From contig CP154954.1 in the NCBI GenBank assembly GCA_039621445.1, forward strand, positions 21,278,954-21,342,953: a stretch of 64,000 nt of DNA, in the 5' to 3' direction. Below are positions 1-64,000 of the stretch, in pieces. The notes beneath the pieces are model-generated. The model made no database searches. It worked only from the letters and a program-made list of their open reading frames with translations, and had not been told where the DNA came from. The stretch is from Euglena gracilis (taxonomy: Eukaryota). Numbering within the stretch: the stretch's first letter is position 1; every line of letters starts with the position of its first letter. The translations under genes were made by a program, and so were the position numbers.

Positions 1-499
1 CTAAACTCAATTTTTCAGGATAAAATCTGAAAATGTTGTTTATTTTGACGTTTCAGGGGCTAAGAAATGGTTTTTCACTGCTTCAATTGCCAATGCCCAC
101 ATTCGAGCCTGTAGGTTTGCCCTTTGGTTGAACTTAAATTCTACAGAATACCTCGCATTTAAGGATTTCCAAACTGCAGTAGTGCCACAACCCTCTAAAT
201 CTCTAAACGGCAAGTGCGCTAAGTTGCACAAGCGGGTGTTGTTTGGAGATGAGCAAACCCACCAGACAGACTGTTTTTCGCATATGCACATGCCAAACCA
301 CTTGTGCATTTTTTTCAAACACACCAATTGCAGCTGGCACACCTGGCCCTTTTCACAGCTGCGCAAATGGTTGGTGCGCATTTGCGCACACCGTCCATTT
401 GTGCATTTGCCCACACCAACCACCAATTCTCACAAAGCCGAATCTCAGTGTATTGCTTCAGGCTTAGGCACAACTCACCAAATCGTTCAGTCAATATCC

Positions 500-739
500 T
501 AAACCCGCCCCCCCCTAATAGAAGCGCGGGGCCGCTACAAGCGCAGGGTCCAAATAAAAGCGCACCCCCCGCCGTCGAAGAGGGCGGTCCACTACAAGCG
601 CACCCCCCATTTTGATGAGATTTTTAAAGGAAATCAACAAAAATCGGGCAGGAAGGGTCCAAATAGAAGCACACCCCCCGCCACCAGAGGCGGCAGTCCG
701 CTATAAGCGCACCCGTGCTTCTATTAGGGGGGGGGTTTA
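500..739. mobile_element. MITE-like element with ~30-bp imperfect TIR
   Basis: TAAACCCGCCCCCCCCTAATAGAAGCGCGGG ... CCCGTGCTTCTATTAGGGGGGGGGTTTA, with an internal repeated AAGCGCACCCC motif. No clear TSD. Confidence 0.65.
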
Positions 740-2829
740 ATTTAATAAGACAGCCATTGTTGGGTTCAAAACACATCGACAAAGAAAAAAACTTAAGTGC
801 GAGATGCGCCGCCTAAGAATCACAAGTCCCGGAATTCATTCTTCTTCCAACCAGGCTTCTTTTTACAACCCCAGGTCAATGCAGCTCGGGGGACTCGGGG
901 GACCCTCCAGGAGGGGTGGGTTCGCCAAAAAAGACTCGTTGGGAAACCTAGCAGCAGTGTAGAACGCTCGCTGACTGCTGAGTTCCTCAGTCAGAACCAG
1001 CAATGGAGGCCACTGAGATAAGATTAAACGAACTGATTAAATTGACACAAAGGGCAAAAGAAAGTTTTTAAAAAATATCAATTGCATTCTTTCTCAACAG
1101 CCTCTAGCTCTACCTGCGGCAACAGGGGACAGGGAAAACCCGGGAAACCCCAGTCCCTGGGCTAGTTGTTGTCATAATTGTTATCATTGGAAACGTTCCA
1201 AATTCAAAAGTGCATTTTGAACGATGCCAATGCTCTGTGTCTGGAACGAATAGACAAGCATGCAAAAAAAATTCCTGTCGGAGAAATGGATTTCTGAACG
1301 AAAAATGGAGGGTCACCAGGGGGAGAGAACGGAAATGGGAAATGTTAATGATCAAAAATGGGTGGAGCGAGAGCTCCTCTGGACCAACTTGAGCAAGTCG
1401 TTGTGTCGGTCAATTTTCTTCTGTTGTTCATCTAATTATTCTGTTGCAGTAGACTTGCCCCAATGGTCGTAGGGGAGGCCCTCCACCAATTCAGCACAAG
1501 GCCTTGAGCAAAGGCCTGTCCCTACACAGTTGGACATCATCGGCCTCGCTGTTTCTCAGCATTCAATGGACCCGCTTACCATTCCTGTTAATATCCCTGT
1601 CCCTTCAGTGTTGCAGGCAGCTGTCTAGTTTGATGATCCTCCCCCGGGCAAAATGCCCCCCCCCCTTTGGTATTCTGCTTGTTTTTTTTCCCGAGCTGAA
1701 TGCACATGGGCTCCACATACAAAGCATATCCTTTTTGGATCCTTGCAATTTTATGCGAGTGTGTGAAGTGTGGGTGTGTGCATGCACGAGCATGTGTGTG
1801 TGTCGTGCGGGCGCACGCGTGCGAGTGCTGTACCAATGCCGTCCGTAGAGGGTGTGCACTCGTGCGTTGCATTTTGTGGGTGGGTGGTCAGTCCAGATTA
1901 GGCTTCTGGGGGGGACAAGTGTCCACTCAGACCTGACCAAGAATGCCGCATTTCAGTTGAGGAAGGGGGAGGCGCCAGATCGGGCGAGTGCAGGATGTGG
2001 AAGCGCATTGATTTTTTTCGAACTTCGGCAAAATTCCCTTCTTTGTTTATGTCAATCTCCTCGGTCTGCTCGTATTTGTGCATTATCTGGGCAGGGAGGT
2101 TGACTTCACTAAGATCACCCTCTCCCACTCACATCCAATTTACCCCCCACCCCCGTCCAACCATGTACAACCTTGTACCCGTGGGTAACACCTCTCTCTC
2201 CGGCCGACCACACAGCATAGGACCATTCAACCCCCCTGACAAAAAAAAATGAATTATGCCTGGCATAATGTCTGGCCCAGAGCCCCACAATTTTTCCCAA
2301 CGTGGCCGATCGTCACGAAGAGTGCAAATTTCGACAAGTTTCATCAAGGACAACATCACAGGCCACTTGAGATCTGTCTGTCTGGGATAGTGACCAAGCA
2401 CCTCTGATGATGCTGGGCGATGCTGGGCGATGCTGGGTTTTTGGAGACCAGAGGTGAGGTTCCGATGTTGGGCGATGCAATTTTGAAGAATTAAACCCAT
2501 TTTTGGGATAATCTTCCAACAAATCTCCAGTTTCACACCCATCTTGTTGATTTTGGATGAATTTTTGCTAATTTTGGGAGCTATTTGTCACTGATTTGGC
2601 AAATATTGGGCTAATTTGGGTCAATATGAGTACATTTAATGGCATTTTTTGGCCATTTTGTGTCATTTTGGTGATTTTGGGTCATTTTTCACAATCGTTT
2701 ATGGACATTGTTGGCATTTTGGGCAGTTTTAGGTTATTTCAAGCCATTTTAGGTCATTTTGGTTGCTTTTTGGGGCTTTTTGTGGTCGTTTTGGGGTTTT
2801 TTTGTAGTTATTTGCATCATGTAGACAAT

Positions 2830-2960
2830 TGCAGATGCTGGACAAGATGCAGATACTGGACAAGGTGCAGATGCTGGACAAGATGCAGGTGGTCGAGATG
2901 CACACACTGATATTGGACGAGATGCAATGGATGCAGATACTGGACAAGATGCAGATGTTG
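2830..2960. repeat. 18-bp minisatellite (GATGCAGATGCTGGACAA)
   Basis: Tandem units; a second array lies at 47415-47660. Confidence 0.8.
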
Positions 2961-5900
2961 GATTGACCAAATGAAATAAGGGATCAAGGGAGATGCTTGT
3001 GGCCAATGATATAAAATTGGCTTTGGCTGACCAATGGTCTTAAAGGGGCCAAAGCAGTCAATCGGCAGTCAAATCGGAAGCATATCTGGCAGTCCCCAGG
3101 CCAAAGGCGGCCAAAGGTGGGTTAAATCGGGCAAAGTAGCCAAAAGTGGCCAAAAGCGACCAAAAATTGTACAAGTGGGTAAATGACCAAATGTGGATAA
3201 AAGTGGATGAAGTGTATGCAGATGCTGTATTGGATGCCGAGCTGAAGGGCATGGGTGACCAGAGGTGCTTGATAGTGACCAACGATTCCTTTTCCTGATC
3301 AAATGCTATTTATTACCCCCTCCCCCGCCTGGTTGACCAAAGCAAAGCAGATCATGCTAACCTCAGGAAACTGATCAGTGGGGGGGGGTTGAGGTAATTT
3401 TCAGCCAAAGATTTGTTGGTGAAAAGGCACATTCAGGCATTAGGCAGCCGAATTCGGGCGATTTTTACGTTAACCGTGGTTTTGATTTTGAAAACTAGTC
3501 AACCGGAGTGGGTGATTGGTTTTTTCAGAGTGACTGGCTGGTTTTTGGCCCGCCCGCCCCCCCCCCCCCCGGGGGGTCGGCAAAAAACTACTAAAGTGAC
3601 CCGGCACCGAAGGCGCCGGGGAAAAAATTGGCCTTTTTTTCATGTTTTTGGCCAAGTTTCTTTTGGATTCCAGAGTGGCCGACCCCCCCTCCTCCCGGGG
3701 AGATAGTGACGGACTGGTTTCCGAAAAAAAGTGACTGACTGGTTTTTCGAAGAGTGGAGTGACCCCCCCCCCCGGGGTCGGGGTTGGGGTTATATGCCCT
3801 GAGCTTATGAGAGCCCCTCTGATGTGTTATGGTGCGTCGGGGGGGGGGCATTCTCTGCACAGCCAATGTGTGGGCTTGGGGAGGACAGGTGGACGGAAGC
3901 CCGCTGGAGATCACGTTGTCTTGAATTGGGTAAGCATTTGGGCATTGGCGCAACGGCCACGCTGATTTAGAATTTTAATAATTGTATTTCTATTGCGCCG
4001 TGGCGCAGTATAACTCTTAAATTTCCATTCTACACAATCGTGCCCATTGCACAGTGGAGCAACGGTTGCCAATTTATAATTTTTTATTTTTGTCATTGTG
4101 GGCGGAGAGAGCAGTCCTCTGAAAGCATCTCATTACCAGAGCGGGCAGAGCTAAGGTGGAGGGAAGCTTTTCCTGGGACAAAAAGCCAACCCCCTGTTGT
4201 GTGAATGCAACCGCCATTATCTTCACATCTCGACGGGTCTTGTTTTATGTGTTTGTGAGCCTGAATGCCAGTGCCGCAGGTTCCTCTCACTTGCTTCGCA
4301 GTTTAGCATGCCTGAAGGGCCCTTCTTTGTGGTCAACTTTTGAAAGTAGGAAAATCTCTGTTTGAAAAAGAACAGGCACCAGATGAAACCTTGGAATCAC
4401 AGCCGAGGAAACAGTTTTGGGCACCCAAAAGTGTTTTAAAGAACTTCGCCCCCCCCCTTTTTCTCACCCAGGGTTTGAAGCACACAATTTTGGGTGGAAT
4501 TGAGAAATCGAAAGGGTCCATCAACAACACGGAGAAAGGCAGGCTGACACACCTTTTTTCCGTAATTTGCAACCCACCAGACGGCCACATCACCAAAAAG
4601 TGAGTCCCTGATCCTCTCCCCTCCCTCCAGGGGTGGGGCCTACCCGTGCGTGGATGGGTGACCCCCCTCCCCCCCCCCTGGTTATTAAAAAAAATCCCCA
4701 ACCCAACACCCACCCGACGCAGGTCGCCTTGTGGTGCTGTCCCCTGCCAGGCCGTATTTTTGTCGGGTGCCGACCCCACCCGGGGGGGGCGGGGGGCTGC
4801 CTGGGCAGGCACTCCAAGGCACTCCCAATCCGCCCCGGGGGGGGGGGGTAGGGCATACAGCCAAAAGTGCCTTAGCACAGACCCGGCGCCGGGGAGCCAA
4901 AAAATGGCCTATTATCAAAGGAATGTGCCTGGGCACAGGCCAAAATCCGACCCCCCTGGGGGGGGGGGGTAGTGCCTGCCTGGGCAGGCACTCATAGGCA
5001 CTCCGGACCCCCCGCCTCCCCCCCCGGGGTTGGTAAAAAAAAACAGCCTGTCCCCTGCTCTTCGTCAACAGGCCTTGATGTGTGCTTCAACATTGTCTAT
5101 GATCGTTGTTTTGATGTTGGTTTCGCACATCCGTGAAGGCACAAGTGGACCGACAGCTCTGTCGCAGGTCATCCTAACCAGGTACCTGTTAATGTTCGAG
5201 GTGCATTTATGGGCATTTTTTTCGCCATATTCATCATCTTTTCTCATTGCACTTTTCCCCTCCGTTTCCTTTCATTTATCATGTTTACAATTGTTGTTGT
5301 CATAAATATATTTTGTTATGGTTGCAATCATTGTTCTTCTCAGGAGATGAAAAAACTGTATTTTTTTCACAACCATGAAGAAGTTTTGTTTATTATTATC
5401 ATTTTTGCAGAGCTTTTCAGCTGAACCAGGGAGATTTTTTTTTATCTCACAAGTGCTCAAATTCCTCTTTGCTCCACCCATCATTGATGAGCTTTCCCAT
5501 TTTCCATTTTCTCCCCTGGTGACCCATCATTCGTTTTGAAGTCCACATCTCCAACACAACCAAATTTTTTTCTGCTTCATTTTCAATTCGCACCAGACAC
5601 CGAGCACAGGAATCGTCCAAAATTGACTCATTCATTTGGCCCCATTCAAAATGAATGAATGGTTCCAAACAACTCCACCCAGAACTTTCTTCCCCTCCCC
5701 CGGAAAATTGTCCTCCCCGGAAAATTGTCCTCTGCCCTCTGTACCCGCTGACCTGTCTTTAGGGGCACCAGTCTCCCCCTCTGTCCCCGCTGATTTGTCT
5801 GGAGACAGTTTCCCGGGGGGGGGGGGTGAGTACCAACTCCCGTATCCACCCAAGGGGTTTCCGAAGCTGGAGGGGTCCCAACCCCCTTGGGGACCGAGCC

Positions 5901-6507
5901 AGGCACCTTTTTATCCCAGCCATCAGCTTCCGGCAAGGCTGCAGATCCCCCCCCCGGTGTGTCCGCCGAAATAAAAGATTGTGTGGTGGAGACCACACAA
6001 TTCAAAAAGGGGGTATCATGACCAAAATATTTTCGAGACGTTTGACTTCAAAGTTTCAGATGAAATACTCCGATGCAGGGGTTGCTGGTTTTGGGAAACC
6101 AGTTGGGTCCAGCCAGCCAGTCAGCTCCTGTATTCCAGCCGGCGTCCTTGGCGCCGCGAAGGAATCCCGAAGAAATCCCCTGACTCAATTGCGTGCAAAA
6201 GCACCTTCTGGGTTGCGAGCGAAGGTCCAGTGTGCCATTGTTGCAAAACAGACACCACCCGCTGTGCCTCGACGAAGACAGCACAATACGAATGATGTAG
6301 CAATGCCCTCAGGTCACACCCTTGTACCCCCATTTCCCCAGGGGGGGGCACAGAAGTCCTCCTCAGAGTCGGTATAATAATTGTACTGTTAAAAATAATG
6401 ATCTTGTTGTCTTTGTTGCTGCCAGAAATTGAAGGTGGCTATTGTCCCCGGCCAAAAACAGTACTCTTTCGGACGACCACTGGCCAGTGCCGGGCAGCGG
6501 CCGACAG

Positions 6508-10604
<4,097 letters not shown>

Positions 10605-10919
10605 TTTAGATTGACACACCATTGCGAGCGACACATAGTTGTAGTTGTGCTGATGTGCCATTCACAAGAGCACACTTCAAACACTTGCGTGCTGTGCAAG
10701 GCTCAACCACAGTTGCTCTTAATACACAACCAACCTCTTTTCAGTCCCTCGTACAATGCCAGAAGCGGTGCCCAAGAAAGGAAGCTCGATCGTTTGGAGG
10801 AAGAATGAGTGCTGAATTGATGCCCGAGGGGATGCCAAGTGGTTTTTTTTGTTCTGCACAGTTTGAGCTGTCTTTCTTTTGTTTTGTTTTTTGTTTTGTT
10901 GGGGGAATGGGGCTGACAG

Positions 10920-10980
10920 CTGACGTCGCGGCAACATACGAGGAGTACTCCCCGATCTTCTTGCGTCGCGTGAAGAAGCG
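10920..10980 (+). CDS. Candidate isolated exon (DVAATYEEYSPIFLRRVKKR), possibly a 5' exon of the TMEM230-like gene
   Basis: GC3-rich codons after a CAG and before GTCGGG. The phase could not be joined cleanly to the downstream exons. Confidence 0.3.
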
Positions 10981-13425
10981 GTCGGGGCTCCTCCTCCCTG
11001 GATGCTGGACGGGTGCTCGTGTCGTTGCTTTCAGGGACTAAAGGTTCCAGCGGCAAAGAAGTGGAGACCACCTTCCCATTCACCAAACCTGGCCAGACTC
11101 AGGTTGTGCGATCCTTTCAGCACAGCCCAAACGTTTGGTTCAGTGGATTTGTACCATTTTCATGATCACATCTGGATATGTGGTGCTCATCGTAGTCTTT
11201 GACCTCGCAGGCCAGCATTTTCCACATCAATTCTGTACGAATCTGTGTTACCGCCGAATTCTACGCTTGTCTTGCCCTTTTTGAATGGCGGCTTGCCATA
11301 CCTTTGCGACAGAGCGGCCCTGCCACTGACGGTCCAGCCAGAACCAGGTTGTGGCTTTGTATGCTGTCCCCTGTCGCTCTTGGGAAACTGTGGAACAATC
11401 AGCCCCTTCGGTTGAACCTGACAGTGGGAAAGCGGGTTTGGTTGTGTGAAACAGATCTCTTGCGGGGGCAGTCACTGACACAGCCTGACTGCGAAGCTGC
11501 CGTCTCCTCTTCATCCCCGGCTGCCTTGCCTGGGGACCCAGGCCCATCGACGCCAACCCGTTGAGCCCATCACTTTGCACGCACTCGCATCGTGTTTCTC
11601 ATATGTTTCCATCTTTCGCAATGCGATAGACCGTGGGCTGTCGCTTGTTGCATTGCAAGATTCTTTTTTGTGATTTTATAGCCATCCTTCCTTGGAAGAC
11701 CGAAAAAGTGGATTTGCTCAGGTTTCAGTGGGATTTCGCATGAGATGCCAACACGACAAAAACGTGGTCGGGGGAGGGGTAGATGAAAAGTTTTGCCTTT
11801 GAGATATTCTGTCTTCCAAAGGTTCAGTCCGCAAGCCTGTATTGTGAATTAAAACAGAGAGCTCATTTTTCGTTCTGCCTAGAATTGTGTTCCGCTTCTT
11901 TTAAACAGTCCACCAACCAAGGTTCTTTGGACAGAAATTTCTTTAAATTCACTTTTCAATTCTGCTCCCCAATACAAAAGGAATCCTCCTCTTCACCGCT
12001 GACAGTTCGAACATTTCCCTCACTTGTACGTTGCCCATGCGTTCACCAGTGCCTGGTCCCCTCGGCAGAATCAACCTGCACACTGACCATGTCCGTCGTC
12101 TCCCTTCACAACGCTCTCTCCTTGACTGCCTCCATGCAAGATGTTCCCTTAGATCCGATGATCTAAAGATTTCATGGAATCCCATGCAAGCCCCTCCTGA
12201 CCATCAAACACTAGCTTTACAATGTAGACAATGCTGTTTACATTTCGAAAGAATGTTTGGAACCGTCTCTCAAGTTGGGGATGGTGCTTCCCGACCCTCC
12301 TCGGGGGAATGGCCGGGCCCACGTGCCCCCAAAAGTGTGTACCTCCAAACACGTCACAGAAAAGATACCCCGACCAACCTGAGGGAATTCCTGTCGCACC
12401 GGCTCACTCACCCCTGTGTGAATGGCTCTGTGTGAGTTATGCAATTCCTTCTTTGCTCCCGTTTGCAGCACACATCTCTGTTTGCCATTGCATTCAGTCA
12501 ATATCTCCTTCTGGTGCTGCGCGCGATTTTTTTTGGAGTCTTCGACGGAATTTTCCCCCAAATGTGCCAATCACATTCCGTTGTCGTTGGCCACTGGGCG
12601 GTGATGGTCTGCCCATCCACGTGAGGGAGACGACACAAAACCACAAAACAATCTTCCCCCTCTCGAATTTAGGGCTTTTGCACTGCAACAACCGAACAGC
12701 AGCGCTTTTGGAGCAGTCGAGGGCACTCTTTTAACTTCTGTGTGTCCCCGCTCCCCGGATGGGTTCCACAGTGGGTGGACCGCGGGTGGAGTGCCAAGGC
12801 AGGGATAAATGGGAAGCCTTTTGGTTGTGACGTAGGTGGTGGGGGGTCCCGACCCCCCCTCCCCTTAGATGTTGGGAGGATGGATGTCCGGACCCCCACC
12901 CTCCCTCCTCAGCAGGTTTCAAATATAGCGAAAATTATCCTTCCGCCGCTGCATGCCAGGAAATGAGCAAAAAAAATGCTTTTTTTTCACTTTTGAGCAC
13001 ATTGCCCATTTTTTGCCGTTTGGGTGTTTTTCACATAAAAAAAATGTTCAAAAAATGAACATTTTTTTTCGATTTATTTGAATATATTATATTCAAAGAA
13101 AAATCAAGGTTTTTTGACCAATTTTGGCCTGGTATGGCCCTTTGCCGGTCCACAAACCGAAAATTTCCGGGCCCATGTCAGTTTCGAGGGAGGAGGGGGG
13201 GTCCGGCCCACCCCCCCCCTCTCGAGGCTTCCGATCTATCCTTGGCCCAAGGTCAATCCGGCTGGCTGGAAGTCGAGTGGGTGTTGAATCCCAACCCTGG
13301 GTGGGGTCTCAGGTGGATGTAGGTGGATGGATGGGTTTTCAAAGAAGAAGAAGAAAGTGGATGCGCACTCGGCATAGGCACTGGAACCCAAGTTGCAGGA
13401 AGCCTCGAAAAGGGCCTCATTCTGG

Positions 13426-16400
13426 CTTAGGCGGCGCTAATTGCCCAATTTTTTTTCCAATTTCCGTGCGTTTGAGGTGCGTGGGTTTCCGCTTACGATA
13501 CCCCACCGTTTTGTGCTCAAAATTTTAAGAGGGTGACACCAGCACAAAAATTTGGTTGGTTTTGGATCCATTTTAGGCATTTTGACAAAGTGGCGATTTT
13601 GAAAATTTATGGTCGTTTTAGGGGGGGGGTTGGAAAACACCCCCCCTGGAACGCCCTGAATTTTGAAAAACAGAAAACGGTGGGTGAACGCCTGGCCTCC
13701 GGAGCCCCGGTTGTTTGGCGATGCTACCGGACCCCCCTCTGGAGGGGGGGTGACACGGTGTGGCAGGTGAAGAAGAGGCCACCGCCTAAGCAACCCGCCC
13801 ATTTTTGAACCTCTCGTGAGTCCCGAGGTCCAGTGATGGGGGAGGTGAACAGACAACAGTGCCCAAAAGATGCTATAATTTCTGGAAGGGATGTTTTATG
13901 CGGTAAACCGCCCAAAACTTGTTTTTGTGATGAAGAGATGCTGCTCTAACGGAGGGGACCGGACTGCGAATAACGTTAAAAATGAGGTTAGGCGGTTTAC
14001 CGCGTAAAGCAGTGATGATTCTATAACGAGGTGTGCGCTGTGTGTGCTTGCCCCGGGCGTCCTGATTGGTTTACAAGCTCCCCTGCATTACCCTCCTCCT
14101 GGGCTGTGCACCACGATGTATCATTTGGCAGCGCAAAGATGACAGTTGGAGCAGGAAAGCATGGGAGGGAGGGTGGCGTGGTTGCCTGTGCTGCTATCCA
14201 GAACAAGAGGGTTGGGAAAGGCTTCAATACCATTCTGACCATCACAAGTTCAAGAACTTTGAGAAGCTTGGGGACAAGGTGAACTGAAGTGGGATGCGGT
14301 TTGAGTGCGTGTTGTCCTTAATTTGTCAGCGCACAAGTTCCTGTTGATGACACAACTGGGCCACTCAAAACTGAACATTTTTTCCCACCTGTCAACCCCC
14401 GGTGAGAGATACTAAAAATTTTTGTTTGAGGCGGTGTGGAAACAGAACACAACTTTTTTTTGCAAGTTTTGTAGGACCGTTTGTAGGCGGATCTCGGTGT
14501 CCCAATGGGTTGTGTCTGTGATTTTTTGGTGTCCCGAAGTGTCCCAGTGTCGGTGGTGGTGCGCGGCGACATAATTTTTAAAAGTTGGGCGGGACAGGTT
14601 GAAAGGGAATTGTGGCTGCTGCACCTTGGCAGCAAGCACCCAAGCAGGCGGAAACCTGCCTGGCATTTGAGCAGGAGGTGGACACCCTCCTCTCCAGTGA
14701 GGAGGCGGTAACGTTCCCCCTGGCCGGTGGTGGGGTCGTCTGCAGGTACAGCAGTAGAACACATGTGTCAGTTGCCCGGCCGGCTGTGCTGCAGTAGAGG
14801 TGATGTTTTTCACTGTCCTGAAAAACAGCAAAAAACCTGAGTTTGATTTCTCAGGAGGGAAGGAAGCACCTCCCAGGGCCCTCCATTTGGAACCCAACGT
14901 TGTTGGTGGTCCAAAATCAGGGTTTGGGGATGGCTGACGAAGAAGTGATTCAAGATATGGACGGAGAAACGCCTGTTTCAGCGGCTGGTGGCGGCAATCG
15001 AAAAAAATTGGGGGGGTTTCGGAAGGGGTTCTCCAAGTTCTGAAAAATTCAAGGCCTTTTTAATTATTTTTTTGAAAGAGTTTTACAGCATTTTTCCTTT
15101 GATAAGCTGCAGTTTTTGCTGAAATTGAGACAAAATGCCCAAAACAGCTCTTTTTCATGGCTCTCCTTCCTTTAGGTCCGGCAACGTGCCTCCAGAGGAG
15201 GCAACAGTGGTCTCCACAGTCAGAAGCCGCGTGGAAGGGGGGTAAACCAGAAGGTTGTCTGTTCTCAACCAACGCCGGGTCGATGTTTGACCCAATGCAG
15301 TTGGCATCCATGTAACCACCCTGAGCACAAGTGTTTCCGGTCCTTTTCAAAACCACCCCTGCTCTGAGTGCCCAAGTTTAAAGTCGCAGGTCTCCTCTCG
15401 TTTGGTCAACCCCCTCTTGTGCAATCTCCTCTCCCTGGTTTCCATAAACCTCGATCCCTCAAACCCTACACAACACGCCAGACACTATTCAGTTGCAAAA
15501 TTTCCAAGCTTGGCAACTAAATCTGTCGTCTATGTCCTTCGCAGAGGTTCACGCCTGTGACTGGTGTCGCAAGTAGTCATGACAAACCAGCAGAGTTCAT
15601 TTCTAGGGTGGTTTCCATCTTCCACCACCATCCCATCGTCCACAAATGCTTTTCTTTTTCTGCCCGCCCTTAACGCAGCCAGGAGGTTTCCCGCCTGACT
15701 TTTCTGTCCTCACAGCTGGTATGCCCCCCTCCATCTCTCATTATTGGTTGTGTCTGTGCAAACCCCGTTTCCATCTGAACTCATAAAATCAGACCAAGCC
15801 TCACTGCGCAAAGGCTGACACTTCATCTGTTGGCCTCCTGAGCAGGTACTCTGTGTTTTCGTTTAAGCGGATAACCGCCTACGTCGTCTCTTGGTCCCCA
15901 CCCAACCCCATGCCAACTCCTCAATGGCGTTTTTAAATTAACGTGGGGATGGTCAGGCGGTTAACCACCTAAACAAACCGTTGGTGGGGGAAAGAGTTTG
16001 TGGGTTTTGGCTCATACCGGATGCTGCGAGTGCAGAGTTTCATAAATCAGTTAATTCCTCTTTTTTTTTGTTATTGGGCCGTTTCAGACAGGAACCTTTT
16101 CTTCTATCCAAGTGCGTTGCTGAAGGCAGAATACCGTCGGGTGGCACCTGCCCACATCGTCAGGGAGTTCCCCAGCTACCATTGGCCACGGTGTCACTGC
16201 CCCCCGTTCCAGAGACCCCAGCAAGCAATGGCACCTGGCCTATGCCAGTCTGGACACAGGGGGGGTGAGGGCAACACCACCAGGACACCACCATTGTTTC
16301 TTCTTTACTCCCAGACGGATTTCCGCCTACACCAAGTTGCCTTAGACTCACCACATATACAATATACACACACAGCAGGCGGATTCCCTCCTACCAATCA

Positions 16401-16881
16401 TCAACTGCTTGGCTTACGGTGGGCGGTAATCCCCATGCCATGCTTTGTTTTCAGTTGTAGGCGGTAATCCGCACACAAGTTTATTCTACGCGGATATCTG
16501 CCTAAACATTTAACTCCGTCGTCTGACACCTCTTGTTTCGTTTTACGCGGTTATCCGTGTACGCTTGCAATATTCATTCGTTTCTCAAATACGGTTATTA
16601 TCATAAACCATGAAGACACAGCCCCGTGTCACACCCATTCAAAGTCAGTGTTTTCCCAACCATTTCAAACATTTCTAGTACACCCCCAACTCACACAATT
16701 CACACACAATCGTAAATCGTTTAAGCGGAATACCGCGCAAAACCACTTTCGGAAAATTTTGGCCCAAAGCTGCAACGCACCCCTCTCAGCCCAGAATTTT
16801 GTGCCCTTTCAGGGGGGTTTTAAAACAGCCAAAAAACGTCAAAAAACGCAAAAATCGGTTGGGCAATTAGCACCGCCTAAG
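13426..16881. mobile_element. 3.46-kb TIR element (CTTAGGCGG family) with 5-bp TSD
   Basis: tctgg|CTTAGGCGGCGCTAATTGCCCAA ... TTGGGCAATTAGCACCGCCTAAG|tctgg. No intact ORF inside. Confidence 0.85.
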
Positions 16882-17728
16882 TCTGGGGGGGGTTAACCCC
16901 CCCATTTATAGCCAGGTTTTGAATAGTGCTGAGCTCTTGATAAGCGCGCACCCCCCCCCCTTCATTGACCCCCCCATATAAACCGGCCCACTCCATGGAG
17001 CTCTTTTGACTGAAATGCAAGGGTTTTGTGCCCGAAATGGGGCGACGGGGGGTCGAAAAACGCTCATTTTTGGCTCAAAAAACACCTTTTCCGGGTCCGG
17101 GAGGCCAAAGAACAACGTTTCGGGCAAAAGAAGTTTTTCGATTTTTTCGACTTTTTTGACCCGAAAATGACCCTAAGTCCATTGGTTTCGGGCCCAAAAC
17201 GGGGGGCTGGCGGGTCAAAAAAAGAACGCTCATTTTCGGCTCAGAAACAGTTTCTCCGGGCCCGGGTGGCCAAAAAAACATCGTTTCAGGCCAACAATTT
17301 TTTTCCCGATTTTTTTCGACTTTTTTGACCCGGTTTTGACCCAAAGTCAATGGGTTGGCGGCCCAAAACGGGGCGCCGGCGGGTCGAAAACCGCTCATTT
17401 TCGGCTCAAACCAAGTTTTTCCGGGTCCGGGAGGCCCAAAAACATCGTTTCGGGCAAAAAATTTTCGATTTTTTTGACTTTTTTGGCCGAAAACGGCTAA
17501 GTCGGACAGTGGAAAAAGTGTACAAAATGGCCTAAAATGGCCGAAAAACGGCCGTATCTCAGGCTGGGCAGGGAGTTGCGGGGAAATCAAAATACCAGTA
17601 GATGGGGCGTTCCAAGGGCTTCAATTTAGGTGTCCGGACATTTCCTTTGATTTTGCATCATTTTCGAGAAAATTTGAAAACATTGATTTTTTTGCCCCAA
17701 AATGGCAGGGTCCAAAGGGGGGGGGGCT

Positions 17729-18190
17729 CATGGTCATGATGGCCATCATGGGTCATGATGTGCATCAAGGGGGATGATGGCCGTCATGGGTCAGGATGGG
17801 CATCATGATGGCCATCATGGGTCATGATGGGCATCATGGGTCATGATGGCCATCATGGGTCAGGATGGGCATCATGGGTCAGGATGGCCATCATGACCCA
17901 TAATGCCCATCATGACCCATGATGGCCATCATGACCCATGATGCCCATCATGGGTCATGATGGGCATCACGGGTCATGATGGGCATCACGGGTATCACGG
18001 GTCATAATGGGCATCACGGGTCATGATGGGCATCACGGGTCATGATGGGCATCACGGGTCATGATGTCCATCACGGGTCATGATGCGCATCATGGGTCAT
18101 GATGCGCATCAGGGGTCATGATGCGCATCACGGGTCATGATCCGCATCATGGGTCATGATGGGCATAATGGGTCATGATGACCAAGATGG
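17729..18190. repeat. ~19-bp minisatellite (GGGCATCA[C/T]GGGTCATGAT) with an internal inverted block
   Basis: Tandem units are visible directly. ~17890-17950 reads in the opposite orientation (CATCATGACCCAT). Confidence 0.9.
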
Positions 18191-20006
18191 GCCGGGAGAT
18201 CGAAAAGCGCCCATTTTCGGCTCGAAAATAGTTTTTCCAGGTCCGGGAGGCCCAAAAAGCATGGTTTTGGGCAAAAAAAATTCGCCTTTTTTTCGCCTTT
18301 TTTTCGCCTTTTTTGGCCGCCGAAAGCGGTGGAAAAAGTGTACAAAATGGCCAAAATCGGCCGAAAAACGGCCGTATCTCGGGCTACGCGAACAGTTGCG
18401 AGGAAATCAAAATACCGGTAGATGGGGCGTTCCAAGGGCTTCAAATTAGATCTCCGGACATTTCCTTTGATTTCGCTTCATTTTTGAGAAAATTTGAAAA
18501 TATTCATTTTGGCCGAATTTTGACCGAAAACGAAGTCGGACAGTGGAAAAAGTGGACAAAATGGCCCCGTTGGCCGAAAACGGGCATATCTCAAGCTGGG
18601 CAGGGAGTTGCGGGGAAATCAAAATACCAGTAGATGGGGCGTTCCAAGGGCTTCAATTTAGGTGTCCGGACATTTCCTTTGATTTTGCTTCATTTTGGAG
18701 ATATTTTGAAAATTGACATTTTTTGGCCGAAATGGCAGAGTCCAAAGAGGGGGGGGGGGCTTAAAAAGGGGGTGGGCCGATCCTTCCCGGTTTAGACCCC
18801 TTCGCGCGTGAATAACTCGGGCCTGGCGGGGAGTTGGGGGTCAAACCCAGTTGGAAACTAGAGATCCAGTCGCTCGCGACTGGAAAAAAATTTTCGGGAA
18901 CGGGCCGGGTTCATGGTGATAATCCGCCGGTTCCCGAGGTGGCCCCGAGGGGGGGGGTCGAGGGGGGAGGAAGGGGGAGGGAGGAGGGAGCTCAGCGACC
19001 CCCCACCTATAAACTCCGCCAACCAACCAAACTGGATCTTATAACCCCCCCCCCCTGGGGGAGAAGAATTCAAACCGCCGGGACGATTTTTTCGGCCGCA
19101 AACCAACCAAAAACTGATTTTTTTGGCTTTTTTTTGAGACCGACCATCATTAAAAATGCCGGTTTTGACCAAATTTGCCAAAAAAAGTGCCAATTTCAGG
19201 GGGTTTTGGGGTCATTTTGGGGGGGTCGGATTCTCACCAACAATTTTGGGACCTATAACTCCCCCCCCCCCCCCCTATAAACCCCCCTTCGGCCAACCAA
19301 CCAAACCGGATCCTGTGAAACCCCAGGGGGTTTATAAGTGGGGGGGGGTTAGTCTTCCGGTCTTCTCTCCAAGGTTTCAGTGCATTTTCACATATTTATA
19401 AATTCAGCCTTGTTTACCCACTCGCTAAATGCCCCTCTTTGGCTCTTTGGATCCCTTCAATCTGTGCAGCACTTTTCATGGCGATCGAGGATCCGTTGCA
19501 AGCGAAGCCAGAGGTGTGTTCCCAAAGCTTGGGACTCCATCACCTGGGGGGTCCTGAATGTTTTCTGTGTTTTGTATTGAACGCTCAAAAAAAAAAGTAA
19601 TGTGGAGGAGCAAAGAAAAACACACTCCTGACAAAAAATATTGAATGATAAAATTATTATTATTATTTTTCTGCAGTGGCCATGGGATGCTAGAGGGACA
19701 GTGTAGTGTTTGTGTTATTTGCAAGCTTTTTTTCACGGTTTCCTCCCATTTTTAAAGTTTTTTTTGCTGTATTTTCGTTGTTTATTGTTGCATTTTTCCC
19801 CATTTCTTTGTTTGCCCCAGTTTGCTGAAGTTTTTTTTGCAGTTTTTTTTTGAAATTTTTGCAGCAAACCTAAAAGTTTTTTAAAGTTTTTTTGCAGGTT
19901 TTGCATTTCTTGGGGGCTTCTGTTGCATTTCTTTTTGGATTTTTCCATCTGCCCCTGTGCACATTGGTCCCGCCCTACTACTCCCTCCCCCCCCCCTGTG
20001 CCCCAG

Positions 20007-23000
20007 GCCACCCAGGCTGCGGGGGACGGCGCTGCCAAGGAGGGTGCCTCGTCCTCCGCCGGCTCGCCGTCCATCGCCTCGCGAGTGGCGCAGACCGCGG
20101 GCTTCTCCCCGAAGGTGCGCATCAACGACACCTTCGACGAGGTCGCCCCAAGGCGTGGGCCTGCCTGCCCCCCCCCCCCGCCGCCGCCCAAAGCCATTTC
20201 GCTCCTTCCACTCCATTCATTCCGGTGCCGAAGGTCCAGTTCAGGTTCTTGGGACCCGTTCAGTCAGGGCTGAGTGGAAATATTGGAAACCCAACGTGTT
20301 GTGACTGACCTGCCACCCCAGTTCCGTCCATAGCGCCTCCACACCTACCACCCTTTCCCGTTTTGTAGCCGCTCCGATTCTGGGGCTCAATTTTTTCTGT
20401 GCTTTCGATATGATGATGATTTTTTTGCAATCCCCTCAGGAAAGCTGTCATTTGCAAGAACCTGCCGGAGTCCCTTGGGTAATGGCTGATGTGTCATCGT
20501 GGAAAGCTGCCATCATACATCTCTCTAAGGTTTTGCGAACCCCCCCCGGGGGGGGGACGGCTGCAGCCAGCCCCGATTTGGGCCCAGCCCAGCCGCAGCA
20601 GCACCCCCCCCCCGGGGGGGGGGTGCTGCTAGCCCAGCTAGCCAGCCCCTTTTTTGGGGGTCCAGCCCAAAATTTTTCGGCGCAAAGCGCCGAAATTTTT
20701 TGAAAAACTGTGTTCAAAAGTGGCCAAAAATGGGGTTTGGGGCATTTTTGGGGGGTTTCAGATGCATCATTTTTTCAAAACTGTGTTCTGCAGGTCATTT
20801 TTGGGCATTTTTCCGATTTCAGTCCAGCTCGCCCCGGTTCGGGTCCAGCCGGGGCCCAGCCCCCTCCCCCCCCCCCCCGGGGGGGGGGTGGGCTAGCCAG
20901 CCCAAATTTCTAGCCAGCCCAAATTTCTAGCCCTAGCCCAGCACCCCCCCGGGGTCCTTAAAGAGATGTATGGCTGCCATCCTGATGACCATCTTGATGG
21001 TCGGTGAATGGCAAGGAGGGCAATATCAGAAATTTTGGGGAAATGTCCAACAAATTTGAAGCTGATAAGATTTGCTGTCTGGACCGATTTTTAAAGCCAT
21101 GACGTTCAGTTTTCTCATCACCGGTCACTTTTTTTTAATAAAAAAGGTCGTGCAGCTTATTTCTCCACAGGCACACTGTATTGAATGGGAAGTATGGTAG
21201 TGACCATTTGACGAGACGAGGATGTAATGTCCCAAAAGGCGTTAACACGTTGGAATGGAACCCAAGCAAGGGACACGTGTGCAAGGGGCAAGTGTTTTTT
21301 TCCCACCAAAGAATACAGACCGATGAAGCCCAATTATAAAGCAAAAGGTCCAGTCCAAATTGTTAATTGCTATGGCCAAAAGATCAAAGGCAAGGCAGTT
21401 TGCCAGAACAGGGACTGGCATACATCCCAAGTTCTGGTGGAGGGTGGACCACGCCCACGGACACCCATCCAGCTGTGCACTGCCACTGCAATCCGGCCAG
21501 GAGACCCTGGCTAACTTCCACCATCAGATCAGGATCATAACAGGCCAGCCCTACCAAGAACATTGTTGGCTGAAAAAAGGTTTGGACGTTCCAGTTGGGT
21601 CCATTTGGGTATTTCCATTTGAGTTGCTGGACAGTGGCCGTTCTTTTTTTGTCTTGGACGGCGCCAAAATGGGCCAAAAATGAGCAATGGGTCCTGAGCC
21701 CAAATTTTTGGTCAAAAAATTGGTTTCTTGCCGAAATGGCAGTTTTTTTTGGTGTATTTCCAGTTTCGATTTTCTAATACCTGGTTCAACCCCAGCTCAG
21801 GTGGTGTTCAGCCGGGAGATTCCCGTGAGCCACCGGCTTGGGGGGGGGGTCCAAGGCTGGAAAAAGGCTGCTGGCTGGCTGGACCTCCCCTCCCCCCCGT
21901 GGCCGTGGGGTCCACTTTTCTTTAAGCAACGTCCTGGCCCTAACAAGCCGCCAGCACAGTTGAGCCGAGCGACTCCCCCTGCCCCCGTCTTTCCGCATCG
22001 CAGCCACTCGCTGGACGTGGCCGAGCCAGTGCCGGAGTCGCAGCTGAAGCGCCGCTGGCGCAGCACCCCCAAGAAGACGGTGGCGGTCAGCGCCATGATG
22101 CTGCTCGTTGGTCCGCTGCCCCAATACTGTTCTGTGCCCCTCCGCTTTGCCTGCATGCAACCTTGGGTGACCAGCCGGATGGCTGAGCCAAAGCACCTGC
22201 GATGGGAGGTCCTCCCAGAAGTGGATCAGCATGCATCCCACAGCCTGCATCTGAGCCTGGATGCCTGATTCCCACAGGAAGGACACGCTTTCTGATGCAT
22301 CTGAATTCCATTTTTCCCTCGATGGTCGTGGTCAAATTGAGATGATAGTTTGGAACACACCGCATTTGTCGAAATCCGTGACAAATGATATGATGCACGT
22401 TTTTTTTTCAAATCACACATGCAAGAACACGTTGTTTCCATCGGGGATTGGACGGAGATACCTTTCGATTTGCCTGCAGGTACTTCGTTCCTGGTGGGTG
22501 GCCTGGCCTGCCTGTTTGCATGCGATGAGAAGGGCAAAGGAGGCGCCTACTCTGGGCTTGGTGTGCCGTGTTGCTTTTTTTTTGCATGCAAAAATGTAGG
22601 TTGGTTGCCCCGTGGCCTTTCAGCGCACTCCTGGTCAGGCAGATACAGGCAGTATCTTCCAAGCTGTCGGAATGGTGTGGCTTCAAGCGGAAAAGCCCGA
22701 ACTGGGAGAGTTGGGGGCTCTTCTGATGAGCAGTAAGTTGGACGAGGACAATAAGCAGTTTGCACCATCCCGCAATCTTGAGAGGGTCATCATAAACAGA
22801 GCAGCAGAGCATTTTTTTGAGTTTGAGAATTTCTTTGAAAGTTCCATTGGGCACCATTTGGGCAGCATGCAAAGCACCTGGTGTTGTCGGCTCGTTCAAT
22901 CTATGACTCTTAGGATGTGTTTCATTGAAGTTTGGTGTCCGCAACTTCTGTTTGTAATCATCGGGGGTGGGGGGTGGGTCTGGGGCTGGAGCCCCAGGGG

Positions 23001-23683
23001 GGGGTGATCCCAGGACGGTGGCCCAGGCTTAGATTTCGGCGCTTTGCACCGAAAATTTTTTGGAAATGCCCTTACCAGCCCGATTTTTTGGGGGGCCGGG
23101 GGGGGGGGTTCCCTTGCCAAGCTGGGTGGGGGGAGCCTTAAAAAAAAAGCCTCGCGCTCATGTCATTGTCCAGTTTACAATAGCCACCGGGGAGTTGCTT
23201 AAGCTGAAGGACACCCCATCTCTGGGGGGTCCAGCCAGCCAACCAGCAGCCTTTTCCACCCTCCCCCCATCGACAAGTTACCCATTTATTTTCCAGCCAC
23301 CCGAAGTGCCGCCCGAAGTAACGGTGGTGCAAAAAATTGGCCTAAATGATATCTTTTTTTTGCAGTTTTGGGGTAATTTTGCAGTTCCGTTTTTTTTTTC
23401 CTTTTTGGTGCCTGGTTTGTTCCTGGGTTCAACCCTGTGGGGGGGGGGGCAGCCCCCATATTCCAGCCCCTCAGCTCGACCCCCCCCCCGCAGGGGGGGT
23501 GGTTAAGTGACGCTCTGATTGTCGCCCGACCCGGTCACACGCAGCACCCGACCCAGGTCATGCCCTCCCCATCCCGCAGGGGGGCTCCTGCTGCTGCCCG
23601 GCTGCTACAGCGGCTTCATCCTGCTGCAGTACCTGCGGGGCGTGCCGGGCTTCTCCCCCAACCAGCTGCCGCACTTCGAGTGA
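20007..23683 (+). CDS. TMEM230/TMEM134-family (DUF872-like) small membrane protein, multi-exon, 5' end uncertain
   Basis: Exons 20007-~20152 (ATQAAGDG..INDTFDEVAP), 22004-22110 (HSLDVAEP..TPKKTVAVSAMMLLVG), 22480-22560 (TSFLVGGLACLFACDEKGKGGAYSGL) and 23580-23683 (GGLLLLPGCYSGFILLQYLRGVPGFSPNQLPHFE*). GT-AG introns 22111-22479 and 22561-23579 keep the frame. The C-terminal LPG.Y...G..GFS...LP pattern matches the family. Confidence 0.75.
20514..20972. mobile_element. MITE with CAT...ATG termini and 8-bp TSD
   Basis: gctgccat|CATACATCTCTCTAAGG...CCTTAAAGAGATGTATG|gctgccat. Confidence 0.9.
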
Positions 23684-24109
23684 AGCTGACTGGCCGGGGC
23701 ACGCCGCCCGTGCCCCGCCACTCACCCTCCGCGCTGATACGCTTGCGGCGCTCATTGTTGTATTTCTTACCCCCCTCGACTGGAGACAATGCATCCGCTT
23801 TGCCTGGGATGGGCTGGCCAGCTGGCTGAATTTTGAGGCGAGGTCGACCCCACCCCAGGGGGGGGGGGTCGACTGGGCAGGCACCCAAGGCACCCAGATC
23901 TGGGGGCGCAGGGTTGGGCATATGGCCGATAGTGCCTGGGCTTTGGGCACTTTTTTTGCCCCCACAACCAGGCAGTCACCGACCCGGGGGGGGGGGTTCC
24001 TGCCTGCCGAGGCACCCCAGGGCACTCGGAGGTTGACCAAATTCCCTGCTGGCCAACAGAGTGGTGAAGATTTGTGGGGTGTTGTCCAGTGTGTTTGGGG
24101 GGCACAGTA

Positions 24110-24183
24110 ATATGTGTTTGTGTGTGTGTGTGTGTGTTTCTCTCTCTGTGTGTGTGGTGTGTGTGGTGTGTGTGTGTGTGTGT

Positions 24184-24219
<36 letters not shown>

Positions 24220-24240
24220 GTGTGGTGTGGTATGTGTGTG
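24110..24240. repeat. (TG)n/(TC)n compound microsatellite
   Basis: Directly visible. Confidence 0.95.
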
Positions 24241-26823
24241 CTTGCATGCGTGGGTGGGTGGATGGGTTTGTGGGTGAGGAGGTGGGTGTGCGTGCTGGGT
24301 AGATTTATTGTCCAGGAATGTTCATTTGAGGTTGTTCGCTCGAAGGACGCATGCAGAGATGCACGCCCCCCTCTATGGGTGCCAAGCAATAGGCCAAGTG
24401 GGTTATTTTGGCAAAGTGGTATAAAATGAGCACATTTCAGGCTTCACTGTCAGTGCTCAATTGGCACCCTCCATCGCAAGCACCCAGCTTGCCCCAGGCT
24501 GGATCATGTGTACATTGACCTCCCCCCCCCCCCCGCACCCCTTCCCTCCCTTCCATCCCCCCCCCTGTTGGGCTGGCCCTCCCCCACCATGCAGCCTCCC
24601 CTCTCCCCGGCCCCAGCGGCTGGGCCGCTGTGCGCTTTGTGACACAGCGTCACAGACTCGATACGTACTCCTTGTAGGCCATGCCATTCCCGAGTTGTAT
24701 AAGATGCCGCTTACAAAAATAACAGGGTCCACAAAGTTTCTTCCCACTTATAAACCGCCTTTTAAGGGGAAAAGGCCCTTAGGTCTAAGTGCCAGCCAAG
24801 GGCCGGACTGGGGCTCGAACGGGGTTGAAATGAAAAAGCTGAAAAAAAAACACATTTTTTGACATTTTGGGCTGATGGGCATTGATCCAAGGATGCCAGA
24901 ACCACGAAGTTTTTTTTTTTGCACCGAAGTTGACCTGTTTTCGCCAAAAATGGTAATTTTTGCCCAAATTGGTCGGCATATCGAGGCCATCACCCCATCA
25001 GCCCACGTTGACAGGGGTTGCTAATTTGTATTGTCCAAAGTTGGGGTCCAATGCCACTCACTGCAGTGTGAGCCGCCTCGTCCCCTTACCTGAGGCTGGG
25101 TTTGCTTCGCAGTCCAAAAGGGGCAGGAAATGGAAAAACCCTGCTCGCATAAAATTGGCCGGAATTTTGCACAGCGTGCTGCAGCAGAGCTGGCTGGGGC
25201 ACTGCTGCGTGGGGCAGGGCCATGCCAGTGTGCACACACCATCACCACATCCCATGGGCTGGCAGAGGCTTTGGGGCTGGGGGTTGGGTATGACCCACAA
25301 AATTCTCAGGTGTCCCACTATTTAGTTTCCCTACTGTACGATATTCTAAGAGGAGGGTAATTCCCCAATGGAGTGTTCTTGGCCTGAGTAATTGAGTAAT
25401 GGAGTTAATGACGATGTTACGTCGCTAGTTAGTGGTTGTGCATGCATTTTTGTCGGGGGAGGGGGTATGGTGATTGAATTGATCTAAAGTGGAGGGAATT
25501 CATGGACCTAAATTTAAGGGTTCAAATCAAGGATTTTTCTTAGCAACAAGATTTTTTTACAGATGTGTTGGGGAATGTTTTTTTTATTTCAGAAGCATAG
25601 GAAAGATGGACCAACATTTGTCAGGACCAGTTTTATTATCCTCCTCCACTTTAAACCCCCCCCGAATAGAAGCCCCCGGGGGTTTATATTCGAATCTTTG
25701 GTAAAAAACCGAGGGGAGGGTTTCTATGGGGGGGGGGGGGGGCACTATTCGGAAAAGTGGTCGAAAACCAGGGGGTCCGAGAATTATCGAAGAAAATTCT
25801 TTGTGGGTCCACATGTCCTACCTTTCCAAACCATGTCAAATTTGCTACAAATGTTACTCTTGTGATGCATTGGATCATGAAACATAAAAATCACCCAACC
25901 CTCAACCAATGCCTGAAGAAGCCAAGTGCCATCCGTCCCAATTGACAGATCCACGGGCAGGTCTTCATGTTTGATGATGGTTTTTCTGTCTTATCTTCTA
26001 TGTCCGACTTCTTGAACTCGTAGGGCTTTTTCTTTCCTCTTGATGGGGCCTTCCCCTCCCTACCAATAACGAGGGTGGGAGATAGCGGCCGGTGTGGGGC
26101 GGGCGGGCTCACCGGCAGTCTGGGCACTCACGGGGGATGGGGCAACTAGGGCCCACTATCTGGGGGTGGGGCCACACTCACTAGCACTATCGGGCAATTT
26201 TAGATCGAAAAGAGCCTACCAAACGGGTTTCTGGGGAGGGCACTATTCGCCATGAAAAAAAAAAAAATCCGGGGGCCGGGGGGGCCTGTCTGGGCCTTCT
26301 GGGCTTCTCACTGGTGCGTCTGTCTGGGGGGGAATATCTTGTATCTTGTGTCGCAAAAAGTAATGAGGAGGGCGGTATATTCATCGTGGGGGGGCTTGAT
26401 CTAGTGGTGTCTTGTCTCGGGGGGGGGGGGCGCTTCGTAACACATAAACTTCTGTTGGCGAGGGCGGGGGCTTCTTCCAAAATCGGGGGCATTCTTATTC
26501 GGGGGGGGGGGGGGGTACTCTTTTCCCTCTTTTATGCAGGCCCGTTTTTTTTTTTTCACCTGTTGTGCGCCACCTTCGCCATGCTCTGAGCCTATGCCGG
26601 GGTATGTGGAATGAAACCTGATCAGTTTGTCGGTACATTCTGTCAGGTGTCAGCATCTTTTTTTTTGTTTTCGGTCCTTTTTTGGGCCATGCCATCTCTC
26701 AAGCGTTGGAAATTTTTTAAAAGTCTGGAAAGCTCCAAATATCAATGGTTTGTGCAGCTGATATCCAGCACTCTTAAGGAGGGATCTTGCCAGGATGTTT
26801 ATGTGTCCTCGTTGCTTGCACAG

Positions 26824-29800
26824 GGGAAGAAGAAGGGAGCGAAGATGTCCTTGGGCGATTTCCTGGGCCCCCCGCAGCCAACGGTGTGTGGAACAGCCCA
26901 TCACTGAACTTGTGGTGACTGAAGATGGTTGGATGGAATGCAGGGGCAGGGAGATATTCCGGTCCGGAATAAACCACCGGAATAACCGGAATAAAAGTGC
27001 CAGCCAATGGCTTGAAAATTCTGCAAGACACAAAGGCAATGAAGGTGAAGTTTGACAGATTTTCAGGTTTCAAAATCACAAGAGCAACAAACGAGCCCAA
27101 GCGTAGCACAATCGGCATTTGATATCAGGAGCACACCTTTACTTTGCCTGTTTCTCCCCCTAGTTGTTTGGATTTTATCCCCACTTGTGGGGCTGCACTT
27201 AGTGAATGTTTGTCCCTGAGTTCTTTCCAAAAGGGACATGAACTAGGACAATATGAACGCTGATTTTTGGGGGCAGGGATCCCATTGGACAAAGCGAAGC
27301 ATCCTTCAATAACACTCTTAGGCCATTGCACTCTGTTTGAAACCCGGCGGTGAAACCCACCCTTTTGGCCCTCTGGTTCTGTGGGGACCCTCCACGGTGG
27401 CATGTGCATAATTTCCGGTTGTTGGAACCCAGGAAACAGGCCCCTTTGGTGTTTTTAAGCCTGTGCTCCATTTTAAAAAAGGTTCAAACCCCGGGTTTGA
27501 ACGCCAGGACACGTGAATTTTCCCAAAAAAGGGCCAACACCCCTGTTGTGTCTCCCTCATTTTTGAATCCTTGACTGTGTTCCCAAGATGGTGCTACACA
27601 GGCCAGGTGACTGGTGGCCCATTTTGTTGCTGTTTTAGGCTCTGTGATCTGCCCGTGAAGGTTTGCCTGCTGAGGTGTCCGCTTCGGCACAACAGCCACG
27701 CCAATTTGCGGATGCGCAATGAAAGCACATTATTATTGCGCAAGTGCGCAATGATCCCCACATTTAGAATTACAAAAAAATTAGAAACATTGTTCCAAAG
27801 CGCAATGTGTTTTATTTTTTGTAATGAAAAAAATTGTTGCATTATGGCGCAACTGCGCAATGGAGTTTTGTTTCATTACCTGTCGCTTTGGGGTCATGCA
27901 CACTGGGCTCGTGAACCCTGTGCCTGGATAACGTGGAGTTCCAACTCGTTACTTCCGTCCCCAGGCCCTAGGGGTGTAGGGAGACACTAATTCGGACTGT
28001 CCTGAACCTCAGGCCTCGGTGTTCAAAAACAGAACTTTTTTGCAACATTGCACGTCGCGCAATTGTACACTTTCAAAGCTAAGTGCGAGTTAGGCCGCCT
28101 AAGACATTTGGCGGGACATTTTTTGGGAAGAAAAAAGATAGCGGTGCCTCCTCCTCCGAGCGCCAATTTTCATCAGCTTGTTTTTCCCGAAAAGGCCGGG
28201 GTCTGCTGTGGTGTGCAGACCCGCATCACCAAGTGCGAAGTGACCACTTGGTGGGGCAGGGCAACCAAGGAATGCATCCCTATTCGTGAAGCCCGGGTGA
28301 GCGCCTCGGCCCAATTGTGCTTCAAAAAAATCCCAAGTCCATTCAGACAGAAATTGACCGGAATAAACCGGAATAAATTCCGGAATAAACCGGAATAACC
28401 CGGAATAAACCGGAATAAAACCCCGGAATAAAATTTTCGGCCGACCGGAATATCTCCCTGCCCCTGTGGAATGGCACCACAGCAAGAATCTGCTCCCTCC
28501 CACCTCAACCAATGTCAAACTCGGGCAGTGGCAGTAGCTGATCCTTTCCAGAACCCTGGTTATGGAAAAATGAGAGCACATGTGCGGGTTTTATTCCACA
28601 GGAATCGGTGGCGCCGTTGAGAACAAACATCTCTGAGAAATTCATCTGCAAAATGGCCTTAAATGTTAATTAAGAAATTAAATGTTAATGTTAATGTCAA
28701 ACGTTAATTAAAAAGGCAAAAAATGCCATACGTGCAGCCTGCCAAGTTTATTTAAAATCAATTTGTCTTCATCAAACCATCTTTGTTACCCGAACTTGAA
28801 GCCCCATGGCTTACGATGGGTATCCTGATTGACCAAGGGGGGGGGTTCAGGGCCCCCTTTTTCCAGGAAGCAGCCGGGACCGCCAAAAAGCCCAAGTTTT
28901 TCCCAGCGCTTTTCATCCCAAATTTTATGTTTTGGGGGGCAAACATTTTGCTATAAAAATAGTTCTCCAACCGCATTTTTCTCCATTTTGGATTCATATT
29001 TTTCAGCTGGGCGTTTCAAATTAAACCAGAATGAAAATTGGTCATTTTGGCGATGCCACTGTTTAGCTGGTGGATGGGATATTGGAGATCCCCACTTGAC
29101 CACGCCAAACCCTGTTCGCACCACAGGAGCATTCCGTTGAGGTCGAAGAGGCTCCCCTTTCGGCAGACCCCCTGCTGAAGTACAGCTCCTACTTCACCAA
29201 CGAAGGAGGTATGGGCAAACCTTTCCGTCCGATCCCAATTGGTTGAAGGTTGGAACAAAGTTCAAAGGTAGGTTTCTCTGAAGACATCTGCTGGTGGCCA
29301 GATGACAATGGCAATGATGATGTGTGCCGCTTGCGGTTCCACATAGTTTTGCACATTTTCAAGTGAACGTTCTTCCACAAATCCGCAATTGACCTCCCAG
29401 AAAAATCGATCCAAGAAGCTTTTTCCAGGGTTGGTATCCCCCCCCCGAAAATCCCTTTCTGCCAACCAGTTTGTGACGACAGCACCAAAATCAAATACCT
29501 TTTCCCACATGGCTGGAACAAGATGTGATCAAACCGTTTCTTAAGGAACCCGGGGGGGGGGGGTCCACTGGCTGGCCATTTGCTAGACACTGGGGAAAAT
29601 GGCCTGGCTACCCCCCCTCCCAATCCAATCCGAGGTCCCCCCCTGACTGAAAAAAAAAAACTCCTCCAGCACGGCGCGCTGAGGTGGAAATGAGAACTTA
29701 ATGTGTTTCTTTTTTGGCTGATTCTGTTCAAAAAAAAAATCCAAAATGGCCAAAAATGGGCATTTTGGCCATTTTGGAGGTCAGAAAATTTTCCAGCACT

Positions 29801-31235
29801 TCGCACTGGAAGAAAATTATCCACTAGCTAGCCCTGCTAACGGACTCCCACTCCCCCCCCCCCCGGGTTCACTGGGATTCCCACTTGCCAAATTTGGACT
29901 AGCTGCAGTCCAGCCCATCCCCCCGGGAGGGTACTGCATACCTTTCAGCAAATGCCTGGATGTGACCCTCCCAAGGTTTGCCAAGGTCTCTAAAGATATG
30001 TCTTTGAAGAATTGCAGTGAGCAAAGTCATGTAGCTGTGTCTCTCACATACATGTGGAACTTCAACGTATGAGAGAGCCTAACACTTCAAAAAAAAAAGA
30101 GCGAAGTGGGTGCCACGAAGGGGGTGGCAGCCTCCCCCCAGGGCCAAGGATGGCCTCCTCGCCCTCCAAAATCGGCAAATGGTGCCCAGACCGTGGGTGC
30201 AGTGGTGCGGTGGTGCACTCGGTGGGCATTCACCCCTGCGGAACTCCAGTGCCTTCCCCAGTGTGCCGATTCCAAATCAGGGGCAACGTCGGCTGGGCTC
30301 TTCCGGGGAACTCAATTGTGCAGCCAACTTACAATGACCCATCTCTTGCCTTTTGTACTCGCTGGTCTGTCTGGAGACAGTTTCCCAGGAGCGATGTGTC
30401 CAAAATTTTGCTGCAGGCGATTTTGAAGTTTCCTGCACTGTCTCGGGTTTTATTTAACAAGGTGTCCGCTTTCAGCACTCCTGATGACCCGACCCCTGGT
30501 GCCCTCAACATCGTCGTGGTCGTGGGGGTGGAGGCCCGCCTTCTTTAGGGCACCCAGATGGGAGTTTTGTCGACATTCTTTTTTGTGAGTTCTGCCATTT
30601 TTAGGGTGAGGATATTGTTTGGATAGGGATTAGGGTGAGGGTCTGCCGTCAGGAAAGAAGTGGATCGAAATCAGGTGGAAGGTTTGGCCTGATATAGAAT
30701 TTATAGACACCTAAATTTACGCACCTAATCAAGGTCCAACAGTTTTGATCTTAACCTATTCCATACCAAAATCCGAACCTTACCTCTCAGAAATGACCCA
30801 GATTCTAATCCAGCAAGGAGGATGGCAAATTTGGGTTTGTGGCAGTATTTTAGGGCTGCCAGTTTTCATCAAAATCCATCGATGGGAGTGGTGAACAATT
30901 CACGGGGTGATTTTGTGTGATGTTGGCGTGTTTTTTTTGGACAAAGGTGCGGGAAGGTGACCTTTTTTTTTTGCAAAGTTATTGTAATCGCCCGTCAGGT
31001 CTCGGTGGAGATTTTGCAAATGTCGGATTGGCAAAGGATTCCTCAAAGGATTTGCTGGAATGTCCCAAAGCATCAACAGAATTAGGTCGGCTTTGTTTGG
31101 CAGTATTCCAATCGTGTAAGGGTCCCGGCACATCCTTCTTTTCACATTGAATGGTGTGCCTCTCCATGCAGACTGCCACGGCTACTATGCTGGAGATGAG
31201 CTGTGGGACGAGGCTTTCTCTTCAACCCATCAGGG

Positions 31236-31298
<63 letters not shown>

Positions 31299-34200
31299 AA
31301 TGTTTCATGATTCTGGGCCATGGCCCCCAGAGACCCCATCTTTTTGGCCGTGGGGTGTTTGCCTGCCGACCACTGGGCCGGGTTCGACCTGAGGGTGTGC
31401 CTCCTTTGGCCCCCGAAGCTTCCGGTCCACCCCCCGTCGCCCACTGGTCTGGGCCATCACGGCATTCACGTCAAACCCGGGCGAGGGGGCCACCCACCCA
31501 CCCCCCTGGGCCAAGGCCTCCGGGGGACAAGCTGGTGCAGGACCAGGACTGGACCCGGGTGACGGCGATGTACAACCACATCGCCCTCATCTTCGAGCGG
31601 GACCGGGAGCGGAGCACGAGCGTGGGCCGCTGGGGTGTGCCCGATGTGCGACGGAGCGGCGCGAATTTGTTTTTGCCCAGGCAGTGTCGGAGGTGCAACA
31701 CAGGGGGTCCAACTGAGGGCACAAGACAAACATTAACTCAACCGAGTTCTTGTGACCCAGATTTTCAGCAATAAACTCCAAGAATAATTGTGTGGGATTT
31801 GAAATTTCGGCAATGTTCATAGCCGAAATGAAATTTGCCTTGGGATCCTACCACACTTCACCAATCGTCTCAACAAGAATTTCGGAGTTAAAAAGTGCAT
31901 TGCCCATGGATTTGGCAGCCATGTTGGTTTTGGTTTAAATCTGGTGCTTTTGGTGCTTCCATCTGATCGGCTGCCGCAGGAACCCACCCGACGTTCATGC
32001 AGCTGCTGTTGAAGCTCTGGGAGAGGTATGTTGCTGGTTTCTCACTTGTCCTTCCAGTCGGCAATTTATGGGTCGATGCCCACCCATGTTTTTTGCCTTG
32101 ACTGGCCATTTGGGTCGTTGCAGTGCCGTTGATTCTGCTCGCTTTTCGTTCTTGCGACGTTATTTGCCCCTGGAATTCTGTTCGATTCTGTGCCCTCTGG
32201 GATGGCGGAATTGGTTGATTTGGCGACGCTTATGATCACCCCAAAGCTCCCTTCCAGACCCGAGTTATCCAGCCAGCCAGCAAGGCTCTAAACTGGATGA
32301 ATTTGCCAATCCCCCCAACTTTCAACACTGCCATTTCGCCAAGGTGAGTTCTTGGTTCCAAAATATGCCGAGGTGAGTGTTTGGGTTGAAAAAAAATAGG
32401 TTGCAAAAGTATCTCGAAAACTTACCCCCAAATGGAGGTGTTTCGTAAAGCAGGGATCCAATCGCTCGCAATTTTTCTCCCGCAAATGGGGTTGTGCTCA
32501 AGGTGATAATCCGCGGTTATCATTCCCTATCTGACCCAGGGGGGTCGAGCGCCAGGAGGGCGTCCTCCTTTTTCCGCGTGGTGAGGTTTCTCTTACCATA
32601 AAGAGATGAGAAAAGCGCGGCAAAGACCCCCTAAAAGTGTCTTAATCTCCCCAAGCATCCAGAGGGAAATGTGTTTCCATTGTTTTCGCATTTTTGTGCA
32701 TTTTTTGTGCATTTTTCGAACTTTCCAAAAAAATGTTCATTTCTGCGCATTTATCGATTTTTTTTGCAACTTTTTTTCGATTTCTTTCAGCGCATTTTTT
32801 TTGCCATTTTGGCACATTTTTTTGTGATTTACCCAGTATTTCGCATTTTTCACCATTTTATAATTTTTTTCGATATTTTTTGAAACTGATATTTTCTTTA
32901 TAATTCCATATAATTCCCGTAAATTTGGTGCCATTTTTTGCATGTTTTGGGGTAGTTTTGCATGTTTTTTTTCCAGATTTTGCAAATTTTGTATATTTTT
33001 TGCGCTTTTTTTGCACACTTTGCACTTTTTTTTTTTGCGGGGCTGGACTAGCGCATCCACCTCCCCCCCCCCCCTGAACCAGGGGTTTTTTTTAGTCGTG
33101 GACCCCCAGGGGGAGGGGTCCGGCCGAGCCCCCCCCCCCCCCCGGGGGGTCCCCCGGAGGGGGGTGGGATATACTTTTCGGCGCCAAAGGCGCCGAAAAA
33201 GTGCTATTTTAGCACTTTTCGCGATTTTTCGGCCATTTTTTGTGGGTCCCCTGGGGGGGGGCCCCCCAGGGGGTGGGTGGGTGGGGGGGACCCCCCTCCC
33301 CCCCCCCGGTCTTAAAAAAACCCCTGCCCTGAACGTCCTGATTTTTTGAATTTTCGGGAAAATTTGCCATTTTTAAGTGTTCAAACGATGTATCCTAAAT
33401 TTTGAGACATATTATTTTCACAGTGCACGATCCTGGTTTTGGCGGCTTATTTTGGACCCTCCCACCAGAAAAAATTTTGGGCCAAAATTTTCAGCGAAAA
33501 TCCCAAAAGGGTGACCCTCCTTGTGATTTTCAGCAACTGACCCAAAAGGTCTATTTTCGGGGTGGGGTTTACAGGAGATCCCACAGGTTGCTTTTTTTCC
33601 CTTCTGAAGATGGGCGTTTCGTTGTTGATATTGTTATTGCACAAAAGAAGGGTGCAAAGAAGAACATATTAAATGCAATGTTGTGAACCCGCGATGCTTG
33701 TTTTTTTGCTTTCTTTTCTCCCGCGCAGACTACGTTGGATGCTGGACCAAGGGGTCCTCACCCCCGAGTGCAAGCAAGCCAGTCGTCGGCTGTTCGACGC
33801 GGTGTGCTCCGCAACCCAGACCGAAAGGAACGCCCCGAGCGTGCGAGGCACTTTTGTGTTTATCCAGAGGAAGAAAGGGTCGAAGCCAGTGCAGCGCCTC
33901 CGCCAGACGGGACCCCAGCCAGTCCAGCCAGCTAGTTGCGTTTTTCAAGCCCTGGACGCCCTCCCTTTCCCACAGACATATTTCACCAGGCACCATCCAG
34001 CCGCCCTAAGAACGGCTGGATGGTAACAGGTTTTCCGCTTTGGAGGGTACCTAATTGGACCAACTTTGGGTGAAAAAGGGGTAAATTTGAATGCCCAGCT
34101 CAAATTCCTGAGCTAAAAATCAATTTCTGGCATAATTTGCCGGTTTTGGGACTTCGTTTGATTTTCCCTTGCCCAGTCCGACCCGGGTTCAGCCCAGGTT

Positions 34201-37200
34201 TAACTAGGGGGACCCCACCCCGGAGGGAGGGGTCAGCCACCGCCTGTTTCCAATCAGCCCGAACGTTCTGGCTTCTGACCTCCCCCCGGGGTTGTCAAGC
34301 GACGCCCTAGTCGAAACTTCTTCTTTACATGGTCGGAAGAATGAAAATTGATTGTAGGAAGGATTTATGAAAGCATTTTTTTTGTGAATTGGTGATGGAG
34401 ATTTGCGCAGGATATTGCTGATGGCAGAAAAGCAACACCCAAAGCGATACCGTCCTTGAAGGTGCAAAAGCACCGGAATCGGTGAAAAAAGTCCTTTGGG
34501 AATTTGTTTTGAAACCGCAGTTCCAGTCCCAACATGCTAATCCAGGTTTCCTTGGTGGTCGTTGTCTTATTTTTGGGTGGTCTCTTTCCGAGGGATATTG
34601 GATCAGGGGTTTTTTTTCTTAGTCGTAGACCCCCCGGGGGGAGGGGGGGGTAGGGTGGTCTGGCCGAGCGTCCCTCCAGGGGGACGAAGGCGCCGAAAAT
34701 TTTTGAAAAAGGTGCTATTTTTGGCATTCTCGCAATTTTTGGCCATTTTCGGGGAAATTGAGTGGGTCCCCTGGGACCCCCCCCCTGGGGCCCCCAGGGG
34801 GTGGGTGGGTGGGAGGACCCCCCCTCCCCCCGGTCTTGAAAAAAACCCTGGATTGGATTCAAGCATTGTGGATTCAAGAATTGTGGGCCTGCGTTATTTA
34901 TTATTATTTTGAGCCGATGGAGTACCTCTCAACCCCCCCTCCCCAGGTCAACCTGGAGCTGACGTTCAAGCAGACCAGCAAGATCCCTAAGTGGGGCAGC
35001 CTGGCACAGCACGGAGATTGCAGCCGGTTTTAAGGAAGTCCGCACCTTGAGAGGGTGAGTGCTTTGGGGGGCAGTGGGCACCCCCGGGGGTCGGGTTTTG
35101 GGATGAGTGGGGAACACACCTTTCGGTGCCAAAGGCACTGGGGCCCAAAAAATGGCCATTTTCAAGAAAAATTGTGCTTGACAGGCAGGCACCGGGACCC
35201 AAAACCGACCCCCCTTTCGGGGGTGTGCTTGCTGCGGACCTGCACCCATATGGGGTGGGTAACAAGAATCCTGAATGGGGAGATGTCAGGGCATACCAAA
35301 AAAAAAAAGACGAAACAGGCAAAAATGCCCCGAAGTCATCAAAGGATGTGTCAAACCTTATTCAGTTGCAAGCAGAATATGGATTAAGACCGGCTGGCAT
35401 AGTGGGACAAAATTTTTGAAGAAAAATATTGCTTGCCGTTTTTTTTGCTGCTTTCGACAGCTCTTGGCCCTTTTTTGCTGCTTTTGACTTCTTTTTGGGC
35501 AGGGAAAATGGGGTAAAAAATGGCCAGAAAATGGTCCAAAGGTGGCCAAAAGTTGCCGAAAGTGGGCAAAAGTCAATTGAAAAATGATAAAAATGGCCAA
35601 AAGCAATCAAAAGCAAAATGTGGCCTTCTCTGCCGTTTGGTGGCATTTTTTGGCCATTTTTGGCCAAAAATGTCCAAAACTGGCCTTAAAGTGGGCATAC
35701 GTGGGCAAAAATGGTGAGAATTGGCAAAAGCAGCTAAAAGCAAAAGCAGCAAAAGCAGCTAAAAAGGCAGACGAAAGAAGCAAAAAAGTTGGCAAAATTG
35801 GCCAAAAAGTTTGGCAAAATTGGCCTACAATGGGCAAAGGTGGACAAAAAAAAACGGCCAAGGTGGCCAAAAGTGGCCTCAAAGTGGCCAAAGAGCAGCA
35901 GAAGCACTCCAGTGGGCAAAGGTGTCCAAATTGGGCAAAAGTGGGCAAAGTTGCCCAAAAGTAACCAAAAGTGACCAAAACGCAACTAAAGCAGCCAAAA
36001 GTGGACAAAAACAGCTAATAGCAGCCAGAAGTGGGCAAAAAGTGGCGAAAGAATTTCGCTTAAAGTTGGGGTGACTGGGATTTCTATTGTCGTGACTGGG
36101 CGTTGGTTGTTTAAGCACTGGCCGACCCCCCAGGGGGGTTACTTCAGGGAGGGGCAAAATATGCACCGTGCAGTTTTTGCAGTTTTTTGCAGTTTTCACA
36201 TTTTGGGTTTTTTGCAGTTTTTTGCAGTTTTTTGCAGTTTTTTGCAGCTTTTTTTCTGAAAAAACTGCACACGTGCAGTTTTTTGCAGTTTTTTTTTGAT
36301 TTCAGTTTTGAGGAAACCTGAGGTGCTCATTTTTTGGTGCTCTGCGCCTTGTTACGCTGGATTATATTGTTTGAAGGGTGTTTCTCAAGAAAAAGTATAT
36401 CTCAAAAAATCTCTTCATGAGTTGTGTTGTCTACAGTAATCCCACCAGTTGTCTTGCCCCCAACTGTTTTGCCAACTGCCTTGCCTCTCGACACAACAGA
36501 AATTGTTGTAGCCACCATTCCAAAAAAAAAACAGATTGTTTCGGTGACAACGCCACAATTTCTCCCCAACCAAAATCGCTCCATCTCCAACTTGTGCATG
36601 TGGTGACAGATGTCACGATGCTTATTTTGGCAATTGTCATTTGCACACTCCTGAGCAGATTCAACTAATTATTTTGGGATTCGGGGACTAAATCCAAAAA
36701 CTGTTTTTTTTTGTGCAAATTTTGGTTGAAGTTGGAGTTTGCGAGATTCGTGGAGACGCAAAGGAGCACGAGCTCCTGTAGAAGATTGGGCCTTGTCCCA
36801 AGCATTTTGGCCAAATATCACACAAGCCAAATGCTTCAAAGAAGTCATTCTTATTTGCAAGAAATTCCCAGACCATTTGGCAATCCCCTAAAGACAGTAT
36901 TCAAAGTTTGTGATGGTTGTTGTAGATTTTTTTTAGTTTTGTAGATTTTTTGCATCGTGACATGGGTGAAGTTCACCCGGTGATGGACCGAAAGTTCCAA
37001 AACTGAACATCCCATGCAAGAATTAAAAGCATAGAAACTTTCTGCATATGGGTATGTGCATTTTTTCCATATTTAGCTGTTTGGCACCTCCGTGGGCATG
37101 GCCGTCACAAGCTTTGGTGCAGGAAAACCAGTGTGAACCAGCATCCAAACCAAACACATGACTTGTGTTTCAATGCATGAAAACCCATGTACAGTGTACC

Positions 37201-38232
37201 TTGATTGATTGCTTTCATTTTTATTGTCATCAGCTCCAAAGCTGTGCAAAAGTTAGGTGAATTACGTTGTTTTGCATATGCACACCATTTCAGCTTGTTT
37301 ATTGTTATTTTTTGTTGATGTGCAGTTTTTTTGCAGTTTTTTGCAGTTTTTTGCAGTTTTTTGCAGTTTTTTGCAGTGCAGTTTTTGACCTGCCCGTGTG
37401 CAGTTTTTGCCCCCCCCTGGTTACTTACTGGTTTTTTCAGAGTGACTGACTGGTTTTTTCAGAGTGACTGACTGGTTTTGGCCCAACCCCCCCCCCCCCC
37501 CGGGGGTGTCAGCCAGGGGTGGGCAAAAGTGGCTTTAGTGACCCCGGCGCTTTTGACGCCGGGGAAATTTTTTGGCCTAAAATGGCCTAAAGTGACTGGA
37601 GTGGCCAGTTTTCCTGAGAGGCCGACTCCCCCCGGGGGGGAGCAGTGATTAACGGTTTCCCAAAGAAAAAGTGATTGACTGGTTTTTCGAAGAGTGGAGT
37701 GACCCCCCCGGGTCGGTAAAAAATTGTATGCTGGGCGTGACTGGGCGTGATCGGGTGTGACTGGGTCCAGGACTCTGGATGACCATAGGTGCTTGTTTCA
37801 CTCCCCCCCCAAACGCAGACTCCGAAACTCCGTGCTGCGGCGGACTTGATGGCGACGTCCACCGCCTAGCTGCGGAGCACCGGACTGTGGGATCGTCTCG
37901 CTGGGGTGCCCCCCCCCCCCCGACCACTGACCAGCCCGCTGCTCTCCGCCCCCATGCTGGACAACCTCCGACCCGGCCCCTCGACCCGCCCAGCCGTTCC
38001 CGGCCTCGACCACTGTTTTGTCCTCGCCCACTGCGTTCCGCGGAGTCCCACCCGCAGGCGCCTGGCATTCTCTGTCACCGACCGCGCCAACCCCTGCCTC
38101 CCGCTGGCTGTTCACTGTCCCAAGGTGCAGCAAGTATGGCCGTGGAACGTCTTTCTCGCCGTTATGAACCCGCAACTCAACCCCCTGCACCCGGACCCAA
38201 CCACCTGGCGTTGGTTTGTGCGCTATTTTTGA
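26824..38232 (+). CDS. Hypothetical multi-exon protein (GKKKGAKMSLGDFLG near the N-terminus)
   Basis: Coding-like exons, several AG/GT-bounded: 26824-26883, 29127-29208 (EHSVEVEEAPLSADPLLKYSSYFTNEG), ~30476-30530, ~31190-31212, ~31525-31634 (KLVQDQDWTRVTAMYNHIALIFERDRERSTSVGRW), ~32540-32585, 33729-33801 (LRWMLDQGVLTPECKQASRRLFDA), 34947-35004 (VNLELTFKQTSKIPKWGSL), 37843-~37885 (GLDGDVHRLAAEHR) and ~37935-38232. Several junction phases are unresolved. Confidence 0.5.
26941..28466. mobile_element. 1.5-kb TIR element with 24-bp perfect TIR and 7-bp TSD
   Basis: tggaatg|CAGGGGCAGGGAGATATTCCGGTC...GACCGGAATATCTCCCTGCCCCTG|tggaatg, with subterminal ACCGGAATAA repeats. Confidence 0.9.
31237..31296. 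repeat. (CA)n microsatellite
   Basis: Directly visible. Confidence 0.97.
33080..33326. mobile_element. MITE of the CAGGGGTTTTTTT family, copy 1, 8-bp TSD
   Basis: ccctgaac|CAGGGGTTTTTTTTAG...CTTAAAAAAACCCCTG|ccctgaac. Confidence 0.9.
34604..34850. mobile_element. MITE of the CAGGGGTTTTTTT family, copy 2
   Basis: TSD tattggat/gattggat (7/8); same internal sequence as copy 1. Confidence 0.85.
36145..37419. mobile_element. 1.27-kb element rich in TGCAGTTTTT repeats, 7-bp TSD, nested in another MITE (36104-37730)
   Basis: gttactt|CAGGGAGGGG...CCCCCCCTG|gttactt. The host element is flanked by ctgggcgt repeats. Confidence 0.85.
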
Positions 38233-39196
38233 TCGAACTCGAGTGGTCCCAAAGGAACTTCGCAGCGACCAACTTCGGCAAAGTCTTCTTACTTTGGAAA
38301 TATTGGAGATTGGCTGAGTGTTCTAAAATTGTGGTTTTATTGTCTCAGAGATTTAGAACTTCGTATTCCGATTCCAGGTTGAAGGCAATTAAGAAGCAAT
38401 TAACGTGTCAAGGCAGGGGGAATTATATCCTCAATTCTCCCACAATTTCCGCAATTTTCTGCAAATTTTTGGTATTTTACCCCCTTTCTGCATTTTTTAC
38501 GCGAAATTTTAAATTGAAGCAGGGAAAAATATGCAAGTCGCAAACTTTGCTTTTTTTTTCCTTATCCAAAATCTTGAAAACTTGCATAATTTGCATTTTT
38601 GCATTTTTGCATTTTTGCATTTGCATTTTTTGCATAATGGAAAATTTGTGAAAAGTCACATTTTTTTTGCATATTTTTCCTTTCCGATTTTTGGGGGCAT
38701 TTGTACAGGCAAATTTCTCCCACTTTCAGACAACTGGAAGTTGCATACCTCACGTTTTTGGACCAATTGCACATTACAAGTAGTTGTATAATGAAATATA
38801 ACTAGGTGAACCAGCCACTTCATTTTGCAAGTTTGCAACACATTTTCCTTTGGCGTTGCATTTTTGGGGCAGGTGAGACTTTTCTCTCCAGCAGTCCTCT
38901 CCAGCAGAAAAGTGCACAGCCCAGGGAATGTGCATGCAACTTGCTTTTTTTTGCATTTCTTTGCACTTTTTGAACTTTTTTGCATTTTTTGCGTTGCGTA
39001 TTCTGAGGAGCCTTGTTGCATATTCCCCAGCAAAACTCTGGGGGAAAACACAAAAAAATTGCCAAAATTGGCCGGCTTTGCCAAAATTTTGCCAATGTTG
39101 GGAGAAAACACAAACAGATGCAAAAAAGCATTTGTTTTCCTCCTTGCCTGGTGAATCATTTGTGGAATGGCCAGAACTCATTGCACCAAAATAATA

Positions 39197-39205
39197 ATAT
39201 ATATA

Positions 39206-39254
<49 letters not shown>

Positions 39255-39285
39255 ATATATATTATATATATATATATATAATATA
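39197..39285. repeat. (AT)n microsatellite
   Basis: Directly visible. Confidence 0.95.
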
Positions 39286-40805
39286 ATAATTTCGATTTTA
39301 TTATATTCGAAATTATTTCTAAGTCGCATTCGGGCTTGATTCTTCCTGAGACTTTTTGTCCAATTTTTTTGTCATTTTTTTTAACAAAATACCCAAAGTT
39401 ACATAAAGAACAAAGTTGCATGTTTTTGGACTATTTTGCTTTTGGAAAGAAATGTGAATGACAGCACACACCGTTGCAAAATAATCAAGCAGGCGAAATT
39501 TTTCCAAGTCCTTCCAGCTGAAATGTGTACATTCCAAATAAATTTTTCCCCACAATTTTCCCACAATTTTTTTCCCTAGGGCGTCCGATATCACCCCCCC
39601 CCCTCAGTCAAGATTTTGGTAGGGTCGATGTCAGCTGATGAAGATTCTTTTGGAAAAAGGAAAATTTTGGCAAAAAAAAGGGAAAAAATTCTATTCCTTT
39701 TTTTTGCCAAAATTTTGCCAGAAAAACGGGAATGGACAGTGGGGGTACCGACCCCCCCCCCACCAAGAACACAGCAAACCATGGGTTCCCCGGGGATCCC
39801 ATTCAGCCTTATTCGGCCGATCAACACTAATCTTTTCCCCCCTCAAACTCTACGGATTGGTTTGCACATTCACCGCCGATCCTGATTTCTTCCTCAGGTG
39901 TTGTATTCCCCCCCAAGGCTTTCTGGCCCAGAAAAGGAAGACAACGTTGGGAAGGACATGGGGGGGGGGGTCTTCCCGTGCCGACGTCTTTCCGGTCAGG
40001 GTTTGCGGTGGCGGCGACCCGCGATGCTGGCGGAGCGATGCCTGAGACCGCCGCTGCGCTGAGCCCACCCCGCCATGCTTGCCGCAACCCCCGCATTGCG
40101 TCCCCCTCTCTGCCCAGGGGTCGGCGTGTGCCCGTACTTTGCCCGTTTCCTTTAAACCTTCGAGTCCTGCGAACATTTGAGTGGTGAAGTGAGTCCTCGT
40201 CTAGCTCGTGCGTTTCCACCAATAACAGGAAAGAAAACACGGGTATTTCAAAATCGTCCTCGCAAAAGCAATCAAACTGAGTCCCAAGAGCGTCCGATTT
40301 GCAATGATCGCCAACAGAACAAGGAAAACATAACTGCGGGAATTGTTTGTTGCTTTTTTGTGAAGCTTTGAGGCCGACAATTGGGATCAGAATAAGCACC
40401 TCCTCCCCACTTCCGAAACACCCAGTCCCGAATACCCATCCAACAGCAAACATTCGGCTAATAGTGTCTCATGCTACTGCGGCACGGGGTTGCTATTTGT
40501 CGTATTTAGGTGATATTTGGGTGGTCCAGTTGTCGTGACCGATTCCTGGTCCCCTCCAGGAACACACCTTTCGCGGGCCCTTCCCCAGCGTTGCCGCCCT
40601 GGCGCTTCCCACTGCCGCTGCCCATCCTTGGTGTGCCTGCCGCTGGCTTTGGCCGGAGTGCACTCTGTTCTGAGGGTGCCCTTCTGTTGCGTAAAGATCT
40701 GTGGCATGGGGATGGCCTGCTTTCACGTCCCCAAATGTGCTGTTGTGCTGTTTGAAGACACCATTTCTGCTCAGGAGGCGATTTCATAACCCGCAGCCTC
40801 CCTCC

Positions 40806-41047
40806 CAGGGGTTTTTTTTTTAGTCTTGGACCCCCTCCCCCCGGGGGTGGGGGCTGGTGGGTATCTTTTTCGGCACCGAAGGCGCCAAAAATTTTGGAAA
40901 AGGTGCTATTTTTGGCATTTTTGACCATTTTCGGGCAAAAGTGGGAGGGTCCCCCGAAACCCCCCGGGGGGCCCCACCCCAGGGGGTGGGTGGGTGGGTG
41001 CCGACCCCCTCCCCCCCTCTCCCCCGGTCTTAAAAAAAAAACCCCTG
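40806..41047. mobile_element. MITE of the CAGGGGTTTTTTT family, copy 3, 8-bp TSD
   Basis: ctccctcc|CAGGGG...CCCCTG|ctccctcc. Confidence 0.9.
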
Positions 41048-41875
41048 CTCCCTCCTTTAACCTTTGCTGCTATTGATGTCGCCGCTTTCTTGCTGGTCGC
41101 CTGCTTCTTGATGTTCGCGAGATGGCTCTTTCCCCGCCGTCGGGTGTGGGCGTCCAACACAACCACAACCATCATCCAATTGGTGCATACACTGCCTTAT
41201 GAAAGACGGTGATCGGGATTACTCAACGTGTTTCTCTCTCAACCTGTGATCTCTTGGGGGGGGGTTTGGATCTGATATGCCCCACCAAGCATCCCAGAAT
41301 TCTAGATATCATTTACCGGATTGTCTGTTCAGGTGCTGCCTTTGATCACTCAACCCGTTGAAGGAGTCCCCAGCGCTGACATACAGTTTGCAGTATTTCA
41401 GGTCCTTTTTGTTGCCAATGTCAGGCAAGCTTGGCCAACCAATGTTGGAGGGGTTGCTGCTATCCGTTCAGGGTTGGTTGATTCCAGTTTCACCTTTGCC
41501 GCCATCACCAATGACCAAGACCCCAAAGCAGAGCAGATGCCCGTGGGTCCAATGCATAACACATTCAACCCACTATCTGTCCCAAACCAGTATCTGTCCT
41601 TAAATTTGCCACACGCATCTGAGAAGCCTGTGGCTCTCACTCGGTCCAATGCGGTTGCACAGACGGTTTGCACGGTTCTGTGGCCGCAACGTGTGCCGCA
41701 TTCGATATGCACTGTTTCTGTCTCGTTCGGGTGTCCAACCGTTTCATTTCATTCTTTGAGATATTGTTCTGCCTTAAAAAATCTCCTGGCCGCACCCCCT
41801 GGGGCTGTTGTAAGCAGGTGGGGGGGGGGGGCATTTTCACCAGCCCCCAGAGGTCGGGCCTTGGGGAGGCTGCGG

Positions 41876-42350
41876 CTAGGTTCGATATTAGGAGGGTGTG
41901 CGGAGTTCAGGTGGAGGGATGTCCTCCCTCCTCCTGAAACCATAGGGGTTACCCCGCTTGGCAGGGGGTCTGGACCAACCCGGGGTGAGGACCCCCAAGT
42001 CTGTTTGGGAATCCCTGAAACCCCATGGGAGGCGGGTGCCCCTCCACCAGGCCTTCCCGTATTTTCCGGGGTGCCGATTTTTAGGTCAACGTTTTCATTC
42101 GACAACAAAGGCGCCGAAGGGATTTTTCCTTGCGCAGGTGCTGTGTTGGGGGGTGCCACAGGGGGGGGGGGCAGGTCGACCACCCCCCCACCAGGCCTTC
42201 CCATACAGCCCAACCAAAAAGGTCAAATTTTTCTTTCCGGCACTTCATGCCGAAAACATTTGGGAATTTCGACATTTTTTTATGCCTGCTCCTGGCCCTC
42301 TTGGACCAGGGGCGGGGGGTTCGACCCCCACCTGCTCTTATCGAACCCTG
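41876..42350. mobile_element. MITE related to the CAGGGTTyGATATAAGG family
   Basis: TSD ggctgcgg/ggctgcag (7/8); right end TATCGAACCCTG. Confidence 0.7.
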
Positions 42351-42554
42351 GGCTGCAGACAGAAGCCAGCCATCTCCGAATGGCGGCGCTGTGCCTGAGG
42401 GGTGGGCAGTTTTGCTGGCGCAGGAAACTGAGTGGTCCGGGGGTCCAGTGGTCCTCTCGGCTTGGGTTGACCCAGGCAAGTTTCTCTTGAAGACAGACGC
42501 CAATTTTTGGACATCCGGCGCTGTCCTGTACCCCACCCGTCCCCCACCCTTCAG

Positions 42555-45500
42555 GTCTCAACTTCCACAGCGCCTGAGGGGTGTCTGTCAGATCCCCAAC
42601 GTGCAGTCGGAGGGCATCCGTGGCTGCGCCAAGCAGGAGGGGGCGAAACGCTGCGGCGACCTGGGAGCAGTCCGTTGCCTCAGCTGGACGAGTTTGGATT
42701 GCGAAAGGTGTTGACTCCACTGAGCTGCTTTTTTGTGAGCTTGCTGCATACCTCGGTTTTCTTTTGGTTCAATGATGTATTGTTTAATTGTGCTGGAGTT
42801 CAGAGTGTGTCGCATTGCCAGGAGTGGACCAAGTGCTTCGTGCCGGACGTCCCCGAAGCCGCTTTGGCGGACGTTTCGGAACATCTTCAACAGCACGTGT
42901 ACGATGTCCTGGTGGACGTGCGCGATGCGCGGCTGCCACAATCATCCCTCCACCCACAATACCAGGAATTGGCCAAAATTGTGCAAGTGTGTGTGGTACC
43001 AAACCTGGAATGAAAGTCTGATGGATCCAGTGGCAAGAGCCCGACAATGTGTTTGAAATATTTTTTTGAAAAAAATGTTTTCTTGTCAGAAAGGTTGAAT
43101 ATAGGAGTACGCATGAAGTCGAGCTGAACGCACCAACCTGCTAGTCAAACTTTGTATGGGGGGTTGGTTTGTATTTTTTGGTGTTTGTTGCGTTTTGCAC
43201 GCTGGAGCTGGGGTCCTGACCGTATCTGATGTGTGACGAAGCTTTTTTACGCAAATGCTTTATGTGGTTTCACAAAGAAAATTGTGGACTGAAAGCTGAA
43301 AACTGAACGCGAATCAAATCATCCTGACGTGGGCAATTTCGTCTCCGGCTACCAAATTTGGCGGTGTTGTCAAAATTGGTTGGGCGTTTTCGCTCAGTTG
43401 CCTGCCCAGGGTTTCCAGCTCAGTCGCTGATTTGCGTTGCATTCTGCGGCGGTGCTCATCGGGCCCGTGCCAACCCCTCCCTCCCTCTGCCATCGCCTGC
43501 CTCCCTCCCAGGCCCACATCGTGTGCTACACCCACGCGGAGCGGCTCCGCCGGGAGGACCTCCACCGGGTCGCGGCGTGGACAGAGCACACCCACGGCCC
43601 CTCCGCTCAGCAGCTGTCTCTTCCCCAGCGTGGCGCCTGTGGGGAGGGGGAGGTAATGCAGATTTTTGAGGACCGGCAGCCACCCTGCAGGGTTGGTTGG
43701 CACGAAGCCCGTCACAAATCACGGTGTTCACTTTGCGGATCGAGCGATCGCCACTCATCCAAGTGTTCGCGATCTCGTTCCAGCCTGGCTACGGACATCA
43801 CGGTAACAGCCATGATGCCTGTGGGCTCGCTGAGGGCGGAGGGCTGGGCCGGCGACTGCTGAATGCACCGCCGTCTTCTTCCTGGACCTGCGGCGGGTGC
43901 GGCGAATGGACCGGAAGCAGCCCTGGCGGCTCCTTTGCCCACCCATGGTGGACTCGGGCGGGTGGGGGGGAGAGTGTTGGTTTGTGTAGAATGGGGACAC
44001 TCGTAATTGCAGGCCAGGGTTTTGGACAGGGTGCAGGCCAGGTATGGGGTCAGGGTTTGTGAAACTGTTGGGGTCGGGTGTGGCCCACCTGCTACTGGAC
44101 CAGACATGACGCCCACAGCAAGGATGCGCCATCCGGCCGACATGCCACGCGTCGCGGTCCCCCAGTCAGCAGCACGACCTGACTCCGGTGCCCAACCCCG
44201 ACAAGGTCCGGCCGCACCGCCAACAAGGATCAACAGCCGGTGGGTGCATGCATGTCGAACGGGCCACTGCCTTCATCGGAATGCCGGAATCCGGGGAACG
44301 CAGGGATCCCGAGGGGCCCCCAGCCCCCGGCCAGCGCCGCCCTCCGGCCCCTGCGGCGGGCGGTGGCCGCCGCGTGCCGGGCCGGCGGGGGCGCCGAGGC
44401 GCTGGTGGCGGGCCTCCCCAACGCCGGCAAGAGCAGCCTGCTGCACCCGCTGGCCCGCCGGTTCCTGCAGGCGGCGTGGAAGCGGAGGTCCGAGGACCAC
44501 ATGCCCCAGGTCACGTCCAGAACTCGCGATGGGGGACCCCCTGGTTGGGGGGGGGACCCCGATCTCAAGAAAATCCCGACATATGTGCTGTTGCTGAATT
44601 TTGGCGTGTTGCCACGTTGGAATCCACCAAGGCAAAAACTCTGTCACCATCCAGCCGCCCGAAATGCAGCTGGACAGAAATTAAAATTCCTTGATGGGGG
44701 GGGGGTGGGAGGGTGGTTGGCTGGACCATCTCCCATGGGGGGTGAGGAGGTGCTTTTCAATGCAATGCGTGTGTCGATAATTGCCCAGCCACTTTAAATT
44801 TTGGGTCTATAAATCAAAATCTTAATATTTTGACAACTATTGGGGCTTGTCTGTTACTTTGATTTTTTTGGCACCCGGTAAGACCCCTGTGGGTGCTGCC
44901 CGCGGGATTTGTCGGTATTTGTTGGGATTTCTCGGGATTTCTCGGGTTTTGTTGTGGTTTGCACGTTGGAGCTGGGATAGGTGACGAAGCTGTTTCGTGC
45001 AAATGATTTATGTGGTTTCGCAAAAAAAAATTGTGCAGAACTGAAAGTCAACCAGATCATCCTGACGTGGGCAATTTCGTCCCTGTGACCATATTTGGCG
45101 GTGTTGTAAGGATTGGTTGTTGGGCTTTGTCGGGATTTGTGGAACCCCCACCTCAAGGAGGCCAAAGAGATGTTGTCACGATCTGTTCTGATTTGTTGGG
45201 ATTTATCAGGACTTGTCGGGATGCATCGTTGGAGGTGCTTGGCAGCCACGTTGGGAGAATTTGTAGAAGAGGCGAAGAGAAATGTCCAGATGAAATTTTG
45301 GTGCGGAGTCATTTCACAAGTTTGCCTGCATCCCTCGCCAGTGTTATTGAGCCCAAAAAAACTGACTGGTCAGCATTTCAAACCGACCAGTCAGTCAGTC
45401 CGTCTGAAATACTGGGTGCATGTTCAGGAAAGAATGTCCAAGTCAACCATATTGCACTTATATTTTTCCTTGCAAGGCAGCACCAAATAGGACGAATTTG

Positions 45501-48500
45501 ATTTGGGTGCAAATGCTTAGGAGAAAATAATAAAACGACCCCGGGCAGGGGGCGAGGAAGAGCAGAGGCTGGAGATTTTGGACTGGCAGAAGAAAGGCTA
45601 CTGGCTTACTGCCCCTGATCAAAGTGTTTGGAGGTGCATGGCGGCGCATAACCTGGCGGGAGGTGCTGGACAGCTTGCCTCTGAGGGAAAAGTTGCCGAC
45701 TGGTGGGTTGGCCGACTGAAAGGAACACCCCCAGGGGTCGGTCAACAGTCAATGATCCCGAGCACATGAATTTTGAGGTGGTTTTTGGCCAAACATCGTC
45801 TCTTCCGCCGGCGTTGAGCCCTGGGATGGGTCAGGGTCCCCGCCGCCCCCCGCCACAGGTTGCCTGCAAGCCCGGCACAACCACCTCCGTGCTGCCCTAC
45901 CCCATGCCCAGTCCCTGCTGTGCTGTTCCCAGAGAGCGAAATGGGGGAAAGGGAATTTGTGGTACTGCCCCATCCGAAACCATGTCGTGTTCGAAATCAA
46001 CCCCCGTGGTACATGGGCGTTGGGAGCCCACTTCTTCTTGTTGTTGTTGTTGTTGTTATCATCGTCGTCGTTGTTACTGCAATTGCACAAGTGGTCCAAA
46101 ATTAGTTGTATTTTTTGATTTTTTTTTAATGGTGATTTGTGAAGAAAAAAAAGGGGGGAGTCAACAAAACAGCGCCCGCAAAGTGGAGGTGTTCGTGCAG
46201 CATTCCTGAACGCAATGTACAGCATGTACAGCATGTCTGAGAGGGTCAAAGAAAGCGTGTCAGGGTATTGCATCATATGCCATATTTAACTTTTATAATT
46301 CAACGTGTACACACCTTCACATAATCTGCAATTCATCGTTTATGCGGTCAGCTTGTGAAATTGCACAATTAATTCTCCTCAAACCGACCATTTGCGCTAT
46401 TGCGCTACCGACCATGGACGCAATTATGGGAACGTCCATTCCCATAATTGCACAAGTGGACCATTTCCGCAGTTGCCCAAGTGGTTGGTTTGCACATTTT
46501 GCAACTGGTTTGTGTGTGCAATTGCGCACAGGGACCGACAGGAACAATTTTTTTTTAAAATAAATCAAATCAAAGTGTAAGTTTTTGTGGAAAGCTCAAT
46601 GTTGTCTGCCCCACCGACACCCCAAGTTGATGAGGCAGCCGTTGGAAGTTTCCCAAGCACACATGCTGGGTGTCCATGTGCTGCACGTATGCTGTTTGGG
46701 ACACCTGCCTCTAGAACACCATAAACTCTGCCTCAACGGTCCTGCGGCACCAGACCACGTCCTGATCATATTAAACAGGTTTAGGCGCCGTTTGTTGGGA
46801 CTTTCGAAAAACACAAACAGTGCGTTTGCGCAATTCCGCACGGCCAATATTGTTTTAAGTGCGAGATCGGCTGCCTGACTGGTTTGGGTTGATTTCAACG
46901 CGGCGGCCACACGTCACATAAGCCACGGAACACCGGCTTTCGGTCACCCACAGCTTTCAAACGTGCGCCATGTGTGCCGCTTGCGCAGGGGAACAACGTT
47001 CATGTGGGCAGTCCGGTCCGGCAGTCCGGCAAATCATTCTGTGGACCAGGCTTGTGCTTAGTCGGGTGCACCCCCCGGGGGGTTGGGCCTTTGGGGGTGC
47101 CTGCCTGTAGCAGGCACCCCCCTCCAACCCCGGCGCCAAAGGTGCCGGCGGCCTGGAAAAGGCCATTTTCAATGAAAATTTTCTGGGTCCCCCCAACCCC
47201 CCCCCCGGGGTGTGCCTGCTAGGGACAGGTACCCTATAGCACCCACCCACCAGCATGCTGTGGGGCCTAGGCAAAAGAGGGGGGTCCCGCGGGACGCCCC
47301 TGTCGAGTTGTGAACTCAACCGGACCGGTCGAGTTCGAGGGGGAGAGGGGGGTCCGTGGTCTGGACTAACAGAAAACAATGGGGGAGCCCAGGCACCGTG
47401 GGACCCCCCCCCCCGCAGATGCTGAACAAGATGCAGATTGAACAAGATGTCGACACTGGACAAGATGCAGATGCTGTACAAGTGCAGATGCTGTACAAGA
47501 TGCAGATGCTGGACAAGATGCAGATGCTGGGCAAGATGCAGATGCTGGACAAGATGCAGATATTGGAGAAGATGCAGGGGATGCAGGTACTAGACAAGAT
47601 TAAGATCTTGACAAGACGCAGGTATTGGATAAGATGCACACACCAGACAAGATGCAGTGATTGCTGATGCAATGTCCTGGTCGAGGTCCGAACTCCCCTG
47701 TCGAGGTCCGAACTCAGCCAGACAGGGGGGGGTGGGAGGTAAGGTTGGGACGACTACTGTGCCCCCCCCCCCGAGTTAGTCACCCCCCCCCTACCTGGGT
47801 TGTCCCCTCTTCGTCCCCCGGGGGGCGAATACCGTCCTGCACCGCCGGGCCTGCCCCCCAGCCTGCCGGCCGCAGTGGCTCTGGGGCATCGACACCCCCG
47901 GGCTGGACCCCCCGGCGACAGCGTTCCAGGAGGACCCAGAGCTGGGCTCAGGGGTTTTCTAAAGCCGGAGGGATCCTCCCCCAGGGGGGGGGTCCATCCA
48001 GCCAGCACGTTTTTTCCAGCCAACAACTCCCTCCCCAGGTCCGCCGAAAAACAGTTGGGGCTGGACCAAAAACTGCCAATGGTTTTTTTCGAGAGAGAAA
48101 AAATTGGGGGAAGGGGCCAAAAATGGTATTTTTTGAGGGGATTTTGAGCTTCCCTGATTTTTTTTGAAAAATCCCAAAAAAAAACCAAGCTGAAATTGCA
48201 TTTTTCTTTTGCCATTTTTTAGGTGCCAGGCAGGTCCAGCTGCAGGGAGGGGGAAAATATGCACCGTGCAGTTTTTGCAGTTTTTGCAGTTTTCACGTTT
48301 TGGGATTTTTTTTTGCAGTTTTTTGCAGTTTTGCAGCTTTTTTTCTGAAAAAACTGCACACGTGCAGTTTTTTGCATTTTTTTTTAATTCCAGTTTTGAG
48401 GAAACCTGAGGTGTTTATTTTTTGGTGGTCTGCGCCTTATTATGCTGGATTATATGTTTGAAGGGTGTTTCACAAAAGAAAGCATCATCTGTTCATAAGT

Positions 48501-51500
48501 TGTGCTGTCTACAGCTATCCCATCAGTTGTCTTGCCCCCCAATTGTTCTGCCAACTGCCTTGCCTCTCAATACAACAGAGATTGTTGTAGCCACCATTCC
48601 AAAAAAAAACAGATTGTTTCGGTGACAAGGCCACAATTACTCCTCAACCAAAATTGCTCCATCTCCAACCTGTGCATGTGGTGACAGATGTCACGATGCT
48701 TATTTTGGCAAGTGTCATTTGCACACTCCTGAAAAGATTCAACTAATTATGTTGGGATTCCTAGGGACTAAATCCAAAAACTTTTTTTGTGTGCAAATTT
48801 TGGTTGAAGTTGAATTTGAGGATTTTGGAATTTGTCAGCCAAAGCTCCTGACGAATGAATGAATGAATGCTTGGGTCTTGCCCCAAGCATTGTGGCCAAA
48901 TGTCGCACAAGCCAAATGCTTCAAAGTGCAAAAAATTCTTTCTTATTTGCAGGAAATTCCCAGGTGGTAGACCATTTGGCAATCCCCTCAATACAATGTT
49001 CAAAGTTTGCGATGGTTGTTGTAGATTTTTTCTATCGTGACATGGGGAAATTTCACCAGGGGATGGACCGAAAGTTCCAAACTGAAGATCCCCTGCAAGA
49101 ATTGAAAGCATTGAAAATTTCTGTGTACGGGTATTTTTGCATTTTTTTCCACATTTAGAAAGGAAACCGTTTGCCAGGGTTTGATATAAGGAGGGCGTAC
49201 ATGGTTTAGGTGGGGGGGTGTCCCCCCCCACCCCCCCCCCCTCCTGGCCCGCAGGGGGGGGGTCAGGACCCCCCCCCCCCCACCTGCCAGGGGGGTCCGG
49301 ACCGACCCTCGGGGGGGTTCCCGGGACCCCCCCCAAAAAGGGTCAATTTTTTCCTCCGGCGCTTTGCGCCGAAAATTTTTTGCATTTTTGGCACATTTTT
49401 GCCCAAAAAGTGCCCAAAATGGCACTTTTGGTCGTTTTGGGGGGTCAAAAATTTTCGGCCACCCTGACCGCGCACCTGTTTAGGTGGGGGGGGTGTCCCC
49501 CCCACCCCCCCCTCCTGGCCCGCAGGGGGGGGGGGTCCGGACCACCCCCCCACCTGTCCTTATATCGAACCCTGCCGTTTGGTATCTTTGTGGGCATGGT
49601 TGGTACAAGTTTTGGTGCAGGAAAACCGGTGTGACCCGGCATCCAAACACATGCCTTGCATTTCAGTGCATGAAAAACCATGTTCAGTGCACCTTGATTG
49701 ATTGCTTCCATTTTTGTCGTCATCAGCTCCAAAGCTGTGCAAAAAAAAAGTTATGTGAATTGGGGCGTGCTCGTGTGGTCGCAATTTACGTTGTTTTGCA
49801 TGTGCACACCAAGTCAGCTTGTTTATAGCTATTTTTTGTTGAAGTGCAGTCTTTTGCAGTTTTTTTGCAGTTTTTTGCAGTTTTTTTTTGCAGTTTTTTG
49901 CAGTGCAGTTTTTGACCAGCCTGTGTGCAGTTTTTCCCCCCCCCCCCTGCCAGCTGCCGCCGGCCGCCCCCCCCCCCCCCCCGTACTCCCCCCCCCACAG
50001 TGGTTCCAGCCATCACCTTCTTTTCCGGCTAGCACCATTTGCCAGCCAGCTTGTGCCCCCCCCCCCCGGGTCCATGAGAAAACCCCTAGATGGGCTTCAA
50101 GCTGTTCCTCACAGGCCATCTGCGCCGGGGCAGGGCTCCATGTGCGGTGGACGTTGCCGACTACGTGCTGTGGAAGTGCAATTGGGTGCGTCCCCTGTGA
50201 CCTGGCCCTTGGTGGGGGCTGGAATGTCGAGGCAGGTTTTATCTGGTGGAGGCTGGCGGGGACCGGAGGAGGGGGCTCACATTTACATGGGTGCGCTCCA
50301 GTGCAAAAGCTCTGATGCCACATATATTCATGTGTTGGATGAATTACCCACGTGTGCACGCAAACCAATCACGCCCCCCCCCAAACTGAAGCTCCGGAGG
50401 TGGTGGTGCGCTTCAATTTTGGATTTTGATATTCTTTTGGGTTTGCATCATTATGGGGATTGTGTTTAATGGATGGCCACCTTTGGGAATTGATTTTGTT
50501 GTTTTCACAACAAAATTACTGGAAAGAGTAACGGCAAAAATATTTGAGTGTTCTGTTTTGCCCCATTGGAATTTGTCATTTTTTTTTAATTTAACGGCTG
50601 TCAATCCATGCAATGTTTGGAAAGGGTCACAATTTCTTCCAGGGTTTGCCCATGCGACCAATACAACCACCAACGATGAGAATCTCCCCAAGCTCCAATG
50701 TCTTTTCCAGGCTTCTGTTTAAGGAAGTAAGGGGAGGTGCTATGGGCAGGTGGGGGGTGGGGGTTGAAAGTGGGTGGGTAGTGCTATGGAACATCCTCCA
50801 GTGCCGAAAGGCACCAGGGACCCGAAAACGACCATTGTCAAGAGAAATTGGTCGGAGGAAGCTATCATGATAACCGCTTTTGCGGATGTTTCGGGCCTAC
50901 AAACTGCAATTGGTGACCTACAATGCCGCCTTGCGCAACTTTCAACCACAAATCCCAGTATGGGAGCACTCAGATCCACTGTGGCTGATTTGCACAATCA
51001 GTTGCAAGTGGATGTGAGCAAAATTGAATCCGCATTTCTGGAATTGCCGGCAACGTGTCCAAAACTGTGTGTGTGGGGGTGCTCGCATTGGGCAGGCGCC
51101 CCATAGCACCCAACCCCCCGGGGGGGGGAGGGGTTGGATAAGGAAGCCTGGTCTTCTGTTATCGTCAGAACTCAGCCATTCTCCCCATGTCAGCTTAATT
51201 GTTCTTTCCACATCTGTGATCTGAAGACGGATCCCAATGGTCAATCGAGCAACCATTGCTTTCTCATTGCTGTCTCTACTCAGCTTCGCCACCATTTCTA
51301 TGTTCCGATTTTAAAACTCCGTTCACCCCAGTGCTTGTTGACTCCCAAGGTGGATCACTTCGGGGTTTTCCCTCCAATCTCCGTCCACCACCCACTCACC
51401 CAGCCATCTGCACACACAGGGAGAGGCAAGAATACAGACACCCACATGCACACATATACACACAGACACATACATACACACATAAATTGTATACAATCAC

Positions 51501-52683
51501 ACACGTGCAGACGCATACATCCACACATACATGCATTCACACAATCACACACATATATGGACACATGCATACACACATACGCATATGCACACATACCGAC
51601 ACATACACACACACACACACATACAAGCATTCACACATGCACATTCACACATGCACACATACAAGCACATGCATACATATGCACACACACACATGTATAT
51701 GCGTACACGCACATACAGACAGAAGCACCCACACAGGTGCGCACAGACACATAGATTTGCAAAATGGAATTTTGCTTTTTTGTCGCAACCAATGGATTCC
51801 TGAAGCGGTGGGTTGCTGCCAGGGGCCTACTGATGACATCCAATTAATCCTGCGACAGTTTATGGGAGTGGCAGATTACGGTGTGACCTGGCGCCCCATG
51901 CAGCCACTGCTCAATTTCTCCACCTCCCCGGATCATGGAAAATATTTTTTACACATGTATGAAATTTTCATAGAACGCAATGAGTATACATCACATATTG
52001 TGACATATCACATGATGTTTCCTTGCCGTTTTTGCTGACACATCGGTGTCTACATATGAGTGTGCATTGTGTGCATGCGTTGATGGGAACCTTTTGGCCC
52101 CAGGGTTTGATATAAGGAGGGCGTACATGGTTTAGGTGGGGGGGTGTCCCCCCCACCCCCCCCCCTCCTGGCCCGCAGGGGGGGGTCCGGACCACCCCCC
52201 CCCCACCTGCCAGGGGGGTCCGGACCGACCCTCGGGGGGGTTCCCGGCCCCCCCCCCCAAAACGGTCAATTTTTTCCTCCGGCGCTTCGCGCCGAAAATT
52301 TTTTGCATTTTTGTCACATTTTTGCCCAAAAAGTGCCCAAAATGGCACTTTTGGTCGTTTTGGGGGGTCAAAAATTTTCGGCCACCCTGACCGCGCACCT
52401 GTTTAGGTGGGGGGGGTTTCCCCCCCCCCCCCCCCCCCTCCTGGCCCGCAGGGGGGGGGTCCGGACCACCCCCCCCACCTGTCCTTATATCGAACCCTGT
52501 TTGGCCCTCCCTGCTGCCCATGCCTGGGCACCGGCTCCCTCCCTGCCGCCCGCAGGCGACCCGCGGGCGGAGGCCCGGGCGGCGGAGTGCTTCCTCGGGT
52601 TGGCGGCGGAGCACGGCTTCGACCGCCTCGTGCTGGACCCACTGCCGCTGCCCGCCGGGGCCCCCGGCCAGGCTCTTTTGTAA
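42555..52683 (+). CDS. RbgA/YlqF/MTG1-like circularly permuted GTPase, paralog A, multi-exon
   Basis: Exons 42555-42707, 42822-42986 (DVLVDVRDARLPQSSLHP), 43512-~43591 (HIVCYTHAERL, G4 position), ~43851-43896, 44324-~44520 (VAGLPNAGKSSLL, G1), ~47820-47945 (LWGIDTPGL, G3), 50094-50185 (GFKLFLTG..VADYVLWKCN), 51284-~51304, ~51802-51880 and 52556-52683 (AAECFLGLAAEHGFDRLVLD..stop). The G4-G1-G3 order is diagnostic of circularly permuted GTPases. Confidence 0.85.
47415..47660. repeat. 18-bp minisatellite (GATGCAGATGCTGGACAA)
   Basis: Tandem units inside a GTPase A intron. Confidence 0.85.
48243..49949. mobile_element. Second copy of the 36145-37419 element, 7-bp TSD
   Basis: ccagctg|CAGGGAGGGG...CCCCCTG|ccagctg; collinear similarity to 36145-37419. 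Confidence 0.88.
49175..49574. mobile_element. 400-bp MITE (CAGGGTTTGATATAAGG family) nested in 48243-49949
   Basis: TSD ccgtttgc/ccgtttgg; absent from the paralogous site near 37077. Confidence 0.9.
52101..52499. mobile_element. 399-bp MITE, near-identical to 49175-49574, perfect 8-bp TSD
   Basis: tttggccc|CAGGGTTTGATATAAGG...CCTTATATCGAACCCTG|tttggccc. Confidence 0.92.
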
Positions 52684-53620
52684 CTCGGAAGACCCCCCTC
52701 CCCGGGGGTCTGGGGCTGGAATAAACCCAATGTTGCTCACCCGGCCAGGGGGAGCAACACACGAGCGCTGGGGTGGGGGGTCCCTGGCCACTCGCCACAC
52801 AAACTGGGCCAGAAGCCAAGTTAGCGCCCGCCGCAAACAGAGAAGAAGGTGTGCAACTAAGGGGGTCTGGGGCTGGACCCCCCCCAACCCGAGGGGGGTC
52901 CCGGCCAGACTGGGCGGTGGGGGACCCTCCGGGGCCTCAAACAGGAAGCCTGCCCCCGGCACCTTGACGCGGCCGCTCCACTTCCCGGGGGAGGGGCCGA
53001 TCATTGCCACCAATTTCCGGCCGGAGAGTTTCCGTGGGCCTCGGCCAAGGGTGGTCGCCCCCCCCCTCCTTTTTTGTTTCCCTGCTGTTAGAGCAACACT
53101 GAGACATCCACTTGCCCAGGTTCAAAAGGGTTTGAAAGGCAGGGCGAAGACACAAAAAAGGCTGTATTTGTTAATTCTTTCATCGAGTCAAGAAAGAAGA
53201 ACAGGGGACACAGAGGCAGCACCAGGTTGTTGATCTGACGTTGGCGTGTTGCATGCTCGGGTGTGGCCATGTGTGCCCCAGCGGGTGTCCAGGGGGTGTA
53301 CATGAAATGTCCCTTGGACATTTCATGCACCTCACCCCACGTTGTGGGTCACAGTCAGCCCCCAGCCCCAAAGCCTCTCTCAGCCCAATTGGGTTTTGGT
53401 CATGTGTGCACATTGGCACTCCCCCACCCATGCAGCAGTGCCCCAGCTAGCTCTACTGCAAAAAAATTGAGGTCAGTCCTGTGAGAGTGCGCTTTGTGAG
53501 AATAGTCTCTTTCTGACTCTTTTCATATCATAAGGGATCAATCAGTAAAGGGAATTTTTTTGTCCTCAAGGATTAGCCTCAATTTTTGCACAGCACGTTG
53601 CAGCAAAGCAGGGGGCATGG

Positions 53621-54017
53621 CAGGGGGATTCAGGGGGGGAATGCAAATGTGTTTTTTGTATTTTTTGATTTTGGCAAAAATTGCATTTTTGGCGCTTTTT
53701 TTGCATTTTTTCTCCCGTGATTTTCGGATTTTTGCTGGAAAAATTTTGACCATGAACAAAATCCTTATTTTGTCCCTGATTTTCCCCGAGACCTAAAATT
53801 TTGTTATTTTTTTTGTCATTTTTGCTTTTTTGGTCAACAAAATGCTTATTTTTATGCAAAGTTCTCTCCAGTGGATAGGTGTACATCCTGGGGGAGCTCC
53901 TAAAGGATTTTACATGTAATTTTTTTTCGCATTTTTTTGTGTTTATTTGCTTTTTTTTGCAGTTTTTTTGCGGCGCGTTTTTTTTTTTTGAGGGTCCATG
54001 TTGCCCCCCCCCCCCTG
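53621..54017. mobile_element. MITE with CAGGGGG...CCCCCTG ends
   Basis: TSD gggcatgg/gggcattg (7/8). Confidence 0.7.
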
Positions 54018-54988
54018 GGGCATTGCTGCGTAGGGCCAGTGTTCACACACCATCACTGCAACCAATGGGCTGGCAGAGAGTTTAAGGTTGCTGATGACTC
54101 GCAACCCTTGAGGTCAATACAAGGTCGTTTATTACAATGCAGAAGGTTAAAATGGGCCACTGCATTCGGAGGGTCAAGATTCTGTGCCGAATAATGTCCA
54201 CCTTTGCCAGCAGGCATCGACGTCGGATTTGCCTGTGTCGGAGTCCGGAACATCCCATGCGGGGGAGCCATTCTTTGCTTCAAGGTCCACACCCTTGGAA
54301 TGGCTTGATTATTGTCTGGCATCATAACAGCTTTGCCTACGACCCCTCGTTTGGTCCCTCCGGATTGTTGTTGCTTTTATGGATTCGTCTCACCTGTGGG
54401 AAGTGTTGAGGAATGACCCTCAAATCACCACTCCTTTTGCAATCAACCAGGCAGGGCAAGGCTTGGCTTGCCTTGTACAAGGATACGCACCGTCCCCCCC
54501 CCCCCCCGCCGCCCGCTGAAGGGATCCCCCACAAGCAACTCCCCTGTTGTCACACAGGGCGGCCAGAGAAGAGTGGAGCTCCTGGGTCCAGGGCTTGGCT
54601 TCGCCCACAGGGCAGCTTCCGGTGCATCTTCTGATCTTTCGTACCCTCAAAATTTAAACTCCTGGGGTTTATTAGTCATGCGTGGTTTGAAGACCCTCAA
54701 AAAGGGCATTACATCAGGAAGGTCCATTTCTTTCAAGTGGCCTCAACGAACTTTTTCTGCCTCCGGCTGCAGTCAAATACCACCACCATTCCAATTTTCT
54801 TCTGTGTACCCGCAATTCTTCCCAACCACATGTTACCTCGGGCCAACGTTGACCATTTCATGTTATCCAAAATCCAGTGTCTTTTCAGAAAATTCTCCTT
54901 GAAGAGGGTCTGTTTGCAAGGGTAACAAAAATCAAACCTGTTGGGTTAACTTTAGGGGGAGGGGTTATGTTGACCCACCTGGCTGGCA

Positions 54989-57981
54989 CTTAGGCGGCCG
55001 GATTCGCACTTAAGCTTTTTTCTTTTTATTTGCGCATTTGCGCGCATTTACGATTTTTTTGATTCTGCTTTGATTCGGCTGTGAAGGTCAGGGGGGTTTG
55101 AAAACACGTGAACAAGACAGTGCAAAAAATGAGCGAAATTCTGATTTTGGCTGGGAGACCCCCGGGACTTTGACGAAAAATGGTGTTTTTGAGGTGTGTC
55201 AAAATGGACTTTGTACGTCGAAACCCCCGGGACCTTGCCGGCCCAAAGGGAAAAAAACGCAAAAAAGCACCTTAGGAACGGGACCTTTACTGCCCCTGTT
55301 GCTCCTTTCGGCTGTGTCCCCGGGTGTGTCCGAGCTGCCGGCGGTGTGAGTCCTGGGTGTTTGCCGGACTGCGTTGCTTGCGGCGCCTTGGTGTGGTGTT
55401 TTTGGGCTGTTTGTTAAAGTGCGGGGAGGAGGTGTCGGGGGGTGTGGGTGTGATGTGACCAAGCCGGCGGGAAGGACACAGGGGAAGGAAGGTGAGTACG
55501 GGGTGTTTGACAAGGGAAGCGCAGAGGGGATGAAATAGGGTCCGTAGGGAATGAAGGGAATAAAGGGGAACGGGTGTCTCCCACCCGGCTCATACCCGGG
55601 ATGCGCAGAACCAGTTGTGTGGCAAAGGACCCTGCAGGAGAAGCCAAACACTGGAAGGACAAAATTGTGTTTATGCGCGCAAATGCGCGCACCAACATGT
55701 TTATGTTGATGCGCGCAATTGCGCGCATAAACACAATTTTGTCCTTCTGGGATTGGGCTTTGGCACCCATGAACTGACGCCGTTGAAAAACTGCGTGACA
55801 TAGAGGCCCTGACGGTACGGACTGACGGGCCATCCAGTTGGTGAGTTTGTCACACTGTTTGTCACCGGCGCAAGCTTATGGGCTCAAATGCGCGCACCAA
55901 CAAAAATTATGTTTTATGCGCGCATTTGCGCAAATGCGCGCATAAAACATAATTTTTGTTGGTGCGCGCATTTGCGCAAATAAGCACAAAGAAGAACGGT
56001 GTGACGGAAACACAACTGTCAAACACTGACAGCAGATGTGGTTTATTTGCGCATTTGCGTGCATCACGTTGTTTGTGGGCTCAAATGCGCAAATGAACTG
56101 TATGCAGAAACTGCGCAATTTACTATGTTTATTTGCGCATTTGCGCCCACAAACAACGTGATGCGCGCAAATGCGCAAATAAACAACTAATGGAGAAGTA
56201 AAAGGTGATTTCATTTGGCCCTCCTGCAACTACCCTTAGTGGCTTCTGAATGGGTTGAAAGCAAATGACCACACCGTCTCCTCCGGTATATGGTGTTATT
56301 GTGCCGTTTGTTGACCATTGACAGGTCCCACAAAAGATGGGGACATAGGATCTCCAGAAGGTGCGTGCATAGCCACCCAGTAATGGTACACCTCCACCGG
56401 CACCAATTTTTGGGTCCCAAGGGCCCTGCCGCTGACCTGCGGCCTGGGCTCCGCTGTTAAAGCCCCATCAGCTGCTGATGCTTCAGCACCCAGCAGGCCA
56501 GCATCCACCTCCCCGGTGCAACGACACCCCCCACAGCGACCGCGTTATACCCCGCAACCGGGGTGTAAGACTGGGGGTATGACGTGGTGCCAGTGCATGG
56601 CAACCAGCATCCGAAGAGAGGTAGCCCTCAAGCACCCGTTCCTTTGGATGCAAGGAAGTGTTGAACCTTTACCCCTGCATTGGGTGCATCAAAGCGGTGG
56701 GACCCACTCCCCCCAAATTATGCACAAAAACCGGTGTTTTTTACGTTTTTCAAGGGAAAAATGGCAAAGAAAACCAGAAAACGGACTCCGGCCCGACACG
56801 TCCCGGGTATTTCAGGTGCCAAATTTTGCCTTCTTGCAACGCAGTACTGTTGCAGAAAAGGTGTCCAACAGTCACAGGTCGTTTGCACGTCATCAATTCA
56901 TTACATTTAACTGCTAAACGGATGACGCCAAAACAACAGGCCGATCGGGCCTGGTAACAGCAGTGCAAACGTACACACGTAAGACAGGCAAATTTTTGGC
57001 CAGTCACATGCCGTGTTCCAGTGAACATTCCACACCACCTCTCACCACAAATTTCATCAGCATGTAATCGTGGTGCAAATCATTGGTTGGCGTGAGGAAT
57101 TGCGTTCGCCAGCTGTCACGGAGGAGGAGATGGTATCGCACAACTGATGTGTGTTGGTGCGCGCATTTGCGCAAATAAACACAACTTTGTTTGTGTGCGT
57201 TAAGGCTCCTACAAACACATCGTTTTGAAGCGGTGTATAAAATGTTTGTGCGCGCATTTGCGCAAATGCGCGCACAAACGTAATTGTGTTTATTTGCGCA
57301 ACTGCGCGCCAACACGCCCATCACGTTTTTAAACCTTGTATTGTCATGGTCCTCATTGGTGTCTTTTAACATAGAAAGTAAAAGTACATGTTGGTGGGCG
57401 CATTTGCGCAAGTAAACATAAACGTGTTCGTGCGCGCATTTGCGCAAATGCGCACACCACCAAACGTGTTGTTGGTGCGCGCATTTGCGCCCACCAACAC
57501 GTCATTTTATCATCATCGGTTTACGTTTTATTTGCGCAAATGCGCCCATAAACACAATTGTTTTTATTTGCGCAATTGCGCGCATAAACACACATCAATT
57601 GCGTGACGGCTGCCTCACGTAGTCTGTGTGTCTGTGGTGGTGTGATCTAATGAGGCCCCGTGTGTTCGGCAGTATCACAGCCAGTTCAGGCAGCACGTCA
57701 GCACCGTTTCCAAGTGTCGTCACAAGGGGTGTGTGCCTCTCTCCCGTTTGATGTACAAACAGCACAAGTCTCACCCCCAGCCCTATTAACGTCACCCGGT
57801 AAGCAGCATGCACACCAGACCACTGGGAGTTAATCCCCTCCAATAGATGGGTGTAACGGTTCTTAAATCGTGTTCTGGGTGTCAGGGTACAGGGTCCCAG
57901 GGGTTACAAAAAAAATGGTACATTTGCGCAATTGCGCGCATCCAAAGGAAAAAAGCTTAAGTGCGAATCCGGCCGCCTAAG
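54989..57981. mobile_element. 3.0-kb TIR element (CTTAGGCGG family), ~33-bp perfect TIR, 5-bp TSD, palindrome-rich
   Basis: tggca|CTTAGGCGGCCGGATTCGCACTTAAGCTTTTTT...AAAAAAGCTTAAGTGCGAATCCGGCCGCCTAAG|tggca. Confidence 0.92.
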
Positions 57982-58834
57982 TGGCAGGAAGAAATGGAGT
58001 CAGAACGGACGTTGGGGCAGGAAACATCATCTCCTTCTTGCTTTGTTTGAAAGTGAACCAGCGGTGCTACGCTGAGGTGTGCGTGCGTACATACGTGTGT
58101 GTGTGTGTGTGTGTTTGTGTGGGTGTGGGTGGGTGGGTGGGTGGATGTGTGCATCGGCGTGAGCTACATCCGTCCTTGGGTGTTAAAACCAGAGCCCTGT
58201 GCGAGGTTTCTGGTCTGAACCTGAAGATGACGATGCCTCGCTGGGGACTCCTCACGTGGCTGGTCTGTTCTTATTCCGAACGAAAATTGTGATTTCTTTG
58301 CAACCTTTATCAAGTCGGCTAATCCGACTTAGAAAAATTTCGGTGGGGTCGCTTAGCGAACAAGTACCAAAGTCGGTACTTGTCTGTTGTCACGCGGCAG
58401 AACCCCGCCCCCTTTTGGGTCGCACTTTTGGAGTTTTTGCCCTTCAGGCAAATCACCCCATTTCCCTGTTCTGGGTGGGCAACCTTGCATGACAAAGGGG
58501 TCAGCGGCTTTTATCCCCCTTTTCTCCAACTGCCGCCTCTGGGTTTCTTGCAAGGTGCGGGACAATGCGAGCGTGCCAAATAAAATTTTTTGGCCCGGCC
58601 AAAAACCCTCCATCGGCTGGGGCTCAGGGACAATAGGGGGGGGTAAACGCCGACCAGAAGCAGCCTGGCCGCACCTTGCCACCAGGGTTTTGGCTTGTCT
58701 TGGAAATGGGACTTTGTTTTTCCCGGTTACGAGACTGTCCAAAAGTGAAAGTGCTTTCGACTTTCTGGCCCGCTGTGATCAACCCCACTCCACCAGTCAG
58801 CCCACTGCATGGACCGCCACCTCATATTCAATTT

Positions 58835-60519
<1,685 letters not shown>

Positions 60520-60540
60520 ATTGGTTGCTGTGATTGATAG

Positions 60541-60735
60541 GGTTGGCAGGATGGACATTGCTGCGGTCCAGGGGTTCCCCGCTGAGGAGGCTCTGGGCAC
60601 TGAAGTGCAGGCGTGGTACAGCCGGCTGCCGGCAGGGTCTGCCGCCGCGGACAACGTGCCGGCTGGCGAAGCGGTTGGCGGCGCCGCAGCCAGTCCACCC
60701 GATGCCCAGCGACCGGATGAGGCCCTGTGGGTTGA
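60541..60735 (+). CDS. Candidate exon of an unidentified gene (MDIAAVQGFPAEEALGTEVQAWYSRLPAG..)
   Basis: GC-rich, stop-free stretch directly after a TAG acceptor at the end of the (TG)n tract. No family recognised. Confidence 0.35.
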
Positions 60736-60786
60736 ATCAATCTGCCAATCCCCGCCCTTTTCTGGAAGTCGGAGACTGGATGCAAC

Positions 60787-60889
60787 CAGGGTTCAGTATA
60801 AGGAGGGTTTACAGGGTTCAAGAGGAGGGGGATGCCCCCCATCCCCCCCCCCCCGACCCTCCCTCCACCTGCCTTTATATCGAACCCTG
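60787..60889. mobile_element. Short 103-bp derivative of the CAGGGTT..TATAAGG MITE family
   Basis: CAGGGTTCAGTATAAGG...CTTTATATCGAACCCTG; TSD degenerate. Confidence 0.65.
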
Positions 60890-61565
60890 GGTTGCAGATC
60901 AGGAGGGTGCGAATTGTTAGAGACCGGTGCTGAATCTGAACTCCGGCGTTATTTTTCTCCAAGATCGCTTTCTCCTTCTTTGTGCAATTTTTTTTAATTT
61001 TTTCAAATCAATTTTAAAACGGCCATGGTCGTGGTTGGGGGCAGATGTTTTTTTTTACGTTTTGTGTGGGCAGTGCTTCCGGGCACTGCCTCGCCCTGGC
61101 CCTGTTGGCCGGCAGCAACGCCGCCCCGGCTGCGCCAGCCCCCACCCAGAAGGTGCCTGCCCGTTTGCCCCGGAGCACGCCTCTCCAGCTCCCCCAGCCC
61201 GTCCATTTGCGTCACGGCTGCTCAACACAGACTTGGCAACAGTTTCCTCCAGTACGGTGCTGCTTTCCCCTCCCGGGCAGGCAGGGGACTCGCATGCCTC
61301 GTTCAGGACCGCCCTGGCAGCCCGGCGTTCCACGCCCCCGTGACCCCGAGGACCTCTGGCTTGGTCCGCAGTTTGCAAAGCGACGGTCCCTGGACCGTAC
61401 GAGTTGAGCCCCCACTGCAGTATGATGGGGGCTGGGGGGTTTGTTTTTGTTTCCTGCAGCTGTTCTTACAACGATCATTTTTTCCTGGGGAGGGGAAAGA
61501 GTGCCGAATGCCATGTCGGATTCACATTTGAACGCACATGCAATTGCCCATTCCCTGATGCATGG

Positions 61566-61617
<52 letters not shown>

Positions 61618-61893
61618 GCATTCGTGCCAGTGTGTCTCTCTGGGCATGGTTGAAAGTTCGATTGTGCATATATACACGCACATACATATACCTATAACAT
61701 GCATGCACATATGTTTATACATTATATACATATATGTATATGTAACATCGAACTTTCAACCATGCAATTATATATATATATATATATATATTCAACTCTA
61801 CATGTAGTTCAATTATATATTTTATTGCAGGCGCATTTTTCACACCTCGGGTTGGGTTGGAATTTCCTTCAGCTGAATTATGGGATGCCCCAG

Positions 61894-62927
61894 ACCCCCA
61901 CGTGACACCGCGCTTGAGAATGCGCTGCGTGTGTTGCGCACTGTCCCGTTCGCTGTTGTCTTGGAGGTGCGGGACGCTCGCATCCCACGGTCAACACACA
62001 GGGAGCTCTGGCACCCCATTTTTAAATCAATTTTGAGCTTGACGAGGGCAGGACCACAAGAGCTGCGCTCCTGCAATGTGCGGGGGAGTGTATGCTTTGT
62101 TTTCGGCCCGAGGCCATGGGCTCAGAAGAGCAAAACCCCCTCTCAATATAAGCTCCCCCAATATATACACCGTCCAAATATAAGTCCCCCCTCCGATGTG
62201 CAAGCAGATGATGGTGCCATTCAGGAAATTTGGGGTGTATACCACATTTTTTTCCTCCAGAAATGCTCCCTTCTGGATAAAATTGCACATTTTTGTTGAA
62301 AATAGGAGGTGCACAACGAAAATTTGGCATAAAGTTGGTATTTGGCTGCAGTTGAAGACCGCCAATTTTTATAGTCCACCCAGAACGTTTGATTCCCCTC
62401 CCCCCCCCCAATTATATTGCCCTCCCCAGAGGGTATTGAAATTGGATCACATAGGGCTTGTTGATTGCGACGATAAAGCAGGGAGCATCCGAACGGGGGG
62501 GGGGGGCATCCAATTGAATCGCCCGGACCACGGCTGGACGGAATCCCCAAACCCCTGTGGATGGTGGGTGGCCTTTCCGCCTTTTCCGGGGGGTGCCAAT
62601 TTTTAGCCCAGAATTTTCCGTCGGCGCCACCGGGCAGTGCAGTGCTGTGATGGGGGGTCGCCCCCCCCCCACCTCCCGGCTGGGGAGGTCGACCGCCCTC
62701 CCGCCCGGCCATCCAGTGCCGCCCTGCCCCCCCCCCATTTCTTTCAGTCGTGTGGCAGTGGGGGGGGGGGGGCTGCTGGCCCCGGCCTGTCCCCCTGCGG
62801 CCGGCCCACCCGCTGATCGGCAAGGTGGCCCGCCAGGCGGCGGTCCACTTCGTGGTCTTCACCCATGCGGACCTCCTGCCCCCCGCGGAGCTGCAGCGCG
62901 TCACCCGCTGGGCACTGCAGGAGGCCC
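61894..62927 (+). CDS. RbgA/YlqF/MTG1-like GTPase, paralog B (partial; probably continues past the window)
   Basis: Exons ~61894-61995 (DTALENALRVLRTVPFAVVLEVRDARIPRST) and 62803-~62927 (AHPLIGKVARQAAVHFVVFTHADLLPPAELQRVTRWA), joined in frame across the nonconventional intron 61996-62802. Clearly homologous to paralog A. Confidence 0.75.
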
Positions 62928-62941
62928 GTGAACCGGACCCA

Positions 62942-62944
<3 letters not shown>

Positions 62945-63013
<69 letters not shown>
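62945..63013. repeat. (GT)n microsatellite
   Basis: Directly visible. Confidence 0.95.
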
Positions 63014-63015
<2 letters not shown>

Positions 63016-63312
63016 TATCACAGCAAGACCAGGAGGAGAGAGCTTCAAACACAGAAAAATCAGGATCATCCCCTCTGTCTTGCCAGGCACAACAGAAAAT
63101 TATCAAAATTGGTCGATAAATTCGACTTTGAATAACAACTCAGCAAGCATGACCAGATGAAACACAAAAAATTGGAATGTTGGCTGGAGGCTTGAATAAC
63201 ATCAGAAACATACCCTCTCTGTGTCTTTTTTTAGAAAAACCAGGCTGCTCAGGTGCAGATGCACAAATTCAAACACAAGCTGCGGGGGAAAATGTGCTGG
63301 ACGCACTATGGC

Positions 63313-63421
63313 CACCCACCCACCCACCCACCCACCCACCCACCCACGCGTACGCGTGCACACACACACCCACCCACCACACACACACACACACCCCCCC
63401 ACACACACACACCCCCACACA

Positions 63422-63494
<73 letters not shown>

Positions 63495-63516
63495 GCACAC
63501 ACCCACACACACACAC
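63313..63516. repeat. (CACC)n/(CA)n microsatellite
   Basis: Directly visible. Confidence 0.95.
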
Positions 63517-64000
63517 TGAGCTGAGATTTGCAAATCTACTTTTCTTCCACTCGGGTTTTCTGTTATCAGCCTGTTGTTGCATTAATTATTCTTATTCTCT
63601 CGAATCACTGGGCAAGCCATCGCTTGCTTGTGCAATCCTAGGACCCACGTCCACCCGGGTATGAAGAGGATATCAAATGTAATGTACGGAATGCGAATAG
63701 AGCATGAGGAGTCATGTTCACCGTTGTAAGACAAAAGCGGCGGATGTACTGTGGTGGGGAAGGTCTGGGGAATGGAAATGCAGGCCCGGGTACTGGGGAG
63801 CAGCGCTGCAGCAACCAAACCGCATAAATCCACCTGATACAACAGAAACAGAGTGCGCCGGATCAAAATTATGTCGCCAGACTCCCAAACAGCAGATCAC
63901 ACAAGAGTGAAACGGAGGACCAATCTGATATGATATAATAGATTTGGAAGATTGAAATAGACAAAAAAGGGGGAGATGGAACAATGCATGAGAATCAATG

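Follow-up and report, generated by a model that had tools for sequence, protein, structure and literature searches.

A nest of three transposable elements, one within another, interrupts a coding exon of a putative GTPase gene in Euglena gracilis, and removal of positions 47946-50093 rejoins the two halves of the exon in frame (...GAG CTG G|GC TTC...). On balance, we consider it probable that this interruption arose by transposon insertion and is spliced out of the pre-mRNA through the nonconventional pathway of euglenids. All positions refer to the window, the 64-kb stretch of DNA that was analysed as a whole.

Anatomy of the nested elements

The layers of the nest and their relatives in the window are as follows; no strand is assigned to the elements or their duplications.

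47941..47948: upstream 8-bp target-site duplication of the outer element, GCTGGGCT
47949..50088: outer hAT-like non-autonomous element, 2,140 bp (about 426 bp without the nested insert)
47949-47960 and 50077-50088: outer inverted repeats, 5' CAGGGGTTTTCT and 3' AGAAAACCCCTA
50089..50096: downstream 8-bp target-site duplication of the outer element, GATGGGCT
48236..48242 and 49950-49956: perfect 7-bp duplication flanking the middle element, CCAGCTG
48243..49949: middle element with ends CAGGGAGGGGG.../...CCCCCCCCCCCCTG; 1,707 bp, of which the MITE is part
49167..49174 and 49575-49582: 8-bp duplication of the MITE, CCGTTTGC and CCGTTTGG, 7/8 identical
49175..49574: innermost MITE, 400 bp, with terminal repeats of about 18 bp (CAGGGTTTGATATAAGGA...)
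36145..37419: another, MITE-free copy of the middle element, flanked by a separate 7-bp duplication, GTTACTT
52101..52499: the other MITE copy, whose 8-bp duplication TTTGGCCC is perfect

This three-level structure had been described in an earlier note, whose coordinates and strings agree with the DNA base for base. The outer duplications GCTGGGCT and GATGGGCT are identical at seven of eight positions, and the outer inverted repeats are complementary at 11 of 12, the exception being the outermost pair, C/A. The two inner elements are multi-copy in the window, with different flanks at each copy, and the outer element is single-copy there, a search of the 64 kb returning no second copy. The middle element, which carries subterminal direct repeats of the TTTTTTGCAG type, aligns by BLAST with its second copy across 962 columns at 83.7% identity and across 374 columns at 80.2%; the two MITE copies are 95.05% identical over 404 columns. 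The second copy of the middle element preserves the empty MITE site, a single CTGTTTGG at 37077-37084. Growth of the interruption through nested insertion, which the earlier note had proposed, is directly visible in these layers. No long, non-repetitive, transposase-like open reading frame was found in the window.

Non-autonomous hAT elements and MITEs characteristically have 8-bp duplications and short inverted repeats starting C/T-A-G, and nested insertions are common in gene-rich DNA. The outer element and the MITE conform with their 8-bp duplications; the middle element differs, having a duplication of 7 bp rather than 8 bp in both of its copies.

Such structures are far more frequent than expected from shuffled sequence. 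Our structure rule demanded [C/T]AGG...CCT[G/A] ends complementary at 11 or more of 14 positions and lying 60-4000 bp apart, flanked by a 7- or 8-bp repeat with at most one mismatch. Within the window 13 structures satisfied this rule, at most 12 of them independent since two have a common right end, compared with a mean of 0.025 (maximum 1) in 40 dinucleotide-preserving shuffles of the window, an excess of about 500-fold.

We propose that the first arrival would have been a hAT-like DNA transposon, non-autonomous and marked by CAGGG-type termini and an 8-bp duplication, which entered the coding exon between Leu and Gly codons (...EDPEL|GFKLF...). A 1.3-kb element whose termini are of the same type would then have inserted into it, and the 400-bp MITE last, into the 1.3-kb element. 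Starting at about 0.43 kb, the interruption would thereby have reached 2.15 kb.

The host gene and its introns

The gene lies on the + strand, starting at about 40.0 kb and reaching at least 50.2 kb, and probably encodes a YlqF/MTG1-type ribosome-assembly GTPase, an assignment drawn from sequence comparison. Its exon at 42.8-43.0 kb matches EukProt EG_transcript_27538 (E 2.4e-25), whose prefix we take to denote Euglena gracilis. An eight-exon model of the upstream part of the gene, with 43.65-47.87 kb lying outside it, gives an open frame of 266 amino acids that matches this transcript-derived protein in 180 of 225 aligned columns (80%) and covers all 224 of its residues. Weak, colinear matches to TIGR03596 lie at about 42.9 kb (profile positions 19-47) and about 44.4 kb (120-141); at 18 and 14 bits against a curated cut-off of 208 these are matches of exon size only, the coding sequence having been assembled in part. 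A custom profile of 98 YlqF sequences agrees on both sites, with its positions 21-52 and 125-146. The order of motifs is likewise colinear, with the P-loop at 44.4 kb followed by DTPG at 47.9 kb. A second YlqF-like gene fragment lies at 61.9-63 kb.

The interrupted exon and the nonconventional introns of the gene are:

47876..47945, + strand: upstream half of the interrupted exon, with a G3-type DTPG, ending ...EDPEL plus the first base of a Gly codon
50094..50185, + strand: downstream half, encoding GFKLFLTG...; a GTGCGT donor comes next, at 50186
47946..50093, + strand: predicted nonconventional intron, 2,148 nt (the 2,140 of the element plus 8)
40112..40553, + strand: nonconventional intron, non-slidable, N3-CAG...CTG-N5
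40803..41052, + strand: nonconventional intron, 8 nt longer than the 242-bp MITE (40806-41047) that it contains; duplication CTCCCTCC, perfect

A conventional CAG acceptor (47873-47875) precedes the upstream half. Together with the donor at 50186, it resembles the five conventional introns of the gene that have transcript support, all of which end CAG|G and which start with GTG (four) or GTC (one). Joining the halves restores 55 + 36 open codons in a single frame, and the earlier claim that CTG GGC is read in frame across the junction is confirmed. The joined halves align colinearly with bacterial YlqF across the junction (DTPG...G-x-K-L-x-L; best E 0.05 in the 98-sequence database), a homology too weak to distinguish precise excision from a product one codon shorter or four codons longer. 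Our search returned no transcript-derived protein spanning the 47945/50094 junction.

Splicing code and competing explanations

The code of Euglena nonconventional introns has been defined genetically as N3-CDG...CH'G-N5-6|R and has been published together with the circular products of excision (PMC12501133, PMC11282704). The '3+5 rule' put forward in the earlier note is this published code, in which CAG occupies +4..+6 and CTG -8..-6, and is not new. The rule itself is real: both other nonconventional introns of the gene obey N3-CAG...CTG-N5. At 40112-40553 the junction reproduces SPSLSRNTPF of the transcript-derived protein, and the MITE-type intron 40803-41052 has a duplication identical at 8/8 positions and further family copies at 33080-33326 and 34604-34850. 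Since three and five sum to eight, nonconventional splicing takes the element plus one copy of the duplication and leaves no scar.

At the outer locus, the predicted intron has N3 GCT followed by CAG (47946-47951, hence CAG at +4..+6 after a 3-nt spacer), and at its other end CTA (50086-50088) followed by N5 GATGG; the base at 50094, first of the downstream exon, is the purine G. The expected CTG (CH'G) at -8..-6 is therefore absent. Seven registers (-3 to +3) at 47946/50093 yield the same mRNA, so that the '3+5' spacing is unreadable from this locus alone. For the same reason, the earlier placement of the single mismatch in the spliced-out copy of the duplication holds if the 3+5 register is assumed, but which copy mutated is indistinguishable. 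None of the seven registers has G[T/C]...AG borders, the 3+5 register being GC...GG.

Folding predicts that all three layers form terminal stems. The outer stem comprises 11 consecutive pairs adjoining CAG/CTA, with a cofold energy of -52.0 kcal/mol for the intron ends, and its mean pair probability in equilibrium folding of the full 2.2-kb RNA is 0.946, a value unchanged with or without the inner layers. A CAG..CTG stem for every layer, as the earlier note had it, survives in so far as CAG-type ends pair in each, but the outer 3' end is CTA. According to this folding model, there would be no thermodynamic need for stepwise splicing; separate excision of the inner layers is a proposal that our explanation does not require. 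The euglenid nonconventional pathway would recognise the inverted-repeat stem and remove the interruption, cutting 3 nt ahead of the 5' CAG and 5 nt past the position of the 3' CTG; as 3+5 equals the 8-bp duplication, one copy and the element would be lost and the pre-insertion frame regained. We infer that splicing still removes the outer intron in spite of the CTA at its end.

The CTA end invites the reading that the same anatomy marks a dead or null allele, in which a change from CTG to CTA disabled nonconventional splicing. The 2.1-kb insert would then be retained, translation would stop at the in-frame TAA at 47960-47962 and this copy would give no full GTPase. In a knock-in assay splicing was impaired by each of the single-base changes made to CAG or CTG, and a test intron whose CTG had become CTA produced intron-retaining transcripts in vivo (PMC12501133). 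Only one of the 13 structures in the window has A at the terminal 3' position, which hence looks like a mutation rather than a family norm; two substitutions fall within 3 nt at this 3' boundary, and the YlqF-like fragment at 61.9-63 kb also accords with loss. Against this, both exon halves are still open and keep their GTPase motifs, the 266 upstream codons are intact, and the 11-bp outer stem is strong. Moreover, the published signature, which needs the final G, fits 61.2% of nonconventional introns; the 38.8% of annotated E. agilis nonconventional introns outside the strict signature are spliced nonetheless (PMC12501133). We regard a dead allele as unlikely, if a serious contender.

Two further readings seem to us improbable, to a like degree. 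If the conventional spliceosome removed the insert at cryptic sites supplied by the element, the G-to-A change would have created an AG acceptor (50088-50089), which could pair with GT at 47954, giving an in-frame product four codons longer, or with GA at 47939, giving one a codon shorter. Both products are in frame, the shorter scores marginally better against YlqF (23.9 vs 22.3 bits and -0.0 vs -0.6 bits, differences within noise), and proposals of intermediate introns and of type conversion exist for euglenids (PMC3935182, PMC4770533). However, TAG|A combined with GTT or GA departs from the CAG|G ends and GTG or GTC starts of the gene's conventional introns. Alternatively, the flanks may not be exon at all, the nest lying past the recognisable GTPase exons, within a long intron or non-coding DNA, with the frame and DTPG coincidental. 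The joined halves score about 0 bits against the YlqF profile, either half alone has no meaningful Pfam, NCBIfam or PDB match, and no exon model crosses 43.65-47.87 kb. Coincidence must, however, also account for the single restored frame of 55 + 36 codons, the P-loop and DTPG in colinear order, a consensus-like acceptor and donor bounding the halves, and a YlqF alignment that crosses the junction.

Related introns and biological meaning

The locus comes closest to the nonconventional introns described in euglenids (Nomura et al. 2025, PMC12501133; Milanowski et al. 2014/2016, PMC3935182, PMC4770533), the host being likewise a euglenid. In common with these, the predicted outer intron has no GT/GC-AG in its precise register, CAG at +4..+6, an 11-bp stem beside the motif, a 5-nt 3' spacer, a purine-first exon, direct repeats that render the junction slidable, and a kilobase length inside the reported range. 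Unlike those described there, it ends in CTA rather than CTG/CHG and is visibly a transposon, with a near-intact 8-bp duplication and two nested transposons. In the literature searched, we found no description of a CTA end or of a visible nested-transposon intron.

The introners of dinoflagellates and Aureococcus, with 8-nt duplications, also derive from non-autonomous terminal-inverted-repeat elements inserted into exons; there too the intron is the element plus one copy of the duplication, the mRNA is restored and either orientation occurs (Roy et al., 10.1101/2020.10.14.339549). They differ in being spliceosomal, with GT/GC/GA-AG borders supplied by element or duplication, whereas removal of the outer Euglena intron would rely on the CAG/CTG stem code. 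We considered the outer intron as a spliceosomal introner and rejected this, as no precise-excision register has GT/GC-AG. Amoebophrya introners resemble it in their non-canonical borders, pairing inverted repeats of 8-20 nt and short direct repeats at the junction; they belong to another phylum, their direct repeats are 3-5 nt, and neither a CAG/CTG motif nor a fixed 3/5 spacing is reported in the available text of that work (Farhat et al. 2021, PMC7789003). The nest would likewise be an intron within an intron, as are plastid twintrons, and shows no obligatory order of removal, folding indicating no need for one. The twintrons of Euglena plastids are group II/III introns that are obligatorily removed in sequence.

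As late as 2025, how euglenid nonconventional introns originated was described as unclear (PMC12501133). Inverted repeats were the sole basis of the MITE hypothesis put forward in 2014, and at one recent intron a direct repeat of 8 nt was ascribed to double-strand-break repair (PMC4770533). The window adds missing pieces, namely multi-copy families with 8-bp duplications, an empty site, a family member at a validated coding-exon intron position and, in another exon, a three-deep nest. The nest supports the MITE-origin hypothesis as a clear exhibit of it, and the hypothesis becomes testable genome-wide. That 3+5 equals the duplication length would explain simply why the code has its odd 3/5 spacing, and the CTA end provides a natural test of the code's strictness.

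It is tempting to speculate, although we hold the idea to be doubtful, that nonconventional splicing in effect acts on RNA as an 'undo' for a single superfamily of DNA transposons, those that have CAG ends and duplicate 8 bp, and that the 3-nt and 5-nt offsets are asymmetric and exist because their sum is the target duplication. Were this so, insertions would be erased without a scar in either orientation and any codon phase, and elements could flood coding sequence and stack inside one another. Most 'slidable' introns of Euglena would then be decaying 8-bp duplications, nested layers with intact motifs would leave as separate circles, and the CTA-ended outer layer would represent either tolerance of the code where the stem is long or an intron that is dying or converting its type.

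Anatomy of the nest and copies of its layers

Reading positions 47400-50700 directly and re-checking every boundary by script left all coordinates of the earlier note standing. Three elements lie one inside the other, and BLAST against the window located second copies of the two inner ones.

Nested elements and their copies in the window
47949-50088: outer element; ends CAGGGGTTTTCT...AGAAAACCCCTA, 11/12 complementary, with the outermost pair C opposite A
47941-48 and 50089-96: flanks of the outer element, GCTGGGCT and GATGGGCT, 7/8 identical
48243-49949: middle element, inside the outer; ends CAGGG.../...CCCTG; perfect 7-bp flank repeat CCAGCTG
49175-49574: 400-bp MITE, inside the middle element; terminal repeats of about 18 bp; flanks CCGTTTGC and CCGTTTGG
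36145-37419: second copy of the middle element; 83.7% over 962 columns and 80.2% over 374 columns
52101-52499: second copy of the 400-bp MITE; 95.05% over 404 columns; perfect 8-bp flank repeat TTTGGCCC

The second copy of the middle element is flanked by a 7-bp repeat of its own, GTTACTT. It is without the MITE and holds a single CTGTTTGG at 37077-37084, a classical empty site; in the copy within the intron the MITE has the 8-mer on either side. The call rests on BLAST coordinates and direct reading, a MAFFT alignment of filled against empty site having placed the left flank wrongly. For the outer element no second copy occurs in the 64-kb window. Its first 10 bases are those of a 3-copy MITE family of roughly 245 bp in the window, and for this reason, together with its own ends and its own duplication, we take it to be a transposon. 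Boundary reading, second copies and empty site bear out both the three-layered anatomy and the growth by nested insertion that had been proposed for this locus.

Such structures rarely arise by chance. A fixed search rule for terminal inverted repeats with a target-site duplication returned 13 in the window (nine with 8-bp and four with 7-bp repeats, two of the 13 having one right end in common); 40 dinucleotide-preserving shuffles averaged 0.025 of them, with never more than 1 in a shuffle. An 8-bp duplication and C/T-A-G termini are hallmarks of hAT transposons. The elements are hAT candidates only: the 7-bp duplications of the middle element are no clean fit, and no transposase-like long, non-repetitive ORF turned up in the window. 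An Rfam scan of the window returned no family. Each end of the middle element (48260-48345 and 49843-49915) holds a TTTTTTGCAG-like unit in 5-8 direct copies, all on one strand, and the second copy has such repeats at 36165-36250 and 37320-37385. These could be candidate transposase-binding subterminal repeats; they also resemble polypyrimidine-plus-CAG acceptor sites.

The host gene and its nonconventional introns

When the exon at 42.8-43.0 kb served as query in a word-based protein search, one match came back, the EukProt transcript-derived protein EG_transcript_27538 (224 aa, E 2.4e-25), in which 'EG' presumably stands for Euglena gracilis by EukProt naming. This protein was mapped back on the window and the junctions were refined by eye.

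Exon model and nonconventional introns
40038-40111, 40554-40630, 40775-40802, 41053-41143, 41333-41401, 42555-42707, 42822-42986, 43512-43652: + strand; 8-exon model, from transcript-protein mapping
40112-40553: + strand; nonconventional intron, GCC-CAG...CTG-GTCCC; non-slidable; duplication no longer recognisable
40803-41052: + strand; nonconventional intron, a 242-bp MITE (40806-41047) plus 8 nt; perfect 8-bp duplication CTCCCTCC

The model is open over 266 codons and identical to the transcript protein in 180 of 225 aligned columns across the full protein length, and because of this match we read the host of the gene as a euglenid, a relative of the transcript's source but probably distinct from it. 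A dinoflagellate introner, suggested by GC/GA-type donors and poly-C runs, was considered and dropped since the gene matches a Euglena-type transcript; the gene's introns, of GT-AG and CAG/CTG-stem types, also counter it. Exon-sized pieces match TIGR03596 in order (positions 19-47 and 120-141), as they do our own YlqF profile (positions 21-52 and 125-146), which points to a YlqF/MTG1-type GTPase. That profile retains 98 of 120 motif-containing bacterial ORFs, 22 having been removed by filters on length, start or GK[ST], and is too insensitive for scoring the exon junction. A family search starting from E. coli toward control YlqF brought up other GTPases only and no control loci. On the + strand at 61877-63000 lies a fragment of another YlqF-like GTPase gene, which shows an EVRDARIP-type motif, followed later by a THADL-type exon, and runs past the window end; a protein search with this fragment gave 101 candidates, 0 at E up to 10.

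Five of the model's seven introns are conventional, starting with GTG (four) or GTC (one) and all ending in CAG|G. The remaining two are without conventional borders and carry CAG three bases inside the 5' end and, at the 3' end, CTG followed by five bases. Once 40112-40553 is taken out, the translation reads SPSLSRNTPF exactly as in the transcript protein, which checks the 3/5 register independently. The intron at 40803-41052 is homologous over its full length to copies at 33080-33326 and 34604-34850, and excising it precisely leaves a peptide whose alignment with the transcript-derived protein runs across the site. The 3+5 rule of the earlier note is real, with cuts 3 nt before the 5' CAG and 5 nt after the 3' CTG, and these two introns of the gene obey it, but it is not new. 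Euglenid nonconventional introns are described with CAG at +4 to +6 and CTG at -8 to -6 (PMC11282704; PMC3935182), and knock-in mutagenesis has yielded the code 5'-N3CDG...CH'GN5-6|R-3' (PMC12501133); a known rule was rediscovered from sequence alone. The 400-bp MITE family also has a decayed member, its 5' end mutated, at ~41876-42352 within the conventional intron 41402-42554 (flanks GGCTGCGG and GGCTGCAG, by eye), and the same elements therefore occur in ordinary GT-AG introns too.

The predicted interrupted exon and the CTA end

The outer intron, 47946-50093, would separate two halves of one exon on the + strand: 47876-47945, which has a CAG acceptor before it and encodes a DTPG motif, and 50094-50185, directly followed by a GTGCGT donor. 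In-frame stops lie just within the insert (TAA at 47960, TAG at 50087), and excision joins the halves in frame, as had been claimed. The joined peptide aligns across the junction with bacterial YlqF, albeit weakly (best E-value 0.05, from a database of 98 sequences). It maps to YlqF profile positions 173-195, which keeps the order of the earlier exons, at a profile score of ~0 bits. Queried singly, neither half had a meaningful match in Pfam, NCBIfam or PDB (0 matches and 2 spurious ones in the PDB searches). A word-sharing search for a transcript-derived protein over the junction gave 4 candidates, none of which scored. Of 9 matches to the downstream half in an exhaustive protein search, the 8 inspected (P0002-P0009) were all spurious, seven being dockerin-like repeat proteins and P0005 another repetitive protein. 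We consider it improbable that the flanks of the nest are not an exon.

The exon model ends at 43652, and 43.65-47.87 kb of the gene lies outside it. A putative exon at 46989-47043, joined via a CAG...CTG intron at 47044-47870, was in frame but brought no gain in profile support, and was rejected. A 5' end at 47047, beginning 3 nt past an open frame, matches that of a 102-bp MITE (9168-9269) identically over 20 nt; no 3' end matching it was found, the best candidate being the CTG at 47863-47865. Imperfect ~18-nt tandem repeats (GATGCAGATGCTGGACAA-like) occupy 47420-47640, just upstream of the interrupted exon. Elsewhere in the window, ~58800-60530 is a GT/GC-rich dinucleotide-type microsatellite of ~1.7 kb, which reads as CV/CA repeats in all frames and has strong GC and AT skew; shorter runs lie at ~51.4-51.8 kb and 63.3-63.5 kb.

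The earlier note presented the outer layer as a further case of the 3+5 rule and overlooked that its 3' end breaks the rule, the motif there being CTA; a terminal A is seen in 1/13 of the terminal-inverted-repeat structures of the window. In a knock-in assay any single substitution in CAG or CTG impaired splicing, and a CTG-to-CTA variant gave intron-retaining transcripts (PMC12501133). The outer intron of this gene copy might accordingly be disabled, a splicing-dead allele, which we regard as rather unlikely: the same source places 38.8% of annotated E. agilis nonconventional introns outside the strict signature, the 11-bp outer stem is stable, and neither the exon halves nor the 266 codons upstream are disrupted. 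Two other in-frame products, from cryptic conventional sites, would fit equally well, with removal of 47939-50089 (GA...AG, one codon fewer) or 47954-50089 (GT...AG, four codons more). Their candidate borders, TAG|A with GTT or GA, are unlike the gene's own consensus, and we give their use little credence. We lean towards the prediction that the outer intron is precisely removed today.

The folding check of the intron ends, proposed with the original reading, gave a mean pair probability of 0.946 for the outer stem (partition function, full 2,188-nt RNA), a value that stays the same when either the MITE layer or the middle layer is taken out. In each inner layer N3-CAG...CTG-N5 is preserved and the stem is strong; these layers could plausibly be excised as separate circles. 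It is speculation that the nest is spliced stepwise; intermediates of nonconventional splicing are described as very rare in the study of removal order (PMC6221363). Under the 3+5 rule one base more would be removed with the middle layer than was inserted, which is harmless within an intron.

Transposons and the origin of nonconventional introns

Since 2014 inverted repeats have been the grounds for proposing that nonconventional introns arose from MITE-like elements, no euglenid transposon being known at that time (PMC3935182). For one E. agilis gapC intron of recent gain, an 8-nt direct repeat reported in 2016 was ascribed to double-strand-break repair (PMC4770533), and junction repeats resembling target-site duplications are mentioned in a 2024 review (PMC11282704). 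As late as 2025 a paper described the origin as unclear and put 84.4% of introns to one side, direct repeats making them 'slidable' (PMC12501133). In the text of two large introner surveys, as covered by word search, 'Euglen' and 'hAT' never occur. In openly available main texts we found no description of transposon families that form introns in euglenids and come with duplications and empty sites, nor of a hAT assignment or nesting of euglenid nonconventional introns.

The outer intron would be a further member of an intron class already described, and its locus illustrates with unusual clarity the case for a transposon origin of nonconventional introns. Three things are added to that case by the window: direct structural proof that elements with intron-type ends have transposed, one MITE-family member that occupies a validated intron site within coding sequence, and the arithmetic 3+5=8. 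By this arithmetic nonconventional splicing restores the frame at any codon phase and in either orientation, the latter because an element with terminal inverted repeats reads CAG...CTG on both strands.
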